A stretch of DNA of 64,000 bases from Verrucomicrobiaceae bacterium (GTDB lineage: Bacteria > Pseudomonadota > Gammaproteobacteria > Pseudomonadales > CAMLJR01), in the NCBI GenBank assembly GCA_028293825.1, contig JAQGNY010000010.1, positions 237,151 to 301,150 of the forward strand. Direction: 5' to 3'. Position numbers and translations under genes: made by a program. The notes under the pieces are model-generated. The model saw only the letters and a list, made by a program, of their open reading frames with translations, was not told the DNA's origin and made no database searches. Below are positions 1 through 64,000 of this stretch, piece by piece. Positions within the stretch are counted from its first letter, which is position 1; each line of letters begins with the position of its first letter.

Positions 1-623
1 CGGCCGATGAGGCGACTTGGCGGGCATCGAATGCGGCCGATGTATTGGAGCGTGCCGTCGTCGTTGAAACGTTCGATGATGCCATTGCGGACTGCGGTTT
101 GGTGATCGGCAGCAGCGCGCGCGAACGCACAATCCCATGGCCGTTGCTCGATGCGCGTCGCGCTTGCGAGCAGGCCTATCGCGAAGCATCCAAGCAAAAA
201 GTGGCGCTGGTATTCGGGCGCGAAGATCGCGGCCTCACCAATGAAGAGCTGCAGAAATGCCAGCTCCATATCAATATTCCCAGCAATGCCGAATACAGCT
301 CGTTAAATGTGGCGATGGCGGTGCAGGTTATTGCTTACGAATTGCGCATGGCGCATCTCGCCAACGATCAGCCCATCGACGTCATGGCGGATTGGGATTT
401 TCCGTTCGCGCAGGCTGACGATATAGAGCGCTTTTATACGCATCTCGAACAGACATTAAGCGAAATGGGTTTTCTGAAAGCGGATGCGCCGAAGCAGACC
501 TCGGCGCGATTGCGGCGAATGTTTCAGCGCACGCGTCTCGATGCGATGGAAATCAATATGCTGCGCGGCATTCTTTCTTCCGCTCAATATTGGGTGAAGA
601 AAGCGCGCGGCGAGAATAGTTGA
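1..623 (+). CDS. trmJ: tRNA (cytidine/uridine-2'-O-)-methyltransferase TrmJ, 3' part only (gene starts upstream of the window)
   Basis: The frame is open from nt 3 to TGA 621-623. VIGSSARERTIPWPLL, ALVFGREDRGLTNEELQKC and EYSSLNVAMAVQVIAYE are collinear with the SpoU-type TrmJ C-terminal half. It lies upstream of iscR as in E. coli and Pseudomonas. Confidence 0.85.
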   Translation, partial: ADEATWRASNAADVLERAVVVETFDDAIADCGLVIGSSARERTIPWPLLDARRACEQAYREASKQKVALVFGREDRGLTNEELQKCQLHINIPSNAEYSSLNVAMAVQVIAYELRMAHLANDQPIDVMADWDFPFAQADDIERFYTHLEQTLSEMGFLKADAPKQTSARLRRMFQRTRLDAMEINMLRGILSSAQYWVKKARGENS

Positions 624-649
624 CTGCTGCGCTAGGTTTTTAGCATACT
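616..649 (+). promoter_or_regulatory. Candidate iscR promoter (TTGACT-N18-CATACT) overlapped by an IscR type-1-like half-site
   Basis: ATAGTTGACT at 616-625 matches the first half of the E. coli type-1 IscR consensus (ATASYYGACTR...); the second half is poor. A -35-like TTGACT is at 620-625 and a -10-like CATACT at 644-649, about 40 nt upstream of the iscR ATG at 689. Confidence 0.3.
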
Positions 650-688
650 CAGCCTCCTCAAGAAGATACTGGACCGGATGGGCAGGAT

Positions 689-1168
689 ATGCGTTTAACT
701 ACGAAAGGTAGGTATGCCGTCACAGCAATGCTGGATCTCGCGTTAAACGCCGAGCGCGGTCCCATTAGTCTTGCTGATATTTCTCGTCGGCAAGGTATTT
801 CACTGTCGTATCTTGAGCAATTGTTCGCCAAATTACGTCGCAGCAAATTGGTAACGAGCGTGCGTGGCCCGGGCGGTGGTTATCGTCTTAGTCGCTCCGG
901 TGGTGATATTTTTGTTGCCGAGATTATCGATTCGGTCAATGAAAGCGTGGACGCTACCGATTGCAATGGCGCTGCGGATTGTCAGGACGGTGAGACTTGC
1001 TTGACGCACTATTTATGGAGTGATTTGAGCGATCAAATACACCATTTTCTCGCGCAAATCAGTCTCGCTACTTTGGTCACGCGCCAAGAAGTGCAGGCAG
1101 TTTCTGTTCGTCAATTACAACGCGAGCGCGTCTCCCCAGAAACGATACGCTGGGAATCTATCGATTGA
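689..1168 (+). CDS. iscR: Rrf2-family Fe-S cluster regulator IscR
   Basis: [19 protein letters not shown]...[15 protein letters not shown] is a winged-helix Rrf2 N-terminus. A Cys cluster ([17 protein letters not shown]) is present. It lies directly upstream of iscS. Confidence 0.92.
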
Positions 1169-1209
1169 ATTGTTGAGGCGCGATCGCTCGATTGCGCTTG
1201 ATGGCTGTT

Positions 1210-2364
1210 ATGAATCTTCCTATTTATCTCGATTACGCGGCGACCACGCCGGTAGATCCGCGCGTCGCGGAAGCGATGTGCGCGTGTCTGACCATCGCGG
1301 GCAATTTTGGCAATCCCGCATCGCGTTCGCATATTTATGGGTGGCGCGCTGAGGAGGCTGTTGAAAATGCTCGTCGCGAAGTCGCCGATTTAATCAATGC
1401 CGATCCGCGCGAAATCGTGTGGACATCCGGCGCTACCGAATCGAATAATCTGGCGCTGAAGGGCGCTGCTTATTCGCGCCGCCACGCTGGTGTCGGTGCG
1501 CATATCGTTACCTCGTTGATTGAACATAAAGCGGTGCTCGACGTTTGCGCGCATTTGGCGCTGGACGGTTTTGAAATTACGTATCTCGATCCCGGCGCCG
1601 ACGGGATTATCGATCCGCAACAGGTGCGAGACGCCATTCGTGCGGACACGTCGCTCGTTTCAATCATGCACGCCAATAACGAAGTCGGGACGATTAACGA
1701 TATCGCCGCTATTGGCGCGATTTGTCGGGAAAGTAATGTCTGGCTGCATGTGGATGCGGCGCAGAGTGTCGGAAAATTGGCTATCGATATGCGCGCTATG
1801 GCCATCGATTTGCTGTCGATTTCCGCGCACAAGATTTATGGCCCGAAAGGTATCGGTGCGCTGTATGTTCGTCGGCGGCCGGCAGTTGATTTGGAGGCGC
1901 AAATACACGGCGGCGGTCACGAGCGCGGCATGCGTTCGGGCACATTGCCGACGCACCAAATTGTTGGATTGGGCGCCGCTTGCAAAATTGCCGGCGCTGA
2001 AATGGCGTCCGAAAATAGTCGAATTCTCGCGTTAAGAAATTACTTTTACGAGAAAGTTAGCGCCATGCCCGGTGTGGTTCTCAACGGGGATTTCACGCGG
2101 CGATTGCCCGGCAATTTAAATTTGAGCTTCGCGGGGTTAGACGGTGAGGCTTTATTGCTCGCGCTGAAGGATATTGCCGTCTCCACCGGATCGGCTTGTA
2201 CCTCGGCAAGTCTTGAGCCGTCCTATGTTTTGCGCGCGATGGGGTTGGGCGAAGAACTGGCGCAGAGCGCTATTCGATTCTCCCTTGGCCGGTTTACCTC
2301 GCGTGAAGATATTGATATCGCGGCAGGGCGCGTGCGCGACGCCATCTCTCGGCTACGCGCCTAG
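1210..2364 (+). CDS. iscS: Cysteine desulfurase, IscS type (PLP-dependent)
   Basis: [19 protein letters not shown] matches the IscS N-terminus, [10 protein letters not shown] carries the PLP lysine, and the active-site loop is [18 protein letters not shown]. The start was chosen at ATG 1210 by homology; ATG 1201 or TTG 1192 are possible. Confidence 0.93.
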
Positions 2365-2418
2365 AAATTTTCTTGGTCGGCTAGTTGTTTTGTCATTTCC
2401 ACGGATGAGAATCCCTCA

Positions 2419-2447
2419 TACAAATTTGCGTTAAACCTGCGTATAAT
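2419..2447 (+). promoter_or_regulatory. Possible ndk promoter (perfect -10 TATAAT at 2442-2447, weak -35 TACAAA at 2419-2424)
   Basis: This is the only consensus -10 hexamer in the 159-nt iscS-ndk spacer. The -35 is weak, so this is tentative. Confidence 0.25.
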
Positions 2448-2523
2448 CGGCGCCTTTCTTCTCTTAATCCTTTTTCTAGCTTTTGTTGATAACTTGCTAA
2501 GTTGTTAATTTTTGGAGAGTTTC

Positions 2524-2952
2524 ATGGCAGTTGAACGCACCCTTTCTATTATCAAGCCCGATGCCGTTGCGAAGAATGTAGTTGGCGAAATTTACAGCCG
2601 ATTCGAGAAAGCGGGCTTGCATCTTGTTGCTGCAAAAATGTTGCGTCTCAGCCGCGAGCAGGCGGAAGGGTTTTATGCCGAACACAAAGGTCGTCCGTTT
2701 TTCCCCGCACTGATTGATTTCATGACTTCCGGTCCGGTCACCGTGCAAGTGTTGGAAGGCGAAAATGCCGTGTTGAAAAACCGCGAACTAATGGGCGCAA
2801 CCAACCCAAAAAACGCCGAGCCCGGCACCATTCGTGCGGATTTCGCCGAGTCGATCGACGCTAACGCGGTACACGGTTCTGACGCTCCTGCTTCGGCTGC
2901 GCGTGAAATTGCCTACTTTTTCGCTACCTGCGAATTGTGCGAGCGCGCCTGA
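2524..2952 (+). CDS. ndk: Nucleoside diphosphate kinase
   Basis: [15 protein letters not shown]..., NAVHGSD active-site His, GGAG 6 nt upstream of ATG 2524. Confidence 0.97.
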
Positions 2953-2957
2953 TAAGC

Positions 2958-4097
2958 ATGGATAACGCTGCGGTAGAGGTCGTGGAAAAGGTCAATTTAT
3001 TAGGGCTTTCCCGCGTAAAAATGGAGCAGTTTCTCGTCGAGATTGGCGAGAAGCCGTTTCGCGCGCAGCAAATTTTGAAGTGGATTCATCATGCGGGTGT
3101 CGACGATTTTGAGTTGATGACGAATATCGGCAAATCGTTGCGCGCGAAGTTGCAACAGGTCGCCGAGATTCGTCCTCCCGAAATCGTCAGCCAAAAAGAC
3201 TCAACCGATGGCACGCGCAAATGGGCTATTCGTGTCGAGGGCGGTAATTTGGTCGAGACCGTGCTTATTCCCGACGGTCATCGCGGCACTTTGTGCGTGT
3301 CGTCGCAGGTTGGATGCAGTCTCGATTGCAGCTTCTGCTCGACCGGCAAGCAAGGTTTTCAACGCGACCTGACCGCGGCCGAAATCATCGGCCAAGTGTG
3401 GCTAGCGATTAAATCGTACGACGCCTTTGGTGCCAAAGAACGCACTGTTACCAATGTGGTAATGATGGGTATGGGCGAACCGCTGCTCAACTTCGACAAT
3501 GTTGTCGATGCGATGGGTTTGATGATGGATGATTTCGGTTACGGAATTTCCAAGCGTCGCGTCACGCTCAGCACCTCAGGTGTAGTGCCGGCGTTGGATC
3601 GTCTCGGTGAGGTTAGCGACGTTTCGTTGGCTGTATCGCTGCACGCACCGAACGATGAATTACGCGACCAATTGGTGCCGATCAATCGCCGTTATCCGAT
3701 CGCCGAATTGCTGGCCGCCTGCCAGCGTTATCTCGATCGTCAAACCGATACGCATCGCGTGGTAACTATCGAATACACGTTGATGGCTGGCATTAATGAC
3801 AGCGTTGAGCTCGCGCGCGAATTGGCCGAAGTGCTGCGCAATTTGCCATGCAAAATTAATTTAATTCCGTTTAATCCATTTCCCCACTCTTCATACGAGC
3901 GACCGAGCAAAGTGGCGATTGAGCGGTTTTGGGAAGTGTTAACTAAAGCGGGCTATGTCGCGACTGTGCGCACCACGCGCGGTGACGATATCGATGCAGC
4001 CTGCGGACAATTAGTCGGACAAGTCACCGACCGCACGCGTCGCAGCGAGCGTTATCGCGAACTGCAGGCCGGTCCCGACCCGATTCGTATCCTATAG
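2958..4097 (+). CDS. rlmN: 23S rRNA/tRNA adenine-C2 methyltransferase RlmN (radical SAM)
   Basis: Radical-SAM motif [23 protein letters not shown]-terminus, MGMGEPLLN. Conserved ndk-rlmN-pilW order. Confidence 0.95.
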
Positions 4098-4106
4098 TGT
4101 GCTGAC

Positions 4107-4919
4107 ATGACAATAATCAAGAGCGCACCGATGACCAGATATTTATCGGCAGTAATGCTTACGTTTTTTACGCTGTTCGCGTTGCAAGGTTGCGTTACCA
4201 CACAAACCGGTGGTTTCGGGGAAAAAAAAGACCCAAAAAAGGCGCTTGAATACTCGGTTCAAGCAGCCAGAGGCTATATTCAACAGGGCAATTGGGAAGC
4301 GGCAAAACGGCATTTGAAAACAGCGCTCGAAATTGACGATCGCAATGCCGATGTACACGAAACCATGGCCCAAGTGTTTTGGAATACGGGCGAATACGAG
4401 CAGGCCGATTTGCACTTTCGGCGCGCGCTTTCGATCAACAGTAACGATGCGCGGATTCACAACAATTACGCGGCATTTCTTTACGATCGTAAACGTTATG
4501 CCGAGGCTGAAACCGAACTCGAAAAAGTAGCGGAAGATCTGATGTACGATCGCCGCGCCGATGCCTTCGTCAACTTGGGACGAGTGCGGATTAAGTTAAA
4601 GAAATATGCCGCCGCTAAGGATGTTTTAGAGCGCGCCGCATTAATGGATCGCGGCAATTTGATGCTGACTTTCCAATTGGCAGAAGTGTATTACCAGCTT
4701 GGCGACTATGCTAAAGCACAGAGTTATTACGACAGTTATCGCAAATCGGTTAACGGGCAGACGGCTGCCTCGTTGTGGTTAGGAATTCGGCTCGCAGAGA
4801 AATTCAGTGATTACGACGCCGCTGCAAGTTATGCGCTGGCGCTGAAGAATCTATATCCGCAGTCCGAAGAATATCTCGCCTATAAGGGTGCAAATCGCGA
4901 TGGTGGAACAAAACCATAA
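4107..4919 (+). CDS. pilW: Type IV pilus biogenesis/stability lipoprotein PilW (PilF-like TPR protein)
   Basis: Lipobox LFALQGC and TPR repeats throughout. The position between rlmN and rodZ matches Pseudomonas pilF. Confidence 0.85.
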   Translation: MTIIKSAPMTRYLSAVMLTFFTLFALQGCVTTQTGGFGEKKDPKKALEYSVQAARGYIQQGNWEAAKRHLKTALEIDDRNADVHETMAQVFWNTGEYEQADLHFRRALSINSNDARIHNNYAAFLYDRKRYAEAETELEKVAEDLMYDRRADAFVNLGRVRIKLKKYAAAKDVLERAALMDRGNLMLTFQLAEVYYQLGDYAKAQSYYDSYRKSVNGQTAASLWLGIRLAEKFSDYDAAASYALALKNLYPQSEEYLAYKGANRDGGTKP

Positions 4920-5793
4920 CGCCATCAAGGATGAAGCGGCGACAAAAGCTGTCGGAACGACAGCAGGGGAATTACTGCAACAGGCGCGCGAAAGCGCCGG
5001 TCTGACGCGCGCAGCTATAGCTGAAAGTTTGAATTTGTTGCCGGCCCAAGTCATCGCGCTGGAGCAAAATGATTTCAAACGCTTTCCCGGTGAGACCTTC
5101 GTAAAAGGCCATTTGCGCAGCTACGCGCGGTTGCTCAAGTTGGATGGCGATATAGTTTTGCGTGCTTACGGCGGCAGCGCTGCACGCATTGCGCAAGCAC
5201 CGGATAACTCCCCCGCATTCACATGGCGACCGGTAAGTTTGGATGCAAAATCCAGTCGCTGGAAACGTTACTCCGGTTTGGCGGCAGCTTTTGCCGTTAT
5301 TTTTTCGCTGTGGGGATGGCAGCAGCATCGCGATCACGCCCAGGTGTTATCGCTAACAGCGGAAACCAGTGATACGGTTGGAGGCATCGACTCCGCCCTG
5401 AACAGCGATGCTGAAAGTGCGTTGATGGACAGTGTGCAGTTGCTGCCGACCGCGCCGTCGCCAACCCTGCCGGTTGCTTCGTCTAATCCGCAAGCGCCCG
5501 CTACTAATTCGCAAGTGCCAACGACACCGCAAACCCAGGTGGTCGGCGATGCCGATAAGTTGAGTTTGCGGTTTTCTGCGGATTGCTGGATTGAAATAAA
5601 AGATCGCGACAATCATTTGTTGGTGGCGACGCTGAAACATGCTACCGAGCAACTGCAGATCGAAGGCCGCGGCCCGTTCCGCGTGTTGCTCGGTTATGCG
5701 CCCGGTGTCGTGATGGCGTATAACGGCGCGCCGGTTAAAGTGGACGTTGCCGAAGGCAGCCGCTCCACGCGGTTGATTGTCGGCAGCAGCTAA
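4900..5793 (+). CDS. rodZ: Cytoskeleton protein RodZ (HTH + TM + DUF4115-like C-terminus)
   Basis: XRE-type HTH (GELLQQARESAGLTRAAIAESLNL), a single TM (LAAAFAVIFSLWGW), a P/S/T-rich linker and a C-terminal LSLRFSADCWIEIKD domain. Start ATG 4900 (GTG 4888 possible) overlaps the pilW end. Confidence 0.85.
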   Translation: MVEQNHNAIKDEAATKAVGTTAGELLQQARESAGLTRAAIAESLNLLPAQVIALEQNDFKRFPGETFVKGHLRSYARLLKLDGDIVLRAYGGSAARIAQAPDNSPAFTWRPVSLDAKSSRWKRYSGLAAAFAVIFSLWGWQQHRDHAQVLSLTAETSDTVGGIDSALNSDAESALMDSVQLLPTAPSPTLPVASSNPQAPATNSQVPTTPQTQVVGDADKLSLRFSADCWIEIKDRDNHLLVATLKHATEQLQIEGRGPFRVLLGYAPGVVMAYNGAPVKVDVAEGSRSTRLIVGSS

Positions 5794-5874
5794 GTGCAAA
5801 TGCCCGTCGCTGATGGGCGCATATCCACGGGTGCTCGCAGTGCCGGCATCCCCGCTTGTGCAGGTTGATTTCCC

Positions 5875-6987
5875 ATGAAGTTCGAATCACCCATCCGCCG
5901 CCGTAAATCGCGGCAGATCTGGATTGGCAAAGTGCCGGTTGGCGGCGATGCACCGATTTCCGTGCAGACAATGACCAATACCGAAACCTGTGATGTCGCA
6001 GCGACCGTTGCCCAGATTAAGCGGGCGACCGATGCCGGCGCCGATATCGTGCGCGTTTCCATTCCCAGTATGGAAGCAGCGGAAGCGTTCAAACTGATCC
6101 GTCAGCAAGTCGATACCGCGCTCGTCGCGGATATTCATTTCGATTACAAAATCGCGTTGAAAGTCGCTGAATACGGCGTCGATTGCTTGCGCATCAATCC
6201 CGGTAATATCGGCCGCGAAGATCGCGTGCGCGCGGTGGTCGATTGCGCTCGCGACAAAAATATTCCGATCCGTATCGGCGTCAATGCGGGATCGCTGGAA
6301 AAAGACCTGCAGAAAAAATACGGCGAACCTACGCCCGATGCGCTGGTTGAATCAGCCATGCGCCATGTCGAACTGCTCGCGAAGTTGAATTTCGATAATT
6401 TCAAACTCAGTGTTAAGGCCTCCGATGTATTTATGGCGGTGGCGGCCTATCGCAAGATTGCGATGCTGATCGATCAGCCGCTGCACTTGGGAATTACCGA
6501 AGCCGGTGGTTTGCGTGGCGGTACGGTTAAATCCGCGGTTGGTCTCGGCATGTTGTTGATGGACGGGATTGGCGACACGATTCGAATTTCACTTGCCGCC
6601 GATGTGGTTGAGGAAGTGAAAGTCGGCTACGAGATTCTAAAAAGTCTAAAACTGCGCACGCGCGGTATTAATTTCATCGCCTGCCCAAGTTGTTCGCGAC
6701 AAAACTTCGATGTGATCGCCACGCTTAATGCGCTGGAGATGCGTCTTGAGGATTTAAATGTGCCGCTCGATGTTGCCGTCATCGGCTGCATCGTTAATGG
6801 TCCCGGCGAGGCGAAAGAAGCCGATATCGGTCTTACCGGCGCGTCGCCGAACAATTTGGTGTACGTCGACGGCGAGCCGGACCACAAAGTGGTGAACGCC
6901 GAATTGGTCGATCACCTGGAAAAACTGATCCGCAGTAAAGCCGCCGCCAAGGTTGAAGCCGAAAAAAATCTGATTGCGCAGGGCTGA
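5875..6987 (+). CDS. ispG: 4-hydroxy-3-methylbut-2-en-1-yl diphosphate synthase IspG
   Basis: [15 protein letters not shown] and GCIVNGPGE Fe-S ligand motifs; conserved synteny. Confidence 0.97.
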
Positions 6988-7125
6988 GTTGTCTTTTCGC
7001 ATATAATGCCGCCCACCGCCGCTGGCGGCGCGCGCTCCGCACTAGCGAGTACCGCGCAAATATCGAAGCAATACGAATAAGCACCGCGACCGCCGCATCC
7101 GTAGTCGACTAATTTTGAGCTTTCA

Positions 7126-8418
7126 ATGAGTAAGATCCAATCGATCAGGGGGATGAATGACATCCTCCCCGAGCAGACGCCGCTTTGGCAGTATGTCGAG
7201 CGTATCGGCGCGCAGCTGCTTGCCAGCTATGGCTATCAGGAAATTCGTTTTCCGATCCTTGAGCAAACCGAGCTGTTCAAACGCTCGATCGGCGAAGTCA
7301 CCGATATCGTCGAAAAAGAAATGTACACATTTGAAGATCGCAACGGCGACAGCCTGACCTTGCGCCCGGAAGGCACCGCCAGTTGCGTGCGCGCGTGCGA
7401 GCAGAATGGCCTGCTGTTCAATCAGACCCAGCGTCTTTGGTACACCGGCCCCATGTTTCGTCATGAGCGTCCGCAGAAAGGCCGCCTGCGTCAGTTTCAT
7501 CAAATTGGCGTTGAAGCGTTCGGCATGAGCGGCCCGGATATTGATGCCGAGTTGATTCTTCTAACGGCGCGACTGTGGCGCGCGCTTGGCGTGATCGATC
7601 ACGTGGTGCTCGAATTAAATAGCATCGGTTCTGCCGCTGCGCGGGCGAACTACAAAGCAGCGCTGGTGGTTTATTTACAGCAGTTTTTTGAACAGCTCGA
7701 TGCCGACAGTCAGCGTCGGTTGCTTACCAATCCGCTACGCATTCTCGATAGCAAAGATGAAAATACGCGCGCGATATTAATTAATGCGCCGTCGTTGTCG
7801 GATTATCTCGACGATGAATCGAAGCAGCATTTTCAGCAATTGCGCGACTTGCTGGATGGCGCCGGTGTGCGCTACATGATTAACCCCGCACTGGTTCGCG
7901 GTCTCGATTATTACGGCAAAACCGTGTTCGAATGGACCACCGACAAATTGGGTGCACAGGCGACTGTGTGTGCCGGCGGCCGTTACGACGGTTTGGTCGA
8001 GCAACTCGGCGGTAAAGCGACACCGGCGGTCGGCTTCGGTATGGGCATCGAGCGGCTGTGTTTATTACTTGAGGCCTGTAATGCGGTGCCTACGGATATT
8101 GTGGCGTCGCCGCAGGTCTATATCGTCGCCGTTGGCGCGCGCGCTGAAGCGCAGGCGGTGATTCTCGCCGAAAAATTGCGTGATCAGCTGCCGCTATTGA
8201 AATTGATTACGCATTGCGGCGGCGGCAGTTTCAAAAGTCAGTTTAAAAAAGCGGATAAAAGCGGCGCTCAACTGGCGTTGATTCTCGGCGATCAGGAAGT
8301 CGAATCCGCAAGCATCAATATTAAATGGCTGCGCGATGAGCAGAGCGAGCAACAGACCATTGCACAGCCGCAATTGGCTGAATTTCTCGCCGCAGCGTTG
8401 CATTCAAAAACACAATAA
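7126..8418 (+). CDS. hisS: Histidine--tRNA ligase
   Basis: GMNDILP, class II motifs [19 protein letters not shown] and [10 protein letters not shown], plus a C-terminal anticodon-binding domain. Confidence 0.97.
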
Positions 8419-8433
8419 ATAAGGGGTAAAACC

Positions 8434-9138
8434 GTGCAGGTTTACACAACGGAAGACGAACAGGTTGAAGCGATCAAGCGTTGGTTTCTCGATTACGGAC
8501 GTTATGTTTTAACCGGAATATTAGTGGCTGCGGTAGCGGCATTCGGCGTTTACAGTTGGAAGCAGCGCCAGGCTCATCAAACAGCGGCAGCGTCTCTCGA
8601 ATACCAAAGCCTGCTGCAGGCCCTGCAACAGGTTGACGCCAATACCACCACGAGCAAAGAAGCGCTGACGACCGCGCGGCATTTTGCCGACACGCTGAAA
8701 AATGATTTCGCGGCGACCACATATGCGCAATTTGCTGCGTTATTCAAAGCCAAGCTCGCTGTGCAGGAAAACGATCTTGCCCAAGCCGAAAGCGAATTGA
8801 AGTGGGTGCTCGATAAAAAGCCGTCCACAGAAATAAAAGTGACGACGCAATTGCGTCTGGCGCGTGTGTTGAACGCTAAAGGCGATACAGCGGGCGCGTT
8901 AGCGCTGCTCGATGAAAAAGAAGCGGGCAGTTATGCCTCTGCTTTTGTGCAGCTAAAAGGCGACATTGCATTAGCTAAAGGCGATGTGAGTAGCGCCCGT
9001 ACCGAATATGAAAAAGCACAGGAATTGGAACGCAAAATGACTTCGCCGATTAACGATCCACTGCTCGAAATGAAATTGCGCGATCTGCAAGCTGGCGATA
9101 AATCTGCCGCCGATAAAAAAGCGCAGGGAGCGAGCTGA
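8434..9138 (+). CDS. yfgM: YfgM-family membrane-anchored TPR protein
   Basis: N-terminus MQVYTTEDEQVEAIKRWF followed by a TM, similar to E. coli YfgM. GTG start with an AAGGGG RBS. Located between hisS and bamB. Confidence 0.85.
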   Translation: MQVYTTEDEQVEAIKRWFLDYGRYVLTGILVAAVAAFGVYSWKQRQAHQTAAASLEYQSLLQALQQVDANTTTSKEALTTARHFADTLKNDFAATTYAQFAALFKAKLAVQENDLAQAESELKWVLDKKPSTEIKVTTQLRLARVLNAKGDTAGALALLDEKEAGSYASAFVQLKGDIALAKGDVSSARTEYEKAQELERKMTSPINDPLLEMKLRDLQAGDKSAADKKAQGAS

Positions 9139-10307
9139 TGTCGATGCAATTTATTGTTAGAAAAAGTTTTCGCGCCACGGTTTTATTGTTAGCGCTCGGT
9201 GCTATCGCCGCGTGCAGTTCGAACAAGGACAAAGATCAGGAGCCTGCACCGCTGCCGGATTTTAAAGCCGAGCGCTCGTTCGATAAATTGTGGAGCCATG
9301 GCGTTGGCAACGGCCAGGGCAAGCTATACAACCGACTCGCGCCGGTCGTTCACGATAAAAAAATATTCGCCGCAGCGGCGAATGGCAAAGTTGAAGCCTT
9401 CGATCGCATCTCGGGTAAATCGCTGTGGGATGCCGATATCGATGTGCCGGTATCAGGTGGCGTCGGTGTCGGCGGCGGTTTAGTGCTGGTGGCATCCGAA
9501 GACGGCCGGGTGTGGGCGCTCAATGAAGAGACCGGCAAGACACTGTGGAAAACTCAACTCGGCGGCCAGATTCTTTCCGCGCCGCAGAGCGATGGGACGT
9601 TTGTCGTCGCCCTTACCTTTAGCGGCGACGTAGTCGGACTCGATGCCAAAACTGGCGCCATCAAATGGGCTTATGCAGGCACCGCGCCGGTGCTCAGTTT
9701 GCGCGCCAGCAGCACGCCGATCATCGTCGACGGCACGGTGTTGGCAGGTCTTGCCAACGGCAAAGTTGTGGCGCTGGAAATTGCCAGTGGCCGCGCGTTG
9801 TGGGAAGTGCGTGTCGGCATCGGTCAAGGCAGCTCGGAAATTGAACGCCAGGTCGATGTCAGCGGCGATTTGTTAGTGGATGACGACACCTTGTACGCGG
9901 TTTCTTATCAAGGTCGTTTAACCGCGATTGAACTGCGCAGCGGTCGCCGTCTTTGGGAAAACAACGCATCCAGTTATGTTGGTTTGAGTACAGACGTCAG
10001 TAATATTTACGTCGTCGGCGCGACCGGCAACGTCACTGCATTTACCAAAAGCAGTCGCGGTGTGCGCTGGGAACAAACCGCTTTAGCGCGCCGGCAATTG
10101 AGCGGCTCTGCGGTGTTGGGTAATTACGTGGCCTTTGGCGATTACGCCGGCTATTTGCATTTGTTATCGCAGTTGGATGGACATTTTGTCGCGCGTACGC
10201 GTGTCGATAGCGATGGCCTGCGTGTAGCGCCATTGGTAGTCGACGATATTTTGTACGTGTACGGCAACAGCGGTGATCTTGAAGCTTACAAATTGGAGAA
10301 AAAATAG
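9138..10307 (+). CDS. bamB: Outer membrane protein assembly factor BamB (PQQ-like beta-propeller lipoprotein)
   Basis: Lipobox LGAIAAC and repeated G-x-LWK/W beta-propeller blades. The ATG overlaps the yfgM stop (TGATG). Confidence 0.93.
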   Translation: MSMQFIVRKSFRATVLLLALGAIAACSSNKDKDQEPAPLPDFKAERSFDKLWSHGVGNGQGKLYNRLAPVVHDKKIFAAAANGKVEAFDRISGKSLWDADIDVPVSGGVGVGGGLVLVASEDGRVWALNEETGKTLWKTQLGGQILSAPQSDGTFVVALTFSGDVVGLDAKTGAIKWAYAGTAPVLSLRASSTPIIVDGTVLAGLANGKVVALEIASGRALWEVRVGIGQGSSEIERQVDVSGDLLVDDDTLYAVSYQGRLTAIELRSGRRLWENNASSYVGLSTDVSNIYVVGATGNVTAFTKSSRGVRWEQTALARRQLSGSAVLGNYVAFGDYAGYLHLLSQLDGHFVARTRVDSDGLRVAPLVVDDILYVYGNSGDLEAYKLEKK

Positions 10308-10371
10308 TTTTCAGTCGAATGAATGCGCCGCAATCGATGCGGCGTATTTATCGGCGGACAGCTGAACTCAC

Positions 10372-11973
10372 ATGATTCCAGTATTCGCATTAGTTGGTCG
10401 TCCAAACGTGGGAAAGTCGACGCTATTTAATCGACTCACCAAAACCCGTGATGCGCTCGTCGCAAATTTGCCGGGGCTCACGCGTGATCGCCAATATGGC
10501 GAAGTCACTTTTGGTTCGCGCCATTTTATCGTTATCGATACCGCCGGTATTACCGGGCAGGAAGAAGGCATCGATTCTGCTGTCGCGCAGCAATCGCAAC
10601 AAGCCGTGCTCGAAGCGGATGCGATCGTATTTATGACGGATGCGCGCGAGGGTCTTAATGCCCTTGATGAGCAGCTTGCACAAAAATTGCGCGTGCAAAA
10701 TAAACCGATTTTCTTCGTCGCGAATAAAATTGACGGTGTTAATGAAGAAGTTGCATTGGCCGAATTGTCGCGCTTGGGCGCGGCAAAATTGTATCCGACC
10801 ACTGCTACGCACGGTCGCGGTATACGTCCGTTAATCGAAGATATGTTGGCGCTGTTTCCCGTTGAGGAAACCGATGCTGTGCCTTCCGATCAACTCGATC
10901 CCGGCGTAAAAATTGCCATCGTCGGTCGGCCGAATGTCGGCAAATCGACACTGGTTAATCGCTTGCTCGGCGAAGAGCGTGTCGTTGTTTACGATCAACC
11001 TGGAACCACGCGCGACAGCGTTTATATTCGCTATCAACGCAACGATGAAATTTTCACGCTGATCGATACCGCCGGTATTCGTCGCCGTAAAAATGTTTCG
11101 GAAACAGTAGAAAAATTTTCCATCGTTAAAACATTGAAAGCCATCGATGACGCTAACGTCGTGATTCTGGTGCTCGATGCATCGGAAGGTATTGTCGATC
11201 AGGATTTACATCTGCTCGGCCATTCGATCGAAGCCGGGCGCGCATTGGTTGTCGCCATCAACAAGTGGGATGGTTTGGAAGATCAGCATAAGCAGTACGT
11301 AAAAAATGAATTGGAGCGGCGGCTGCAATTTATCGACTACGCGCAGATTCATTTTATTTCAGCGCTACACGGCACCGGTGTTGGCCATTTATATGAGTCC
11401 GTGCGTGCCGCGTTCAAAGCCTCCACGCAGAAGCTGCAAACGCATAAGCTGACGCAAATTCTCGAACGTGCGATATTCGATTACGCGCCGCCGCTGGTCA
11501 GTGGGCGTCGGATCAAATTGCGTTATGCACATGCGGGCGGAAATAATCCGCCGATCATCGTGATTCACGGCAACCAAACGGAAGAAGTGCCGCGCGCGTA
11601 TCAAAAATATTTAGAGAAAGTATTTCGACGCGAATTGGAAATGGTCGGCACGCCGGTGCGCATTGAGTTTCGCACTGGGGAAAATCCATTCGCGGGCAAG
11701 CGCAATAAATTGAATGAGCGTTTGATTGCGGCCAAAAAACGTCCGGTAAGACCGACCAAAAAAAGCGTTCAGGGTACCAAGAGCGTGAAGGGCGGTAGCG
11801 AAAATGAAAAGGGTATAAAAACCACGCGTAGCCCTAAAGTCATAAAGACTGCCGAAAGCGCGCAAGGTGCTAAGGCGTCTGCGCGTACGCAAACCGCTTC
11901 GCGCAGCAAGCCAGCCTCTCCACGCGCTAAGGTTTCTCCTAGAGCTAAAGCGGCCAAAAGCCCAAGAAAATAA
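10372..11973 (+). CDS. der: Ribosome-associated GTPase Der (EngA) with a long basic C-terminal extension
   Basis: Two GTPase domains (GRPNVGKST twice, DTAG twice, NKID/NKWD), a KH-like domain, then a 79-aa K/S/P/A-rich tail. Confidence 0.95.
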
Positions 11974-12014
11974 TCGCCCTTCGCGTTGCAAAATATAAGC
12001 AATCAATGATCGTT

Positions 12015-12042
12015 AAATGAAAACCTGTAGAGGTTTTCATTT
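12015..12042. terminator. Bidirectional hairpin between convergent der and csp genes
   Basis: Perfect 11-bp stem AAATGAAAACC / GGTTTTCATTT with loop TGTAGA. Confidence 0.7.
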
Positions 12043-12062
12043 GCTCGATAATTTTTTAAGCG

Positions 12063-12308
12063 TTATTGCATTACGTAGTTGGGTTGCTGAATTCGATTGA
12101 ATGAGTCGCGCTGTTTACGTGCCGGTTGCACGTGCTTGGCAACAAGTTTGCCATCGAATACATGACATTCGAATTCCACCACGTCACCGACATTGATGCT
12201 TTCGGCGCCGCGTAAACTCTTTGCGTTTACATAAATATCCGGACCGGTACCGTTTTCCAGAAAGCCATAACCTTTTGCAACGTTGAACCACTTAACCGTT
12301 GTGCGCAT
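12063..12308 (-). CDS. Cold-shock domain (CspA-family-like) protein with a C-terminal extension
   Basis: VKWFNVAKGYGFL contains the RNP1 motif KGYGF. The length is 81 aa versus about 70 aa for canonical Csp. A long AT-rich 5' leader lies upstream. Confidence 0.8.
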   Translation of the reverse strand: MRTTVKWFNVAKGYGFLENGTGPDIYVNAKSLRGAESINVGDVVEFECHVFDGKLVAKHVQPARKQRDSFNRIQQPNYVMQ

Positions 12309-12506
12309 AAATTAATCTTTCTTTAAAAAATGACTGAGAGTTTTAACGTTAATTATTGAAATCGTAATTTCTAAAGCGTAATTGTAAAAAGGCGCCGCTA
12401 TAACGCCGTGATATTTATCGCGAGCAAATAATAGTGACGGAGATTTTCGCAAAAAAAACTTCTCTTGATCAAGTTATCGAATGGTAATGTTTGCGAAATT
12501 GCACAA

Positions 12507-12538
12507 ATAAAAAAACCCGGCATTGCCGGGTCTTTTTT
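12507..12538. terminator. Rho-independent terminator downstream of the thiolase gene
   Basis: A-run, stem CCCGGC/GCCGGG with loop ATT, then TCTTTTTT. Confidence 0.75.
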
Positions 12539-12555
12539 GCAGCTAAGTTGTTTCG

Positions 12556-13737
12556 TTAGATTATTTCAATGGCCACTGCCAACGCTTCGCCGCCGCCGAT
12601 ACACAGCGTGGCGATACCGCGTTTCTTGCCAAGTTTTTGCAGTGCGTACATCAGCGTCACAATTAAGCGCGAACCGGTTGAGCCGACCGGATGGCCCTGC
12701 GCACAAGCGCCGCCGTGGATATTTACTTTGCTGTGATCTAGGCCGAGATCGCGCATTGCGAGCATCGTCACCATTGCGAATGCTTCGTTGATTTCCCACA
12801 GATCGACATCATTAACCGACCAGTCGATTTTCTTCAGCAATGTCTGCACTGCGCCGATAGGCGCCAGCGTGAAAAGCTCCGGTGCATGTGAGTGACGTGC
12901 GTGGCCGATAATGCGAGCGATAGGGCGAACATTGCGTGCCTTTGCTTCATCTTCATGCATCAACACTAGGGCGGAAGCACCGTCGGAGATGGAACTGGCG
13001 TTAGCCGGCGTAATAGTGCCGTCTTTTTTAAACGCGGGTTTAAGCGTGGGGATTTTTTCCAGTTTTGCGGTCAATGGCTGCTCATCGTCTTTAACAATGG
13101 TTTCGCCTTTGCGGGTCACGATGGTAACTGGCGTCACTTCACCTTCGAGCGAACCGTCTTTGATGGCGCGTTGCGCGCGTTGCAGCGATTCGATCGCATA
13201 TGCATCCATTTGTTCGCGAGTAAGTCCATTGGCGTCGGCAGTTTCTTGCGCGTAATTGCCCATCGGGCGCGTTGTGTTCGGATCTTCCAGCGCGTCGTAA
13301 AACATGTGGTCTTTTAATTCGACGTGACCGGTGCGAACGCCACTGCGTGCACCTGGCAACAGATGCGGTGCGTTGGTCATGCTTTCCATGCCGCCCGCAA
13401 CAATTGTTTTGTAGCTGCCGGCAACGATTTGATCGTGCGCGAAAATAACTGACTGCATGCCGGAGCCGCACAGTTTGTTAATCGTCACCGCGCCCGCGGA
13501 ATTGGGAATACCAGCTTTCAAGCCGACTTGGCGGGCCGGGCCCTGCTTCAAGCCAGCGGGTAACACGCAACCCATGAACAGTTCTTCGACATCCGACGGC
13601 TTAAGCCCCGAACGCTCAAGTGCCGCTTTGACGGCTACGGTGCCGAGCTCAACGGCGGTGGCGCCGCTAAGGCTGCCTTGAAGGCCGCCCATCGGGGTGC
13701 GCGCGCCGCTAACGATAACTACAGGATGGTCAGACAT
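12556..13737 (-). CDS. Acetyl-CoA C-acetyltransferase (thiolase II)
   Basis: MSDHPVVIVSGARTPMG, active-site NKLCGSGMQS, C-terminal GHPVGSTGSR and CIGGGEALA. Start at ATG 13737; the ORF-track N-terminal extension is not supported by homology. Confidence 0.93.
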   Translation of the reverse strand: MSDHPVVIVSGARTPMGGLQGSLSGATAVELGTVAVKAALERSGLKPSDVEELFMGCVLPAGLKQGPARQVGLKAGIPNSAGAVTINKLCGSGMQSVIFAHDQIVAGSYKTIVAGGMESMTNAPHLLPGARSGVRTGHVELKDHMFYDALEDPNTTRPMGNYAQETADANGLTREQMDAYAIESLQRAQRAIKDGSLEGEVTPVTIVTRKGETIVKDDEQPLTAKLEKIPTLKPAFKKDGTITPANASSISDGASALVLMHEDEAKARNVRPIARIIGHARHSHAPELFTLAPIGAVQTLLKKIDWSVNDVDLWEINEAFAMVTMLAMRDLGLDHSKVNIHGGACAQGHPVGSTGSRLIVTLMYALQKLGKKRGIATLCIGGGEALAVAIEII

Positions 13738-13915
13738 GATGAATTCCAGCAGTAAATATTGAATGGGAAGGGCGGTCATTTAGCCACAGACACGTGTCCC
13801 ACGACAACCGCTGCCATGTCGCTCTGCACTACAACTGTCGCAATAAACGCAGCGCTGCTATTTTATTTTTCACGAAAATTAATCGGGTCGCGTCGCTTTT
13901 GTTCGGGCACGTTAT

Positions 13916-14911
13916 TTAGATAACGGTAAATAATTTGCCGCGCACCGATTCGCGGTAATCGCGCGGGGTCTGCTTCATCGCTTCACGAAACAGTCGCGAA
14001 AAATAATCGCTGTCGCTGTAGCCCGCCGTCATTGCCACTTCAGCAATACTGAGATTGGTGGTGCGCAATAAATCGCGGGCATTGTGCAAACGTTGCTGCA
14101 ACAAATAGCTGTTGGGGCTCATCCCTGTCGCGCTTTTAAAGCGTCGATTTAGCGAGCGCAAACTCAATCCCAATTGTTTTGCCAGTTCCGGCATATGCAG
14201 TGTTTCGGCGCAGTTGGTGCGCAGATAATCCTGCACCTGCACGATTACTTCGTCGCTGTGTACGTCAGCGCGACCGGCACTGTAAGCATGGCTGGCGAAG
14301 GGCTGGCGGATTTCCGGTGAAAACTGTGCTTCCACTTTGCGCGCCAGTTCGCGTCCGTATAACAGCTCGATAAAGTGGATCGTTAAATCGGCCACCGAAT
14401 TTACCGATCCCGCGCAATAGATATTGCCCGCTTCGGTAATTAGATGATGGCGCTGCAACAGCACGCGCGGATAACGCTGCGCGAACGAGTCGAAATAAAA
14501 CCAATGCGTTGTGGCCGGTTTATCGTCGAGCAGACCTGCTTCCGCTAATAGAAAGCTGCCGGTACCGACGGCGCATAGCAGGGTTTTCTCCAGCGCCAAG
14601 CGTTGCAGCCACGGCAAAATATTGCGGTGATTGCGCAGTGCCGTGCGCGGGTTGCGCCACAGCGCGGGAATGATCAGCAAATCGGTATTTTGAACTGCAT
14701 CGATGTCGCCGCTGAGCTTCAGTGTTAGGCCGTTCGCCGTTTTGATTTCAGCACCGCCCGGGCCTACAAAACGGTGCGTCAGGGACGAATATTTTTTGTC
14801 TGTGTGGCGATCAATGCGCGCCAGTTGATCGGCGGCCGTGAGCATTTCCATCGGCAGCGACAGGCTGGAAGGGAGCGCTTCGGGCAGTACGAGCAGAGTT
14901 ATGTCCGGCAT
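13916..14911 (-). CDS. GlxA-type AraC-family regulator (DJ-1/PfpI-like domain + AraC HTH)
   Basis: N-terminal class-I glutamine amidotransferase-like fold (LLIIPALW, LLCAVGTGSFLLAEAGLL) and C-terminal AraC HTH (IAEVAMTAGYSDSDYFSRLFREAMKQTPRDYR). ATG 14911 is preferred over TTG 14965. Confidence 0.85.
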   Translation of the reverse strand: MPDITLLVLPEALPSSLSLPMEMLTAADQLARIDRHTDKKYSSLTHRFVGPGGAEIKTANGLTLKLSGDIDAVQNTDLLIIPALWRNPRTALRNHRNILPWLQRLALEKTLLCAVGTGSFLLAEAGLLDDKPATTHWFYFDSFAQRYPRVLLQRHHLITEAGNIYCAGSVNSVADLTIHFIELLYGRELARKVEAQFSPEIRQPFASHAYSAGRADVHSDEVIVQVQDYLRTNCAETLHMPELAKQLGLSLRSLNRRFKSATGMSPNSYLLQQRLHNARDLLRTTNLSIAEVAMTAGYSDSDYFSRLFREAMKQTPRDYRESVRGKLFTVI

Positions 14912-15042
14912 TGGCGTGAAAAACCAGTTTAGTGGCTGTTTTGTCCAGTATATCGGCGGGGTCAAACATTACAATGCGGCAACAGAATTATGTCAGCTCG
15001 AGTGTTCCGCTCGGCAAAACTCTTCCCAGATAAGGATTTACG

Positions 15043-16908
15043 ATGGCCAGGCTTCCTCTTATCGTCGGGTTTGGCGGCATCAACGCCGCCGGTCGCAGCT
15101 CATTCCACCACGGTTACCGGCGCATGATTTTCGATGCGTTGGATGCAGCCAAGTCGGCCAGCACCTTGCAAAGCTTATCTGCGTTGATGCGTCTGCCCGC
15201 CGAGCAAACCATGAGCGCCGAGCGCAAGCGCTTTATTCTCGACCATACCTTGATTCGCCGCATCGAAAACGATTGGTTCGACCCGGAGCGCGCGCCGCTC
15301 AATCGCCGCATTCCGATTGAAGCCAGCGACAAACCCGTGTCTCTCGTCACTAAAGCGCGCAATTTGCCACCGATTCTGCCACCGAATTGGACCGTAACCG
15401 ATTTGGACGGACGCAATGTGCGCGTCGATATCAGTGGCGATACCGAGTTTCTGTTGCCCGATACCGAGGCGATGAGCGTGCAAGCGGCCGGGCAGCTCCC
15501 AACGGGGTTCGATCCTGCCGCACTGTACCAATCGCGCAATCACCCGCGCGGCTTGCAGCTCTCGGTATTTGCAGCGTCGGATGCGTTGGGTTCGATGGGG
15601 ATCGACTGGCAAACCGTTTGTAGTCGCGTGGCGCCGGATCAAATCAGTTGTTATGCCGGCAATGCGTTGGGGCAGTGCGATGAAAATGGCAATGGCGGCA
15701 TGCTCGGCGCCCGTTATCGCGGCCGGCGCGTGACATCGAAGCAACTGCCGTTCGGCTTGCTGGAGATGCCGGCCGATTTCGTCAACGCCTACGTGCTCGG
15801 CAATATCGGTAATACCGGCGGCAATGCCGGTGCTTGCGCGACTTTTCTGTACAGCTTGCGGCAGGGGCTGGACGACATTAGCGCTGGTCGCGCCCGCGTG
15901 GTGGTTATTGGGTCCAGCGAAGCGCCGATCCTGCCGGACGTCATCGAAGGCTTTGCCGCGATGGGTGCGCTCGCGCAGGACAAAGATTTGCTCGCGCTCG
16001 ACGCAGACAAAGGCCTCACCCAACCGGATTGGCGTCGCGCGGCACGGCCGTTCAGCACCAACTGCGGCTTTACGATTGCTGAGGGCGCGCAATACATCGT
16101 GCTGATGGACGATGAGCTGGCGCTGGAATTAGGCGCGACCGTCTACGGCGCGGTCACTGATGTATTTATTAATGCCGACGGGCATAAGAAATCGATTTCC
16201 GGCCCTGGCGCAGGCAATTACTTAACAGTCGCCAAATCGTGTGCGTTGGTACGCACCCTTCTCGGTGAAGAATCGCTGCGGCAGCGTTCGTTCATCCAGG
16301 CACACGGCACCAGTACGCCGCAGAACCGCATATCGGAATCGCATATTTTCAACGAAGTCGCCAAGCTGTTCGGAATTCAGCAGTGGCCGGTAGCGGCGAT
16401 CAAAGCCTTCATCGGACACACGTTAGGCCCAGCATCCGGCGATCAGCTGGCGGCCACACTGGGTGTATGGAATGGCGGTTTGATCCCCGGTATCAAAACC
16501 ATCGATCACATCGCCAACGATGTGCATTGCAGCAACCTGAGCATCAGCAGTGAGCACACCGAAGTGGGGGTCGAAGGTATCGACAGCGCCATTCTCAATG
16601 CTAAAGGCTTCGGCGGTAACAATGCGTCGGCACCGATTTTCGCGCCGCATATCGCGCTGAAAATGCTGACCAAACGCCACGGCGAGAAAGCGATGAGAGC
16701 TTGGCGCGAGCGTAATGAGCAAGTGCGCGAGCAAGCGGCGCAATACGATGCGGTGGCATCGAGCGGCGACTTAAAGTCGATTTACAAATTCGACCACAAC
16801 GTGCTCGGCGGCGGCGATCTCGATTTATCCAAGCACGCGATTGCGGTACCGGGATTCGGGCAGCCGGTCGATTTGGATTTCGACACGCCATTTCGCGACT
16901 GGATCTGA
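15043..16908 (+). CDS. fabY: FabY-type beta-ketoacyl-ACP synthase (KASI/II-domain condensing enzyme, about 620 aa)
   Basis: MARLPLIVGFGGINAAGRSSFHHGYRRM, SAGQLPTGFDP, GACATFLYSL (Cys), AHGTSTPQNR and FIGHTLGPASG (His/His), and NAKGFGGNNAS are collinear with P. aeruginosa PA5174 as I recall it. Confidence 0.8.
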   Translation: MARLPLIVGFGGINAAGRSSFHHGYRRMIFDALDAAKSASTLQSLSALMRLPAEQTMSAERKRFILDHTLIRRIENDWFDPERAPLNRRIPIEASDKPVSLVTKARNLPPILPPNWTVTDLDGRNVRVDISGDTEFLLPDTEAMSVQAAGQLPTGFDPAALYQSRNHPRGLQLSVFAASDALGSMGIDWQTVCSRVAPDQISCYAGNALGQCDENGNGGMLGARYRGRRVTSKQLPFGLLEMPADFVNAYVLGNIGNTGGNAGACATFLYSLRQGLDDISAGRARVVVIGSSEAPILPDVIEGFAAMGALAQDKDLLALDADKGLTQPDWRRAARPFSTNCGFTIAEGAQYIVLMDDELALELGATVYGAVTDVFINADGHKKSISGPGAGNYLTVAKSCALVRTLLGEESLRQRSFIQAHGTSTPQNRISESHIFNEVAKLFGIQQWPVAAIKAFIGHTLGPASGDQLAATLGVWNGGLIPGIKTIDHIANDVHCSNLSISSEHTEVGVEGIDSAILNAKGFGGNNASAPIFAPHIALKMLTKRHGEKAMRAWRERNEQVREQAAQYDAVASSGDLKSIYKFDHNVLGGGDLDLSKHAIAVPGFGQPVDLDFDTPFRDWI

Positions 16909-16953
16909 TTTCGCTGGCTATACTTGGGTGTCGGTCAACGGAGGGCGAGCACC

Positions 16954-17388
16954 ATGCGCAAATTCGTCCGTCATCCCAGTTCGATTCCCATCGAGCTGTC
17001 TGTAGCGCGCGCAGCTATTCCCCGCGCGCGCTGTCGCAATATCAGCAACGGCGGTTTTGCCTGCACGGTCGACGAACCGCTGCCGGTGGGAAGTTCGGTG
17101 TGTTTGCGAATTCCCGTGATCTGGCCCGAGTATCGCGGCAACGGCGTCGTTGCCTGGTGCCAGCAAGTAACGCCTGCCTATGAGATCGGCATTCAATTTG
17201 TCGCGCAGGATTTATTTAAAACCAAGATGGTCGAGCAGCTGTGCCAGATCGAACAATACCGTATTCAATTGCAGTTAAACGAAGGGCGCACGCTAAGTAG
17301 TCAAGCGGCAGCGGAAGAATGGATTGCGTTGTACGCGAAAGATTTTTCCGATTCGTTTCTGGGTTCGGATGAAAGCGCTGGCAATTAA
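16954..17388 (+). CDS. PilZ-domain protein (putative c-di-GMP receptor)
   Basis: RKFVR (RxxxR) at the N-terminus and NISNGG (D/NxSxxG) about 30 residues later. GGAGGG RBS upstream of ATG 16954. Confidence 0.8.
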   Translation: MRKFVRHPSSIPIELSVARAAIPRARCRNISNGGFACTVDEPLPVGSSVCLRIPVIWPEYRGNGVVAWCQQVTPAYEIGIQFVAQDLFKTKMVEQLCQIEQYRIQLQLNEGRTLSSQAAAEEWIALYAKDFSDSFLGSDESAGN

Positions 17389-17412
17389 CGGGTTAGTTGT
17401 AGTTAAAAACGT

Positions 17413-18666
17413 TTAATCGAGCGTTAAGCCTTTTTCCACATACGTCTCAACGCGCACGCCATGCGCCCCGTTCGGCAATACGTTTTTAATTAATTGCTCC
17501 GCCGCACCAGCCGCCGCTGTTTTTTCCAAATTCAAAATACGTTCCGGCATCGGTTGTTTAGCGCTGTCGCGTAACAGCATCACTTTCGGTAAATGGCGAT
17601 GGCGATGATTGGTGCTGATAACGATCCCGACTTCGCCGCTGTGTAATTCCACTACGCTGCCGGGCGGATACAGGCCGATGCAATCGATAAATTGCTGGCC
17701 CAATTTCGGATCGAATTTTTTGCCGGCTTCGTCGTGAATAATGCGCAATGCATTTAGCGACGACGCGCCTTTTTTATAAATACGATCGCTGGTAATCGCA
17801 TCATAAACATCGCACAGCGTAATGATGCGCGTGAAATCGGTAATATTGCCGGCTTTAATTTTGCGTGGATAACCGCTGCCATCCAAATTTTCATGATGGC
17901 TATACGCCACGTCGATGGCGCCATGATAAATATTGCGATGCGCGAGCAAAATATCGCGGCCTTGTTGCGCATGCTTCTGCATGATTTGAAATTCGTCTTC
18001 ATTCAGCCGCGTTTCTTTCAATAAAATTTCGAGTGGCGTTTGCATCTTGCCGATGTCGTGCAGCATGCCGGCTACGCCGAGTTTATTTAAATCCTCCTCG
18101 CTCGCGCCCAAATGACGACCAAACGCAATCGCTAATAACCCTACATTTAAACTGTGCTCGGATGTGTATTCATCCTTAGAGCGCAGCTTTGCCATCCACA
18201 ACATGGCGTCCGGGTTGCGCAAAATACTACGCACGCATTCCGAAACCGTCGCTTTTACTTCTTTAATATCGATGCCGCGCCCGAGCCGCACTTCATCCAT
18301 AAACGAGCGTGTTAACGCACGGGCATTTTGATGGGTGCTTTGCGCGGTGATCATTTCTTTCGCGCGCGGCGTGGTCGTGTTGTATTTATTGATGCGTTGC
18401 GACAGCGTTTCTTTTACCGCGCGTTCTTCGGCGGGCTGCCAGGTGTCTTCGCCGAGTTCGATATACACACTCTGGCAATATTTCGCTATTTCCTCGATAT
18501 CGGCGAGGCTGCGGATATGAAATCCCTGCAGAATAAACGGCGTTTCCAGCCACGGCCGATCCAGCTCGCTGACATACATGCCGACCTTCAAACCGGCGAC
18601 GGCAATTTGCATCACCCGTTTTTCTTTCAGGGTGCGGCCGGGGCGAACTACGGTTTTTTTATCCAT
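17413..18666 (-). CDS. HD-GYP domain c-di-GMP phosphodiesterase with DUF3391-like N-terminus
   Basis: LKVGMYVSELDRPW N-terminal domain, HDIGK and HHENLDGSGYP motifs. The start is uncertain (ATG 18666 or TTG 18696). Confidence 0.88.
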   Translation of the reverse strand: MDKKTVVRPGRTLKEKRVMQIAVAGLKVGMYVSELDRPWLETPFILQGFHIRSLADIEEIAKYCQSVYIELGEDTWQPAEERAVKETLSQRINKYNTTTPRAKEMITAQSTHQNARALTRSFMDEVRLGRGIDIKEVKATVSECVRSILRNPDAMLWMAKLRSKDEYTSEHSLNVGLLAIAFGRHLGASEEDLNKLGVAGMLHDIGKMQTPLEILLKETRLNEDEFQIMQKHAQQGRDILLAHRNIYHGAIDVAYSHHENLDGSGYPRKIKAGNITDFTRIITLCDVYDAITSDRIYKKGASSLNALRIIHDEAGKKFDPKLGQQFIDCIGLYPPGSVVELHSGEVGIVISTNHRHRHLPKVMLLRDSAKQPMPERILNLEKTAAAGAAEQLIKNVLPNGAHGVRVETYVEKGLTLD

Positions 18667-18818
18667 GCGGTTCGAATCTAATCGGTCGATGAGCAAATAT
18701 TGGCGCTTTAGTGTTCAGTGTAGGAGAGCAATGAGTTTTTGCATCCCCTGCATAAGGTGGCAGTTGTTAGCAGACTGGTAGAATTAAAAACAATTGATGA
18801 GGCCGGATAATAAAATAG

Positions 18819-19394
18819 ATGCGATCGACCCTGTTTCGAGTTCCTTTTTTAAGCCCGGTATTAGCACGCGGAGCGGCGGCCCTATTGTTTATTTTTGGCT
18901 GGCGCGTGGTCGGAGCGCTGCCCGACCAACGCAAATACGTGCTAATCGCCGCGCCTCACACCAGCAATTGGGATTTCCCATTGATGCTGCTCGCGGTATT
19001 AAAAATTCGCATGGATCTGCACTGGTTGGGGAAAAGCAGTTTGTTTCGCGCGCCCTTCGGTGCGTTGATGCAGTGGTTGGGCGGCGTACCGGTCGATCGC
19101 AGTAAATCCAATAATTTGGTCGGCCAGTTGGTCGAACAATTTAAGCAGTGTGAGCAGTTGGTCGTGTTAATCCCGCCCGAGGGCACGCGCACTAAAGTCG
19201 AACGTTGGAAGAGCGGGTTTTATTACGTGGCCGCTGGTGCTGGGGTGCCGCTGCTGCTGGGGTTTATCGATGCCTCGCGCAGGCAAATAGGCTTCGGCCC
19301 ATTTTTTTATCCAACCGGAGATTACGCAGCGGATCTGATCGAAATCCAAAAGTTTTACGCCGATAAAACCGGCTTGCGCGGGGATGCCCGCTAA
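18819..19394 (+). CDS. Lysophospholipid/1-acyl-sn-glycerol-3-phosphate acyltransferase family protein
   Basis: HTSNWD (HX4D) and PPEGTR acyltransferase motifs. Confidence 0.8.
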   Translation: MRSTLFRVPFLSPVLARGAAALLFIFGWRVVGALPDQRKYVLIAAPHTSNWDFPLMLLAVLKIRMDLHWLGKSSLFRAPFGALMQWLGGVPVDRSKSNNLVGQLVEQFKQCEQLVVLIPPEGTRTKVERWKSGFYYVAAGAGVPLLLGFIDASRRQIGFGPFFYPTGDYAADLIEIQKFYADKTGLRGDAR

Positions 19395-19604
19395 CGACAG
19401 AGTGCGATGTGATGTCCCTGCAAATAAGGGCGCAAGCGCAGTGCGCGGCTTATAACAATTGTCGAACGGATTGAAACATTCTGTAGGTTGACAACTGTCG
19501 GTGATTGTAATTTAGTGCATCGGCTTATTGGCTGCTGCGCGAAGCGATACGCGATCATCGCAGCGACAATCGATAATAATTTAACAATTGATGAGGCATC
19601 GAAA

Positions 19605-20447
19605 ATGAAAGTAGGAGTAAGCGGGGCGAGTGGTCAACTAGGTACGGCCACCATCAAACATCTTTTGGAGCGTTTGCCAGCTAGCGCCATCGTCGGTATT
19701 TCGCGCACGCCGGAAACCGTCGCGAAGCTCGGCGTCGAATCGCGTTTTGGCGATTTCGATAAACCCGAATCGTTGGAAGCAGCGTTCGCGGGGCTCGACA
19801 AAGTGTTGATTATTCCGACTGTCGATTTGCGTCCGGGCGCGCGTCAAATTCAGCACAGCGCTGCAATTGATGCGGCGGTAAAAGCTGGCGTTGGCCACAT
19901 CACATTTGTTTCGGCAGTGGGCACGCGTGCGACCTTGGCAATTTCGGATGGCTATTTCAAACCCGAACAAAATTTAATGCGCACTGCGCCGCAGTGGAGC
20001 ATTTTGCGCATGGCCTATTACATTGAGTCGTTCGCGCAAGAAGCACAGCAATCGCTTGGCCACGGCGTGCTCGCCAGCTTGAGTGCAACCCCGGTTAACT
20101 TCGTGTCACGCGATGACGTTGCCGCAGCAGCAGCAGGCATTCTGGCAACCGACGGTCACAACGGTGCGATTTATAACGCGACCGGTTTGGAGAATTTTTC
20201 CGGTGATCAACGCGCCGCTGCAGTTTCAAAAGCAGCGGGAAAACAATTGCCGTTCGTGCAAGTCACGCGCGAACAATATGCGGGCGGATTAACTCAAGCC
20301 GGCTTGCCCGACTTTATCGTCGATGCGGTATTGGCGATTCAGGATGCATGGGGTGCCGGTGCGTTCGAAGTAATTACCGGCGATGTGGAACGCCTGAGCG
20401 GCAAAAAGCCGCGCACGTTTGCCGATGAGTTAGCCAAAGTATTTTAA
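19605..20447 (+). CDS. NmrA-like/atypical SDR NAD(P)H-binding protein
   Basis: MKVGVSGASGQLG Rossmann motif. GAGG RBS 8 nt upstream of ATG 19605; the ORF-track upstream extension is unlikely. Confidence 0.8.
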   Translation: MKVGVSGASGQLGTATIKHLLERLPASAIVGISRTPETVAKLGVESRFGDFDKPESLEAAFAGLDKVLIIPTVDLRPGARQIQHSAAIDAAVKAGVGHITFVSAVGTRATLAISDGYFKPEQNLMRTAPQWSILRMAYYIESFAQEAQQSLGHGVLASLSATPVNFVSRDDVAAAAAGILATDGHNGAIYNATGLENFSGDQRAAAVSKAAGKQLPFVQVTREQYAGGLTQAGLPDFIVDAVLAIQDAWGAGAFEVITGDVERLSGKKPRTFADELAKVF

Positions 20448-20484
20448 GAAGTGCATTTCGAGTAAGGTGTTTAAATATTGATTT

Positions 20485-20514
20485 ATTCTCGCGTCGTCAT
20501 CGCGACGCGAGAAT
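20485..20514. terminator. Bidirectional hairpin between convergent genes
   Basis: Perfect 12-bp stem ATTCTCGCGTCG / CGACGCGAGAAT with a 6-nt loop, flanked by T/A-rich sequence. Confidence 0.7.
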
Positions 20515-20538
20515 TATTATCTTCAACAGTTTTTATTT

Positions 20539-23500
20539 TCAGCCATTTTTATTTACTGACGCGGTGCGATCGAGTTTGCCCCAGCCGACCGCAGAGCCAT
20601 GCAGCGCGCTCAATACCGATTTCACAATCACGTAATACATGATTTGCCGATAGCCGAAGCGTTGTTGGATTAACCACCACAGCAATTTCCAATCTTCTTT
20701 TTTCTCCAGCGCAAATGCGAGCACACCGGCGCTGACATCGACCAAAGTAAACAAGGCGTAATACGCGCAGGTGATGGTGAGGTTGGTCGTATCGGCCTGG
20801 TTCTTATGCTGCACATAATCGATAACGGCGCTGATGATTTGCCACACCAGTGCGAGATCGACCAGCGGTGAAATCAATCCGAAAATAATTTGAAACAACC
20901 ACACCTGCGGCAATGCCACTAAACCGAGCATGCCGTAGCGCGCGCGAAAAACCACATCGCGGTATTTCCATAAACATTGCAGCGTGCCGAAGCTCCAGCG
21001 AAAGCGCTGCTTGGCCAGGCCTGCAAATGTTTCCGGCGCTTCCGTCCACGCAATGGCCTGATCGTCATAAATAACGCGATAACCTGCGGTTTGAATGCGC
21101 AGCGTTAAATCCTGATCTTCCGCCAGCGTATGTGTAGGAAAACCGCCGACTAAATCCAACGCTTCGCGACGCCATGCGCCGACTGCGCCCGGAACCACGG
21201 TGATGCTATTAATGGCCGCGAGCGCGCGGCGTTCGAGATTTTGCGCCGTGATGTATTCGAGCGCCTGCCAGCGCGTAACGGTATTAATACGGTTGCCGAC
21301 TTTGGCATTGCCGGCGACAGCGCCAACGCGTGCGTCGTCGAACCAGCGCACGAGTTTTGCAATGCAATCGGGCTCGAACTGGGTGTCCGCATCGAGTGCC
21401 ACCACAATCGCACCGGTGGCGAGTTGTAATCCCGCATTGATCGCGCGCGCCTTGCCGCTGTTTTGCAGCGTCAGTAATTGCACGCGTGGATCGTTGCCGA
21501 AAGATTCGCGCACCACAGCGGAAGTGTTATCGCTGGAGCCGTCGTCGATAACGATGACTTCGAGATTGCGATAATCAGATTGCAAAATGTGTTCGATCGA
21601 AGTCGCGATCACTTTGCTTTCGTTAAAGGCCGGAATTAAAACCGATACGCGCGCGGTGCTTTGCGCTGTTGTGGCAAAACTTTCATTGCGACGTTGGCGC
21701 GTGCGTTGCCACAAACCGAGCCCGCATAAAATAATCAGTCGCAAAAATCCCAGGCCGATAGCGAACATAAACAACCAATACAGCGCGTGATTGGCCCATC
21801 CGGTGATGTAAAAAACAATGCGGTCGGCAGTTTGGCCGAACGGCTGACGTTTCACCTTGGGCATCGCCTGCTCGTGGGTGAGGCCGGCCAATTGCGACAC
21901 GGGCACCAACTCGTAACCCTTCGCGCGGATGGCGTCGATCAACACCGGCAATGCTTCAACGGTGTTGGCACGATCGCCGCCGGCGTCGTGCAGTAATACG
22001 ATTTGGCCGCGCGTTTCCGGGTTTGGATCGCTGATTTGCGCCAGCGTGCGCTCGATAATCGTAGCGGCGGGTGGACGTTGCCAATCGTCGGGATCGACGC
22101 GCAAACCGACGGTGATGTAACCCATGTTTTGCGCGTGCTCGACTGGTATCAATTCGTCCGATGTGGTCGGTTCCGCATCGCCGAAATAGGGCGGGCGAAA
22201 AAATCGAATCGAGTGCCCGGTGATGGCTTCGAATAAACGCTGCGTGGCGTTCAATTCGATTGCAGTTAATTCACGCGGACTTTCGCCGAGGTTCGGATGC
22301 GTGAACGTGTGATTACCGACATCGTGGCCTTCATCGAAAATTCGCTGTACCAATTGCGGATTCGCCTGGCCGTTTTCGCCGATGATGAAAAAGCTCGCGT
22401 GTACTTTTTTCTGTTTCAAAATATCGAGAATTTTCGGCGTCCAGGTCGCGTCGGGGCCGTCGTCGAACGTCAATGCAATTTTGCCGGGCAGCGCGCCGAG
22501 ACGGCGAATCACATAGCTCGATGGCAGTGCCACGTAATTTTGTTCGTCGATTAAGCCGCTGTCTTCGTCCGTACCGAAAGTGCGCGCGCCGGCGCTTGGC
22601 AACGCCGCGATGCGCAGAATTTCACCGGTGCCTTCCATGTCGATATCGCTACCCATCGCGATTTGTTGCAGCGCTGCTGGCGCCGGAGCGTCGTAAGGTT
22701 GCCCCAATACCGAAGCAATCGACGGATCTTCCGAGCCCAAACGCCACAGCGCATAACCTGCTGGGCGATAGGTATCGGCGATATGAATTTGATTGAACGC
22801 GGTGACACCATCGAGCAGCCACACCTGATGCACGCTACCGTCGTCTTCTTCGTACGAGTAACGCGGATTCTGCGTAACCGGATCGAACTCGATGGTCGCC
22901 TCCGATTCGCGCGCGGTTAATACCGCTTCCTGAAACGTAATATCTTCCGCGGTTTTTCCCTGCGCCCAGTCGTAACCGTAATTGCCGATACAAATAATCG
23001 TGTGTTGCGGATCGAGCGTGCGCATGCGGCGGTGCAGCACTTTTTTAAACCAATCCTGCGATGCGATGCTGCCGGGCGTGCCTTCTTCCCAGTGCTCGTC
23101 ATACGCCATCAACATGATGTAATCGGTGGTCGCGGTGTACGCGGTGTAATCCCATTCGGCATCGTCGAACGGCGCCGCAATCGCCAGCGTCCAATGATGC
23201 GCGGCAAAACGATTTTTTATTTCGGCGAGAAACGTCAGAAAGTTTTTGTGCGCGGCCGGCGGCACATTTTCAAAATCCAACACCAATCCCTGAAATTGAT
23301 TGTCAGTGAGAAATTTTTCAATTTGCTGCAAACGCGCGGCGCGCAATTGCGGATCGGCAACCAAGCGCGCCAATGCAGCGCCATCCCAATTGCCGTCGCT
23401 GGCGTTTTGCCACATCGGCAAAATCGACGTGTTCGGCTTAGTGCGGCGAATTAAATCCAGCGCGCGTCGATCGATATCGAACTGCAGCGTTAGGTTTGGT

Positions 23501-23955
23501 TCGAGCGAATTAATCCAACCCGGCACCACCCAATCCAGCTGCGGCAACATGCGTTTCAACGACGGGTAACTGCTGTCGTCCCAGTTCACATAGAAGCCAA
23601 TTGCCAGCGGCTTACTGGTCGTGGCCGCGCTCGCGGCAATCGGCGCGGCGGCTTGCGTGATCGGCATTATTTCCGGGCGCGACGAACGCGGTACTCCGCG
23701 CTGATGGGTTTTCACACGCTTGGCGAGTTCGGAAATTTTTTGCAGCGAATGCGCCTGAATGGCTTTCTCGAACGGGATCGCATGTAGTTTTTTATCGCCG
23801 GCAATAATTAATGGCGCCAGCGATTGCACCGACAAAATAGTGGTGACGAAGGCAAACACTACGACCGTGGTGACGATGGCGAAAAACCAAGCCAGCCGCG
23901 ACATGCCGCGCGCGCGTTTACCGGAAGGATCAAAAAAAACGGATTTCTCAAGCAT
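20539..23955 (-). CDS. Fusion protein: TM anchor + GH18-like domain + CE4 (NodB) polysaccharide deacetylase + processive family-2 glycosyltransferase (PgaC/IcaA-like)
   Basis: A single uninterrupted frame (GTG 24003 or ATG 23955). GH18-like: FYVNWDD, LVLDFENV, MLMAYDEHW. CE4: TFDDGPD, HTFTHP, RPPYF, LLHD. GT2: DDGSSD, DADT, AEDQD, QRFRW. TM segments lie at the N-terminus, between CE4 and GT2, and at the C-terminus. Confidence 0.85.
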   Translation of the reverse strand: MLEKSVFFDPSGKRARGMSRLAWFFAIVTTVVVFAFVTTILSVQSLAPLIIAGDKKLHAIPFEKAIQAHSLQKISELAKRVKTHQRGVPRSSRPEIMPITQAAAPIAASAATTSKPLAIGFYVNWDDSSYPSLKRMLPQLDWVVPGWINSLEPNLTLQFDIDRRALDLIRRTKPNTSILPMWQNASDGNWDGAALARLVADPQLRAARLQQIEKFLTDNQFQGLVLDFENVPPAAHKNFLTFLAEIKNRFAAHHWTLAIAAPFDDAEWDYTAYTATTDYIMLMAYDEHWEEGTPGSIASQDWFKKVLHRRMRTLDPQHTIICIGNYGYDWAQGKTAEDITFQEAVLTARESEATIEFDPVTQNPRYSYEEDDGSVHQVWLLDGVTAFNQIHIADTYRPAGYALWRLGSEDPSIASVLGQPYDAPAPAALQQIAMGSDIDMEGTGEILRIAALPSAGARTFGTDEDSGLIDEQNYVALPSSYVIRRLGALPGKIALTFDDGPDATWTPKILDILKQKKVHASFFIIGENGQANPQLVQRIFDEGHDVGNHTFTHPNLGESPRELTAIELNATQRLFEAITGHSIRFFRPPYFGDAEPTTSDELIPVEHAQNMGYITVGLRVDPDDWQRPPAATIIERTLAQISDPNPETRGQIVLLHDAGGDRANTVEALPVLIDAIRAKGYELVPVSQLAGLTHEQAMPKVKRQPFGQTADRIVFYITGWANHALYWLFMFAIGLGFLRLIILCGLGLWQRTRQRRNESFATTAQSTARVSVLIPAFNESKVIATSIEHILQSDYRNLEVIVIDDGSSDNTSAVVRESFGNDPRVQLLTLQNSGKARAINAGLQLATGAIVVALDADTQFEPDCIAKLVRWFDDARVGAVAGNAKVGNRINTVTRWQALEYITAQNLERRALAAINSITVVPGAVGAWRREALDLVGGFPTHTLAEDQDLTLRIQTAGYRVIYDDQAIAWTEAPETFAGLAKQRFRWSFGTLQCLWKYRDVVFRARYGMLGLVALPQVWLFQIIFGLISPLVDLALVWQIISAVIDYVQHKNQADTTNLTITCAYYALFTLVDVSAGVLAFALEKKEDWKLLWWLIQQRFGYRQIMYYVIVKSVLSALHGSAVGWGKLDRTASVNKNG

Positions 23956-24205
23956 ATAAACGGCAATCAATTCTTGAGTGACGGTGAAGGAAATAACTGT
24001 CACCGCAGCGGCACCGCTAGGTCGCGGCGGGGCGCGTGGGCATAAAGCTTAATTGAGGCGCGGAAGTTTACGGGAAAGATTGCGCCTGTAGCCAGAATTA
24101 TGGGACAGGCTGCCTGACAATTCGATTAGTTGGCGGTCAACAATTGCACCCTAGTACGTTGTTGCGCGGCATAAATCGATACTTTGTACTGACTGTTTTT
24201 TGAAA

Positions 24206-24457
24206 TTATTTTTTTGCGGCAGCAGCGGCGTTGTCTTTTTTTCGATTGCTCAATAAGCCCTTAAAGAAAATAAACGGCAGGCGCGCGATGACCTTCCACG
24301 GCATCAATGCCACGGCTTCGGCCATGTCTTCGGGCTTGATATAAACGGCGGTATTCATCGAGCCCATCATTTTGCCTTTCATAACCAAGCTGTCGCCATC
24401 GAGGAAGAAGGATTTAACCTCCATCATTTCGATGCCTTCTTTACTGAGCATTTTCAT
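24206..24457 (-). CDS. Small hypothetical protein (83 aa)
   Basis: The ORF lies 68 nt downstream of the CrtI-like gene on the same strand. No recognisable motif and a weak RBS. Confidence 0.35.
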   Translation of the reverse strand: MKMLSKEGIEMMEVKSFFLDGDSLVMKGKMMGSMNTAVYIKPEDMAEAVALMPWKVIARLPFIFFKGLLSNRKKDNAAAAAKK

Positions 24458-24525
24458 AACGCGAATCTCATACCTGCCAATTATGTAAGGACGCGCTTTA
24501 CCGCGCCCTTGTTTCTATATACCGA

Positions 24526-26109
24526 TTAACCGATAACCTTGTCGAAGTCGAGACCAAAGTCTTCAAATAACACCTGCGCTACGTTGCGTCCCGAACCGCC
24601 GGTCACGCCGCCACCGGGGTGCGTGCTGCCGCCTGCCATATACAGTTTACCGACCGGTGATTTGTATTGGCCGAAACCGGGAACCGGGCGATTGCCACCG
24701 AGTTGCCACGCATACGGACCCATGTGACCGATGTCGCCGCCAACCATCGCTGGATTGCCGCGCTCGATATCGAGCGGTGTGCGCCACGCCATGCCGATAA
24801 TGTTGTCGTCGGTCATGTTGGTGGTGAGCTTGCGCAAATCGTCGACGAAACCCTGCGCCACTTGCTTGCCGATTTCATCCCATTTTTTAGCGCCGCCGTT
24901 TTCCAATTCATACGGCATGAAGGCATATAAATACATCTGACTTTTGCCGGCGGGAACGCGGCTCGGGTCGACTTTATGCTGGCCGATATAACCGACCAAA
25001 TCGCGGCGCGGAATACCATTTTCCTGATCGCGAAACGATTGTTTGAAATCGCTTAAATGCGAGTGCGCCAGTTCGATCCAGAAAAAATCATCGACGCGTG
25101 GGCCGGCTTTATATTTGGGTTCTTCGTACAACGCGAGATGCACGTTCATCGCGCGAATCGTCGCCAGCTTGTTGTTTTTTACGCGGCGCACGAAATGATC
25201 CGGCAAATCGTAGCCGGGCAGCATGTGCGGAAATACTTGCTTGGTGTTGAGCGTCGACACCACGGCTTTCTTCGCCAGAATTTCCTCGCCGGATGTAAGG
25301 ACAACACCGCTCACTTCAGAGCCGTTATGTTTGAATTCTTTGATCGTGCTATTTAATTTAATGACGCCGCCGTGATGCTCCAGGCAGCGCACTAATGAAT
25401 CGGCCAGCGCACCGGAACCGCCGATGGGAATGCCGCCGCCAAATTTGTGCATGAACGGCAGAATGAGATAAAAACCGAAACCGGTGCCGTTATCGAACGG
25501 GTTGGTCATCGATTCCGATGCGTAACGCGCCAATGCAATTTTAATTAAATCGTTTTCGAACCACTCGTCGATTAAATCGAACGCGCTGATCGATTGCGCG
25601 CGCATTAATTCCTGACCGACCGGGCTGCCGTCCATCATCGCGGCTTGCACGCCGGCATTCGGCGGAATGTTGAACATGCCCATCGCCAACATATCGAGGG
25701 TTTGAAACACCTCGTTGCAGAAGCGGCGATAAGCCTGCGCATCGCGCTCCGAAAATTGCGCGATGGACTGACAGGTGCGCTCCATGTCGGTGTAAAACTC
25801 GAGCACACGACCGTCGTCGAAAATCATCGCGGTCATTTTGTCGGGGTTTACATAGCTCAACCCGAACTTCGCCTGCAGTTGCAGTTCGTCGTCGCGAATA
25901 ACCGGGTTGGCTTGAATCATCGAATGCGACACCGAGCATAAATCGCTGTGAAAACCCGGCGCGGCCAGTTCGCTGGTTTTAGTGCCGCCGCCAGCCTTGT
26001 CGCTTTGTTCGACCACGCAAACCTTAATGCCGGCCTTTGCTAAATAACACGCCGCGATCAAACCGTTATGGCCGCCACCGGCGACAACGACTTCGTATTG
26101 TTCCGCCAT
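24526..26109 (-). CDS. FAD/NAD(P)-dependent oxidoreductase, phytoene-desaturase (CrtI)-like family
   Basis: N-terminal dinucleotide fold YEVVVAGGGHNGLIAACYLAKAG...VEQSDKAGGG and C-terminal LYMAGGSTHPGGGVTG. Confidence 0.85.
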   Translation of the reverse strand: MAEQYEVVVAGGGHNGLIAACYLAKAGIKVCVVEQSDKAGGGTKTSELAAPGFHSDLCSVSHSMIQANPVIRDDELQLQAKFGLSYVNPDKMTAMIFDDGRVLEFYTDMERTCQSIAQFSERDAQAYRRFCNEVFQTLDMLAMGMFNIPPNAGVQAAMMDGSPVGQELMRAQSISAFDLIDEWFENDLIKIALARYASESMTNPFDNGTGFGFYLILPFMHKFGGGIPIGGSGALADSLVRCLEHHGGVIKLNSTIKEFKHNGSEVSGVVLTSGEEILAKKAVVSTLNTKQVFPHMLPGYDLPDHFVRRVKNNKLATIRAMNVHLALYEEPKYKAGPRVDDFFWIELAHSHLSDFKQSFRDQENGIPRRDLVGYIGQHKVDPSRVPAGKSQMYLYAFMPYELENGGAKKWDEIGKQVAQGFVDDLRKLTTNMTDDNIIGMAWRTPLDIERGNPAMVGGDIGHMGPYAWQLGGNRPVPGFGQYKSPVGKLYMAGGSTHPGGGVTGGSGRNVAQVLFEDFGLDFDKVIG

Positions 26110-26299
26110 TTTATTTTCTCCTCGACATTCTTATGGAAGGAAACGCAAAGCGATGGAAAGTGATATGAGCAAAACACTTGAGCCATCGCGATGGGTGCGA
26201 AAAGTAGCATCAACCGGCCATCACAACAGCGAACAAAAACACGCTATTCGATAGTTTTCATACTAAGTTGCGCCTCTTGTTCGAGAGCTGCAATTCTTA

Positions 26300-26881
26300 T
26301 TATTGTGCGAGCGGCAAAACGCCATTGAGCCCGCCGCGCGATAGTGCGTTAAACGTCGCGCTCATCTCGTCGGCCGTGTAGGGGAAATCATTGTGTACCC
26401 ACCACGCCAACATGCCGATTAGCGCATTCGATAAAAACTGTACGGCTAATTCGATTTCGCGTTTGTGCTGCGCAGCATCCAAGTGCCCCTGCATCCATTC
26501 GCGAATCTGCACGACCAGCAAATTACGCAAGTGATTGGTGGTAAGACTATTGGCGTCCATATTCAATAACGCGCGTACCATGCGCTTGTGCGTTTGCGCG
26601 CTGTTAAATAATGCAGTGCCGAAAGCGGGGTATTCGCTCGGTGTTTCCTGATGAAGGGCGAATAATTTACCGCCGATGGGCTGCGCCAGATCGCGCTGAA
26701 AACCATCGAGCAGCAAATCGTCCTTGTCGCGAAAATGTGCATAGAAACTTGACCGCGCGACATCCGCACGATCGATAATTTGCTGCACGGTCAATGCGTC
26801 GTAACCCTGTTCGATAATCAACTCGTAAAGCGCGGCGCTAAGTAGTTGACGGGTGCGCGCGATGCGGCGATCGGGTTTCAT
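26300..26881 (-). CDS. TetR-family transcriptional regulator
   Basis: N-terminal HTH YDALTVQQIIDRADVARSSFYAHFRDKDDLL. Confidence 0.9.
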   Translation of the reverse strand: MKPDRRIARTRQLLSAALYELIIEQGYDALTVQQIIDRADVARSSFYAHFRDKDDLLLDGFQRDLAQPIGGKLFALHQETPSEYPAFGTALFNSAQTHKRMVRALLNMDANSLTTNHLRNLLVVQIREWMQGHLDAAQHKREIELAVQFLSNALIGMLAWWVHNDFPYTADEMSATFNALSRGGLNGVLPLAQ

Positions 26882-26889
26882 CGGCTGTC

Positions 26890-26905
26890 CTTTAACGGGT
26901 TAAAG
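26890..26905. promoter_or_regulatory. 16-bp palindrome CTTTAAC-GG-GTTAAAG just upstream of the tetR start (candidate operator or RBS-sequestering hairpin)
   Basis: Perfect 7-bp inverted arms located 9-24 nt upstream of the TetR ATG. One arm overlaps the AAGGA RBS on the minus strand. Confidence 0.35.
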
Positions 26906-27308
26906 CAGAAGTTATTATTAAGGGCTATAGCTTAGGCGTTGCAACAAACGGTGGCCACGGAAATAAAATTACTCCGAGCGCGCCATCCAGCTTAATAGAC
27001 GCGGCGTAATAATTATCTGCGCGTTGGGCGTACTTCTACAGTCGAATATAGAGGATTTGTCTTGGCCGGGCATAGCTATGGCCGACTTTTTAAACTTTAA
27101 CTCTCGGGTATTTAATCAATTCCTAATATTAAATTTATATCTGAACTTTTTTAAAAAAAATGGTGTACCGATTGCCGCGTTATATTTACTCGGCAAGCTC
27201 ATTTTTATGATTAAGTGCCATTTTTTAAGATTACCTATTATTTGAGATGGTAAGCTCGCTGCGAAAATAAATTCCGCAGGTCTCATAAAAACATAACAAG
27301 GAGTAATC

Positions 27309-28097
27309 ATGTCCGCGTTGATTGATTTAAGCAGTCTTTACGATCTTGGTGAAAAAGTAGCGCTCGTTACCGGCGGCGCTGAAGGCATGGGCAAAGAAGT
27401 TTGCCGGTTCTTGGCCAGTGCGGGTGCGACCGTGGCAGTGGCCGATATCAATTTGCCGTGGGCGCAAGATACAGCGCGCGAAATTGTCGAAGCTGGTGGC
27501 AACGCCAGCGCGTATCACGTCGATTTGGCCGCCGAGCAGTCGGTCGTTGATTTACTGCATGCAGTGCGCAAACAGCATGAGCGACTCGATATTTTGGTGA
27601 ATGTCGCCGGCTTGCAAGATCGTGAATTCTTAACGGAAACATCGCTGGCGCTGTGGGATAAATTACACAACGTCAATTTACGCGGGTCATTTTTAACGAT
27701 TCGAGAAGCGGCAAAAATAATGCGCGCCGATGGTCGCGGCGGCCGTATCGTCAATATTTCATCGATGGGTTCGGTGCATCCGATTTTCGAAGGCTTGGTT
27801 GCGTACAACGCATCCAAGGCCGGTGTAAATGGGCTGACGCGCAATGCAGCTTACGAGCTGGCACAGCACGGAATCAACGTGAATGCGATTTTGCCGGGTA
27901 ACACCACCACTGCGGGTCAGGGTCGTACTCCTGGGCCGCCCATCGATATCAGCAAATTAAAAAATCTAACACCGCCGCTGGGGCGCACCGGCAAGGTATC
28001 GGATATTGCCAGCGCAGTGTTATTTTTAGTAGCGCCAGCATCGGAGTGGATTACAGGGCAAACGCTGATCGTCGATGGTGGTCATTTGAATAATTAA
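27309..28097 (+). CDS. Short-chain dehydrogenase/reductase (SDR)
   Basis: TGGAEGMG cofactor motif and catalytic YNASK. AAGGAG RBS. Confidence 0.9.
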   Translation: MSALIDLSSLYDLGEKVALVTGGAEGMGKEVCRFLASAGATVAVADINLPWAQDTAREIVEAGGNASAYHVDLAAEQSVVDLLHAVRKQHERLDILVNVAGLQDREFLTETSLALWDKLHNVNLRGSFLTIREAAKIMRADGRGGRIVNISSMGSVHPIFEGLVAYNASKAGVNGLTRNAAYELAQHGINVNAILPGNTTTAGQGRTPGPPIDISKLKNLTPPLGRTGKVSDIASAVLFLVAPASEWITGQTLIVDGGHLNN

Positions 28098-28160
28098 TGT
28101 TGAGCATAAAACCAGAGTTCTAAAGCAGGCGCGCGTTTCGAGAAATAATTAGCGATTTTA

Positions 28161-28191
28161 AAATCGATGTCGTTTATCGCGACATCGATTT
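28161..28191. terminator. Bidirectional hairpin between convergent SDR and LLM genes
   Basis: Perfect 12-bp stem AAATCGATGTCG / CGACATCGATTT with a 7-nt loop. Confidence 0.65.
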
Positions 28192-28229
28192 ACAGGCGGT
28201 GTTTTTTTAATTAGTTTTTTTCAATGGGC

Positions 28230-29267
28230 TTATTTTTCGGAAGCTTTTCTCGCCGCCGTTTCTTTTCTAACAACGGGTGCTACCTGTGCGGCAAAACGCT
28301 CAATGCCACGCATAACTTCCGTGTGTGGTTGACCGCCGATATCGATCTGACCAAAAAAACGATTCATCCCGAATACTTCGTGTTGCGTTAACAGCTTGTC
28401 GATAACTTCTTGTGCGCTGCCGGCAACCAATGTTCCCTGGGGCGCCAGCATGTGCTCGAATGCTTCGCGCGGCATATCAGCTTTAAACAGCGGTCGCAGA
28501 TACGCGGAATAATATGGATAAAATTGCGTGCGTAGGTGTTCCGAATGCTCCGCGACATGCAGATGTTCAAACGTGGCAACGCGCGCCGCAGTTGGATCGC
28601 GCCCGTTTTCTTGCCACATCTGCCGATATAAATTTATCGAGCGCGCATAATTATTTAAGCTGCCGCCAACCATCGGCACCGCGATCGGAAAGCCCCATGT
28701 AGCAGCGCGTGCAACACTATTTGGCGAAACCGCGCCCATCCATATCGGCAATGATGTCTGCGCCGGCCGTGGTGCTATTTCCGCATTTTGCAGTGCCGAT
28801 CGAAATCGTCCGGACCAGCTCACGCGTTCGTTCTCGTTCAGCTCCGCGAACAGTGCTAACTTTTCGACAAACAGCGCATCGTAATCCTCGAGATCATAGC
28901 CAAACAGCGGAAAGTTATCGGTGAAGGCGCCGCGACCGAAAATAATTTCAACGCGACCATGCGCCACCAAATCGGCCGTCGCGAATTCTTGAAACGTACG
29001 TACCGGATCTGCGGTGCTGATCGATGTCGATGCGCTGGTCAGGCGAATGTGCTGCGTGACGGCGCCAATGGCGGCGAGCATGGTCGCGGTGGCGGAGTTT
29101 ACGTAACGCAGCGAATGGTGTTCGCCGACACCGAACAGGTCGAGGCCGGCATCGTCGGCGAGTTTCGCCGTTTCAAGAATTTGATCCATGCGCTGCTGCG
29201 GTGCAACGGATTTTCCGGTGTGCGGATCTGCAACAATATCGCCGAAGGTATAAATGCCTAGTTCCAT
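28230..29267 (-). CDS. LLM-class (luciferase-like) flavin-dependent oxidoreductase
   Basis: MELGIYTFGD...FGVGEHH...RLTSASTSISTADPVR...EIIFGRGAF is typical of luciferase-like monooxygenase family proteins. Confidence 0.85.
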   Translation of the reverse strand: MELGIYTFGDIVADPHTGKSVAPQQRMDQILETAKLADDAGLDLFGVGEHHSLRYVNSATATMLAAIGAVTQHIRLTSASTSISTADPVRTFQEFATADLVAHGRVEIIFGRGAFTDNFPLFGYDLEDYDALFVEKLALFAELNENERVSWSGRFRSALQNAEIAPRPAQTSLPIWMGAVSPNSVARAATWGFPIAVPMVGGSLNNYARSINLYRQMWQENGRDPTAARVATFEHLHVAEHSEHLRTQFYPYYSAYLRPLFKADMPREAFEHMLAPQGTLVAGSAQEVIDKLLTQHEVFGMNRFFGQIDIGGQPHTEVMRGIERFAAQVAPVVRKETAARKASEK

Positions 29268-29887
29268 AGTTACTGCTTCATTCTGAAAAGTTAATTGGAT
29301 TCAATTATCGGTTGGTGCTGCATTTGCGCACGAAAATTGAGAGCCACGGTATTGAAGTAACGCCACTGTCGCAAGGGCAACGGCGGCTGAGTTTTAAAAT
29401 CCACGCAGTTTACTTGCACTATGGTGCGGTCGGTATGCCATTCGCACTATCGACAGTCAGCTTTTTAATCCTATGTATCAAAAATCATCCTTCTTGTTGA
29501 GTCATCCTTAGTTCCATAAATTTGAACGTCACGAGCCGACATTTATTCTCATCTGTTGTCGCGCTGTCCAGTGCTTATTTATTCAGATAGATCTGTGATT
29601 TACTGCGCTTAATCGAATTGTTCGAAACCGATATCGAGGATTGTCGCGACGGAATACCCGTTGCCAATAAGTTTGGTTGCGAATTTATTGGTGCCGGAGA
29701 TTCACCGGCGGCATGACTCGAGTTGCATCTGTCCGATGGATATAGCGAAACAGGAAGCACCGTGCGTAGCAAAGCTGATGAGCGATGCTTGATAATTCTC
29801 TTGCGCAGTAAAAATGGATTTTTATTTAATGAAGTACTTTTATTAAAAGCTGAACCTCATAAAAAATCCAACTAACGGAGAGACATA

Positions 29888-30403
29888 ATGGTAGATCTGG
29901 CGGATTTCACTCTTAGCGAAACTAAAAAAGCAGAAGTATGTGCGCACCTAACCTCGCGTCAGGCACAGCGTGCACGTGCCTGGATCGCGTTGCAGGAAAC
30001 GTTGAATCGCGGCGAGTTCGATGAGCGTATGGATAATTTCTTCGATCCGAATTTTACCTACGGTAATCCGAGTCGCCCCGATCTGGGCAGTTATGCCTCG
30101 TGGAAAACATCGCCGGCTACGCTTTACAAAGTATTTCCGCCCAGTGCGTATCGTACCTTAGCGGTAACTGCGCGTGGTGATGATGAAATATGGGTGTATT
30201 GTCACCACCACGGCAAGCAAACCGGCGGCCGCTACATGGGCGTCGAACCGCAGGGTCAGGAAATTAACGTCGAGTGGTTTTCCATTGTGACCTTCAACGG
30301 CGAAAAAATTCTGCGGATTTTCAGTATCGCCGATGTGCTCGGTATGTTTATTTCGGTAGGCGCGATCGACAAAAGCAAATTGCCGGTTGATCCGTATAAA
30401 TAA
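29888..30403 (+). CDS. SnoaL-like / ester-cyclase (NTF2-fold) protein
   Basis: FDPNFTYGNP...VFPPSAY...GKQTGGRYMGVEPQGQEINVEWFSIVTFNGEKI matches the ester-cyclase pattern. GGAGAG RBS. Confidence 0.65.
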   Translation: MVDLADFTLSETKKAEVCAHLTSRQAQRARAWIALQETLNRGEFDERMDNFFDPNFTYGNPSRPDLGSYASWKTSPATLYKVFPPSAYRTLAVTARGDDEIWVYCHHHGKQTGGRYMGVEPQGQEINVEWFSIVTFNGEKILRIFSIADVLGMFISVGAIDKSKLPVDPYK

Positions 30404-30604
30404 GTCACGATATTTTAATACAACCTAGTGAATTCGATCTTGATAATGGGTTTTGCAGATGATTGAAAATAATGAGCTGCAAATGGATTGGCGATTAATT
30501 TTTAGGCTGCACAGATTTTTTATCGCGTGCTTTTTATTTTTTAAATAGTAAATTCGGCTAAATACGTTTAACTCAACAAATCATAAAATTCGAGGAGCGG
30601 CACA

Positions 30605-31426
30605 GTGACAGTATCGGCGGGAAGATTGGCGGGCAAAGTAGCGATCATTACCGGCGCCAGTGCCGGTATCGGCGCGGAAACGGCTATTCAGTTTGCCGCA
30701 CACGGCGCCAAGGTGGTTGCGGTCGGTCGCAGTGTCGAGCGCGTGCAACCGATTGTCGATCAAATCAAGGCCAGCGGTGGCGAAGCGTTAGCGGTCGCAG
30801 CCGATATCGGCGATGAAGCGCAAATTATTGCGCTGGTTGAAAAAACCATCGCGATTTACGGTCGCATCGATGTGCTCGACAATAATGCGGCACTGACCGA
30901 TGCGGCTACCATGTCGCTCGACGGCAAAATTGCAGAAATGGATTCGGCGGTTTGGGATCGTGTGCTCGCGGTTAATCTGCGCGGCCCGATGCTATGTTGC
31001 AAATACGTGTTGCCGCATATGCTCAAGCAGGGTGGCGGTTCAATCATTCTGACCGGCTCTGGTAAAGGCACGGAGGGCGATCTCGGTCAGTCCGCATACG
31101 GCGCATCAAAAGCTGCATTAATTAATTTGACGCAGAATCTGGCGACGCAATACGGCAAAGACGGCATTCGCGCCAACATCATGATTATCGGTTTGGTAAT
31201 GACGGAGGGGTTGAATAAAAACTTTCCACCAGCGCTGCAAACATTAATGATTAGCCATCACTTGACACCGTACCTCGGCAAGCCGCGTCATATTGCAGAT
31301 ACTGCTGTTTTTCTCGCGTCGGATGAATCGGCATTCGTCACCGGTCATTCTTTATATGTCGATGGTGGTTTTACCGCGCATTCGCCCGCTGTTGCGGATA
31401 TTCGAAAAATGATTTCTCCACATTGA
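30605..31426 (+). CDS. Short-chain dehydrogenase/reductase (SDR)
   Basis: ITGASAGIG motif and YGASKAA catalytic motif. GTG start with a GAGGAG RBS. Confidence 0.88.
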   Translation: MTVSAGRLAGKVAIITGASAGIGAETAIQFAAHGAKVVAVGRSVERVQPIVDQIKASGGEALAVAADIGDEAQIIALVEKTIAIYGRIDVLDNNAALTDAATMSLDGKIAEMDSAVWDRVLAVNLRGPMLCCKYVLPHMLKQGGGSIILTGSGKGTEGDLGQSAYGASKAALINLTQNLATQYGKDGIRANIMIIGLVMTEGLNKNFPPALQTLMISHHLTPYLGKPRHIADTAVFLASDESAFVTGHSLYVDGGFTAHSPAVADIRKMISPH

Positions 31427-31702
31427 TTGTATCGAGCGCTTGAAAGATTCAAAGTCATTCAGCGCATTTACACAGACGTGACCGCTCCTCATGATCAGAT
31501 CGCGCACTACGAACAATTCGTTTCGCGATTTAAAATTAATGTATCGATTCATATGTTCAAGTATTTCATGCAGCAAATTGTATTAACGATTAAAAAAATA
31601 TTGTGCGAGCGCATTATGGAACGGCAGTCATTGCTATTTTTTTAAAGCCCAGTGATCTAATACGCTGACTGCTCGCAACTAGTCTTGGCTTGAATTCATC
31701 CT

Positions 31703-32056
31703 ATGAAAAAGAAGATTGACTGCGTTGGTTCTTTAGATGGCGGCGATGTATTAATGCGCGATGGGGTCCGTTCCGTGGTTTCGTTGATCGGCGGCAAATG
31801 GAAGCTTGAAATTTTATGGCTGTTGAATCAACGGCTGCATCGTTTTAATGAACTGCGGCGCGCGATCCCCGGCGTAACTCAGCATATGTTGACGGTGCAA
31901 TTGCGCGAACTGGAAGCGGATGGATTGGTGCGGCGAACGATATACGCGGAAGTGCCGCCGCGCGTTGAATATGAGATCACCGAAGAGTCGCGCAGTCTGC
32001 AGCCGGTATTCGATGAGATCAGAATGTGGGCCCATGCGCGCCAGCTGAAAAAATGA
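31703..32056 (+). CDS. HxlR-family winged-helix transcriptional regulator
   Basis: GGKWKLEILWLL...RFNELRRAIPGVTQHMLTVQLRELEADGLVRR...PPRVEYEIT. Confidence 0.88.
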   Translation: MKKKIDCVGSLDGGDVLMRDGVRSVVSLIGGKWKLEILWLLNQRLHRFNELRRAIPGVTQHMLTVQLRELEADGLVRRTIYAEVPPRVEYEITEESRSLQPVFDEIRMWAHARQLKK

Positions 32057-32260
32057 GCTGGGTTGTTAAATGATAGTTCCGCGATGGAGTTTTGGAACTT
32101 AGCTACTGCGTGGAACTAACGCGAATTTACCTGTCTTAGGAAATTCATGTGCGGTTTTTGCTTTTCTAACGTAATCGCTTGCCCGCGCTAGCGTTGAAAG
32201 TTGGTTGTCAGATAATAGGTATAAGATCGCTCCTAGACTTGGCGTTAGGGTCCATCCATC

Positions 32261-32908
32261 GTGCGCGATTTAGTAATAGGCGATATCCACGGTTACAGTA
32301 CTGCATTGGAGAGCGTGCTGGCTGTCGTCAAACCCGACAAAAACGATCGCATCACTTTCCTGGGCGATTACATCGATCGCGGCCCCGATAGCTGCAAGGT
32401 GCTCGATATCTTGATGCGCTTAGGCAAGCGCACGACGACTCGCTTTCTGCAGGGCAATCATGAACGCTTTCTGCTGACTAGCATTGCCGATCCGAGCATG
32501 GAGTCGACCTGGACTAAATACGGCGGCGCATCCTCGCTGAAATCATTCGCGGTTAAACATGCCGCCGAAGTGCCGCGCAGTTACCTGCAGTTTCTCGAAG
32601 GTCATCCATTGTGGATCGAAGATGAAAACTTCATCTTCGTTCACGCTGGCGTAAACCCGAGGAAACCGATGGAGCGTCAGACTGAAGAAGACTTGTTATG
32701 GACGCATCTGAAAGTGCCGCCCTGGCATTATTCGGGAAAAACCGTGGTGTGCGGTCATACCTATGTTGAGCGCCCGGTACTCACTGCAAAATGTTGTCAA
32801 ATCGATACGGGAATTGCGCGCGGTGGTTGGCTGACTTGCGTTAATTTAAACGATTATTCGTTTGTGCAAGCCGACGCAAAAGGTACTGCTCGCGAAAGTC
32901 GCGCTTAG
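32261..32908 (+). CDS. PPP-family metallophosphoesterase (Ser/Thr protein phosphatase 1/lambda-PP-like)
   Basis: GDIHG, GDYIDRGPDS, GNHE, VHAG and CGHT metal-binding motifs in canonical order. GTG start. Confidence 0.85.
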   Translation: MRDLVIGDIHGYSTALESVLAVVKPDKNDRITFLGDYIDRGPDSCKVLDILMRLGKRTTTRFLQGNHERFLLTSIADPSMESTWTKYGGASSLKSFAVKHAAEVPRSYLQFLEGHPLWIEDENFIFVHAGVNPRKPMERQTEEDLLWTHLKVPPWHYSGKTVVCGHTYVERPVLTAKCCQIDTGIARGGWLTCVNLNDYSFVQADAKGTARESRA

Positions 32909-32925
32909 TTTGCGTGCAGCCGCGG

Positions 32926-33567
32926 TTACGATGACATCAGGTCGAAATGAAAGCCAATCGTTAAACACAGAAAGGCGATTATTTTTACCGCTGTGTTGAG
33001 CGTTGGTAGAGCAAGTACCCAGGCCAGCGGTTTTATGATTATCAATGCCAGCAGTCCGGTGATGCATAAAATTAAGAAAGACGATACCGCAGCAATCACC
33101 GGTGCAATCAGCAGCTGCAAAACATAAATCAAAATAAACGCCAGTAATAAATTCAACCACCAGGTCGCGATGGGTGAATATATCCATGCGAACGTTACGG
33201 TAATTAACGACAGTAGCGTTGAGAGATAGAGTAACGGTTCACCGCGAATTTCCTGCCACGTAATTTTTCTCTCACGCACCGCCGCCGCTCTATCGTGCGG
33301 AAAGTAAAAATGATGCAGCCATCCAGATACATTGGCCAATCGAGCGCGTATATCTTTTACAGTGATCAATGCGAGCAAGTACGTACTGGCCTCTCGAATC
33401 CGATCGGGTCCGATTATTTCCAGAATAACTGTCGCACCGCCAATAAACTCCGCAATTTTTCCGGCGCGACCGAGCCATAAAATAGAAAGACCCCATAGTG
33501 TTGCATTGCTGAGTTGAGCGCCGGTGCGCCATTGTTCCCATGCTTGAATCCAGTTCAAATCAGCCAT
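32926..33567 (-). CDS. Hypothetical multi-TM membrane protein (213 aa)
   Basis: ATG with a GGGGA RBS. A soluble-looking N-terminal ~110 aa is followed by about four hydrophobic helices. No recognised family. Confidence 0.55.
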   Translation of the reverse strand: MADLNWIQAWEQWRTGAQLSNATLWGLSILWLGRAGKIAEFIGGATVILEIIGPDRIREASTYLLALITVKDIRARLANVSGWLHHFYFPHDRAAAVRERKITWQEIRGEPLLYLSTLLSLITVTFAWIYSPIATWWLNLLLAFILIYVLQLLIAPVIAAVSSFLILCITGLLALIIIKPLAWVLALPTLNTAVKIIAFLCLTIGFHFDLMSS

Positions 33568-34060
33568 AGGATCCCCAAAAATAATTTTATGTAATTATTT
33601 TTCTAACTATTTTAATTTTTAACTTGCAGTCTTTCGACAGCAACTGCTGATGGTTTTTCGGCTCATTATTTAATCAGGCAAATAATTAGCTAAAGCACGC
33701 TGAGTTTTAAGCGCAGATTTAAAAAAGACGCGGCACCTTTTCGTATAATCAGTGCCATCTCGGATAAATTGTAATTTGCGCTGTTTTCTTAGCAATGCTT
33801 ACGTTGAGTTATTAGTTACATACGTCTTAATTTTGCAACATCCGCATCAAATACTCGTTAGAAAGCGTTTCTCTTTTATTTTTTGCTGAATTTTTTATTA
33901 AGCGCTGACATATTGAGTTTTTTCGCTGTCAGAAATACAGATGATTTCTTTGCGGCGCGATTCGTGCAGTGCCTCGCAAGAGAAAAATCGATTCAGGCAA
34001 AAAATTTTTTCTACGTAAAAAATTCTCGGGCGCAAAAGCCATAATTTAAATGAGGTATTT

Positions 34061-34576
34061 ATGACGATTGTTAGTTTCGATGCGCCGCTCCCTGTTGATC
34101 TATCCGCACTGGGTATATGGCCCCAAAAGATTGGCGAGTTTGCGATTGCCTTCGGTGCACTGGAAGCTGAGACGGTCCGCTATTTACGTCTTTTGGAGAC
34201 GTTCGGCGAACAGGTCGAGTCAGTGCTGTTTCAATCCTTTAATGCCCGCGTCGATTATATTGTTATTGCCATTCATCGCCATTATTTGCTGGCTGCGGAT
34301 GACGCTGAATTATTTGCGCAGACTTGGGCGCAAGCACAACAGCTCGCGGATTGGCGCGATCGCTTGACGCATTTTCGTCTCGAATTTAAATGGAGCGAGG
34401 AGGCTGATCGAGCAGGGCCGCCGAATCGATTGCAGGCTGTTGAGGATGTCACCGGCAACAATGTCGATGCGACGGTGGAGCTCGATCTCGTCAATTTGGA
34501 AGAGCTTATCGCGCGTGCCGGCACACTTGCCTTTAAGTTGTACCGATGGGACGAGGAGTTTGTAAAGAGTAAGTGA
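34061..34576 (+). CDS. Hypothetical protein (171 aa) with an Rx4H HEPN-like motif
   Basis: ATG with a GAGG RBS. Helix-rich sequence; RDRLTH at residues 99-104 (nt 34355-34372). No other recognised family. Confidence 0.55.
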   Translation: MTIVSFDAPLPVDLSALGIWPQKIGEFAIAFGALEAETVRYLRLLETFGEQVESVLFQSFNARVDYIVIAIHRHYLLAADDAELFAQTWAQAQQLADWRDRLTHFRLEFKWSEEADRAGPPNRLQAVEDVTGNNVDATVELDLVNLEELIARAGTLAFKLYRWDEEFVKSK

Positions 34577-34865
34577 TGACAATCTATACGCAGCTATTAA
34601 CCGATTTTTAAGTTATTGGCATTAATCGCGCGTAACGCATTAACTAGCGAACTGTGCCGATCACTAGGGCGTATATGGCGTTCTATCTGCCCAATTTGCG
34701 ATGCGTTAGTATTGGCGATGATTGGTAATCGGCGCGATGCTCTGTTTTGTGTTGGACCTGAAACAATCAAGGGATCACAGCGGTTGGTAAAAGACCATTG
34801 GTCAGAGCGGAGGCCCATGGGTTTGTGTGAGAAACGTAACGCCGCTAACAAAGGATCGTAACGTT

Positions 34866-35354
34866 ATGGAACAAAACATCCACAGTTTCGCCGTGGGCGC
34901 CTCCCTTGTACGCGGCACATTCGCCGCTTTTCTTGTTAAATTTCGCTTAGATGATAACAACGAGTTATTAACCGCATGGAGTAGGGCCCAATTGCCTGGA
35001 TTATTGCGGATTTGTTTAGACTATCAGCAGGAGCTTTTAAGTCGAGGCGTTGTGTTCAATACGTTCCCTATCGAACGTATTCTTCGCGAAGAAGCTCCGC
35101 AGTTTACCAAACGGGACGTGGAGCACTTGCCGATTGCGTCTATTGTAGAAAATGTCTCCAGCGTTCTTCGCAGCGACCAAAAATTAATTTTTACTTTCAA
35201 GCGCGCAACAGTCGCACAACCTGAGTTGGTCGTGCTGGCGCCAAATCAATGTAGCCTGTTGATCGGCTCAATCAGTCAGGTACAGGAAGAGTATGACGAC
35301 GCGTGGATTTCGGATACCTCCACAAGCGGTCAGTATCAATATTCAGCGATTTAA
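34866..35354 (+). CDS. Hypothetical protein (162 aa)
   Basis: ORF with ATG 34866 (AAGGA about 10 nt upstream; GTG 34827 is an alternative). No recognised motif. Confidence 0.5.
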   Translation: MEQNIHSFAVGASLVRGTFAAFLVKFRLDDNNELLTAWSRAQLPGLLRICLDYQQELLSRGVVFNTFPIERILREEAPQFTKRDVEHLPIASIVENVSSVLRSDQKLIFTFKRATVAQPELVVLAPNQCSLLIGSISQVQEEYDDAWISDTSTSGQYQYSAI

Positions 35355-35727
35355 GTCACGTTAATTTATTACTGCGGATGGCATTTTTGAAAATTGTATA
35401 AAATCCGGTTAAATGTTCGCTCTGCAAAAAATCGACACTCGCAGTATTCGCTTCTGCATATAACGCTGCGGTCGAACTCGAAGTAATTGTAAAAATAATA
35501 ATTATCGGGCGAGTTAAAAAATAAATTGCTGCTAATTCATTAGCGGTGAGTTTTGTCGCGCACTTTAATTCATACCGCTGCTCTTTCAGTTCATGTCTAA
35601 CGTTTTTTAGTTAGCCGATAAATCCTGACTGCTTCTAATAACACTTTTTCTCTTTGCTTGATTCCGGTGTGTATTGAGCTTGCTGTTTGGTGCGCTTGGA
35701 AAGGCAAAAAAACTATTCGTCGCAAAA

Positions 35728-35745
35728 CCGTCACGCTCCTGTCAC
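35728..35745 (+). promoter_or_regulatory. Pho box (PhoB binding site) upstream of pstS
   Basis: CCGTCAC-GCTC-CTGTCAC: two 7-bp direct repeats with a 4-bp spacer, matching the CTGTCAT-N4-CTGTCAT consensus, about 160 nt upstream of the pstS ATG. Confidence 0.55.
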
Positions 35746-35905
35746 ATAAGCCTCTTAGTCTCGCAGCCTATCGATTATCGCCGCCTTTAAAGGTGCGCGA
35801 ATGCAAGGCATGGACGCGATGCAATAAGTAACTTCTGAAGTTGCAGAACCAGTGCAGTGCCGATAACCATTCCAACTACTTGCTCGACAAAGGGGATTTT
35901 TCACA

Positions 35906-36931
35906 ATGAAGAACACTGTTTTCTCTCGCCTGAAATTGCATGTTGCCGCCGCAGGCGTGGCATCGATGCTAATGACCAGCGCTTTTGCCGCCGACATTAC
36001 CGGTGCGGGCTCGACCTTCGTTTATCCGATCCTGTCGAAATGGTCGACCACCTATAACGCCAAGACCGGTAGCAAAATTAATTACCAATCGATCGGCTCC
36101 GGCGGCGGTATTGCGCAGATTAAAGCCGGCACCGTAACCTTCGGTGCCTCCGATAAACCATTGCCGCCGGAAGAGTTAAAAGAGGCTGGTCTGGTTCAAT
36201 TTCCTATCGTCATCGGTGGCGTCGTACCGGTGGTGAATTTGGAGGTCGCCAAAGCAGGCGACATGCGTTTTAGCGGCCCGGTATTGGCGGATATTTTTCT
36301 CGGCAAGATCGAGAAGTGGAACGATCCGGCGATTGCTGCACTTAATCCCAGCCTGAGCTTGCCCGACCAGAAAATCACCATCGTGCATCGCTCGGACGGC
36401 TCCGGCACCACGTTCAACTGGGTTAATTATTTGTCCAAAGTCAGTGACGAATGGAAGACCAAAGTGGGCGAGGGCACTTCGGTTAATTGGCCGGTCGGTG
36501 TAGGCGGTAAAGGCAATGAAGGCGTGGCTGCATACGTCAATCAGATCAAAGGTTCGATCGGTTATGTCGAGCTCGCTTATGCGATGCAAAACAAAATGAA
36601 ATACACCGAAGTTAAAAACAAAGCGGGCAATTTCGTCGATCCATCGCTGGCAACATTCCAGGCCGCTGCTGCAAACGCGGAATGGAAAGCGCAGGACTTC
36701 TTCGAAGTTATCACTGACGCTGCCGGTAAAGACTCTTGGCCAATCACCGCGTCGGTATTCGTGATGATGTACAAGCAGCCGAAAGAAGCGACGACTTCAG
36801 CCGATGCGTTGAAGTTTTTCAAATGGGCGCTGAACGAAGGCCAAGCTGACGCCAAAGAGCTGGACTATGTGGCATTGCCTGCTCCTCTCGTCAAACAAAT
36901 CGAAGCTTACTGGGCACAGAACATTAAGTAA
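35906..36931 (+). CDS. pstS: Phosphate ABC transporter substrate-binding protein PstS
   Basis: Signal peptide, ITGAGSTFVYP, YQSIGSGGG, RSDGSGTT motifs. Confidence 0.96.
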   Translation: MKNTVFSRLKLHVAAAGVASMLMTSAFAADITGAGSTFVYPILSKWSTTYNAKTGSKINYQSIGSGGGIAQIKAGTVTFGASDKPLPPEELKEAGLVQFPIVIGGVVPVVNLEVAKAGDMRFSGPVLADIFLGKIEKWNDPAIAALNPSLSLPDQKITIVHRSDGSGTTFNWVNYLSKVSDEWKTKVGEGTSVNWPVGVGGKGNEGVAAYVNQIKGSIGYVELAYAMQNKMKYTEVKNKAGNFVDPSLATFQAAAANAEWKAQDFFEVITDAAGKDSWPITASVFVMMYKQPKEATTSADALKFFKWALNEGQADAKELDYVALPAPLVKQIEAYWAQNIK

Positions 36932-36958
36932 GCCGCTTTTTATGTAGTTTCGTTGGGA

Positions 36959-36988
36959 GAAGCGACTGCCTTTCGGCGCAGCCGCTTC
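36959..36988 (+). terminator. Intercistronic hairpin between pstS and pstC (attenuator or mRNA-stabilising stem, no T-run)
   Basis: GAAGCGACTGCC-TTTC-GGCGCAGCCGCTTC forms an imperfect ~12-bp stem. Confidence 0.4.
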
Positions 36989-37008
36989 ATGCTTGTTGGG
37001 AGTCATTA

Positions 37009-37998
37009 ATGTCGCAGTCACACACTCTGCCGCTTAGCGATGCTTTGCCGCAGGATCCGCGCGAAGAGCGCGACCATTTTCACGATCGGTTATTTCGCTA
37101 CGCAGTGACCGGTTGCGCCACGTTCGTGCTTATCGCGTTGCTCGGCGCCGCGTTCTCCATGTTATGGGGCGGGCGCGAAGCGTTTTCCACGTTCGGGGTG
37201 CAGTTTTTATGGAGCGCCGATTGGGATGCGGTGCAGAAAAAATTCGGCGCGTTGGTGCCGATTTACGGCACGTTGGTTACCGCGTTAATCGCGATGATCA
37301 TTGCGGTGCCGGTCAGTTTTGGAATCGCTTTATTTTTAACGGAAATCGCACCGGCCTGGCTGCGCACGCCGGTAGCGGCGGCGATCGAATTACTCGCAGG
37401 GATTCCATCGATCATTTACGGCATGTGGGGTTTATTCGTGTTCGTGCCGTTTATGGCAGAGCACGTCGATCCTTGGCTGGATGAACATCTCGGCCCGCTC
37501 GCCATTGTCGGCCCGTTATTTCAGGGCGCGCCAATCGGCTTGGGCATGCTCACCGCGGGCATCGTGCTCGGCATCATGGTGATTCCATTTATTTCATCGG
37601 TAACGCGCGAAGTGTTCGTCACGGTACCGGTGCATCTGAAGGAATCCGCTTACGCAGTCGGCAATACGACGTGGGAAGTCGTGTGGGACATCGTGCTGCC
37701 GTATACGCGCTCTGCTGTTGTCGGCGGTATATTTTTAGGTCTGGGTCGCGCGCTGGGCGAAACCATGGCGGTGACGTTCGTACTCGGCAATTCACACCGC
37801 TTGACCGCTTCGTTATTGGAGCCGGGCAATTCGATTGCCGCGACCATCGCCAATGAGTTCACCGAAGCAGATTCGTCGGTGTATTTGTCCTCGCTGATTG
37901 CGCTGGGCTTTCTGCTGTTCATCGTCACCTTCATCGTGCTGGCAGTGGCGCGTTTGATGTTGAGCCAACTGGCACGGCGCGGCGGAACCACGTCATGA
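37009..37998 (+). CDS. pstC: Phosphate ABC transporter permease PstC
   Basis: Multi-TM permease with an EAA-like loop (LKESAYAVGNTTWEVVW). Its stop overlaps the pstA start (ATGA). Confidence 0.95.
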   Translation: MSQSHTLPLSDALPQDPREERDHFHDRLFRYAVTGCATFVLIALLGAAFSMLWGGREAFSTFGVQFLWSADWDAVQKKFGALVPIYGTLVTALIAMIIAVPVSFGIALFLTEIAPAWLRTPVAAAIELLAGIPSIIYGMWGLFVFVPFMAEHVDPWLDEHLGPLAIVGPLFQGAPIGLGMLTAGIVLGIMVIPFISSVTREVFVTVPVHLKESAYAVGNTTWEVVWDIVLPYTRSAVVGGIFLGLGRALGETMAVTFVLGNSHRLTASLLEPGNSIAATIANEFTEADSSVYLSSLIALGFLLFIVTFIVLAVARLMLSQLARRGGTTS

Positions 37999-38873
37999 AT
38001 AACGCCAAGGCCCATTTAAAGAGCGACAACATGAGCATGTGGATGCGTCGTCAATTCACCGATTATCTGGCCAAGGTGCTGGGTACCGCCGCGACCTTGT
38101 TCGGGCTGTTCTGGCTGGCGTGGATCTTGTGGACCACGGTCAGCAAAGGCCTGCCGGCGCTGAAGTGGGAGCTGTTCACGCAAATGACGCCACCGCCCGG
38201 CGCCGATGGCGGTCTGCTGAACGCGTTTGCCGGCAGCATCATCATGAGTGGTCTGGCGGTTTTGATCGGCACGCCGATCGGCATCGCGGCGGGCACTTAT
38301 CTGTCCGAATACGCGCGCTATTCGAAATTCGGCGCCACCATTCGCTTCGTCAACGACATTCTTTTATCGGCGCCGTCGATCGTTATCGGTTTGTTCGTGT
38401 ACGAATTGATGGTGCGGCAGATGGGCCATTTTTCTGCGCTGGCCGGTGCGGTGGCGCTGTCATTTATCGTGTTGCCGGTAGTCGTTCGCACCACCGATGA
38501 AATGCTGCAATTAATTCCATCGACGATGCGCGAAGCGGCGTTAGCGCTGGGCGTACCGCAGTGGAAAGTGGTGCGTCAGGTGCTTTATCGCGCGTCGATG
38601 TCGGGCATCGTGACTGGCGTGTTATTGGCGCTGGCGCGGATTTCCGGCGAAACCGCGCCACTGCTGTTCACCGCGCTCAACAATCAATATTGGGCGAGCA
38701 GCCTGCTCGATCCGATGGCCAATGTGCCGGTCGTCATTTTTCAATATGCGATGAGTCCGTATGAGTTTTGGCATGCGCTCGCGTGGGCTGGCGCCTTCGT
38801 GGTGACGATGTTCGTGCTGTTACTCGGTATCGCGTCGCGCTGGCTTCTTCTTAAGGGAAAAAATCATGAATGA
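37995..38873 (+). CDS. pstA: Phosphate ABC transporter permease PstA
   Basis: Permease with [16 protein letters not shown] loop; operon context. Confidence 0.95.
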
Positions 38874-39684
38874 CTTAGCTGCAGTAAAGCAGAAGAACGT
38901 GGCAGCCGAGGCGGGTTCCATCGCCACTGCCGATGCGAAAATTACCGCGCGCAATTTGAATTTTTATTACGGCAGTTCGCACGCGGTGAAGGGCGTTAAT
39001 TTGTCGATTCACAATAAGCGCGTAACCGCTTTGATTGGACCTTCGGGCTGCGGGAAATCGACGCTGCTGCGTATTTTCAATCGCATGTATGCGATCTATC
39101 CGAAGCAGCGCGCGGACGGCGAGTTGTTATTGGATGGCGTCAATGTGCTCGATGGCAATTATTCGATCAATCGCTTGCGCACCAAGGTCGGTATGGTTTT
39201 CCAAAAACCGGTGCCGTTCCCGATGTCGATTTACGACAACGTCGCCTACGCGATTCGGCATTACGAAAAATTATCGCGCGGCGAAATGGATGGCCGCGTG
39301 GAAGAAGCATTGCGCAATGCCGCGCTGTGGGACGAAGTTAAAAATAAACTCAATCAAAGCGCATTGGGTTTATCGGGCGGGCAACAGCAGCGTTTGTGTA
39401 TTGCCCGCGCCATCGCATTAAAACCCGAAGTATTACTGTTGGACGAACCGACATCGGCGCTCGATCCGATTTCCACCGCCAAAGTGGAGCAATTAATCGG
39501 CGAGTTGAAAACGCAGTACACGGTATTGATCGTTACGCACAACATGCAGCAAGCCGCGCGCGTATCGGACACCACCGGCTTTATGTTTATGGGTGAGCTG
39601 ATCGAATTCGGCGCGACCGAAGATATGTTTACGCATCCAAAAAATCAAAAAACAACAGACTACATTACCGGGCGTTTCGGTTAA
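38866..39684 (+). CDS. pstB: Phosphate ABC transporter ATP-binding protein PstB
   Basis: Walker [10 protein letters not shown], signature LSGGQQQRL, Walker [12 protein letters not shown]. Confidence 0.97.
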
Positions 39685-39714
39685 CACCGCGCTGCCATTT
39701 CGGAGAAATTTTTT

Positions 39715-40443
39715 ATGACGCCTCCCCATATCGTCAAAGCTTTCGATCAAGAATTACAAACGCTCACTAGCAGCATCGGTGCCATGGGCGATTTTGCCGG
39801 CGCGCAATTTTCGGATTCCGTGCAAGCCTTACTGCGCGGCGATTTAGTGCTGGCGCAGCGCGTTATCGATCAGGATCGCCAACTCGATGCGTTACGCCGC
39901 GATCTTTCCGCAGCGGCCGCTTCGGTGATTGCGCGCAGACAACCGATGGCGACGGATCTCGACGAAGTGTTATCGGATTTTCGCATCGTCGAAGAATTGG
40001 AGCGCATCGGCGATCTGGCGAAAAATATTGCCAAGCGCGCGACAGCGGTAAGCAGCGCTAATTTTCCGCTAGAAATCGTGGAAATGCTGGAGCGTTTATC
40101 CGCTCTCGCCGCCGCGTTGCTGAAGGGCGCGCTCGAAACTTATGTAACGCGCGATGCCGAACAAGCGATTGTGGTGCGGCAGCAGGATGAGGAGATCGAT
40201 GAATTACACACTTCGATTTTTCGCGATATCGTATCGCGCATGACGGCCGATCAGTCGCAGGTTATCGATTTTGTGCATTTATTATTCTGCGCAAAAAATA
40301 TCGAACGCATCGGCGATCACGCAACGCATATTGCAGAGGCCGCCTATTTCACCGTTACCGGCCAACGGCCGCCGCTGGAAAGACGACGGCTCGACCAAAG
40401 CAGTTTAACGAAAAGTGCTGACACTGTTTTTAACGTGGAATAA
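39715..40443 (+). CDS. phoU: Phosphate signalling complex protein PhoU
   Basis: Duplicated PhoU repeats (ELERIGDLAKNIAKR, NIERIGDHATHIAE). Confidence 0.95.
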   Translation: MTPPHIVKAFDQELQTLTSSIGAMGDFAGAQFSDSVQALLRGDLVLAQRVIDQDRQLDALRRDLSAAAASVIARRQPMATDLDEVLSDFRIVEELERIGDLAKNIAKRATAVSSANFPLEIVEMLERLSALAAALLKGALETYVTRDAEQAIVVRQQDEEIDELHTSIFRDIVSRMTADQSQVIDFVHLLFCAKNIERIGDHATHIAEAAYFTVTGQRPPLERRRLDQSSLTKSADTVFNVE

Positions 40444-40493
40444 AGCACAGCTTTGAGCGTGGCATAAGCAGGACGCAGAGGTTAAATGAATAT

Positions 40494-40525
40494 AAAAGCG
40501 TGCCGATTACGGTGCGCTTTTTTTT
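40494..40525 (+). terminator. Rho-independent terminator of the pst-phoU operon
   Basis: Stem AAAGCGTGCCG / CGGTGCGCTTT (two G-U pairs) with loop ATTA, followed by a run of eight T. Confidence 0.75.
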
Positions 40526-40619
40526 ATTAAAAATAATAATGCCTGATCATTTTCTGCCACTTAAGCAAGCGTGCAGCGATTCGATAACAATCGTTCGCAG
40601 CGTGAAACTAATAGTCGAA

Positions 40620-40860
40620 TAAAAATTAAATAAGAGGCGACGAAAAAATCGTGCGGAGTCTTGGTGAGGATCAAATAAAATTCGAGAGTGGGCGGCTCGC
40701 ACAAGAATTAAAGAGGTGACTGCTACGAAAATTAAGGTCAGTACATGCGGGAGTTAATGTAGTGCAGCAGTTTAGAAAAGCAGTCAGTGCGGGAGTTTTA
40801 AAAGTCAGTACGAGAATGAAAAATTAGCTGCAGCGCCGTGAACTGTAAACGCTTAGTGAT
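40620..40860. repeat. Purine-rich non-coding tract with degenerate direct repeats (GTCAGT x3; RTGCGG(G)AGT x3)
   Basis: GTCAGTACATGCGGGAGTT at 40737-40755, GTCAGTGCGGGAGTT at 40783-40797, GTCAGTACGAG at 40804-40814, GTGCGGAGT at 40651-40659. Hand count of 118 purines in the 180 nt 40621-40800. The track lists no ORF of 60 aa or more. Confidence 0.45.
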
Positions 40861-40896
40861 CGCCACTTGCCTCGCCACCTAAGTGGACAAAGTAAG

Positions 40897-40987
40897 TGGC
40901 GGTGAGAGAGGGGTTCGAACCCTCGATACGCTATTAACGTATACACGCTTTCCAGGCGTGCTCCTTCAACCGCTCGGACACCTCACC
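40897..40987 (-). tRNA. tRNA-Ser (anticodon GGA), with long variable arm and encoded CCA
   Basis: The reverse complement reads GGTGAGGTGTCCGAGCGGTTGAAGGAGCACGCCTGGAAAGCGTG...GAGGGTTCGAACCCCTCTCTCACCGCCA. It has a 7-bp acceptor stem, a CT-GGA-AA anticodon loop and a GGTTCGAAC T-loop, and is near-identical in layout to E. coli serX/serW-type tRNA. Confidence 0.95.
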
Positions 40988-41086
40988 GAATCAAGAAAAT
41001 CACCAATATCTGGCAATTTCTGGAGGCGCGCACTCTAGCGGAGAACGCCTTCATTGGCAACCCAATCGGCGTTGCGCATGCAGTTT

Positions 41087-41947
41087 TCAATGCACGTAGA
41101 CCGAAGCGCCAACGCGCAATTTGCCGCTTTGTTTCGGCGCGCCGTAAATACCCACATTCTGTTCGGCTTGTTTGACGATGGTGCGCAGGATTGTCTTGTC
41201 GGCGCCGAACTCGCGTTGCGCGCGCGTGACCGCGCCGCATCGTGGCGTAGTACCTGCGCAATCGACCGCCGCATCGCCCAGCGTTATCTGCGAGCCGATC
41301 CATTGCTGCTCAACAAGTCCTTCACTGGTGTCGGTATCGATGACAACATTGGGGCGAAACCGCCGCACATCCCAGTCGGACTCGGGATTTACTGTTTTTA
41401 AATACGCCAGCGTTGCCGTGGTGACGATATGAAAGGGCGTCACCAAAAAGAAGGTGCCGGGCAGCGACACAAATTCAGCCGCTGCTGCCGGGAATTGCTC
41501 GAAAAAGTCGGGCAGCGGTTCACCGGATTCGCGATCGAATGTGGCTTTGAGTTCGCTAAGCCAGGTGTGCTCGTCGCGTTTGTGGCGCCGATAGAAATCG
41601 AGATCGGATAACGGTCGCAGCGATTCCAATGTCGATGCGTGGCCGGTGAGCTCCGATAGTCGCGCATGGATGTCGGTGTTATCGGTGCCGATTAATGCAC
41701 CGTCGGGGAATAGCACGTCGACGTTATGGTCATCGGCAGCATTCGTATTTCTGCTGCGCGCCGAGCACAGCAGTAATTCAGGGCGGAATTTACAGCTTTG
41801 AATTTCCTGACGCGCGAGGTCGCGCAATGCCCACACGCGATCGCCCTGCAATCCCGTTGCGCCCAGATGGCAGGATTCGAGTTTTTCGCCGGCCATGCCT
41901 TTTACCGGGTAGCGCCAAATCTCTTTGATCGTGCCCACTTTGCGCAT
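41087..41947 (-). CDS. MOSC domain-containing protein (YcbX-like, N-terminal beta-barrel + MOSC)
   Basis: MRKVGTIKEIWRYPVKGMAGEKL...GLQGDRVWAL N-terminus and the conserved Cys in TTPRCGAVT. ATG 41947 is preferred over the upstream start. Confidence 0.8.
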   Translation of the reverse strand: MRKVGTIKEIWRYPVKGMAGEKLESCHLGATGLQGDRVWALRDLARQEIQSCKFRPELLLCSARSRNTNAADDHNVDVLFPDGALIGTDNTDIHARLSELTGHASTLESLRPLSDLDFYRRHKRDEHTWLSELKATFDRESGEPLPDFFEQFPAAAAEFVSLPGTFFLVTPFHIVTTATLAYLKTVNPESDWDVRRFRPNVVIDTDTSEGLVEQQWIGSQITLGDAAVDCAGTTPRCGAVTRAQREFGADKTILRTIVKQAEQNVGIYGAPKQSGKLRVGASVYVH

Positions 41948-42131
41948 CGGTTTTCTCGGAATTGATTGCTCGAATGAGTTCCAACTTTGCTGCGGTCGCG
42001 CATTTGCGTCAACGAGGCCCAATATCTTTCTAATCTTTTAAGCTCATTCGGGCCAGGCGGCGGGAGCCGGAAAGGCCTGCCCATTGTGATATTCTCCGGC
42101 CAGATTCCCCGCTTTCGGATTTCATCGCATC

Positions 42132-42776
42132 ATGAAAATTACCATCGTGCCGGTCACGGCATTTCAACAAAATTGCAGCATTTTGATTTGCGAAGCGACC
42201 AAGCGCGCAGCTCTCGTCGATCCAGGTGGCGATATGCCGCAATTGCGCGCCGCATTGACGCAACTCGGCGTCACTGTCGAAAAGGTTTTCCTGACCCACG
42301 GTCACATGGATCACTGCGGTGCGGCGGATTTGGTGCGCAAAGAATTCGGCGTGCCGATCGAAGGGCCGCATCGCGAAGATAAATTCTGGATCGATCAATT
42401 AGCGGCATCGTCGAAAATGTTTGGATTGCCGCCAGCCGAAGCATTCGAGCCGGACCGTTGGCTTGAGGATGGCGACACTGTGACGTTCGGTGAACAAACG
42501 CTGGAAGTCGTATTTTGTCCGGGCCATACGCCGGGCCATGTGGTGTTTTTTCACCGCGGTGAAAAGGTCGCGTTGGTGGGCGATGTATTGTTTCAAGGCT
42601 CGATCGGGCGCACCGATTTTCCGCGCAGCAACCACGACGATTTGATTCATTCGATTCGCGAAAAATTATGGCCGCTCGGCGACGATGTAGTGTTCGTGCC
42701 AGGTCATGGTCCGACTTCAACATTCGGCGCGGAGCGACGCACCAATCCGTTTGTTGCCGATAAACGCTTCGGCTAA
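42132..42776 (+). CDS. MBL-fold metallo-hydrolase (YcbL/glyoxalase II-like)
   Basis: LTHGHMDHCG (HxHxDH), CPGHTPGH, GDVLFQGSIGRTDFP, PGHGP. Confidence 0.9.
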   Translation: MKITIVPVTAFQQNCSILICEATKRAALVDPGGDMPQLRAALTQLGVTVEKVFLTHGHMDHCGAADLVRKEFGVPIEGPHREDKFWIDQLAASSKMFGLPPAEAFEPDRWLEDGDTVTFGEQTLEVVFCPGHTPGHVVFFHRGEKVALVGDVLFQGSIGRTDFPRSNHDDLIHSIREKLWPLGDDVVFVPGHGPTSTFGAERRTNPFVADKRFG

Positions 42777-42821
42777 TTTTTTATTTCCTCTTTTCGACAA
42801 TTTTTATAAGGGCAGTGACTC

Positions 42822-43193
42822 ATGTTGTTGTATTGGCTCGACGTGCGCTTGGCGCGTGTTGGTTTAATCGTGGCGGCGCTCGCCATCACAACACTGGCGC
42901 TAATGCCGGGGCCGGACGTGCCGATCACCACAAGCTGGGACAAGCTCGATCACTGGACGGCTTTTTTCACGCTGGCATTTTTAGCCAATCATTCCTTTCC
43001 GCGCCTGCCGTTTTGGCGCGCCATAGCGTTGGCGTTAGTGGCGTACGGCATCGGTATCGAAATCGCGCAATCGTTCACGCCGACGCGTGACGCCGATCCG
43101 CTCGACGTAGTGGCGGATTCGATAGGCATTGTTATTTACGGTGCAGTATTGCAACTGCGTTTGGCTCTGTTTAAGCCCCAGCTCGCCGAATAG
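42822..43193 (+). CDS. VanZ-like family membrane protein
   Basis: WDKLDHWTAFFTLAFL and GIEIAQSFTPTRDADPLDVVADSIG are typical VanZ signatures; about 4 TM. Confidence 0.65.
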   Translation: MLLYWLDVRLARVGLIVAALAITTLALMPGPDVPITTSWDKLDHWTAFFTLAFLANHSFPRLPFWRAIALALVAYGIGIEIAQSFTPTRDADPLDVVADSIGIVIYGAVLQLRLALFKPQLAE

Positions 43194-43210
43194 CTTTCGG
43201 GCGGCGCCAC

Positions 43211-43672
43211 ATGAAAAATCTACTGATCGTCTATCACTCGCAATCCGGTACCAATGCGCGCTTGATGCAGGCGGCGTATGACGGCGCGTTGCAGGAAAGC
43301 GAGGTCGAGACCCGGTTGCTCCGTGCCAGCGAGGCCAATACCGAAGATTTATTGTGGGCTGATGCAGTAATTTTTGGTTCACCGGAAAATTTTGGTTATC
43401 TCTCCGGCGGTCTAACAGATTTCCTTGCGCGCACGTTTTATCCGTATCAACACCATGCGCCGAATCGCAACTTAGCGTATGCGTTAGTTGTCGGCACCGG
43501 CAACGATGGCAGCGGCGCAATACGACAATTACAGCGGATTGTGCGCGGTTATCCAATGCGCGAAGCCGCCGAAGCCATTATTGTGCGCGGCGAAATCCAA
43601 GCGGCCGATTTATTGCGCTGCGAGGAATTAGGCTTAACGATGGCAGCGGGCCTCGCCCTCGGTATTTTTTAA
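43211..43672 (+). CDS. Flavodoxin-like fold protein (NAD(P)H-dependent oxidoreductase family)
   Basis: LLIVYHSQSGTNARL and VIFGSPENFGYLSGG are flavodoxin-like FMN-binding loops. Confidence 0.7.
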   Translation: MKNLLIVYHSQSGTNARLMQAAYDGALQESEVETRLLRASEANTEDLLWADAVIFGSPENFGYLSGGLTDFLARTFYPYQHHAPNRNLAYALVVGTGNDGSGAIRQLQRIVRGYPMREAAEAIIVRGEIQAADLLRCEELGLTMAAGLALGIF

Positions 43673-43896
43673 AACGCTTTAATTGAATTGCGTTGTTTCT
43701 ATTTTGAACAATTAAACCTTTATCGCGCGATTTACACCTATGCGTTTGAAAATACTCGAATCCACATCCATACTCACTTCAGTTTTTCGTATTGCACTCC
43801 TGCTTTGATTTTACTTTTTGCTATCTCCCCATCAGTGACGGTCGGGTTTGTTATTCGGGATTAATGTTGTTCTCGCCGTAACTCGAAGGCCTTTAT

Positions 43897-46293
43897 TTGC
43901 CCGCTTTTATTTCACGCCAGCGGCTCACTTCGCTTCTGATTCCGGTGTTGGTGTTGTCGGTTTTAATTTACGAAGTGCTGCACACGCCGATTTATACCGA
44001 AGGCGAACTCAGTGCTATGCGCGAGAAAGCGGTTGCACTCGCCACGTCGGGCGAATTCGATTCGGCACTGGAGCAATTGCGCGCGCTGTCCGAAGTGGCG
44101 CCCGACAATCGCGGCGTGTGGGGTGATTATTTATCCGTGTTGGTACGTGCGCAGCGCGAGCGCGAGGCATTAGTTTTATTCGCTGCTAATTCGCAGCGCG
44201 CATTACCCGATTACACGTTGGCCGATTTATTTGCCGCCGCATTGAGGCAAAAAGATTTCGCGCTCGCGCGACAGCTGGCTGATCGTGAAATTGCGCAAAG
44301 TGCCGAGCCGCAAAAAATTACCGAGGCGCGCGCCGATGCATTGGCCGCCGCTGGATTTGCTACAGCGCCATCGACGACTTTTGCCACGGCCACTGAATTT
44401 GCCGAACCTGAAGCAGCTCTTGAATCACAACCAGCCGTCGAATCGAAATCGGCCGCCGAATCTGCGGTTGGGGTGGCGGCGCCAGTAAGAGCTGCGCCCC
44501 GGTTGCATCGGTCGTCCGCGGCGCCATCGACACGACCTGCGCGATTCTCGAATCAATCAGCAGTAATACCAGCGTCCGCGCCGCGTGCTGCCGTAACCGA
44601 TACCGCTGCCGAGTTCGGTGAGCGTGCCGGTCTTGCCGTCCGCGAAGCCGAAGATGCGCCGGCCAGCGAGCGGGTCGTGCGCGCGCAAATGGCCCTCGCA
44701 GCGCTCGATCAATACGCTCAAGCGCTTGCGGACAATTACGGCTCGGCAGCACAAATCCGCAACGAACAACTCGACCGCGTGCGCGCACTGACGCTGGCCG
44801 GCCGCCTCGATGAAGCCGCCACCGTATTCGAAACGTTGGGCGATACGGACCAGTTGCCGATTTATGGCTTGTTGAACGGCGCCGACCTTTATGTGCGTCG
44901 CCAGCAACCGGCGCGCGCGCAGGCGTTGCTCGATATCGCATTGAGGCGAGAGCCAAACAATCGCAACGCGTTGGTGGCAAGCTTTCGCAATCAGCTGGAC
45001 GGCGAACATTATCGCGCTGCCGCAACGACGCTAGGGCAATTGCGAGACACGGCGACTACATCTGCCGATCGGCGCAACAGCCGCTTGCTGACCGCGCAAC
45101 TCGCCGCATACACCGATCATTTGCAAGCCGCGCAGACCGAACTGGAAGCGTTGCGTAGCGAGGAGCCCGATGCTGCCGATGTGCATCTACGGTTGGCGCA
45201 AATTTATCGCTGGCGTGGCTGGCCCCGCCAGGCGCTCGACGAATACCGCCATGCTGAAAATTTGTCTGCCGATCCGGCCTCCACGCAGTTCGGCGAAATC
45301 GCCGCGCTCAACGATGCGCACGAGTATGCGGCAGCGCGTGCACGACTCGATTCGGCGGCAACGCATTCGCCTAATCATCCCGATTTAAAGGCCGCGCTAA
45401 TAGAGCGACGCCAACAGCAGCAGTGGCAGTACAGCGCGCAGGTTCAAGCCGGCAAATCGGATGCGAGCCCAGTTACCGGCACCGGCGATCTCGCCTTTGA
45501 TCAGCGGCTTACATCGCCAGTTTTGAACGATCAATTTCGCGTATTCGCACATCAGCATTACGACTGGGCCAAGTTTCCCGAAGGCAATGGCAGCGCTGAT
45601 CGATTCGGACTTGGCGCTGATTATCGTTCGGCGCAATTCGATACCGCTGTCGAGCTGACGCGCCGAGCGCCCGGCAGTGAAACGGGTGGTTCGCTCAGCG
45701 GCGAATGGCACGCGAATGATCGACTGAGCGTGTTCGGCGAAGCGCAAATCGATTCCTCTGCCGTGCCGTTGCGAGCATTGAATGCCGGTATCGACGGGGA
45801 TTCGGCGACTGTCGGCGCGCGCTATCGCGTCGACGAAAACCGCCAGGCGCAGATTGCGTATTCGCGGGCCGAATTCAGCGACGACAACAATCGCGATGCC
45901 GTCAGCGCCAGTTACAAACAAACCTTATTGCGCGAAGGTCGCCAGCAAATCGGCGTGATCGGCCAGCTCTATTACGGGCGCAATTCGGCCGGCGACAACG
46001 TGCCGTATTTCAATCCGGCGCGCGAAACCGCCGCCACCGCCAATCTCGAATATTCAGGCCCGCTGTGGCAGCGCGAAACGACGTTCTGGTCGCAGCGCGT
46101 ATCGGTCGGCGCTGGTGTGTACGACCAACAGAATTACGGCAGTCATCCGATTTGGGATGTGGAATACGAGCAGCGTTGGCGCTTCAGTCCGGCCTTCGAA
46201 ATCAACTACGGCCTGCTGCATCGCAGTCGCGTTTACGACGGGGGACGCGAAGGTTACAGCGCGTTGTTCGGCGGCGTGAATCGGCGCTTTTAG
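43897..46293 (+). CDS. pgaA: PgaA-like poly-beta-1,6-N-acetylglucosamine export porin (TPR periplasmic domain + C-terminal beta-barrel)
   Basis: 798 aa with a hydrophobic N-terminal signal-like segment, TPR-like helices, alternating beta-strand pattern and a terminal Phe (...GGVNRRF). Lies immediately upstream of pgaC. The TTG start is uncertain. Confidence 0.78.
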   Translation: MPAFISRQRLTSLLIPVLVLSVLIYEVLHTPIYTEGELSAMREKAVALATSGEFDSALEQLRALSEVAPDNRGVWGDYLSVLVRAQREREALVLFAANSQRALPDYTLADLFAAALRQKDFALARQLADREIAQSAEPQKITEARADALAAAGFATAPSTTFATATEFAEPEAALESQPAVESKSAAESAVGVAAPVRAAPRLHRSSAAPSTRPARFSNQSAVIPASAPRAAVTDTAAEFGERAGLAVREAEDAPASERVVRAQMALAALDQYAQALADNYGSAAQIRNEQLDRVRALTLAGRLDEAATVFETLGDTDQLPIYGLLNGADLYVRRQQPARAQALLDIALRREPNNRNALVASFRNQLDGEHYRAAATTLGQLRDTATTSADRRNSRLLTAQLAAYTDHLQAAQTELEALRSEEPDAADVHLRLAQIYRWRGWPRQALDEYRHAENLSADPASTQFGEIAALNDAHEYAAARARLDSAATHSPNHPDLKAALIERRQQQQWQYSAQVQAGKSDASPVTGTGDLAFDQRLTSPVLNDQFRVFAHQHYDWAKFPEGNGSADRFGLGADYRSAQFDTAVELTRRAPGSETGGSLSGEWHANDRLSVFGEAQIDSSAVPLRALNAGIDGDSATVGARYRVDENRQAQIAYSRAEFSDDNNRDAVSASYKQTLLREGRQQIGVIGQLYYGRNSAGDNVPYFNPARETAATANLEYSGPLWQRETTFWSQRVSVGAGVYDQQNYGSHPIWDVEYEQRWRFSPAFEINYGLLHRSRVYDGGREGYSALFGGVNRRF

Positions 46294-46302
46294 CGGAGTG
46301 GA

Positions 46303-47580
46303 ATGATCGACATGCCTTTTCAATCGACCATCGATAGCCTGCTCGCTTTCGCCTATTACTATCCATTGTTCATGTCCTACGTGTGGATGTGTGGCGGCCT
46401 GTACTACCGTTTTCACTGGGAACGTGGCGACCGCAGCACGCCGCCGGCGCTGAAAAATTATCCGGGCGTTTCGGTGCTGGTGCCGTGTTTCAACGAGGCC
46501 GAGCAAATCGAGGAAACGCTGCGCTATCTGGCGCTGCTCGATTATCCGAATGTCGAAATCATCTGCATCAACGACGGCAGCCGCGACAATACCGGCGCGA
46601 TTCTGGATGCGCAAAGCACGGTGTATTCGAATTTGCGCGTCGTCCATCTCGCCACCAATAGCGGTAAAGCGAAGGCGCTGAATGTCGGTGCGCTGCTGGC
46701 GAAAAACGAAATTCTGGTGTGTATCGACAGCGATGCGGTGCTCGATCCGAGCGCCGTCATATGGTTGATTTCGCACTTCGAGAACTCGCCGCGTCTGGGC
46801 GCTGTTACCGGCAACCCGCGCATCCGCAATCGCTCGACGTTGCTCGGCAAAATTCAGGTCGGCGAGTTTTCCTCGATCATCGGTTTGATCAAGCGCGCGC
46901 AGCGCATTTACGGCCGCATCTTTACCGTGTCGGGTGTTGTCGTGGCGTTTCGTCGCGCCGCGTTGCAGCGCATTGGTTTCTGGCATTCGAATACCGTCAC
47001 CGATGACATCGACGTGAGTTGGCGCCTGCAGCTCGATCATTGGGATGTGCGGTACGAGCCCAACGCGCTGTGCTGGATTTTGATGCCGGAAACCTATACC
47101 GGTCTGTGGCGCCAACGCCTGCGTTGGGCGCGCGGTGGCGCGGAAGCGGCGTTGCGCTATGCCGGCGTGATGGCGCAGTGGCGCTCGCGGCGGATGTGGC
47201 TGGTGTTTATCGAATACTGGCTGAGCGTGGTGTGGAGTTATGTACTCGCGGCGATCGTGATTCTGTGGTTGCTCGGCAAATTCGTGACGCTGCCGGAGGC
47301 CCTGCACGTGCCCACTATCGTGCCGGGCTGGCACGGCGTGGTGCTCGCATCGACCTGCTTGCTGCAATTTTTTGTCAGCCTGGTGATCGACGGTCGCTAC
47401 GAGCCACGATTGCTGCGTAATTTCTTTTGGATGATCTGGTATCCGCTCGCGTACTGGCTGATCACGGTATTCACCACCGTGGTGGCGGTGCCGCGCACCA
47501 TCTTCAATCGCAAGCACGTCGGCACCTGGGTCAGCCCGGACCGTGGTGTGCGCGCGGCGCCGGTAGAGGCGAGCAAATGA
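46303..47580 (+). CDS. pgaC: Poly-beta-1,6-N-acetyl-D-glucosamine synthase PgaC (GT2)
   Basis: Near-collinear with E. coli PgaC: VLVPCFNE, NDGSRDNT, CIDSDA, GAVTGNPRIRNRSTLLGKIQVGEFSSIIGLIKRAQRIYG, TDDIDVSW, QRLRWARGG, WVSPDRG. GGAG RBS. Confidence 0.96.
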   Translation: MIDMPFQSTIDSLLAFAYYYPLFMSYVWMCGGLYYRFHWERGDRSTPPALKNYPGVSVLVPCFNEAEQIEETLRYLALLDYPNVEIICINDGSRDNTGAILDAQSTVYSNLRVVHLATNSGKAKALNVGALLAKNEILVCIDSDAVLDPSAVIWLISHFENSPRLGAVTGNPRIRNRSTLLGKIQVGEFSSIIGLIKRAQRIYGRIFTVSGVVVAFRRAALQRIGFWHSNTVTDDIDVSWRLQLDHWDVRYEPNALCWILMPETYTGLWRQRLRWARGGAEAALRYAGVMAQWRSRRMWLVFIEYWLSVVWSYVLAAIVILWLLGKFVTLPEALHVPTIVPGWHGVVLASTCLLQFFVSLVIDGRYEPRLLRNFFWMIWYPLAYWLITVFTTVVAVPRTIFNRKHVGTWVSPDRGVRAAPVEASK

Positions 47581-48032
47581 AATTCAGTGCCGAAGCATTA
47601 ATCATCAATCGGCCCGATTTGGTGCCGTCGGGACAGAAATTTACCGCGTGGGGCATCACGTTATTTTTCTGGGGCGCGCTGCTTTATTTGTGGCAGCCGT
47701 TGCTGAGCATCATCGCCTGGGGCCTGAATATTCATTTGTTTTACAACCACATGATTTTGCTCGGCGGCTACCGGACATTTTTAAGCCTGCTGGCGACTTA
47801 TCTCGAAATCATCGCGATGCTCGGCGGCGGTCTGATTTTTTGGGCGCGCACCAACCAATGGCGTTTTCGCGGGAAGGATCGGCGTCAAGGTCGCGGCGAT
47901 ACCGATGTCGCGCGCATGCGTGAAGAATTTGGCGTTTCTGCCGAGGCCTTCGAACAGGCACTGCAAAGTGCCATTGTTACCGTCAATTTTTCGGCGAATG
48001 GTGAAATCAATAAAATCGAGTGCCGTCAATAA
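47577..48032 (+). CDS. pgaD: PgaD-like small inner-membrane subunit of the PNAG synthase
   Basis: 151 aa with two TM helices then a cytoplasmic tail. The ATG overlaps the pgaC stop (ATGA) as in pgaCD operons. Sequence similarity to E. coli PgaD is architectural only. Confidence 0.72.
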   Translation: MKFSAEALIINRPDLVPSGQKFTAWGITLFFWGALLYLWQPLLSIIAWGLNIHLFYNHMILLGGYRTFLSLLATYLEIIAMLGGGLIFWARTNQWRFRGKDRRQGRGDTDVARMREEFGVSAEAFEQALQSAIVTVNFSANGEINKIECRQ

Positions 48033-48156
48033 TGTGTCGATGCGATTTACAGTGCCGTATCTGATTGATTTTGAAAAAATACCCAACTCCATGACACAGC
48101 ATGATTTTGTGAAATGGGTCTCACTTTTGCTTAGGTATGGCGAGTCTTAACTTTCT

Positions 48157-48807
48157 ATGGAATATCCAATGCTGCGTTTCGTATCTGCTCTGCTGTTGTT
48201 GTCCGCCTCTGCATTTGCGCCGGCTTATTCGGTATCTATCGAGCAAACCGTCGATAGTCGCGACAACCTGTACTACACCGATTGGGGTCATTGGTTTACG
48301 ACCGCAGCCGACAACGCGTTGGGCAATCCCGATTCGAACCCGGCCAGTTCGGTCGCGCAGAACGGCACGCCATTCAACTTTGCCGACTTCACCACACTCA
48401 GCATCAATGCGTCGGGCTCGGTGATCGACCATTTCGGCACGGCGACGGGACCGGATGGCGACACCTGCACGCCGAACTGCCTGTTCAACGATGGCTACTT
48501 CCGCAAATTGCCGGCGTATTCGCTGATCGGTATTTGGAGCAGCTCGGCCACTGAAATCGTTCCATTCGGCGACTGGAAAGATCTCACCAGCGGTTTAGGT
48601 TTGTTATTTATCGGCAGCCATTTAGACCTGACTATTCCCAGTTTCCCGTCGGCGTATTTGTTCCTCGCTGAAAACGACGGTGGCTTTGCCGATAACTTCG
48701 GTAAATACACTGTACAATTGGTGGCGAGTGTTCCAGAGCCGGGTTCGCTGGCATTGCTGGTCGTTGGTTTTGCGATGTTGATCGTGACGCGTCGCCGCGT
48801 TAAATAA
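48157..48807 (+). CDS. Secreted PEP-CTERM sorting-domain protein (possible lectin-like beta-sandwich)
   Basis: Signal peptide LLLLSASAFAPAYS and C-terminal VPEPGSLALLVVGFAMLIVTRRRVK, which is PEP + TM + basic tail. Confidence 0.85.
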   Translation: MEYPMLRFVSALLLLSASAFAPAYSVSIEQTVDSRDNLYYTDWGHWFTTAADNALGNPDSNPASSVAQNGTPFNFADFTTLSINASGSVIDHFGTATGPDGDTCTPNCLFNDGYFRKLPAYSLIGIWSSSATEIVPFGDWKDLTSGLGLLFIGSHLDLTIPSFPSAYLFLAENDGGFADNFGKYTVQLVASVPEPGSLALLVVGFAMLIVTRRRVK

Positions 48808-48844
48808 GTAACTAAGAACTGAATAAGTAAGAAGCAAGATTCAG

Positions 48845-48874
48845 AAAAAAAAGCCGCCGCGAGGCGGCTTTTTT
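48845..48874. terminator. Bidirectional rho-independent terminator
   Basis: A-run, stem AGCCGCC/GGCGGCT with loop GCGA, then a T-run. It overlaps the stop of the convergent LysR gene. Confidence 0.8.
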
Positions 48875-49778
48875 ATTGGACGCCACTATTAATCTCGATA
48901 CGATTTCGATCGCCATCTTCGAGCAGCAACTTTAAAAAGGCATTCGCTGCGTTCGACAAGCTGCGCTCGCGATGCATGACCACACCGAGATTACGACTCA
49001 TCTTCTGTCCTGTTAATGTCAGCCCGCACAGGCTGTCGTCGATCAGCGTTTTCGGCAACACGCTCCAGCCCAATCCAATCGATACCATGACTTTTATCGT
49101 TTCCAAATAATTGGTCGACATTGATACATCGAGCGGCAATTTTTGTTGTTCGAATAATGTTTTGATGATGCGGCCGGTATACGTATTTAAGCCGGGAAGA
49201 ATCGCCCGATATTGACTGAGCGTGCGCGCGCTAACGCGCTGCTGATCGGCCAGTGGATGCTGGCGCGAGACGGTGACGACCAGTTCGTCCTTCCAAATCG
49301 GAATTTGCTGCAGTGCCGGTTTTGCTTCCGGCGCCAGCGTAATCACACCCAGTTCCACCTCACCCAACAACACACGCTCGTACGCTTCTTCGGAATCGAG
49401 AAAATCGATATCGAGCCGCACCTCGGGATATTGCTCGGTGAATTGTTGCAATACCGGCGGCAATCGATGCAAACCCATGTGATGGCTGATGCCCATTGTC
49501 AGTAATCCGGTCACGCCGCCGCGCAAATCTTGAATGTGCCGCTTCGCAGCGCGGATCGCCTGCAGCACCGATTGTGCGTGTGGTAAGAGCGTGCGGCCGG
49601 CTTCGGTCAGCGTGATTTGCCGCGCGGCGCGATCGAACAGGCTGCAATCGAGCTGGCTTTCCAGCAGCGCGATACGCTTGCTGATCGCCGGTTGGGTCAG
49701 GTGCATTTGCTCGGCAGCGGCGGAAAAGGAACCGTTTTCAGCAACCGCTGCGAACGCTTGAAGAAGCTGCGTATCCAT
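48873..49778 (-). CDS. LysR-family transcriptional regulator (divergent from leuC)
   Basis: N-terminal HTH FSAAAEQMHLTQPAISKRIALLE and a LysR substrate-binding domain. Confidence 0.9.
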   Translation of the reverse strand: MDTQLLQAFAAVAENGSFSAAAEQMHLTQPAISKRIALLESQLDCSLFDRAARQITLTEAGRTLLPHAQSVLQAIRAAKRHIQDLRGGVTGLLTMGISHHMGLHRLPPVLQQFTEQYPEVRLDIDFLDSEEAYERVLLGEVELGVITLAPEAKPALQQIPIWKDELVVTVSRQHPLADQQRVSARTLSQYRAILPGLNTYTGRIIKTLFEQQKLPLDVSMSTNYLETIKVMVSIGLGWSVLPKTLIDDSLCGLTLTGQKMSRNLGVVMHRERSLSNAANAFLKLLLEDGDRNRIEINSGVQ

Positions 49779-49954
49779 CGTCGTTGTATTCTCAAAAGGA
49801 ATCGTTTCTATAAAAAATATGAATTTGTTTTATTTGTCAATCGTTCTTAAACTGGCTGTCATCGATATTTGGTTTGAAGCGCGTAACCGATACACGCGCT
49901 TCTTCTCGCGCAATCGCCTGACAATTCGCACAGGCCAGTAGCTAAAGGTGTTTT

Positions 49955-51391
49955 ATGACCGGCAAAACGCTTTACGACAAATTATGGGATGCGCATTTGG
50001 TGAAAATGCGCGACGACGGCACTGGCTTGATTTATATCGACCGCCATTTGCTGCACGAAGTGACTTCGCCGCAGGCGTTTGAAGGCTTGCGTCTGGCCGG
50101 TCGCAAACCGTGGCGTATCAGCGCCAATGTGGCGACACCCGATCACAATGTGCCTTCCGAAACCGTCGAGCGCAGCGCGGGGGTGGCGGGTATTGTCGAT
50201 GAAGTGTCGCGCATTCAGGTGCAAACACTCGATGAAAACTGCGATGACTTCGGCATCAAGGAATTCAAGATCAATGATGTCAACCAAGGCATCGTGCATG
50301 TAATCGGCCCAGAACAGGGTTTGACGTTGCCGGGCATGACCGTGGTCTGCGGCGATTCGCACACAGCGACGCACGGTGCGCTCGGTGCACTCGCGCACGG
50401 TATCGGCACCTCGGAAGTCGAGCATGTGCTCGCGACGCAGTGTTTGATTCAGAAAAAATCGAAAAACTTTTTGGTGAAAGTCGACGGCAAACTCGGCCTC
50501 GGTATCACGCCGAAAGATGTCGTGTTGCATGTGATCGGCATTATCGGTACCGCCGGCGGCAATGGTTCGGCGATTGAATTCGGTGGCGAAGTATTTCGCG
50601 CGATGTCGATGGAAGGCCGCATGACCGTTTGCAATATGGCGATCGAAGCCGGTGCGCGCGTCGGTATGGTCGGCGTCGATCAGATCACGCTCGATTACGT
50701 AAAAGGCCGCCCGTATGCGCCGAAAGGCGCGCACTGGGATCAAGCCGTCGAATATTGGAAAACATTGCACAGCGATGCCGATGCCGTATTTGATCGCGTC
50801 GTCGAAATTAATGCGGCTGAAATTAAGCCGCAGGTCACCTGGGGCACATCGCCGGAAATGGTCGTCGCCATCGACGCTTTGGTGCCGACGCCTGAATCTT
50901 TCGGCAGCGTGGCGCAGCGTCAAGCCGCGCAACGTGCACTCGAATATATGGGTTTAGCGGGCGGCCAGCCGATCACGTCGATCAAACTCGATCGCGTATT
51001 TATTGGCTCCTGCACCAATTCACGCATCGAAGATTTGCGCGCTGCGGCTGCGGTTGTGAAAGGTAAAAAAGTCGCGACCACATTGACGCAGGCGTTGGTG
51101 GTTCCCGGTTCCGGTCAGGTCAAAGCGCAGGCGGAAGCGGAAGGGCTCGACAAAATATTTACCGAAGCTGGATTGGAGTGGCGCGCGCCGAGCTGCTCGA
51201 TGTGTTTGGCCATGAACGCCGACAAATTATTACCGGGCGAACATTGCGCGTCGACTTCTAACAGAAATTTCGAGGGGCGTCAGGGTTTCGGGGGGCGCAC
51301 GCATTTGGTCAGCCCGGCGATGGCCGCAGCTGCAGCTATCGCGGGTCACTTTGTTGATGTGAGAGAGATAGACGTGCGGGAGATCGTTTGA
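49955..51391 (+). CDS. leuC: 3-isopropylmalate dehydratase large subunit
   Basis: [42 protein letters not shown] aconitase-family motifs. Confidence 0.97.
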
Positions 51392-51392
51392 A

Positions 51393-52040
51393 ATGAAAGC
51401 ATTTACCGTAGTGAAAGGTATCGCGGCGCCGATGGATTTAGCCAATGTCGACACCGACATGATTATTCCGAAGCAATTTTTAAAGTCGATTAAGCGCAGC
51501 GGCTTCGGCCCGAATTTATTCGACGCGTTGCGTTATCTCGACGAAGGTCAGCCGGGACAAGACACGAGCAACCGTCCGCTCAATCCGGAGTTTCCGCTGA
51601 ATTTCGCACGTTACAAAGGTGCGCAGGTTTTATTAGCGCGGGACAATTTCGGTTGCGGATCCAGTCGCGAACACGCGCCGTGGGCGTTGGAAGATTACGG
51701 GTTTCGCTGTGTGATCGCACCGAGCTTCGCCGATATCTTTTTCAACAATTGCTTTAAAAATGGTTTGTTGCCGATCGTGCTCGATGCGCAAATCGTCGAT
51801 CGTTTATTTCAGGCGATGTACGCGCAAGAAGGTTACGAGTTAACAATCGATTTGCCGGCGCAACAAATTATTACGCCCGCCGGTGAAAAAATTGGTTTCG
51901 ATGTCGGCGAATTCAGCAAGCATTGTTTAATTAACGGACTCGACGATATCGGTCTCACGCTGAAAGATGAAGCGGATATTCACACTTTTGAAAAGCGCTG
52001 GCAGCAACAAGCGCCTTGGTTGTTCGAAGCATTGAATTAA
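51393..52040 (+). CDS. leuD: 3-isopropylmalate dehydratase small subunit
   Basis: [27 protein letters not shown]. Confidence 0.97.
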
Positions 52041-52074
52041 TTAATTTCGCGAGTCGTCGCAAAGGTAAAATGCC

Positions 52075-52824
52075 ATGCAATGGAATTCCGCGCTGTATCA
52101 GGATAAACACGCTTTCGTTTTTAAATATGGCGAAGACGTAGTGCAGTTGCTGGCGCCGCAAGCCGGCGAGCGTATTCTCGATGTCGGTTGCGGCACTGGG
52201 CACCTCAGTAATGTAATTGCGCATACGGGCGCGAAGGTTGTTGGTATCGATAACTCGGCGGATATGATCGCCAGCGCAACCGCGAGTTTCCCCGGCGTTA
52301 CGTTCCAGGTTGCCGATGCAGCGGATTTTAATTTTTTCGAACTGTTCGATGCGATTTTTTCCAATGCTGCTTTGCATTGGGTGAGAGACGCCGAAGGCGC
52401 GGTAATTTGCATGAGTCGCGCGCTAAAATCGGGCGGCCGTTTCGTGGTGGAAATGGGCGGCAACGGTAATATCGAAAAACTGACGCGTGGCATCGGCGAC
52501 GCAGTGCGCGAAGTGGTTGGTGCCGAAGTCGATCACGGTCGTCACTATCCGAGTATTTCCGAATACACCACATTGCTTGAGCGTCACGGCATGGTCGTGA
52601 GCAACGCGTTGCTGTTCGATCGCCCGACTGTATTTGCCGACGGTGAGCTTGGTTTGCGCAATTGGATCAATCAATTCGAGCAGGCTGTGTTGAGAGATTT
52701 TTCAAGCGAGCAGCAAGTTGAAATTATTCGCGTTGCCGAGGGCAAATTGCGCGATCAATTATTTCGCGACGGCAATTGGGTGGCGGATTACAAGCGCCTG
52801 CGCATCGTTGCGCACAAGCGCTAA
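52075..52824 (+). CDS. Class I SAM-dependent methyltransferase (Tam/trans-aconitate methyltransferase-like)
   Basis: ILDVGCGTGHL motif I. The position between leuD and leuB matches Pseudomonas. Confidence 0.85.
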   Translation: MQWNSALYQDKHAFVFKYGEDVVQLLAPQAGERILDVGCGTGHLSNVIAHTGAKVVGIDNSADMIASATASFPGVTFQVADAADFNFFELFDAIFSNAALHWVRDAEGAVICMSRALKSGGRFVVEMGGNGNIEKLTRGIGDAVREVVGAEVDHGRHYPSISEYTTLLERHGMVVSNALLFDRPTVFADGELGLRNWINQFEQAVLRDFSSEQQVEIIRVAEGKLRDQLFRDGNWVADYKRLRIVAHKR

Positions 52825-52910
52825 ATTATTTAGCGATTGTTGCGCGCTCATTGTTATCGAAATTAGAAAGTTATCCGGTTGCGGCAGAAGAACATCAATG
52901 GAGAGCATAA

Positions 52911-53990
52911 ATGAGTAAAAAAATTCTGGTGATTTCCGGCGACGGCATCGGCCCGGAAATTACTGTCGAAGCGCGCAAAGTATTGGATGTGGTTAATGCT
53001 CGTTTCAATTTGGGTTTGGAATTCGATACCGCATTGATGGGCGGCGCTGCAATCGATGCCACTGGCGTGCCGCTGCCGCCGGAAACGTTGGAAAAAGCGC
53101 GCGCTTCGGCGGCGATTTTATTTGCAGCGCTCGGCGGTCCGAAGTGGGACAAGATTGATCGCGCGATTCGCCCGGAAAAAGGTTTGTTGCAGATTCGTTC
53201 GGCGCTGGATTTATTCGGCAATTTACGGCCGGCGATTTTGTATCCGCAATTGGCGGATGCATCGTCGTTGAAACCTGAAATCGTTGCCGGTCTCGATATT
53301 TTGATTGTGCGCGAATTAACCGGCGGTATTTATTTCGGCGAACCACGCGGCATTCGCGTTTTGGAAAATGGCGAGCGTGAGGGTTTCAATACCGATAAAT
53401 ATTCCGAGTCGGAAGTGCAGCGGGTCGGCCGTCTCGCTTTCGATTTGGCGCGTAAACGCGGTAAGAAGGTGTGCTCGATCGATAAAGCCAATGTCATGGA
53501 GTGCACGGTGCTGTGGCGCGAAGTGATGGAAGAAGTCGCGAAAGATTATCCCGATGTCGAACTCACTCATATGTACGTCGATAACGCTGCCATGCAATTG
53601 GTGCGCGCACCGAAACAATTCGATGTGTTGGTGACCGGTAATTTATTCGGCGACATTCTTTCCGATGAGGCGGCCATGCTGACCGGTTCGATCGGCATGT
53701 TGCCCTCGGCATCGTTAAATAGTTCGGGCCAGGGTATGTACGAGCCGTGCCACGGGTCAGCGCCGGATATAGCCGGACAAGGCAAAGCGAATCCGCTGGC
53801 GATGATTTTGTCGGCCGCGATGATGCTGCGTTATTCGTTGCATGCGAGCGAGGCCGCCGATGCCATCGAGAGCGCTATAGGTAAAGTGTTAGATCAAGGG
53901 TTGCGCACGCCGGATATTCATACGGCTGGAACCACGCTCGTGAATACGTCGCAGATGGGTGAGGCGGTTGCTAAGGCTTTACGCGTTTAA
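52911..53990 (+). CDS. leuB: 3-isopropylmalate dehydrogenase
   Basis: [54 protein letters not shown]. Confidence 0.97.
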
Positions 53991-54033
53991 TACGTGCGAT
54001 TGCGGATAAAGAATTTTAAATCAGGTGCTTGAA

Positions 54034-55140
54034 ATGAAAACAGTTGGCTTTGTAGGTTGGCGCGGTATGGTCGGCTCCGTTTTGATGGAGCGCATGCAGG
54101 CGGAAAATGATTTTGAAGGCATCGAGCCGGTGTTTTTTACTACATCGAATGTCGGCGGAGCCGGTCCTGCATTTGCGGGCGCTGCGCCGCTGAAAGATGC
54201 GAATTCGATCGACGAATTGAAAAAGCTCGACGTGATTATTTCTTGTCAGGGCGGCGACTACACCACGGAGATTTTTCCACGGTTGCGTCAAGCCGGCTGG
54301 CAGGGTTATTGGATCGACGCAGCATCGACATTGCGCATGGAAGACGACGCGATCATCGTGCTTGATCCGGTTAACGGCGATTTGATTCGCGCTGGCTTGA
54401 AACGCGGCGTGAAAAATTTCATCGGCGGCAATTGCACCAACAGTATTTTGTTGATGGGCGTAAATGGTTTGTTCCGCGAGGGTTTGGTCGACTGGGCTTC
54501 GTCGATGACCTATCAGGCGGCTTCCGGTGGTGGCGCCAATCACATGCGCGAACTGCTGAAAGGCATGGGCGTAATTCATGCCGCCGTCGCCGATCAATTG
54601 GCGACACCGTCATCGTCGATTATCGATATCGACCGCAAAGTAGCACAGACAATTCGCGAAGATGTGCCGCACGAGTTTTTCGATGCGCCGCTCGCGGGCG
54701 GCTTGATTCCTTGGATCGACAAACAGCTCGATAACGGTCAATCGAAAGAAGAGTGGAAAGGGCAGGCCGAGGTGAACAAGATTCTCGGCACACAGGCGAC
54801 AATTCCGGTCGATGGATTGTGTGTGCGCATCGGCGCGATGCGTTGCCACAGCTTGGCGCTGACGCTGAAATTGAAAAAAGATCTGCCGCTGGCGCAAATC
54901 GAGCAGTTGATTCAATCCAGTAATCCATGGGTGAAGTGGGTGCCGAATCAGCGCGAAATCACAGCGAAGGAATTAACGCCAGCCGCCATTACCGGCGGTT
55001 TGCAAATTGGAGTGGGTCGAGTGCGCAAACTTAACATGGGGCCTGAATATATCAGCGCCTTTGTAATTGGCGATCAATTATTGTGGGGCGCGGCCGAGCC
55101 GTTGCGTCGCATGCTGCGCATTTTGCGCGAAGCGCCTTGA
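54034..55140 (+). CDS. asd: Aspartate-semialdehyde dehydrogenase
   Basis: [21 protein letters not shown] and the active-site Cys in FIGGNCTNS. Long gamma-proteobacterial type. Confidence 0.96.
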
Positions 55141-55143
55141 TCG

Positions 55144-56193
55144 ATGAGCGCTAAACAATTTTCTATTGCAGTTGTGGGTGCGAGCGGTGCTGTGGGCGAA
55201 GCATTGCTCGCGGTGCTGTTCGAGCGTAATTTTCCGATCAAGAAAGTATATGCGGTGGCTCGCGGTGGCGAGAACGCCGATGGCGATGAAGATACCGTGT
55301 TATATGCCGAGCGGCCGGTGCTGGTCGAATCGATAGCCGAGTTTGATTTTTCCCTCTGCGAGTTGGCGTTTTTTTGTGCGCCGGCAGCGATTGCCAAAAA
55401 ATATGCACCGAAAGCGGTTAAGGCCGGTTGCTGGGTCATCGATGTGAGCCGGCAGTTTCGGCTCGACAAAAAAGTGCCGTTGGTAGTGCCGTCGGTTAAC
55501 GGGGCCGTTCTCGATGATTTCTCGAAAGCTAAGCCGCAGATTATCGCCAGTCCGGGCGCGCCGATTGTCCAACTTGCGTCCGTGCTAAAACCGCTGGCCG
55601 ATGGCTTCGGTTTGTCGAGCGTCGATGTCACCACCTTGCTGGCGGTTTCCGCCAAAGGCCGCGTTGGGTTAAGCGAGCTGGCAGGACAAACCGCACGCTT
55701 ACTTAATGCACAGGCAATCAATAACAAAACATTTCCCGCCCAGATCGCCTTCAATCTGATCCCCGCGTTTGACGCTCCCGGCGAAAGCGGCTATACCCTC
55801 GATGAGCAGGGTGGCATCGCAGAACTTATAAAAGTATTGCAGCAAGAACGACTCGAAGTTTCGCTCTCCGAAATTTTCGCACCGGTGTTTTATGGCCACA
55901 GTCAGGTGGTACGAGTGCGATTGGAAAAACCCGCATCCGTCACTGCCGCGAAAGATGCACTGCTCGCCGATGGTTCGATCGAATGGGTCGACGTTGCCGA
56001 GGGGCCGTTAACGCCAGTGGGGATCGGGTTGGGCAGCGACACTATTGCGCTCGGACGGATTTGTCAGAGTGGCAGCGAGAGTGGCGATAAAGGCAGCGGT
56101 TTAACGCTATGGACGGTGGCCGACAATATTCGAAAAGGTGCGGCAGTTAACGCAGTCGAAATTGCCGAAACCTTGCTAAAAAGCCACCTGTAA
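55144..56193 (+). CDS. usg: USG-1-type Asd paralogue (aspartate-semialdehyde dehydrogenase-like, nucleophile Cys absent)
   Basis: IAVVGASGAVGEALL Rossmann motif and APVFYGHSQVV. IIASPGAPIVQ replaces IIANPNCSTIQ. It lies downstream of asd and upstream of fimV/truA. Confidence 0.8.
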   Translation: MSAKQFSIAVVGASGAVGEALLAVLFERNFPIKKVYAVARGGENADGDEDTVLYAERPVLVESIAEFDFSLCELAFFCAPAAIAKKYAPKAVKAGCWVIDVSRQFRLDKKVPLVVPSVNGAVLDDFSKAKPQIIASPGAPIVQLASVLKPLADGFGLSSVDVTTLLAVSAKGRVGLSELAGQTARLLNAQAINNKTFPAQIAFNLIPAFDAPGESGYTLDEQGGIAELIKVLQQERLEVSLSEIFAPVFYGHSQVVRVRLEKPASVTAAKDALLADGSIEWVDVAEGPLTPVGIGLGSDTIALGRICQSGSESGDKGSGLTLWTVADNIRKGAAVNAVEIAETLLKSHL

Positions 56194-56317
56194 CTAATAC
56201 TTACGGCATTTACTAGAGAATCATTCTAGCTTTCGGACGCCGCTATTGAGCGCTCGACCTTTGGGGCGAGCGTTCGCTATCGGAAAATTTCTCAGCGAGA
56301 TTACAGGGTAGATTCAT

Positions 56318-59300
56318 ATGGTGCGGAAGAAGCTTGCCATGGCGATATTGGCATTAAGTGCGCTGCAGGCGAACTTTGCCAATGCGTTGGGCTTGGGTAA
56401 TTTGTCGATCAAGTCGGCACTGAACCAGCCGCTGAATGCGGAAATCAAGCTTCTCGACACCGGCGATCTCGACCCCACTCAGGTCAAAATTCAATTGGCG
56501 GCGCAGGATGATTTCCAGCGCTCCGGTGTGGATCGCGACTATTTCCTGACTAATCTTCGCTTCAATGTCGCCATGGACGGACACGGCGGCGGCAGCATTC
56601 ATATCACCACCAAAGAGCCGGTGGTTGAACCGTATCTAAACTTTGTGATTGAAGCGCGCTGGCCGAACGGCCGTTTGTTGCGTGAATTCGCCGTGCTGTT
56701 AGATCCGCCAACATTCAGCGCCAATAAAGGCGCAAGCCCGGTGGCACCAGCGGTGAGCGCGGCGCAGCCGGCAAAGAAGTCCGCGTTGCAGCCGCCGAGC
56801 GTGACGCCGGAAGCCGCAGCGCCCACCAAATCAGCGCCCGAAACCAGCATGGCGTTGCCGGCAACGAATAAATCGGGCGAATACCGGGTTCAGGTTTACG
56901 ACACACTGTCAAAAATCGCCGCTCGGTATAAGCCGGCGGATGACGTCAGCACAGCGCAAACCATGCTGGCTATTCAACGCTCCAATCCCGACGCGTTTAT
57001 CAATAACAACATTAATTTAATCAAGTCTGGTGCCGTGGTGCGATTGCCGACGGCCGATGAAGCCCGCGCTATTCCTTCCGCGCAAGCTGCTCAAGACGCC
57101 GACGACCAGACTCACGCGTGGCGCGGGGGTGGTGCGCGCACTGCAAGCACGGCGGCACCTGCAGCAACCGGACCTCAGCTCGATGCGAGCGCACCGGAAC
57201 CTTCTAAAGCTGAAGGTGGTTTTCGCGAAAAAGCGCGGCTGTCGATTGCCGCTCCCGGTGGCAGTGAGAAAGCCTCTGCTGGCGAAGGCGCCGCAGGCGG
57301 GAAAGGAAGCGAGGCGCTGCGTAATCAGTTGACGGCCAGTCAAGAAGCGCTCGAAAAAGGTAAGCGCGATAACCGTGAAATGCAGTCCCGACTCGACGAT
57401 ATGGAGCGTCAAATCGCGACGCTGCAACGACTGATTTCGCTTAAAGACGATCAATTGGCCGCGATCCAGACTAAATCGGCAGCGGATAAATCGGCGCCTG
57501 CGACTAAGCCCGCCGAAGCTATCGCAGCTGCGCCAGCAGCGGTTGCTCCTTCCCAGCCCGCACCGGCTCCCGAAACTTCGCCAGCTACAACGCCAGTCGC
57601 ACCGACAGCCGAATCCACTGTAGCTCCGACACCCGTGGCGCAGCCCGCTACCGACGTTGCCGCTAAGCCGGTGTCTGTGCCAGTAGTAACGACCAAGCCC
57701 GCAACTAAGCCAGCTCCAGAGCCTTCACTGATCGATCAGTTGACCGGAAATCCGCTTTATTTAGCGGGTGGCGCAGCGGCGTTGCTGCTGCTGATCGGCG
57801 CCGCCTTTTGGAAGCGCCGCAAAGATGCCGAAGAAGAAGCCGAGCACGAAGACTTCACGTTGGATGACGGTGCAGCATTTCAATTTGCCGCGACCGAGTT
57901 AGACGAAACTGTCGTTAATCAAGATCCTGCAATTGCAGACACACCGGACCACCTCTTTGAGGCGGAAGCTGTCGCTGCCGAGGAGCCGAAAAAGACCGTG
58001 CGCCCGGAAACTGGCGATGCCATTGCCGAATCCGATATTTACATCGCGTACGGACGCTACCAGCAGGCAGTCGATTTGCTCTCGACTGCTATTGATCACG
58101 AGCCGAATCGCACCGATTTGCGTGTGAAGCTGCTCGAAGTCTATGTCGAAATGCGCAACAAAGAGGCTTTTCGCCAACAATTTACCGCGTTGCAGGCGCT
58201 GGGCGACAGCAACGCCGTAGCGCAAGTCAAAGACGTGTTGTCATCGGTCGATGGTGTATCCGATTGGCTCGATGATTTACCGAGTTCAAACTCTGCGTTT
58301 AATACAGCCACCGCTTTTGCTGCTGGCGCAGCCGCGAGCGCGGCAGTCAGCGATTTCCCGCATAACTTCGAGCAGACCAATACGCCGCCGGCGGACGAAT
58401 TGGACGGTGAGCTTGAGCAAAAAACTGACGACGATCTGGAGCTTGATCTCGATTTCGACGCCGCCGATGAGTTGGCTATTTCCGATGCTGAGGAGCTGAC
58501 ACCGCTGGCCGATCTCGATCCGCCGCTTTCCGAGAGTTTTGCCGCCCCGACTACGCCTGTGTTCGAATCCAATTTCGATTTGCCCGCCGAACTCGAAACT
58601 GCGAATTCCGAGCTCGAATTTAACCTCGATCTGGACTCGGACACCGCTGCATCCAGCACGCAGGAGCTATCCGATTTAACGTTCGATTTCGATAGCACGC
58701 CGCCAGCTGCCGCTCCGGCGACAAATTTCAATTTCGATAGTGTCGCGACTGCAGATGATGAAGGTCTTGAGCTTGATTTGGGCGACGACGACCTCGATGA
58801 CATCCTCGGCGAATTCAATGAAGCAGATGGTCTTTCCGATCTGGAGGACTTAGCGCCGAGCGCGCCGGCAGTCAATTTCAATCTGCCGCCGCAAGAACAA
58901 CCGGAAGATTTGGATTTTGGCGCCGAGTTCGATCTGAGCAATGCCAGCGAAGATTTGTCCATTTCACCCGTCGCCGAAATCGATCAATTTGCCGGTTTCG
59001 AAGCGCCGCAGTCACCCGTTCCTGATTTCAACAACACGTTTATTGCTGAAGACTTCAACACGCTTGCTCCAGAAGCAGAGCCGGAGCCCGAAGTTGCGTT
59101 CGACCTGCAACCAGAGCCAGAGCCCTTATCTTTACCAGAGGCCGCGCCCGAGCCGGAGCCGTTAACCGAGCCAGCTTTCACGCCAGCACCAGTGGCCGAG
59201 CAATCGTTCGATGGCGGCGATGATTTCGATTTCCTCAGCGACTCCGACGAAGTGGCCACGAAACTCGATCTCGCGCGTGCCTATATCGATATGGGCGATA

Positions 59301-59395
59301 CCGATGGCGCTCGCGATATTCTCGACGAAGTGCTGCAGGAAGGGACCGATGAGCAGAAACAGGATGCCTCCACGCTGCTCACTCGCATCGGCTGA
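56318..59395 (+). CDS. fimV: FimV-like peptidoglycan-binding (LysM) polar-landmark/type IV pilus assembly protein
   Basis: Signal/TM, conserved N-terminal SALNQPLNAEIKL, LysM (YRVQVYDTLSKIAARY...AVVRLP), central TM, TPR, a long acidic region and the C-terminal FimV motif LDLARAYIDMGDTDGARDILDEV. Confidence 0.88.
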   Translation: MVRKKLAMAILALSALQANFANALGLGNLSIKSALNQPLNAEIKLLDTGDLDPTQVKIQLAAQDDFQRSGVDRDYFLTNLRFNVAMDGHGGGSIHITTKEPVVEPYLNFVIEARWPNGRLLREFAVLLDPPTFSANKGASPVAPAVSAAQPAKKSALQPPSVTPEAAAPTKSAPETSMALPATNKSGEYRVQVYDTLSKIAARYKPADDVSTAQTMLAIQRSNPDAFINNNINLIKSGAVVRLPTADEARAIPSAQAAQDADDQTHAWRGGGARTASTAAPAATGPQLDASAPEPSKAEGGFREKARLSIAAPGGSEKASAGEGAAGGKGSEALRNQLTASQEALEKGKRDNREMQSRLDDMERQIATLQRLISLKDDQLAAIQTKSAADKSAPATKPAEAIAAAPAAVAPSQPAPAPETSPATTPVAPTAESTVAPTPVAQPATDVAAKPVSVPVVTTKPATKPAPEPSLIDQLTGNPLYLAGGAAALLLLIGAAFWKRRKDAEEEAEHEDFTLDDGAAFQFAATELDETVVNQDPAIADTPDHLFEAEAVAAEEPKKTVRPETGDAIAESDIYIAYGRYQQAVDLLSTAIDHEPNRTDLRVKLLEVYVEMRNKEAFRQQFTALQALGDSNAVAQVKDVLSSVDGVSDWLDDLPSSNSAFNTATAFAAGAAASAAVSDFPHNFEQTNTPPADELDGELEQKTDDDLELDLDFDAADELAISDAEELTPLADLDPPLSESFAAPTTPVFESNFDLPAELETANSELEFNLDLDSDTAASSTQELSDLTFDFDSTPPAAAPATNFNFDSVATADDEGLELDLGDDDLDDILGEFNEADGLSDLEDLAPSAPAVNFNLPPQEQPEDLDFGAEFDLSNASEDLSISPVAEIDQFAGFEAPQSPVPDFNNTFIAEDFNTLAPEAEPEPEVAFDLQPEPEPLSLPEAAPEPEPLTEPAFTPAPVAEQSFDGGDDFDFLSDSDEVATKLDLARAYIDMGDTDGARDILDEVLQEGTDEQKQDASTLLTRIG

Positions 59396-59397
59396 GT

Positions 59398-60240
59398 ATG
59401 TCGGAGTCGTTGCTGGCAGCGCAGTTTGCTGCCGCTGAGCGCATTGCGTTAGCCGTCGAATACGACGGCAGCGGTTTCTTCGGTTGGCAGGCACAGCGCA
59501 ATATGCAGCTGCCAACCGTTCAGGAAACGCTGGAAACAGCACTCAGCAAAATCGCCGCAGCGCCAATCCAGGTAGTTTGTGCGGGCCGCACCGATACCGG
59601 CGTGCATGGCTCCCATCAAATTGTACATTTCGAACCAACCGTGGTCCGCGAAGAAAAGGCTTGGGTGCTGGGCGGTAATACCCTGTTGCCAGCCAGCATT
59701 ACGATTAAATGGGCGACGCCCGTTCCTGCCGATTTCCACGCTCGCTTTTCAGCCATCGCCCGGCGCTATCGCTACGTCATTTATAACTCGCCGCGTCGCT
59801 CGGCCCATTTGCCGCGGCTGAGCTCGCACATTCCCTATGCGCTCGACGCGAACCTTATGCATTCGGAAGCACAGAGCTTGCTCGGCGAGGGGGATTTCAC
59901 CTCCTTTCGCGGCGCCGGTTGTCAGGCTAAATCGGCGACTCGCACGGTACATTTCATTGAGGTAAAACGCTTCGGCGATTTTATTGTTGTCGATATCCAA
60001 GCCAATGCGTTTTTGCTACACATGGTGCGCAATATCGTCGGCACGTTGCTCGCGGTCGGACGCGGTCGCCAACCACCCGGTTGGACTGCGCAGGTGTTCG
60101 CGGCATGCGATCGCAAGTTGGCGGCGGCCACAGCGCATCCGCAGGGCCTTTATTTGGTCGATGTACTTTATCCAGAGCAGTTCGTGTTGCCGCGTAGTCT
60201 GCTCGGCCCGGCTTTTATCAATCTGGCAATGCCCAATTAA
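59398..60240 (+). CDS. truA: tRNA pseudouridine(38-40) synthase TruA
   Basis: EYDGSGFFGWQ, CAGRTDTGVHG (catalytic Asp), FLLHMVRNIVG. Confidence 0.96.
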   Translation: MSESLLAAQFAAAERIALAVEYDGSGFFGWQAQRNMQLPTVQETLETALSKIAAAPIQVVCAGRTDTGVHGSHQIVHFEPTVVREEKAWVLGGNTLLPASITIKWATPVPADFHARFSAIARRYRYVIYNSPRRSAHLPRLSSHIPYALDANLMHSEAQSLLGEGDFTSFRGAGCQAKSATRTVHFIEVKRFGDFIVVDIQANAFLLHMVRNIVGTLLAVGRGRQPPGWTAQVFAACDRKLAAATAHPQGLYLVDVLYPEQFVLPRSLLGPAFINLAMPN

Positions 60241-60359
60241 ATAACGACGCATACGTTTGCGCGGAACGGATGCGATCTTCGCTTGGCGGTGCTTAACGGA
60301 AGACAGTAAAGCGAGCGATCTGGTAGGATTCGCCTTTCATTTTTCCAGCCGGCACGTTC

Positions 60360-61010
60360 ATGGGCTTGCGCCGAACCCGTATTAAAATCTGTGGAATTTC
60401 CCAAGTCGATGATGCGCTGGCGGCCGCTTTCGCGGGCGCCGATGCTATCGGTTTGGTGTTTCATGCAAGCAGTCCGCGCGTGGTGAATGTGGAGCAGGCC
60501 GCGGAAATCTGCGCGGCGCTGCCGCCGTTTGTGACCGCTGTGGGGTTGTTTGTTAACGCGTCCGTTGAGGCGGTAAACAATGTGCTGCATCGCGTGCCAC
60601 TGACCGCGTTGCAATTTCACGGCGATGAAACACCCGAGTACTGCCGGCAGTTTGCGCGCCCTTATTTAAAGGCGCTGCGGATGCGCGACGAGCTGGATGT
60701 TTTGGCTGCCGCACAGGAATTTAACGAAGCGAGTGGGCTGTTACTCGATACGTATCGCGCCGGCGTTGCGGGCGGCACAGGCGAGATTTTCGATTGGCAG
60801 CGGGTGCCGCATGAATTGGCCTCGCGCATCGTGCTCGCCGGCGGGCTCAACGCGGACAATGTCGGCGCTGCCATCGCGCAAGTTCGTCCTTACGCGGTTG
60901 ATGTGAGCGGCGGCGTTGAATCCGCGCCCGGTGTCAAAGACGTACATAGAATTCAATCCTTTGTCGCGGCGGTGCGCCGTGCCGATCAACTGGAGCACAG
61001 TAGTGACTGA
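60360..61010 (+). CDS. trpF: Phosphoribosylanthranilate isomerase
   Basis: [34 protein letters not shown]. Confidence 0.92.
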
Positions 61011-62226
61011 TTTAACGTCCAATGCCATTGATTATGCAGCCGTGCCCGATGCGCGCGGGCATTTCGGAATTTACGGTGGTAAGTTCGTCTCCGAAACATT
61101 GATGTTTGCACTCGATGAACTCGAAACTGCCTACAAAAAATTATCCGCCGATGCGGGCTTTCGCGCCGAATTCGATCGCGATCTTGCCCATTACGTCGGC
61201 CGCCCATCGCCGCTTTATCATGCCGAGCGCTGGAGCAAAATGCTCGGCGGTGCGCAGATTTATTTGAAGCGAGAAGACCTCAATCACACCGGCGCGCACA
61301 AAGTTAACAACACCGTCGGCCAGGGTTTGCTCGCGAAATACATGGGCAAAAAGCGCGTGATCGCCGAAACCGGCGCCGGTCAGCATGGCGTCGCATCGGC
61401 GACTATCGCTGCACGCTTCGGCATGGAATGTCAGGTCTACATGGGCGAGGAAGACGTGCGTCGTCAATCGCTCAATGTGTATCGGATGAAACTGCTGGGC
61501 GCAGAAGTAATCCCGGTGAAATCCGGTTCGCGCACATTAAAAGATGCGATGAACGAAGCGCTGCGCGATTGGGTTACCAACGTCGATGATACGTTTTACA
61601 TTATCGGCACCGTCGCCGGCCCGCATCCATATCCGAAACTCGTGCGCGATTTTCAATCCATTATTGGCCGCGAAGCGCGCGAGCAATGTCAGACGCAAAC
61701 CGGTAAATTGCCCGACGCGTTAGTTGCTTGTGTGGGCGGTGGCTCCAATGCCATCGGTTTGTTTTATCCCTTCCTCACCGATGGCGGCGTGCAAATGTAC
61801 GGCGTTGAAGCGGGCGGGCACGGCATTGAAACCGGTCGCCATGCGGCGCCGTTGAGCGCAGGGCAACCCGGAATTCTGCACGGCAATCGCACGTATTTAA
61901 TGCAGGATGATGCCGGCCAGATTATCGAAACGCATTCGGTATCCGCGGGTTTGGATTATCCCGGCGTCGGTCCCGAGCATTCATGGTTAAAAGATATCGG
62001 CCGCGTGAACTACGTATCGATCAACGATGAAGAAGCGCTGACAGCATTCCGCCAGCTCACGCGCATCGAAGGTATTATGCCGGCACTGGAATCGGCGCAC
62101 GCACTGGCGTACGTCGAAAAACTCGCGCCGCGCATGCGCAAAGATCAAATCATCATCGCGAATTTATCCGGTCGCGGCGATAAAGATATTCACACGGTCG
62201 CCAACCTTGATGGCATTACGTTGTAA
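61003..62226 (+). CDS. trpB: Tryptophan synthase beta chain
   Basis: [29 protein letters not shown] (PLP Lys), [11 protein letters not shown] 61003 overlaps the trpF stop by 8 nt; the ORF-track start at 60916 lies inside trpF. Confidence 0.95.
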
Positions 62227-62300
62227 TTTCATTTTATCTCGACCTGTCGCAATAAAATTCGGTGTGACAGTCGATGTCGATGTGAATTAGTACAGAGGAT

Positions 62301-63122
62301 TTGTCGTTGAGTCGAATTACTAGCAAGTTGGCGCAGCTGCACGCGCAACAACGCAAAGCAGTTGTGCCATATATTGTCGCCGGCGATCCGCAGCTCGCTG
62401 TGACCGTGCCGTTGATGCACGCATTGGTGGAAGTGGGCGCCGATATTATCGAGCTCGGTGTGCCATTTTCCGATCCGATGGCGGAAGGTCCAGTCATTCA
62501 ACTGGCGCATGAACGCGCGCTGTTGCATCGCACTAGTTTGCGCAATATTTTCGAGTTGGTTGCCGAATTTCGGCGCAGCGATAACGCGACGCCAGTGGTG
62601 CTGATGGGTTATGCGAATCCCGTCGAGCATATGGGCTATGCGGTATTTGCCGATGCGGCAGTTGCGGCTGGGGTCGATGGTTTGTTGACCGTCGATATGC
62701 CGCCGGAAGAAGCCGACGAACTCAACGCACATTTAAAACGCGTCGGTATCGACAATATTTTCCTGTTGGCGCCGACCACCACCGATCAACGCATTCGCGC
62801 AATCGCGGAACTCGCGAGCGGCTATTTGTACTGCGTATCGCTGAAAGGGGTGACCGGTGCAGGCAATCTCGATGTCGATGCAGTGAGCACGATGTTGCAA
62901 CGCATTAAAGCGATAACCGATTTGCCCGTAACGGTTGGCTTCGGTATCAAAGACGCCGCATCGGCAAAATCTGTCGCGCGATTAACTGAAGGTGTCGTCA
63001 TCGGCAGCGCGCTTGTCGATCGCGTCGCGCAGTCCGCGAAACAAAATAAAGCCGGTGCCGATTTAATTGCGAGCGCTGCCGCGTTGATCGCCGAAATTCG
63101 CGGCGCTGTCGACTCCATCTAA
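62301..63122 (+). CDS. trpA: Tryptophan synthase alpha chain
   Basis: AVVPYIVAGDP, IELGVPFSDPMAEGPVIQ, GYLYCVSLKGVTG, VGFGI. TTG start. Confidence 0.94.
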   Translation: MSLSRITSKLAQLHAQQRKAVVPYIVAGDPQLAVTVPLMHALVEVGADIIELGVPFSDPMAEGPVIQLAHERALLHRTSLRNIFELVAEFRRSDNATPVVLMGYANPVEHMGYAVFADAAVAAGVDGLLTVDMPPEEADELNAHLKRVGIDNIFLLAPTTTDQRIRAIAELASGYLYCVSLKGVTGAGNLDVDAVSTMLQRIKAITDLPVTVGFGIKDAASAKSVARLTEGVVIGSALVDRVAQSAKQNKAGADLIASAAALIAEIRGAVDSI

Positions 63123-63140
63123 TTCTGACGAGGTTCACCC

Positions 63141-64000
63141 ATGAACTGGATCGATAAACTTGTTCCGGCATTAACGCGCTCCGACGCCAAAGAGCGACGT
63201 GCCTCCGCAGTGCCGGAAGGCTTGTGGAAAAAGTGCCCGAAATGTGAAGCGGTTTTATATCGCCCCGAGCTCGAAAAAAATTCCGACGTATGTCCGAAGT
63301 GCGATCACCACATGCGTATCGGCGCGCGCTTACGGCTCGATCATTTTCTCGATAAAGACGGTCGGCAAGAGCTATTCACCGATGTAAAACCGATCGATCG
63401 ACTCAAATTTAAAGACATTAAAAAATACAAAGATCGCTTGATTCAGGCACAGAAAGAAACCGGCGAGCAGGACGCTTTAATTGCAATGCGCGGCTCGCTG
63501 GAATTAATGCCGATCGTGGTCGCCGCGTTTGAGTTTAATTTTCACGGCGGCTCGATGGGTTATGTCGTCGGCGAGAAATTCACGCGCGCAGCTAATTTCG
63601 CGCTTGAGAACAAAATCCCGTTCGTGTGCTTTTCCGCTTCGGGCGGTGCGCGTATGCAGGAAGCGTTGATCTCGCTGATGCAGATGGCGAAAACCAGCGC
63701 GGTGCTCGAGCGGTTACGGCAACACGGCGTGCCGTATATCTCGGTGCTGACCGATCCAATTTACGGTGGCGTTTCGGCCAGTCTTGCATTGCTTGGCGAT
63801 ATCAACATTGCTGAACCGGCTGCGCGCGCCGGTTTTGCCGGCCCGAATATTATCGAGCAAACGATTCGCCAAAAATTACCGCCCGGTTTTCAGCGCAGCG
63901 AATTTTTGCTCGAGCACGGCGCCATCGATATGATCGTTCACCGTCACGCGCTGCGCGATACGATTGCGCGATTGCTGGCCAAGCTAACGCATCAGTCAAT
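63141..64000 (+). CDS. accD: Acetyl-CoA carboxylase carboxyltransferase beta subunit, 5' part (runs off the window)
   Basis: Manual translation from ATG 63141 gives [11 protein letters not shown]...[38 protein letters not shown] (Zn ribbon), then GGSMG and GGARMQEAL. There is no stop before nt 64000, so it is absent from the ORF track. Confidence 0.92.

Follow-up and report, generated by a model that had tools for sequence, protein, structure and literature searches.

A widespread GH18–CE4–GT2 fusion protein that may make, export, deacetylate, and cut an N-acetylglucosamine-based polymer

Results

The window, that is, the whole stretch of DNA that was analyzed (64,000 nucleotides from a Verrucomicrobiaceae bacterium), contains on its minus strand a reading frame (20539-24003) that translates as 1154 codons with one stop, the terminal one; both the translation and the same-length homologues bear out the description of a single uninterrupted frame in an earlier note on this DNA. 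The likeliest start is the ATG at 23955 (MLEKSVFFDPSGKRAR), which gives a protein of 1138 residues, because homologues of 1118-1189 residues cover 98-100% of the query, with MxxKPVFFDPTGRRAR at their N-termini, the equivalent of MLEKSVFFDP in the window protein. Residues are numbered here from this ATG (the residue numbers in the earlier note are 16 higher), and the features are collected in Table 1. The hairpin beyond the stop codon is likely a bidirectional terminator, so the gene would have no downstream operon partner.

Table 1. Features of the three-domain gene, its product, and the separate pga operon in the window.
Feature	Residues	Position in window	Strand	Basis or remark
CDS, three-domain protein	1-1138	20539..23955	-	Unbroken frame and equal-length homologues; mechanical ORF reaches GTG 24003
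Cytoplasmic N-terminal peptide	1-16	23908..23955	-	Family-wide motif F7-x-D9-P-x-G12-x-R14; low pLDDT
TM1 signal-anchor helix, N-terminus inside	~20-43	23827..23898	-	Hydropathy peak 2.44; 4 K/R in residues 1-19; model helix 13-42
GH18 (beta/alpha)8-barrel, YdhD/SleL/YaaH type	115-414	22714..23613	-	Pfam, fold match, conservation
Beta-strand-rich linker module, GH18/CE4 junction	~435-487	22495..22653	-	Model strands 438-487, pLDDT ~83-88
CE4/NodB-homology deacetylase, five motifs	489-689	21889..22491	-	Pfam, profile, and structure matches
TM2, chain back to cytoplasm	~715-749	21709..21813	-	Hydropathy peak 2.38; model long helix 705-761
GT2 catalytic domain, processive beta-glycan synthase type	767-994	20974..21657	-	Pfam, profile, Foldseek, conservation
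C-terminal membrane helices	~1007-1119	20599..20937	-	Hydropathy; model helices 1009-1049, 1057-1083, 1089-1098, 1102-1119
13-bp palindromic hairpin		20485..20514	.	Between convergent stops of the three-domain gene and an NmrA-like gene
pgaA (PgaA porin)		43897-46293		Same window
pgaD		47577-48032		Separate pga operon; only pgaD in window

From the N- to the C-terminus the protein consists of TM1, the GH18 domain, the linker (which has no Pfam match), the CE4 domain, TM2, the processive GT2 domain, and a C-terminal bundle of membrane helices. Glyco_hydro_18, Polysacc_deac_1, and Glyco_tranf_2_3 all score above their Pfam cutoffs, in the order and over the ranges that had been proposed, and every motif quoted in support of the three modules is present in the translation. 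Conservation was counted in 65 members of the family (31-58% identity, several phyla). The N-terminal peptide is conserved among these (F7 in 63/65, D9 in 61/65, and R14 in 63/65) and may have a regulatory role.

In the GH18 part (LAIGFYVNWDD, GLVLDFENV, MLMAYDEHW), Glyco_hydro_18 (PF00704) matches residues 120-407 with an E-value of 7.4e-17 and 62.4 bits (cutoff 29.6), covering profile positions 4-315 of 317. The AlphaFold model of the protein has a mean pLDDT of 76 (~90 across the GH18 part) and a pTM of 0.53, so the geometry between its domains is unreliable. In a Foldseek search the N-terminal module is a GH18 barrel, as had been suspected, with a TM score of 0.85 and an rmsd of 2.5 to 5jh8; SleL (4s3j) and YdhD (3cz8) were also matched, and all Foldseek matches of the three parts have E-values of 1e-13 or lower. 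The GH18 part matches 3cz8 with an E-value of 7e-22, and again 5jh8 and 4s3j. The residues required for substrate-assisted catalysis are present (D227-F-E229 and Y285-D286), as is W404; D227-F-E229 and Y285-D286 are invariant in 32 close homologues, and across the 65 members the catalytic set is kept in 59-63 (D227 63/65, E229 60/65, D286 63/65), the catalytic Glu being absent in five. Q222 and V225 stand in for the first two Asp of the DxxDxDxE motif, a change shared with YdhD-type members. Bacillus YdhD, SleL, and YaaH are thus the nearest relatives in both sequence and fold, sharing the shortened G-x-x-x-D-F-E and the MAYD motifs; however, they are soluble, sporulation-associated proteins of spore formers with no fused synthase, and SleL and YaaH cleave spore-cortex peptidoglycan.

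The CE4 part is canonical. Polysacc_deac_1 (PF01522) matches residues 492-590 (E 6.8e-33, 113.7 bits), and all five CE4 motifs, with the Asp-His-His metal triad and the catalytic Asp and His, are found: TFDDG (496-500, in TFDDGPD), H549-x-x-T-H553 (in HTFTHP), R587-P-P589 (in RPPYF), D621..D624-W625, and LLHD (654-657, with H656). Most motif residues are invariant (65/65), the exceptions being D621 (63/65) and W625 (64/65). The best matches include the peptidoglycan deacetylase PgdA (5o6y, E 3e-32) and, by Foldseek, 4l1g; the NodB model also ranks with the top profiles (133.6 bits) but, like the PdaB model, falls below its cutoff (240, equivalog, for NodB).

In the GT2 part, Glyco_tranf_2_3 matches residues 769-990 (E 3.3e-36), and the signature of a processive synthase is complete: DDGSSD (804-809), DAD (855-857), AED (945-947, in AEDQD), and QRFRW (983-987). 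These residues are conserved in 65/65 members, except D804 (64/65), A856 (62/65), A945 (64/65), and F985 (56/65). Foldseek aligns this part with hyaluronan (HAS) and cellulose (BcsA) synthases over 450-530 columns, and the membrane layout fits processive synthases, with one TM helix before the GT domain and approximately four after it. The best profile is PgaC_IcaA (TIGR03937; 201.6 bits, HMM positions 23-370 of 407). The label 'PgaC/IcaA/NodC-like' that the protein had been given therefore stands as a resemblance; as orthology it does not, because the scores fall far short of the equivalog cutoffs for PgaC (422.3, against 588.5 bits for the separate PgaC that the window also encodes), NodC (115.9 bits against 550), and NodB. 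The fused GT2 is 32% identical to E. coli PgaC and 35% identical to the window's own PgaC.

Hydropathy peaks fall within residues 17-54, 723-751, 1007-1049, and 1061-1085, and TM2 is followed by a K/R-rich stop-transfer segment (5 K/R in residues 742-770). The hydropathy and the positive-inside pattern of K/R residues agree with the topology first suggested, so the placement of GH18 and CE4 on the outer side and of GT2 on the inner is well supported as a prediction; the C-terminal helices are the presumed polysaccharide channel.

The gene belongs to a very large family and is no unique invention, contrary to the rarity that the earlier note implied. The best 120 protein matches are all homologous over their full length and carry the same trio of Pfam domains, the nearest being 57-85% identical to the window protein, and the fusion occurs at no fewer than 592 loci (a lower bound) in species-representative genomes. 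Its distribution, which spans hundreds of bacterial species and both diderm and monoderm phyla, includes Alpha- and Gammaproteobacteria, Acidobacteriota, Gemmatimonadota, Verrucomicrobiota, and one cyanobacterium, as well as Bacillus mycoides and plasmids of Deinococcus and Prevotella; family members abound in bacteria of soil and fresh water and in plant-associated ones. Public examples (from Acetivibrio cellulolyticus, ZP_09465738, Rhodanobacter, Sphingomonas, and B. mycoides) have the same domain order, ~1120-1190 residues, and the catalytic and N-terminal motifs, and the databases name members merely 'glycosyltransferase' or 'polysaccharide deacetylase'. The A. cellulolyticus protein was listed as 'GH18-CE4-GT2' in a 2012 genome paper, and a 2020 discussion covers loci without pgaA and pgaD at which Gram-negative bacteria have a PgaB-like deacetylase fused to a GT domain. 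In the literature we, too, found no characterized three-way fusion; the closest characterized protein is MatB (CE4-GT2).

Across 80 family loci no neighbor gene is conserved, which supports autonomy; the recurrent neighbors are envelope-modifying enzymes, that is, MprF (8 loci) and a GT-C/PMT_2-like protein (12 loci). No PgaD-like gene adjoins the three-domain gene here or occurs in the 80 related loci, and neither pgaA nor pgaD is nearby in any of these. No outer-membrane porin gene was found within ~10 kb, in keeping with the earlier statement that none is adjacent; that statement, however, missed a separate pgaA-pgaC-pgaD operon that lies 20 kb from the gene within the window. This operon lacks pgaB, the place of which is a 10-nt gap, and no PgaB-like sequence was found anywhere in the window. 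The same pgaACD cassette, with a 214-216-residue protein and without pgaB, is also found in four relatives, and no fewer than two of these have no three-domain gene within 10 kb.

Discussion

As a first comparison, Streptomyces MatB joins an extracellular CE4 domain to an intracellular GT2 domain by one TM helix and makes PNAG (PMC5972031), and residues 489-1138 of the window protein have the same layout, preceded by TM1 and GH18; the comparison with MatB made earlier thus holds at the level of the published description. In MatB, too, the CE4 domain is nearest PgdA and NodB, the GT2 is PgaC-like, and a GlcNAc polymer is made without PgaA or PgaD (PMC5972031). MatB differs in lacking GH18 and an anchor helix before its extracytoplasmic part, in working with MatA, in adjoining an IcaC-like gene, and in belonging to a monoderm actinobacterium.

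The E. coli PgaABCD and staphylococcal IcaADBC systems use a GT2 of the same superfamily and likewise polymerize and translocate the chain, then partially deacetylate and hydrolyze it outside the cytoplasm, but they divide these roles among separate proteins; in E. coli, PgaC needs PgaD and c-di-GMP, and PgaA is the outer-membrane exit. E. coli PgaB combines CE4 with GH153, unlike the GH18 and CE4 of the window protein, and BLASTP of residues 115-700 against it gave a best E-value of 0.11, in the TFDDG stretch only, so the periplasmic part has no significant similarity to PgaB. Rhizobial NodC and NodB also pair a GT2 that makes a beta-1,4 GlcNAc chain with a canonical NodB-type CE4, but as separate proteins; NodB acts in the cytoplasm, whereas the CE4 of the window protein is predicted to be periplasmic, and the NodC/NodB products are short oligomers.

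We favor the view, to which we assign a probability of roughly 65%, that the protein is a self-contained machine of the synthase-dependent type, which makes a polymer based on N-acetylglucosamine. The sugar is proposed to be GlcNAc because three independent GlcNAc-specific enzyme families occur in one chain; here the domain, fold, and conservation evidence agree with the earlier proposal. The cytoplasmic GT2 would polymerize GlcNAc from UDP-GlcNAc and thread the growing chain through a channel formed by its own membrane helices; GH18 and CE4, tethered on the periplasmic side between TM1 and TM2, would meet it there, CE4 stripping some N-acetyl groups to give a cationic chain and GH18 cutting at residues that are still acetylated, so as to set the chain length or free the chain. 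That one protein could make, export, deacetylate, and cut the polymer is, as an inference, well supported by the domains, their intact catalytic residues, and the topology. Two further observations concern export: in Bacillus, a monoderm, the chain would require no additional export step, and the presence of the fusion there speaks for autonomy; a diderm, however, needs an outer-membrane exit, and none is linked to the gene, which speaks against a self-contained machine.

For the linkage, the PgaC-like GT2 and, by analogy, the MatB precedent favor beta-1,6, whereas GH18 enzymes are known only for beta-1,4 GlcNAc bonds. None is known to cut beta-1,6 GlcNAc, so that either PNAG is not the product or the GH18 domain has a different substrate.

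Other products and targets would be compatible with the same architecture. The GT2 might make short, partially deacetylated chito-oligosaccharides, periplasmic or released, with GH18 as a chain-length cutter, by the logic of periplasmic glucan synthesis. The lack of a conserved porin or other export gene beside the 80 loci (in diderm phyla), the position of GH18 directly at the presumed channel exit, and the envelope-modifying neighbors are what such a product would lead one to expect; the full processive-synthase signature with its C-terminal channel helices, and the occurrence of the fusion in Bacillus, in which an outer-membrane step is not needed, make it unlikely.

For both periplasmic domains, the closest relatives of solved structure act on peptidoglycan (SleL, YaaH, and YdhD; PgdA), an observation that counts against a role on the protein's own polymer. 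The GT2 could then make a polymer while GH18 and CE4 cut and deacetylate peptidoglycan locally, so that the glycan can pass through the wall or be anchored to it; the GH18 part is closest to YdhD and to SleL and YaaH, which hydrolyze spore-cortex peptidoglycan, the CE4 part is closest to peptidoglycan GlcNAc deacetylases, and family GH18 includes peptidoglycan endo-N-acetylglucosaminidases. We consider this target slightly less probable still, since in other synthase-dependent systems the synthase usually comes with a hydrolase and a modifying enzyme that serve the system's own polymer (BcsZ, PelA, PgaB), Pfam finds no LysM or other wall-binding module, and the CE4 of MatB is also nearest PgdA, yet MatAB makes PNAG (PMC5972031).

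The pga operon suggests a further possibility, namely that the fused protein acts in trans for the operon by providing the deacetylase and hydrolase that the operon lacks, with the product of the fused protein itself or that of PgaCD leaving through PgaA. E. coli PgaB is needed for export, and the 10-nt gap and the lack of any PgaB-like sequence fit such a substitution; however, the pgaB-less cassettes of relatives with no three-domain gene within 10 kb, the 0/80 other loci with pgaA or pgaD nearby, and the lack of any GH18 enzyme known to cut beta-1,6 linkages make it improbable, and the absence of pgaB applies to the window, so a copy may lie elsewhere in the genome. Slightly less probable again is a non-catalytic GH18 module that binds or guides the chain, like chitinase-like lectins or in the binding capacity originally ascribed to the PgaB C-terminal domain, because although Q222 and V225 replace the first two Asp of the classical motif and five of the 65 members lack the catalytic Glu, the window protein has D227, E229, Y285, D286, and W404, which are kept in 60-63 of the 65 members, and the shortened D-x-E motif is common to YdhD/SleL-type relatives.

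Returning to the self-contained machine, if its mechanism is as proposed, one gene does the work of three or more proteins in PNAG systems, and the protein would be a compact model for the coupling of polysaccharide synthesis, translocation, deacetylation, and cleavage, as well as an easily transferable module for partially deacetylated GlcNAc polymers. A bolder version, which we advance tentatively and regard as possible rather than probable, is that the family is a one-protein bacterial factory for chitin or chitosan, in which the beta-1,4 poly-GlcNAc made by GT2 would become a chitosan-like polycation through CE4 and be trimmed by GH18; in that case a class of polymer considered fungal and animal would be widespread in bacteria of soil and water, from one gene. 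Once explained, the pairing of a beta-1,4-type GH18 with a PgaC-like synthase would reveal one of two things, a chitosan-like polymer in bacteria or a specificity new to GH18, and one characterized member would annotate thousands of genes.

Architecture and predicted topology of the fusion protein

The minus-strand frame that joins the GH18, CE4 and GT2 domains in one polypeptide contains no internal stop when translated, as the earlier note had claimed, and every motif quoted there is present in the translation. Homologues are 1118–1189 aa in length, cover 98–100% of the window protein and start where it reads MLEKSVFFDP, which makes the ATG at 23955 the most likely start (1138 aa; residues are numbered from this position). 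A Pfam profile search places the three domains at the nucleotide ranges that had been assigned to them by eye (see the table). An exact-sequence look-up with the window's protein gave zero matches.

NCBIfam holds no model for the N-terminal domain; its proposed identity as a GH18-like barrel is upheld both by the Pfam score and by structure prediction. In an AlphaFold model built from 32 homologues (mean pLDDT 76, pTM 0.53), the GH18 barrel reaches a pLDDT near 90, and a Foldseek search of the PDB matches it to a Chromobacterium chitinase (5jh8; TM 0.85), SleL and YdhD; the CE4 part matches a B. cereus peptidoglycan deacetylase (4l1g), and the C-terminal half matches hyaluronan and cellulose synthases. 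Hydropathy predicts transmembrane helices near residues 20–43 and 715–749 and a bundle over 1007–1119. Together with the placement of K/R-rich segments, this gives a predicted topology with the N-terminus and the GT2 domain in the cytoplasm and the GH18–CE4 stretch in the periplasm, in agreement with the one first proposed (hydrolase and deacetylase outside, synthase inside). A BamB-like gene next to der, assigned by sequence and position, fits a diderm.

Catalytic residues across the family

Among 32 homologues with 57–85% identity, the catalytic residues of all three domains are invariant (32/32): D227-F-E229, Y285-D286 and W404 in GH18; TFDDGP, H549/H553, R587/P589, W625 and LLHD in CE4; and DDGS-D, DAD, ED and QRFRW in GT2. 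In a more divergent set (65 members from several phyla, 31–58% identity, including one Bacillus plasmid copy), nearly all of the CE4 and GT2 catalytic residues checked are found in 65/65, the lowest in 62/65; the GH18 residues are found in 59–63 members and the catalytic Glu in 60, so the hydrolase module appears usually, not always, to retain catalytic competence. Judged by its residues, the GH18 module of the window protein is catalytically competent. Its DxxDxDxE motif is cut down to D-x-E, the same as in the YdhD/SleL group, the nearest solved group for this module.

A separate feature lies in the first 16 residues, which are predicted to be cytoplasmic: the motif F-x-D-P-x-G-x-R occurs in 61–63 of the 65 family members, across phyla, and this peptide might serve in regulation or gating.

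A large, cross-phylum family

The earlier note implied that this architecture is rare; the databases tell otherwise. All of the protein matches listed (120/120) are 1118–1189 aa long with the same three Pfam domains, the named sources among them being Rhodanobacter, Dyella, Frateuria, Kaistia and Hyphomicrobium; the usual database label of family members is just ‘glycosyltransferase’. When one genome was scanned for each species, at least 592 fusion loci were confirmed, of which the best 80 include Alphaproteobacteria (Sphingomonas, Novosphingobium, Caulobacter, Phenylobacterium, Methylobacterium and Rhizobium), Gammaproteobacteria, Acidobacteriota, Gemmatimonadota, Verrucomicrobiota, an Armatimonadales MAG and one cyanobacterium. 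With the N-terminal 470 residues as query, an exhaustive search returned 469 clusters (50% identity) at E ≤ 1e-30, with many of the top matches 1100–1190 aa long. Near-full-length copies also occur on 30 plasmid records, including those of Sphingobium, Bacillus mycoides, Deinococcus and Prevotella; the Bacillus plasmid protein has all three Pfam domains. By sequence, the window protein belongs to a very large family that spans phyla and is visible in the databases.

Two individual records deserve mention. On the Sulfitobacter sp. OXR-159 plasmid NZ_CP139710.1 (42712–45525), the match runs across two gene annotations, one for a polysaccharide deacetylase family protein and one for a glycosyltransferase; the fusion there is either naturally split or broken by a frameshift. 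A record labelled Arthrobacter sp. TPD3018 (NZ_QDFQ01000004.1) carries a full-length three-domain gene whose identity, 47%, is at a level like that of the Sphingomonas copies; this actinobacterium-labelled copy may have arrived by horizontal transfer, or the assembly may be mislabelled or contaminated.

Predicted polymer and linkage

The substrate is predicted to be a GlcNAc polymer; the main argument is the combination, in one chain, of three enzyme families, every one of them dependent on a 2-acetamido sugar. Of the NCBIfam models, PgaC_IcaA fits the GT2 part best (201.6 bits vs an equivalog cutoff of 422.3), and the GT2 part scores 115.9 on the NodC model (cutoff 550), whereas the window's own true PgaC, to which it is 35% identical (32% to E. 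coli PgaC), scores 588.5 and 70.1, respectively. Judged by these scores, the fused GT2 is a separate lineage within the PgaC superfamily and not a PgaC orthologue; its PgaC_IcaA and NodC scores are not decisive for linkage. The CE4 domain is of the canonical NodB/PgdA type, and PgaB and the periplasmic part are not significantly similar. The affinity of the GT2 and the precedent of Streptomyces MatB point to a β-1,6 linkage; to our knowledge, the known GH18 activities are all on β-1,4 GlcNAc bonds. Searches of the PDB found no PgaC or MatB structure. The bacterial chitin synthases of a 2016 paper belong to a different, eukaryote-derived family and were set aside.

Genome context

Features of the window and of related loci (L-numbers are locus records from related genomes, with coordinates within that record)
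Feature	Location	Strand	Evidence or remark
BamB-like gene	9138-10307		
PilZ-domain gene	16924-17388	+	convergent with HD-GYP gene
HD-GYP phosphodiesterase gene with DUF3391	17413-18696	-	convergent with PilZ gene
~21.5-kb segment	19400-40987		
Fusion gene, frame	20539-24003	-	
Glyco_hydro_18 domain	residues 120-407		Pfam, 62.4 bits vs cutoff 29.6
Polysacc_deac_1 domain	residues 492-590		Pfam, E 6.8e-33
GT2 domain	residues 769-990		Pfam, E 3.3e-36
N-terminal motif peptide	23908-23955	-	residues 1-16
83-aa ORF	24206-24457		
pstSCAB-phoU	35906-40443		
tRNA-Ser(GGA)	40897-40987	-	
pgaA	43897-46293	+	362 bits vs cutoff 366.65; PgaA barrel domain E 4.6e-60
pgaC	46303-47580	+	588.5 bits
pgaD	47577-48032	+	94.7 bits; overlaps pgaC by 4 nt
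213-216-aa protein 3' of pgaD	48157-48807; L084 14290-14931; L085 6541-7188; L086 14333-14980; L087 14496-15140	+ (window)	
PMT_2-like GT-C protein, multi-pass	L046 8326-9804; L054 8252-9694; L036 8534-10129		and 9 other acidobacterial loci
MprF-type lysyl-phosphatidylglycerol synthase	L043 3682-6237; L044 7220-9871; L053 2973-5528; L030 7006-9648; L047 16223-18817		and others
GT2-GtrA protein and TMEM260-like GT-C protein	L081 6828-9589		

The 3′ end of the fusion gene has a strong hairpin and faces a convergent NmrA-like gene; upstream are an 83-aa ORF (no Pfam match and no counterpart in any of 80 related loci), an FAD oxidoreductase and a TetR regulator. When the ORFs of these 80 loci and the window were clustered, no neighbor was conserved family-wide. 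The commonest, a PMT_2-like GT-C protein, adjoins the fusion gene in 12/80 loci, all Acidobacteriota; MprF comes second (8/80 loci, where it lies beside or near the fusion gene). Its loci are from Gemmatimonadota and from Sphingomonas-type Alphaproteobacteria, which are distant from each other, a hint that both proteins help to make the envelope more positively charged. In one further locus (L081), the genes just upstream of the three-domain gene encode a GT2-GtrA protein and a GT-C protein resembling TMEM260.

The NmrA-like and fusion genes open a segment, between an acyltransferase gene and the 3′ end of tRNA-Ser(GGA), that is absent from a related Spongiibacteraceae MAG (L084), where the same interval holds a CrcB gene alone. 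We rejected a classical mobile island: the segment contains ordinary metabolic genes as well as pstSCAB-phoU, the part of its ORFs that was scanned includes no integrase, and the GC content of the fusion gene, at the segment's edge, matches the window; the part at about 26–36 kb has lower GC (45–49%). The nearby PilZ and HD-GYP genes are not counted as c-di-GMP partners, since L084 keeps the same block (AraC-type regulator, ketoacyl synthase, PilZ, HD-GYP and acyltransferase) without the fusion gene there; the arrangement is taken as conserved synteny.

A pgaB-less pga cassette

The absence of an adjacent porin gene, reported in the earlier note, is correct within about 10 kb of the fusion gene; however, pgaA had been missed, and with it an outer-membrane PNAG porin is encoded 20 kb away. 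This gene opens a pgaA-pgaC-pgaD operon with a pgaA–pgaC gap of 10 nt, and no PgaB-like sequence was detected anywhere in the window using E. coli PgaB as query. The fused deacetylase–hydrolase might complement the missing PgaB; as a general rule this is unlikely, because there are cassettes with no fusion gene close by and fusion genes with no cassette. The same pgaB-less order is found in four relatives (L084–L087). PgaA relatives named as Spongiibacteraceae, along with gene order shared between the window and related genomes, put the organism with the Spongiibacteraceae-like Gammaproteobacteria. In every copy, whether or not the flanking genes differ, pgaD is followed by a gene for a 213–216-aa protein (with a C-terminal PEP-CTERM sorting signal in the window), which may be a fourth component of the pgaB-less system.

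Relation to described proteins

A 2012 genome paper lists a ‘GH18-CE4-GT2’ entry for Acetivibrio cellulolyticus without comment. For Gram-negative loci without pgaA and pgaD, divergent PgaB-like deacetylases joined to GT domains have been described; they are experimentally unverified by the authors' own statement (Bundalovic-Torma et al., 2020). No function is given where B. anthracis BA3480 (927 aa), a GT2–deacetylase fusion, is tabulated; BA5436 is no such fusion but a 245-aa peptidoglycan deacetylase. The earlier note knew of no characterized three-way fusion, and we found none in the literature full text searched, an absence there and not a proof. The characterized CE4-GT2 fusion is Streptomyces MatB, which makes PNAG (PMC5972031); relative to it, the window protein would be a MatB-like synthase–deacetylase with a GH18 module that MatB lacks. 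The earlier description of the protein was accurate, and its mechanistic reading, that one chain could polymerize, translocate, partially deacetylate and trim a GlcNAc-type polymer, is reasonable. The window protein represents a very large cross-phylum family that apparently has been characterized by nobody.

Follow-up and report, generated by a model that had tools for sequence, protein, structure and literature searches.

Between an hxlR-family regulator gene and the pstSCAB-phoU operon, the DNA analysed here (a single stretch of 64,000 nt, referred to as the window) carries a patch of sparsely distributed genes. From the letters alone this patch had been read as a compact, AT-rich cassette of orphan genes, of the kind seen in defence, toxin-antitoxin (TA) or abortive-infection (Abi) loci, and as the part of the window most likely to hold a novel system. 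The question is whether these genes act together at all. Our answer, given with moderate confidence, is that accessory genes, each acquired independently or specific to the lineage, make up a mosaic here, one of them a probable stand-alone HEPN-type gene, and that the patch is not one system. The features are as follows.

31703..32056, + strand: hxlR-family transcription regulator (Pfam HxlR, 7e-30)
32261..32908, + strand: PPase, PPP-family phosphatase of the lambda NinI / PrpA-PrpB type, 215 aa (Metallophos 2.5e-16, phrog_246 4e-45)
32926..33567, - strand: TM213, membrane protein, 213 aa (family alignment, hydropathy)
33568..34060: divergent spacer, 493 bp, 34.5% GC, the most AT-rich stretch in the window
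34061..34576, + strand: orf171, predicted HEPN-type RNase (Shine-Dalgarno, codon score, family alignments)
34355..34372, + strand: Rx4H motif of orf171, R99-D-R-L-T-H104 (RNRIAH in the family), from the codons
34577..34865: gap between orf171 and orf162, 289 bp, containing a spurious ORF (34616-34861)
34866..35354, + strand: orf162, near-orphan acidic protein (Shine-Dalgarno, best frame of six)
35355..35905: spacer, 551 bp, pstS promoter region, with a Pho box at 35728-35745
35906..40443, + strand: pstS-pstC-pstA-pstB-phoU, right boundary of the patch (Pfam)

The ORF list bears out every ORF coordinate given in the sequence-only reading, including the convergent arrangement of PPase with the 213-aa ORF and the positions of the three same-strand ORFs that follow the divergent spacer.

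Composition of the patch

The patch is AT-rich, as had been claimed: with 45.8% GC against 53.1% for the window, the region 32057-35727 ranks lowest among 604 sliding 3.7 kb windows. Only 62.5% of it is coding, however, compared with 86.8% of the window, and intergenic DNA in the window has a mean GC of 42.4%, so the AT-richness is in good part that of spacer DNA; about a third of it is owed to three long AT-rich spacers. Among the window genes (mean 53.9%, sd 2.8), the only GC outliers are TM213 (46.4%) and orf162 (47.2%), the two lowest of all, which fall about 2.5 sd under the mean. What had been described as a foreign-looking composition is largely that of the spacers, and PPase (52.0%) and orf171 (51.7%) are host-like.

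The divergent spacer has the length and AT-richness described before, with exactly 20 G+C in bases 33601-33660. The promoters of TM213 and orf171 presumably lie within it. Sigma-70-like sites lie on its minus strand at 33637-33609 and 33622-33594, although the total of such sites is not above chance expectation, and the spacer has neither an Rfam family nor small ORFs that the codon model would score as coding.

A variable junction upstream of pstS

The patch had been described as flanked by conserved core genes, which is true of the pst operon and not of the hxlR side. Homology to the nearest relatives (L158-L165) in blastn is about 80% and confined to 35888-40433, such that pstSCAB-phoU alone is conserved with them. 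The patch genes and hxlR were not found near pstS in these relatives or in 80 reference genomes; hxlR is missing from all pstS loci of relatives, and both it and the preceding SDR, SnoaL, LLM and TetR genes are accessory genes that the relatives lack. The comparison with related genomes that had been proposed thus marks the patch as accessory, as judged against relatives of about 80% DNA identity. The promoter region itself carries the sole Pho-box match of the window, CCGTCACGCTCCTGTCAC, which occupies 35728-35745 and precedes the pstS ATG by 161 nt.

Upstream of pstS, four different gene sets occur across lineages whose PstC proteins are at least 90% identical. L158 and L159 have identical PstC, yet a cluster of about 8.5 kb directly upstream of pstS sets them apart. 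It should be pointed out that the available relatives show no synteny downstream of phoU either, so that it is lost on both sides of the pst operon; with relatives only about 80% identical in DNA, the variable junction could partly reflect general rearrangement.

Signals of mobility were sought as well. As had been noted before, no integrase, transposase or flanking direct repeat was found for the patch, and no tRNA gene lies in or beside it, the only one in the window being tRNA-Ser at 40897-40987. The sole bracketing repeat (26 nt, 77% identical, A-rich, at 33995 and 35702) is at chance level. A search for attC sites (RYYYAAC ... GTTRRRY with paired arms), made with a home-made regular expression and pairing step rather than the covariance model of IntegronFinder, found none in the patch and 13 loci of the orf171 family. 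With no integrase, tRNA or repeat to point to, acquisition of the patch genes is something that we infer.

These observations invite the view that nothing here is foreign or conflict-related, and that the genes are vertically inherited, fast-evolving and lineage-specific, their low GC coming from promoter-rich spacers in a loose accessory region that begins around 24000. The low coding share, spacers at the usual intergenic GC of about 42%, the host-like composition of PPase and orf171, the lack of mobility genes, tRNA or repeats and the loss of synteny around the pst operon would all agree with it, as would the similarly long spacers in 24004-31702. It does not, however, account well for the GC of TM213 and orf162, for the patchy occurrence of all four genes across unrelated metagenomes instead of within one clade, or for the association of the orf171 family with restriction-modification (R-M) and IS genes described below, and we consider vertical inheritance alone unlikely.

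orf171 and its family

The gene itself is real: a Shine-Dalgarno GAGG stands 7 nt upstream, and its codon score of 0.30 (0.40 +/- 0.06 for the 33 window genes on which the model was trained) discriminates the frame clearly. Word-indexed homology searches had missed it. An exhaustive phmmer search of 1.84 billion proteins returned 22 relatives at E 1e-9 to 4e-4, and with 65 metagenomic loci about 90 sequences of a sparse family of ~170-aa proteins were gathered. In what follows, co-occurrence counts refer to 67 loci, the motif count to 67 family ORFs and conservation counts to 52 sequences. The label of orphan is accordingly wrong for orf171, as it is for TM213, both of which have small families, although all four genes of the patch are very sparse.

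Five residues are invariant in the family (G25, E35, R63, W89 and R99) and three near-invariant (N100, H104 and P106), with H104 kept in at least 90% of the sequences. The only strongly conserved block is (W/F)RNRIAHNP, and RNxxxH(N/S)P is present in 59 of the 67 ORFs. In orf171 the block departs from the family at N100D and at N105-P106, which are replaced by F-R, and the histidine has been lost from the two relatives closest to it; taken together, the subgroup may be decaying or repurposed. The pI of the protein is 4.6, an acidic value that would be unusual in an enzyme binding RNA.

The HEPN RNase motif is typical of Abi proteins and of toxins in TA pairs, and several lines of evidence tie the family to it. 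The motif in orf171 is Rx4H with a polar D100 after R99; in the HEPN Rx4-6H motif, the residue after the arginine is typically N, D or H (PMC3710099). The conserved acidic residue expected upstream is found in E35, which falls in the first helix of a low-confidence model, its position there being uncertain. When the 52 sequences were scanned against Pfam member by member, 22 sub-threshold matches to six HEPN-clan families appeared: RiboL-PSP 10, MAE_28990 5, AbiU2 3, Swt1 2, Cthe2314 1 and HepT 1. Nearly all RiboL-PSP alignments stop at profile position 159 and all MAE_28990 alignments at position 173, in both cases on the H-N-P residues of the family, so the matches are anchored on the motif. 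The best of them, to RiboL-PSP-HEPN (profile 97-190 of 191), scores 24.7 bits where the cut-off is 28.4, at an E value of 2.5e-5. All family members stay below the Pfam gathering scores, orf171 itself has no HEPN match in Pfam at E <= 0.1, and profile searches of PDB sequences found no HEPN structure.

A single-sequence AlphaFold2 model of orf171, of low confidence (pLDDT 52, pTM 0.39), has helices at 20-48, 55-77, 82-118 and 134-170 and places the motif in the third of these four long helices. This predicted secondary structure agrees with the published description of HEPN domains, four helices with the motif in the third (PMC3710099); a Foldseek search with the same model gave no match at E < 0.001. 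On balance, orf171 is a divergent, intact member of this undescribed family, whose proteins are probably RNases of the HEPN type. The family is new but of a known kind, and it is unnamed in Pfam, NCBIfam, PHROGs and PADLOC.

Among 120 neighbouring genes at 19 loci of the family there are three Mrr proteins, three DNA methylases, two NA-iREase1, two Fic, two XRE and three IS200/IS21 proteins; L-PSP and ParB are absent. No neighbour is conserved across the 67 loci, and the genes are solitary, tending to adjoin R-M and IS genes. One clade carries its gene as an insertion behind gcvT-gcvH, beside an HNH-motif gene. Judging by its sequences the family is cellular, with zero members in 2.9 million viral contigs. 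Assignment to RiboL-PSP-HEPN (PF18735) itself was considered and rejected, given the score under the cut-off and the neighbours just listed.

Orf171 would then act alone as a HEPN-fold, metal-independent endoribonuclease that relies on R99 and H104, helped by D100 and the invariant E35. A gene of this type would usually be a stress- or phage-triggered RNA-cleaving toxin or Abi effector. A bolder proposal, which we hold to be distinctly unlikely, is that the (W/F)RNRIAHNP family is a new stand-alone HEPN Abi or toxin family absent from defence catalogues, and that orf162 may have been recruited at this locus into a two-gene HEPN module.

orf162 and the gap before it

The 289-bp gap had been thought to hold a possible gene, 34616-34861. 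This ORF was discarded, its codon score being negative in all six frames. The gap has no tandem repeats and no Rfam match, and its RNA folding z-score is 0.09.

Whether orf162 is itself a gene deserves some care. It has no Pfam or PDB match. Its codon score is low (0.13), a word-indexed search of 5.8 billion proteins found no relatives, and its structure prediction is poor (pLDDT 41), all of which might suggest a chance or decaying ORF, a suspicion that could extend, with less reason, to TM213. Atypical as it is, however, its own frame clearly outscores the other five, and a Shine-Dalgarno AAGGA is correctly spaced 11 nt upstream. Over its first ~98 residues the protein is similar to the N-terminal part of an annotated hypothetical protein on Pseudomonas syringae plasmids, with a tblastn match to NZ_LT985194 (E 2e-4) that is collinear from residue 1 at 27% identity. 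TM213, for its part, has relatives with invariant blocks. We think it very unlikely that either ORF is without function. orf162 is a near-orphan with an N-terminal domain that also occurs on P. syringae plasmids.

Could orf162 be the partner of orf171, neutralising or sensing for a HEPN RNase toxin in a two-gene TA or Abi module? The two are adjacent on the same strand, each with its Shine-Dalgarno and with no terminator-like site between them, and both are lineage-restricted. HEPN toxins commonly need a partner (PMC3710099), and the sole relative of orf162 is found next to an IS21 element within an accessory region of a plasmid, the same region of a sister plasmid also having a RelE/ParE-XRE TA pair. 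The gap, however, is far above that of typical TA pairs. An orf162-like gene occurs at 0 of the 67 orf171-family loci, and no HEPN gene, nor any second patch gene, adjoins the plasmid relative. A GC of 51.7% in orf171 and 47.2% in orf162, with codon scores of 0.30 and 0.13, suggests separate histories, and orf162 lacks an MNT domain or any other domain of an antitoxin. We regard such a module as quite improbable.

The phosphatase and the membrane protein

The identification of a PPP-family phosphatase at 32261-32908 was sound. Its Metallophos score is 61.1 bits against a Pfam cut-off of 21.5, the translation carries GDIHG, GDYIDRG and GNHE (GDxHG / GDxxDRG / GNHE), its PHROG match is to a NinI-like phosphatase, and PDB relatives include 2qjc and 1g5b. 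Matches in NCBIfam to ApaH, PrpE and PrpA/B are all under the cut-off, and phage versions are about 33% identical. Its codon score is 0.27. PPase is a predicted Ser/Thr or diadenosine-polyphosphate phosphatase.

The multi-TM character of the 213-aa protein was also recognised correctly. Hydropathy gives TM213 an N-terminal region of ~110 aa followed by about 4 TM segments in residues 111-212. Only 4 relatives were found among 5.8 billion proteins, at 29-58% identity; the alignment has conserved blocks GR.GK, EIIGPD and a C-terminal GFHFDLL(A/S)S, which makes TM213, by sequence, a member of a tiny unnamed family. It has no match in Pfam, PADLOC, NCBIfam or PHROG. Its relatives lie in unrelated gene contexts, none with a second patch gene.

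Do the patch genes act together?

One might still wish to see PPase, TM213, orf171 and orf162 as a novel multi-gene defence system. They cluster compactly in the lowest-GC stretch, one has a nuclease-type motif, and PPase and TM213 might serve in signalling or as effectors. Neither orf162, TM213 nor PPase, however, accompanies a member of the orf171 family at the 67 loci, the exception being one distant PPase homologue in L118, about 5 kb away from the family member there. No pair co-occurs at any other locus, which disfavours one system. The genes also form three transcription directions or units, with the convergent pair and the divergent spacer among them, and are heterogeneous in composition. 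In PADLOC-DB 2.0, one of the checks proposed earlier, the five patch proteins had no match at E <= 1, and 23 orf171-family members had two isolated matches only (Cas12c and LmuA, one member each), with no system match for any of them. We find a single system extremely improbable.

What had been called a compact operon is thus not borne out: orf171 and orf162 are widely spaced and unlike in composition, PPase and TM213 are convergent and unrelated, and the suspected novel system across the patch resolves into four unrelated accessory genes. The suggestion of a defence, TA or Abi role fares in between; the HEPN motif of orf171 and the R-M and IS genes near its family speak for it, and the lack of a cassette and of PADLOC matches against it.

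In the mosaic that we favour, the patch would occupy a junction upstream of pstSCAB-phoU that related lineages fill with different genes, and PPase, TM213, orf171 and orf162 would each be transcribed separately. For this genome, a suspected novel system becomes an annotated accessory patch, and the junction upstream of pstS proves lineage-variable. Should nuclease activity and a phage-defence or toxin phenotype be confirmed for the orf171 family, the defence catalogue would gain a further solitary HEPN effector, and there would be a handle on a gene that word-indexed homology searches miss. The practical importance is modest.

Comparison with known systems

Classical genomic islands and integron cassettes share with the patch a compositional deviation, sparse cargo and absence from relatives (here of about 80% identical DNA), atypical composition and such absence being the genomic-island criterion. 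Unlike them, the patch has no integrase or transposase, adjoining tRNA, direct repeats or attC sites. PPase has the motifs, the length of ~215 aa and the strong PHROG and Pfam matches of the lambda NinI, E. coli PrpA-PrpB and ApaH-type PPP phosphatases. Characterised or phage members are only ~33% identical to it, however, and its scores under the NCBIfam equivalog cut-offs do not fix the substrate class (protein-phosphate or Ap4A).

Like the HepT/MNT (HEPN-MNT) type II/VII TA systems, orf171 is a small HEPN-motif protein and a would-be RNA-cleaving toxin. In contrast to them, an MNT gene is found neither beside it in the window nor beside its relatives at the 67 family loci, an NTase domain is absent from the neighbouring orf162, and a weak HepT match occurs in just 1 of 52 family members. 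An HEPN-MNT pair was rejected, orf162 having no Pfam domain and the family loci no conserved neighbour.

The closest comparison is with the RiboL-PSP-HEPN (PF18735), MAE_28990/MAE_18760 (PF18737) and AbiU2 (PF18734) families (Anantharaman et al. 2013, PMC3710099). The orf171 family differs from them in scores that all lie below the Pfam cut-offs, in the lack of an L-PSP fusion and in the absence of operon partners such as ParB, Sel1 or a methylase; in orf171, D replaces N after the arginine and the N-P after the histidine is lacking. What the family has in common with them is the R-N-x-x-x-H motif, sub-threshold profile matches anchored on it, an invariant acidic residue upstream of it, an all-helical prediction, in which the low-confidence model would put the motif where the third long helix ends, before a loop and the last helix, a size of ~170 aa, and a location near R-M and mobile genes.

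Composition and Gene Content of the Patch

The low GC content that drew attention to the patch at 32057-35727, between hxlR and pstS, is borne out by measurement: 45.8%, the minimum over 604 sliding windows of 3.7 kb, as compared with 53.1% for the window. The AT-rich spacer at 33568-34060 is indeed 493 bp long with 34.5% GC, the reported 20 G+C at 33601-33660 is an exact count, and the ORF coordinates and orientations of the sequence-only reading are all correct. Much of the low-GC signal is due to spacers of 493, 289 and 551 bp. Coding sequence takes up 62.5% of the patch vs 86.8% of the window, and the mean intergenic GC in the host genome is 42.4%. The reading frames were scored with a codon log-likelihood model whose training set, 33 confident genes from the window, has a mean score of 0.40 (sd 0.06).

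Reading frames of the patch, with GC content and codon score
32261-32908, plus strand: PPase, a phosphatase; GC 52.0%, host-like; score 0.27, coding
32926-33567, minus strand: TM213, a 213-aa membrane protein; GC 46.4%, outlier; score 0.11, own frame clearly best
34061-34576, plus strand: orf171, named by its length in aa; GC 51.7%, host-like; score 0.30, clean frame discrimination
34616-34861: possible gene; score -0.29, below zero in all six frames
34866-35354, plus strand: orf162, named by its length in aa; GC 47.2%, outlier; score 0.13, own frame clearly best

No other gene of the window has a GC content as low as that of TM213 or orf162 (mean over genes 53.9%, sd 2.8). A GAGG lies 7 nt 5' of the orf171 ATG, and an AAGGA 11 nt 5' of that of orf162. 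Four or five genes had been proposed for the patch; four of them stand, and the fifth is given up because the score of 34616-34861 is negative and the small ORFs of the spacers are not coding-like by the codon model. The spacers gave no decayed gene either. An inverted repeat, CTGACA-N14-TGTCAG (33907-33932), is found in the AT-rich spacer about 130 nt 5' of orf171 and could be an operator.

A Variable Junction Upstream of pstS

The genes on both sides of the patch had been taken for conserved core functions. The left flank is not core, because accessory genes (TetR, two SDRs, a luciferase-like monooxygenase, SnoaL and HxlR) and long AT-rich spacers start already near 24000. Next to this stretch, at 20539-24003 on the minus strand, a single chain of 1154 aa carries GH18 (chitinase-like), polysaccharide deacetylase and family-2 glycosyltransferase/chitin-synthase-like domains; it is an unusual synthase-deacetylase-hydrolase fusion, possibly serving a poly-N-acetylglucosamine-type exopolysaccharide. 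On the right, the only Pho-box match in the 64 kb, CCGTCACGCTCCTGTCAC, is located at 35728-35745, 161 nt 5' of the pstS ATG.

Exact look-ups with orf171, HxlR and PstB return only the run SRR13312995, with DNA that is 100% identical. With each species represented by one genome, PstS identity reaches 84% at best, at a locus not syntenic with the window, and none of 80 pstS loci contains any gene from the upstream 8 kb. Nearer relatives were reached through the 90% cluster of PstC (PstS 87-88%, PstC 90-91% identical). Their blastn homology to the window, at about 80%, runs from 35888, which is 18 nt 5' of the pstS ATG, to 40433, the end of phoU, and stops on both sides. Upstream of pstS, these relatives have a GH2 glycosidase (L159, L160, L164 and L165), HlyIII with small genes (L162 and L163), or a sugar-acid cluster of about 8.5 kb between the GH2 gene and pstS (L158). 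Because the upstream gene sets differ among lineages, we consider the junction variable in the clade and the patch accessory, with the caveat that at this divergence synteny is lost downstream of phoU too. The comparison of the hxlR/pstS interval with relatives, proposed at the outset as a check, finds the patch genes absent.

Two of the relatives are worth a closer description. L158 and L159 have an identical PstC protein and the same downstream synteny; the L158 cluster (locus positions of about 1-8900) encodes DHDPS, GFO_IDH_MocA, aldehyde dehydrogenase, GntR, MFS, ILVD_EDD and SGL proteins. Its presence in one and absence from the other is a recent polymorphism, at the very junction that holds the patch in the window. 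Past 40433 the relatives carry PPK2, and in the window that place is taken by a spacer of 453 bp and a minus-strand tRNA-Ser(GGA), with genes for MOSC, metallo-beta-lactamase-fold, VanZ and FMN-reductase proteins beyond; the stretch 40433-40987 is a second variable junction, adjoining a tRNA. This tRNA-Ser (40897-40987), past the pst operon, is the sole tRNA of the window, in agreement with the earlier observation that the patch has none.

Nor was a convincing flanking direct repeat found, as had also been noted. A 26-nt imperfect A-rich pair (77% identical; 33995-34020 and 35702-35727, spacing 1707 nt) brackets orf171 and orf162 and is placed like a target duplication, but its quality is at chance level: eight further chance-level pairs in the same 8 kb are at least as good.

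Four Genes without a Common System

The sequence-only reading likened the patch to defence, toxin-antitoxin or abortive-infection cassettes. This does not hold for the patch as a whole, since the genes do not co-occur elsewhere, their orientations are mixed, the spacers are long, the composition is heterogeneous, and the suggested PADLOC check matches no known defence-system model to the patch; on the same grounds, we see no functional link among the genes. What occupies this variable junction is a mosaic: four accessory genes, unrelated to one another.

The PPase is an ordinary bacterial PPP enzyme. It scores 61 bits against Metallophos (cut-off 21.5) and 4e-45 against phrog_246, the NinI-like Ser/Thr phosphatases, and its translation shows GDIHG, GDYIDRG and GNHE. 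Its PDB relatives include lambda phosphatase and a putative Ap4A hydrolase; it is about 33% identical to phage versions and scores under the NCBIfam equivalog cut-offs.

A search of 5.8 billion proteins gives TM213 only four relatives, 28-58% identical to it. The family is marked by the invariant blocks GR.GK, EIIGPD and a C-terminal GFHFDLL(A/S)S, and residues 111-212 contain about four TM helices. We found no named domain, no match in PADLOC, NCBIfam or PHROGs, and no relative on plasmids by tblastn. The relatives have unrelated neighbours (FtsJ and QSregVF_b genes upstream, for example), and none adjoins a phosphatase or a HEPN-like gene.

In a word-indexed search of the 5.8 billion proteins, orf162 matches only itself; Pfam, PADLOC, PHROG, NCBIfam and PDB gave no match, and its single-sequence AlphaFold2 model is poor (pLDDT 41). 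A tblastn search of plasmids gave one plausible relative. Residues 1-98 are collinear with the N-terminus of WP_057447598.1 (27% identity, database-wide E 2e-4), a 281-aa hypothetical protein with no Pfam domain, whose gene adjoins an IS21 element of a mobilizable plasmid from P. syringae. No orf171-family locus contains an orf162-like sequence. An antitoxin hidden as an RNA or repeat in the 289-bp gap between orf171 and orf162 is unsupported: the gap has no tandem repeats, no Rfam family and no excess of RNA structure on folding (z = 0.09).

The orf171 Family and Its Genomic Context

Of the four patch genes, orf171 alone is of real interest. It belongs to an unclassified family, of which it is a divergent but intact member. 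This family was missed by the word-indexed search of 5.8 billion proteins, in which orf171 matches only itself, and revealed only by exhaustive phmmer over 1.84 billion representatives, with 22 relatives (E 1e-9 to 4e-4; 24-37% identity, mostly 160-180 aa). A pattern scan gave 65 metagenomic loci. No relatives were found in 2.9 million viral contigs scanned with the family profile, or on plasmids by tblastn.

No neighbour is conserved across the family. The families that recur among the 120 neighbours in 19 longer loci are Mrr restriction endonuclease (3), DNA methylases (3), NA-iREase1 (2), Fic/DOC (2), XRE HTH (2) and IS200/IS21 proteins (3), intermixed with housekeeping genes. Synteny is common to one clade of ten soil contigs (L127, L128, L130, L133, L134, L137, L141, L142, L150 and L151), where 40 nt separate gcvT-gcvH from the family gene downstream. 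Next comes a gene convergent with it, whose product, about 200 aa long, has no Pfam match and contains an HNH-like 'HIDHIIP' motif. The arrangement resembles a small insertion into the glycine-cleavage operon. As functional partners gcvT and gcvH, conserved in this clade, were rejected, their conservation being a matter of synteny. Integron cassettes, prompted by runs of small same-strand ORFs in L099, L110 and L119, were dropped: the attC screen of the patch and 13 family loci was negative.

The only recurrence of any two patch gene families is on L118, a 178 kb metagenomic contig with a PPase homologue (2001-2657, minus strand; 32% identical) and, about 5.3 kb away, an orf171-family gene (8001-8486, plus strand). 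This proximity, a single instance, is probably coincidental.

A Putative HEPN Active Site

In a 52-sequence family alignment, G25, E35, R63, W89 and R99 are invariant, with conservation of 90% or more at N100, H104 and P106. The resulting block, (W/F)RNRIAHNP, corresponds to the HEPN active-site signature; RNxxxH(N/S)P is present in 59 of 67 family ORFs. In HEPN proteins the Rx4-6H motif closes helix 3, its Arg is typically followed by N, D or H, an acidic residue upstream is often conserved, and the RNase activity of RNase L, PrrC and RloC needs both the Arg and the His (PMC3710099). The orf171 version, W-R99-D-R-L-T-H104-F-R, retains Arg and His, as well as one of the permitted polar residues, and has lost the N-P that follows.

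A Pfam scan member by member gave 22 sub-threshold matches to six HEPN-clan families, while unrelated families were hit by scattered single matches only. All MAE_28990 alignments end at profile position 173, and all RiboL-PSP alignments but one at position 159; these end points fall on the members' H-N-P residues. The exception, from L111, is also the best match (24.7 bits vs a cut-off of 28.4; profile positions 97-190 of 191). Every member of the family stays under the Pfam thresholds, and orf171 itself has no HEPN match. PDB sequence and profile searches with orf171 and the family gave no relevant match, and PADLOC, NCBIfam and PHROGs searched with orf171 gave none. The single-sequence AlphaFold2 model of orf171, albeit weak (pLDDT 52), has four long helices, of which the third carries the motif; Foldseek with this model returned nothing meaningful.

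The motif His is replaced in the two nearest relatives of orf171, P0010 (L085; RERLTRRP) and P0019 (L086 and L087; RLKLALRP), a sub-branch that may be losing or changing its catalytic function. Weak ToxN_toxin matches, to residues 102-140 in L143 (E 0.002) and 107-134 in L139 (E 0.17), fall in the loop region right after the HEPN-type motif and are probably spurious.

We regard the assignment of the family to the HEPN fold as probable. Most likely, orf171 takes this fold and is predicted to cleave RNA through R99 and H104. Other solitary HEPN genes found near R-M loci suggest, by analogy, that its role may be that of a toxin or an abortive-infection effector.

Follow-up and report, generated by a model that had tools for sequence, protein, structure and literature searches.

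Four intact genes on the plus strand, pgaA-pgaC-pgaD followed by a gene that we call X (43897-48807), stand an even chance of constituting a synthase-dependent exopolysaccharide operon that is a lineage-specific variant of pgaABCD and works without PgaB. They lie in the window, the 64-kb stretch of soil gammaproteobacterial DNA that was analyzed, which is part of a 448-kb contig and whose sequence was found in a soil metagenome DNA run only. Synthesis of the pga type is activated by c-di-GMP and yields partly de-N-acetylated poly-β-1,6-GlcNAc, and PgaB is a lipoprotein that combines a CE4 de-N-acetylase domain with a GH153 hydrolase domain. The window also contains an HD-GYP gene (17413-18696), which is circumstantial as regards activation by c-di-GMP.

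The first gene, pgaA (43897-46293, TTG start), encodes an outer-membrane PNAG export porin of 798 aa and ends in a TAG codon at 46291-46293, after which CGGAGTGGA, a 9-nt gap holding GGAG, leads to the ATG of pgaC at 46303. The latter (46303-47580) encodes a GT2 poly-β-1,6-GlcNAc synthase of 425 aa and overlaps by ATGA, from 47577 to its end at 47580, with pgaD (47577-48032), which specifies a small protein of 151 aa that partners PgaC in the inner membrane. Gene X (48157-48807) encodes a predicted secreted, LecA/PA-IL-like β-sandwich protein with a C-terminal PEP-CTERM anchor. A consensus scan finds no terminator-like site between pgaD and X, and the same type of scan, alone, places a GC-rich terminator-like hairpin (GCCGC-GAG-GCGGC, 48856-48868, no strand assigned), flanked by T-runs on both strands, between X and a convergent LysR gene. 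The σ70-like promoter match TTGAAA-17-CATACT (43746-43774, plus strand) in the 224-nt gap 5' of pgaA is weak evidence because it is the sole one in the region and shuffled sequences yield more. The initial annotation described pgaA-pgaC-pgaD at 43897-48032 without pgaB, and the reading frames, the 9-nt gap with its GGAG and the ATGA overlap are all as it described them. Its anatomy and the absence of pgaB stand, but the deacetylase that it suggested might act in trans, discussed below, gains no support as a general solution. The conserved fourth gene, X, had been overlooked.

Profile and structural comparisons assign the three pga proteins to their families. PgaA scores 203.7 bits against PF21197 (PgaA_barrel), upholding by HMM search the earlier view of a TPR-plus-barrel PgaA-like porin, and 362.1 bits against TIGR03939 in an end-to-end alignment, 4.5 bits below the cut-off of 366.65. 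In an AF2 model with a mean pLDDT of 84.9, an N-terminal hydrophobic segment is followed by a helical module resembling TPRs (aa 35-151), then by a porin-proximal TPR (aa 236-507) and lastly by a β-barrel domain of 16 strands (aa 511-797; 45427-46287, plus strand), delimited by profile, AF2 and Foldseek, which superposes on E. coli PgaA (4y25, the top Foldseek match) with a TM score of 0.91 and an rmsd of 2.0 Å. The TPR part differs from that of E. coli in being broken by an Ala/Ser/Pro/Thr-rich linker of 78 residues (aa 156-233; 44362-44595, plus strand), which parts the N-terminal module from the porin-proximal TPR. This linker, noted originally as an Ala/Ser/Pro-rich insert at about 44390-44600, is real and is predicted to be disordered, with pLDDT values of 24-35 (<50) and without secondary structure, and it is unconserved in the clade consensus. 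PgaC scores 588.5 bits against TIGR03937 (cut-off 422.3) and, much as had been claimed, is collinear with E. coli PgaC, with 48% identity over 413 aa and with NDGS, IDSDA, TDDID and QRLRW retained. PgaD, for which two hydrophobic segments are predicted, scores 93.4 bits against TIGR03940 (cut-off 31.45) and 99.3 bits against PF13994. Thus a PgaC-type GT2, an adjoining, translationally coupled PgaD and a PgaA with TPR and 16-strand barrel are all present, and the gene order equals that of E. coli pgaABCD (hmsHFRS in Y. pestis) save for the missing gene. The window differs from these systems in having a lectin-like gene after pgaD and in lacking PgaB, which is needed for export in both E. coli and Y. 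pestis, where mutants with inactive PgaB or HmsF export no PNAG (PMC10269871), an observation that counts against PgaB-independent export.

The search for PgaB covered the window and related loci. No tblastn match to E. coli PgaB was found in the 64-kb window at E<0.01, and when all six-frame ORFs, both from the window and from each related locus without pgaB, were scanned with a profile HMM of PgaB, nothing was detected at E<=1e-3; the same profile gave 817-1156 bits on 10 loci that possess pgaB. Together with the 9-nt gap, the empty searches of the window agree with the earlier statement that there is neither space for pgaB nor a remnant of it. A survey of related genomes for pgaACD versus pgaABCD, as the initial annotation had suggested, revealed the pgaB-less order pgaA-pgaC-pgaD in at least 15 distinct loci (Spongiibacteraceae and allies), in all of which the reading frames are intact and PgaA and PgaC are 32-52% and 66-82% identical, respectively, to the window proteins. 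Across 15 distinct loci that carry X, which lie in no fewer than four different genomic neighbourhoods, the pgaA-pgaC junction measures 9-45 nt. In a PgaC tree the pgaB-less, X-bearing clade is monophyletic (100% of 300 bootstraps), and Wenzhouxiangella forms a second pgaB-less clade nested among pgaB-containing operons (99-100% bootstrap), which implies that pgaB was lost at least twice and that more than one lineage can do without PgaB. Moreover, no gene has a dN/dS of 1 or more (pgaC 0.03-0.16, pgaA 0.11-0.37, pgaD 0.04-0.62, X 0.09-0.27), and in each of the two lineages without pgaB all genes stay far under that value. Judged from these sequence comparisons, the pgaB-less order is a conserved state under purifying selection and neither decay nor accident. 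This conserved operon is not among the arrangements reported by Bundalovic-Torma et al. 2020 (PMC7112194), who found loss of pgaB in Shigella only, plus one arrangement without both pgaB and pgaD.

Gene X comprises an ORF of 216 aa, or 212 aa in the gene call, which starts at 48169. Its product has a signal peptide, hydrophobic segments at both ends and the C-terminal sequence VPEPGSLALLVVGFAMLIVTRRRVK, in which the PEP motif, hydrophobic helix and basic cluster of PEP-CTERM proteins are found; the corresponding profiles give 20.8 bits for PF07589 (cut-off 20.7) and 22.5 bits for TIGR02595 (cut-off 16). No exosortase was found among the scanned ORFs of the 64-kb window. The AF2 model (pLDDT 89.3, pTM 0.83) has the jelly-roll β-sandwich fold of LecA/PA-IL-like lectins, and its nine top Foldseek matches in the PDB are all LecA or EclA/PllA-like (probability 1.00, E 2.6e-4 to 1.3e-3, TM 0.58-0.76), with the LecA entries 2vxj, 4cp9 and 1l7l at E 2.6e-4 to 4.6e-4 and TM 0.71-0.76. 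The best structural matches of the predicted β-sandwich are LecA (PA-IL) of P. aeruginosa, PllA of Photorhabdus and EclA's N-terminal domain. Residues N169, D170, D175 and N176, invariant in 40 family members, form a C-terminal strand-loop motif that lines up with PllA's ND...DN loop (5odu) in a profile match with E 0.0055. X differs from these lectins, however, in being only 11-16% identical and about 50 residues longer, in having a putative metal/sugar loop shorter by about 2 residues, and in carrying a Sec signal and a PEP-CTERM anchor where LecA is a soluble tetramer. Because Pfam gives no PA-IL match for X even at E<=10, PEP-CTERM being the sole Pfam match, we describe the protein as having a LecA-like fold and not as a member of the LecA family.

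The gene is conserved 3' of pgaD in every clade member whose contig extends far enough; of 32 distinct loci that are informative, 20 have it linked to a pga operon. Two of these operons are pgaABCD (L043 and L062), which makes X a pga accessory gene and not a strict substitute for PgaB; since the pgaB-less operons of Wenzhouxiangella are without X, it is moreover neither necessary nor specific for the PgaB-less state. The initial annotation had considered that PgaA might work with a different partner, and the PEP-CTERM protein with a LecA-like fold, specified by the very next gene after pgaD, is a concrete candidate for this role.

One alternative is that an unlinked periplasmic CE4 enzyme deacetylates the polymer in trans, so that the PNAG passing through PgaA is partly deacetylated, like that of E. 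coli; we regard this as a possibility of secondary weight. Here the enzyme might be the GH18-like and CE4 portion of a 1154-aa GH18-like + CE4 + GT2 fusion (20539-24003, minus strand; 1138 aa in the gene call), which the initial annotation proposed, with other CE4 proteins serving in relatives. The domains are as it stated, and the periplasm-facing topology stands, since GH18-like and CE4 domains, the latter the only CE4 in the window, lie between predicted TM segments at 33-69 and 739-766. This CE4 scores well against NodB/PdaB-type deacetylases, and the GT2 domain has PgaC/IcaA as its nearest match (201.6 bits). Two features of PgaA point the same way: it retains the TPR part corresponding to the segment of E. 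coli PgaA that docks PgaB (residues 221-515; PMC9384988), and the barrels of the pgaB-less, X-bearing clade are strongly acidic, as expected for a cationic cargo. By a crude count their mean net charge is -9.3 against -11 in E. coli, and they are more acidic than those of related pgaB-containing loci, so that nothing indicates that they have adapted to a neutral polymer. As a general answer, however, the fusion lacks support. The family to which it belongs numbers more than 2,100 proteins of identical architecture, with members named from Dyella, Kaistia and Hyphomicrobium, and its gene stands alone without pga neighbours where inspected (Rhodanobacter); the fusion sits in a stretch of about 22 kb that is missing from the syntenic region of a relative (L002), from whose 3.54-Mb contig no family member appears among the best 120 matches. 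Furthermore, its CE4 goes undetected by the PgaB profile at E<=1e-3, and the other loci without pgaB have no CE4 within 8-10 kb. It resembles the GT2-CE4 "PgaB-like" clades of PMC7112194 in joining a PgaC-like GT2 to an IcaB/NodB-like CE4 with no adjoining pgaA or pgaD, but differs from them in its additional GH18-like domain and in being a single stand-alone gene. Since every fusion protein brings a synthase of its own, the simplest view is that its CE4 acts on that synthase's product, and the fusion is probably an independent, self-contained synthase/deacetylase.

That a canonical two-domain pgaB (CE4 + GH153) elsewhere on the chromosome serves the operon, leaving only the gene order unusual, seems improbable to us. 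Only 64 kb of the 448-kb contig were covered, and operons of this kind can split, as in the order pgaC-pgaD-pgaA at locus L015, but pgaB sits between pgaA and pgaC in 10 of 10 surveyed loci that have it, none was found within 8-10 kb in the pgaB-less loci, and two independent lineages display one and the same clean excision. Loss of pgaB in Shigella flexneri has been read as leaving a functionless remnant (PMC7112194), and E. coli cannot export the polymer once PgaB function is lost; for the present operon such a reading is already disfavoured, and we consider it extremely unlikely, given the intact frames, the degree of identity in at least 15 loci, the purifying selection in both lineages and the translational coupling preserved in the 9-nt gap and ATGA overlap. 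There is likewise little reason to expect that the product is not classical PNAG, or that X is unrelated to the polymer, for example as a co-located adhesin for foreign glycans. LecA-family lectins bind galactosides and not GlcNAc, homologues of X lie away from pga genes in 12 of the 32 informative loci, and PgaA falls slightly below its TIGR03939 cut-off. Nevertheless, PgaC lies far above the cut-off of its equivalog model, and X is linked to three kinds of pga operon (without pgaB, pgaABCD-X and X-pgaABCD) in different neighbourhoods.

The locus is best read as a PgaB-independent PNAG export system through which the polymer would probably leave in acetylated form, and X is a candidate for binding it. 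By analogy with the family, PgaC and PgaD would polymerize UDP-GlcNAc to β-1,6-GlcNAc and pass the chain across the inner membrane, where the TPR of PgaA would take it up for export through the barrel. With no periplasmic CE4/GH153 enzyme, the proposal is that the polymer would leave the cell largely or fully N-acetylated. A precedent is the bpsB deletion in the bpsABCD system of B. bronchiseptica, which, in the account that PMC10269871 gives of Little et al. 2015, exports and sheds acetylated PNAG without the deacetylase; by that account a PgaA-type porin can pass the acetylated polymer, and retention then becomes the problem. Export of acetylated polymer, which the initial annotation had listed as one possibility, is compatible with all of our data and with this precedent, although the Bordetella strain described there is a laboratory mutant with shed polymer and immature biofilm and the absence of pgaB here is natural, conserved and under selection. 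In staphylococcal icaADBC, uncharged PNAG is not retained on the cell when icaB mutants fail to deacetylate it (PMC6307706, Table 1), which indicates that deacetylation buys retention and not synthesis; ica is, however, a Gram-positive system without an outer-membrane porin, PgaD homologue or lectin gene. In the pgaB-less operon, an exosortase might sort X to the cell surface, where X, as a lectin, might bind the polymer, or else some other glycan of matrix or cells, and so keep uncharged polymer on the cells. We put forward only tentatively, as somewhat doubtful, the full form of this proposal, namely a natural PgaB-independent secretion in which PgaA exports fully N-acetylated, uncharged PNAG and an operon-encoded, exosortase-sorted LecA-like lectin replaces charge-based retention at the cell surface. 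An intact operon maintained by selection without PgaB offers a natural test of PNAG export without this protein and, if the proposal is true, the PNAG matrix of these bacteria would be tethered by protein and not by charge.

The operon comprises four genes at 43897-48807. The first, pgaA (43897-46293; 798 aa), has a TTG start with GAAGG upstream, and its TAG stop (46291-46293) is followed by CGGAGTGGA and then by the pgaC ATG at 46303; pgaC ends at 47580, overlapping as ATGA with the pgaD ATG at 47577 (pgaD, 47577-48032). The fourth gene, X, is a 216-aa ORF (212 aa in the gene call) lying 124 nt after pgaD at 48157-48807. On re-examination, the ORF map and junction sequences of the initial annotation proved exact, and the PgaC that it had called almost collinear with E. 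coli PgaC aligns with it collinearly at 48% identity with the GT2 motifs intact. Both PgaC (588.5 bits against the NCBIfam equivalog model TIGR03937, cut-off 422.3) and PgaD (93.4 bits against TIGR03940, cut-off 31.45) score above the threshold. The view that the barrel protein is a PgaA homologue is borne out by a score of 203.7 bits against PF21197 (PgaA_barrel) and by an end-to-end alignment to TIGR03939 at 362.1 bits, which is 4.5 bits under the model cut-off. The family assignments of PgaA, PgaC, and PgaD are firm. Consensus scans gave one promoter-like match upstream of pgaA, no terminator-like site in the pgaD-X interval, and a bidirectional GC hairpin with T-runs directly 3' of X (48856-48868), a pattern that fits, weakly, a single transcription unit running from pgaA through X. 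Sequence from the window locus was found only in a soil-metagenome DNA run, and in no RNA.

A tblastn search of the window with E. coli PgaB gave no match at E < 0.01. We also built a PgaB profile from eleven sequences (E. coli plus ten from the collected loci) and searched with it all six-frame ORFs (60 aa or longer) of the window and of each retrieved locus. The ten pgaB+ loci give 817-1156 bits, and nothing outside these ten reaches E ≤ 1e-3. The closest known system is the E. coli-type pgaABCD operon, three of whose four defining components are present here, the search for the fourth, PgaB, having come back empty at the window locus.

A survey of related genomes for pgaACD as opposed to pgaABCD, as proposed in the initial annotation, was run as a scan of one genome per species and returned 25 loci. 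The pgaB-less order is recurrent. In 8 loci, pgaA and pgaC flank a gene for a PgaB that shares about 41% identity with that of E. coli. Spongiibacteraceae-type MAGs are the source of the PgaA homologues at 44-52% identity; in those looked up, the gene order is lactamase_B - VanZ - FMN_red - pgaA - pgaC - pgaD - X - LysR (minus strand) - leuCD and the pgaA-pgaC spacing is 31 nt. Contiguous pgaA and pgaC, with gaps of 9-45 nt, are seen throughout the Spongiibacteraceae group and in L011, and the two genes are likewise contiguous in seven Wenzhouxiangella loci, which include the cultured isolates W. sediminis XDB06, EGI_FJ10409, and EGI_FJ10305; in L017 they are contiguous too, the two predicted ORFs sharing 16 nt. 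Three MAG records (L006, L009, and L010) are labelled 'uncultured Verrucomicrobiaceae bacterium' while the locus stands in gammaproteobacterial (Spongiibacteraceae-like) synteny, and these taxonomic labels are probably wrong.

In a neighbor-joining tree of PgaC (416 columns, 300 bootstraps), the pgaB-less group with X is monophyletic (100%). The pgaB-less Wenzhouxiangella group (100%) is sister to a pgaB+ Wenzhouxiangella locus (99%), and this pair is nested in a pgaB+ clade (100%). Two separate pgaB-less groups, one of them inside a pgaB+ clade, imply that pgaB has been lost at least twice. Nei-Gojobori dN/dS values for pairs within both pgaB-less lineages, some of them saturated at synonymous sites, are 0.03-0.16 for pgaC, 0.11-0.37 for pgaA, 0.04-0.62 for pgaD, and 0.09-0.27 for X. 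The pairs L009/L010, L012/L013, and L021/L027 are unsaturated. These values rule out the reading of the operons as decaying remnants. Purifying selection thus maintains pgaA, pgaC, and pgaD in two independent environmental lineages in which no pgaB is linked to them.

We modeled PgaA with AlphaFold2 from a 24-sequence alignment (mean pLDDT 84.9). In the model, aa 35-151 form a TPR-like helical module, aa 236-507 a second TPR stack, and aa 511-797 a 16-strand barrel; the top PDB match of the model is the E. coli PgaA barrel 4y25 (TM 0.91, rmsd 2.0 Å). The Ala/Ser/Pro-rich insert remarked on earlier corresponds to the 78 residues at aa 156-233 (nt 44362-44595), which have pLDDT below 50 and no secondary structure. 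Pfam and AlphaFold2 revealed no extra domains in PgaA, PgaC, or PgaD that might replace PgaB, only TPR, linker, and barrel. PgaA length varies sharply across pgaB-less operons: the Wenzhouxiangella proteins (L012-L014, L018, L021, L027) are about 600 aa long and have lost the N-terminal TPR module, those of the window's clade have about 800 aa with the disordered linker, and those of L011, L030, and L031 have 1,318-1,338 aa, the additions being TPRs only. Split PgaA hits in L046 suggest the same extra-TPR form. A further pgaB-less locus, L015 (7681-11659), has the rearranged order pgaC-pgaD-pgaA and the most basic barrel of the set (crude net charge +14). In E. coli PgaA, the deacetylase domain of PgaB docks on residues 221-515, and PNAG/dPNAG is bound by residues 220-367, with W314/W318 as the dPNAG-binding tryptophans (PMC9384988). 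The W314/W318 positions are uninformative here because they are not conserved even among pgaB+ relatives. No pgaB-less form has lost the porin-proximal TPR, and about 306 periplasmic residues remain even in the 600-aa PgaA of Wenzhouxiangella; this retention fits a polymer-binding role.

The protein encoded by gene X begins with a signal-like segment and ends in a PEP-CTERM sorting signal, and no Pfam model matches its body. The family is modest (61 representative clusters at E ≤ 1e-30 and 143 at E ≤ 1e-10 in an exhaustive search), with the motifs DNLY..W, Y..IG.WS, and YLFLAENDG.F.DN invariant in a 40-member alignment. The best PDB sequences for its profile are PllA (5odu, E 0.0055) and PA-IL/LecA-type lectins, the match running through the C-terminal ND...DN strand-loop. 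An AlphaFold2 model (pLDDT 89.3, pTM 0.83) has as its top nine Foldseek matches LecA (2vxj, 4cp9, 1l7l) and EclA/PllA-like (6ygq) structures, at prob 1.00 and E values of 2.6e-4 to 1.3e-3, the highest TM being 0.76. We describe X as a predicted LecA-like beta-sandwich with a predicted exosortase anchor; it is not filed in the LecA family because membership fails at the sequence level.

X lies downstream of pgaD in every clade member whose contig extends that far, and the X-bearing clade spans three different neighborhoods having a PgaA of about 1,320 aa (L011, L030, and L031). A metagenome scan with the X alignment added 52 further loci, and pooling and de-duplication at 95% left 53 distinct loci, 32 of them informative. 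In 15 of these pgaA and pgaC are contiguous without pgaB, 3 are pga-linked on contigs that break off upstream, short of the position where pgaB would show, 2 are pga-linked with pgaB, and 12 do not adjoin pga genes. Both pgaB-containing loci are metagenomic, namely L043 (pgaA-pgaB-pgaC-pgaD-X, 1493-8570) and L062 (X-pgaA-pgaB-pgaC-pgaD, 6630-13457), and the lectin thus associates with pgaB-containing operons as well. Its genomic context marks X as a pga-associated accessory gene whose operons mostly, though not exclusively, lack pgaB. The idea that X replaces PgaB is weakened by these two loci and by the pgaB-less Wenzhouxiangella operons, which have no X, so that X is not a strict PgaB replacement.

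The sole CE4 domain within the 64-kb window belongs to a fusion gene (20539-24003, minus strand), which the initial annotation had put forward as a periplasm-facing deacetylase acting in trans. The topology is reasonable, since hydropathy places the GH18-like (aa 136-423) and CE4 (aa 508-706) domains between TM 33-69 and TM 739-766, followed by a predicted cytoplasmic GT2 domain (aa 785-1010) and TM segments at the C-terminus. The GT2 domain is nearest to PgaC/IcaA, yet far under the cut-off (201.6 versus 422.3), and the CE4 domain is NodB/PdaB-like. QGLVLDFE stands in the GH18-like domain at the place of the canonical DxxDxDxE motif: the first two Asp are lost, while the last one and the catalytic Glu persist, and the domain may be an active hydrolase or a binding module. 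As a general partner of pgaACD, however, the fusion is rejected. More than 2,100 proteins share its architecture of about 1,140 aa, with relatives 57-60% identical in Rhodanobacter, Dyella, Frateuria, Kaistia, and Hyphomicrobium; the Rhodanobacter homologue stands alone with no pga neighbor, and in a close metagenomic relative the local context is that of the window. Related locus L002 has the syntenic stretch (acyltransferase, CrcB, lactamase_B) without the approximately 22 kb that holds the fusion in the window, and its 3.54-Mb contig contributes no family member among the best 120 of the more than 2,100 matches. Most simply, the fusion is read as a self-contained synthase/deacetylase that has no connection with the conserved pgaACD-X module and is of the same kind as the GT-CE4 fusions without pgaA or pgaD described by Bundalovic-Torma et al. 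(PMC7112194). It may have a moonlighting role in the window's genome alone.

Horizontal spread of the fusion family is suggested by the 57-60% identity that its gammaproteobacterial and alphaproteobacterial members share over about 1,140 aa. The segment missing from L002 (19488-42022) encodes, besides the fusion, an NmrA-like protein, amine oxidase, TetR, two SDRs, a luciferase-like monooxygenase, SnoaL, several Pfam-less ORFs, pstSCAB-phoU, and a MOSC protein; GC at 26-36 kb is 0.46-0.49 against about 0.53 elsewhere, and the segment looks like a variable or acquired one. Beyond it lie a conserved HD-GYP-type c-di-GMP phosphodiesterase (17413-18696, minus strand; DUF3391 + HD_5) and a conserved small ORF (16924-17388) with a weak PilZ-like/TIGR02266 match. 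In L002 this pair is only 4-6 kb upstream of pgaA, and it may provide c-di-GMP input to PgaCD. The gene for a 621-aa protein (15043-16908) with weak matches to beta-ketoacyl-synthase N- and C-terminal domains and an adjacent AraC/DJ-1 regulator gene transcribed divergently from it (13916-14965, minus strand) form a pair conserved in L002.

As established for the family, PgaC and PgaD make and translocate beta-1,6-GlcNAc, which PgaA exports. PNAG is not exported by E. coli with inactive PgaB or by Y. pestis with inactive HmsF, whereas a B. bronchiseptica bpsB deletion mutant, according to a statement in the same source, still exports and sheds acetylated PNAG (PMC10269871); loss of cell-associated polymer is the common phenotype of deacetylase mutants (PMC6307706). 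We propose that the pgaB-less lineages would use a Bordetella-like, PgaB-independent export mode and release the polymer in acetylated form. Retention or cross-linking, for which positive charge provides elsewhere, may in the window's clade fall to a surface-anchored lectin. A serious rival is that a deacetylase acting in trans supplies deacetylation for the pgaACD polymer, and it is kept because barrels of the pgaB-less clade with X are as acidic as that of E. coli in a crude count of D/E versus K/R that pools lumen-facing residues with all others. Barrel charge as a signature of neutral cargo shows the opposite trend, and on this crude count the acidity argues against adaptation to such cargo.

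PgaB is regarded as essential to Gram-negative PNAG export, and as a drug target. To our knowledge, the sole contrary evidence so far is one laboratory deletion in Bordetella, whereas the lineages described here naturally have no linked pgaB. A 2020 survey recorded that Shigella has lost pgaB, which it took as functional loss, and recorded one environmental arrangement without both pgaB and pgaD, and reported neither a conserved pgaA-pgaC-pgaD operon nor a lectin partner (PMC7112194); text searches of the literature turned up no account of pgaACD as a conserved operon lacking pgaB. These operons offer a natural system for asking what deacetylation and hydrolysis buy (export, retention, or periplasmic housekeeping), which PgaA features decide the passage of acetylated polymer, and what role the conserved 'PgaB-docking' TPR has when PgaB is absent. 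Since one pgaB-less lineage, Wenzhouxiangella, has cultured members (W. sediminis XDB06 and two other isolates), PgaB-independence is directly testable. The PEP-CTERM lectin-like X would be the first pga-operon protein partner outside PgaA-D, and would connect the exosortase sorting system with PNAG.
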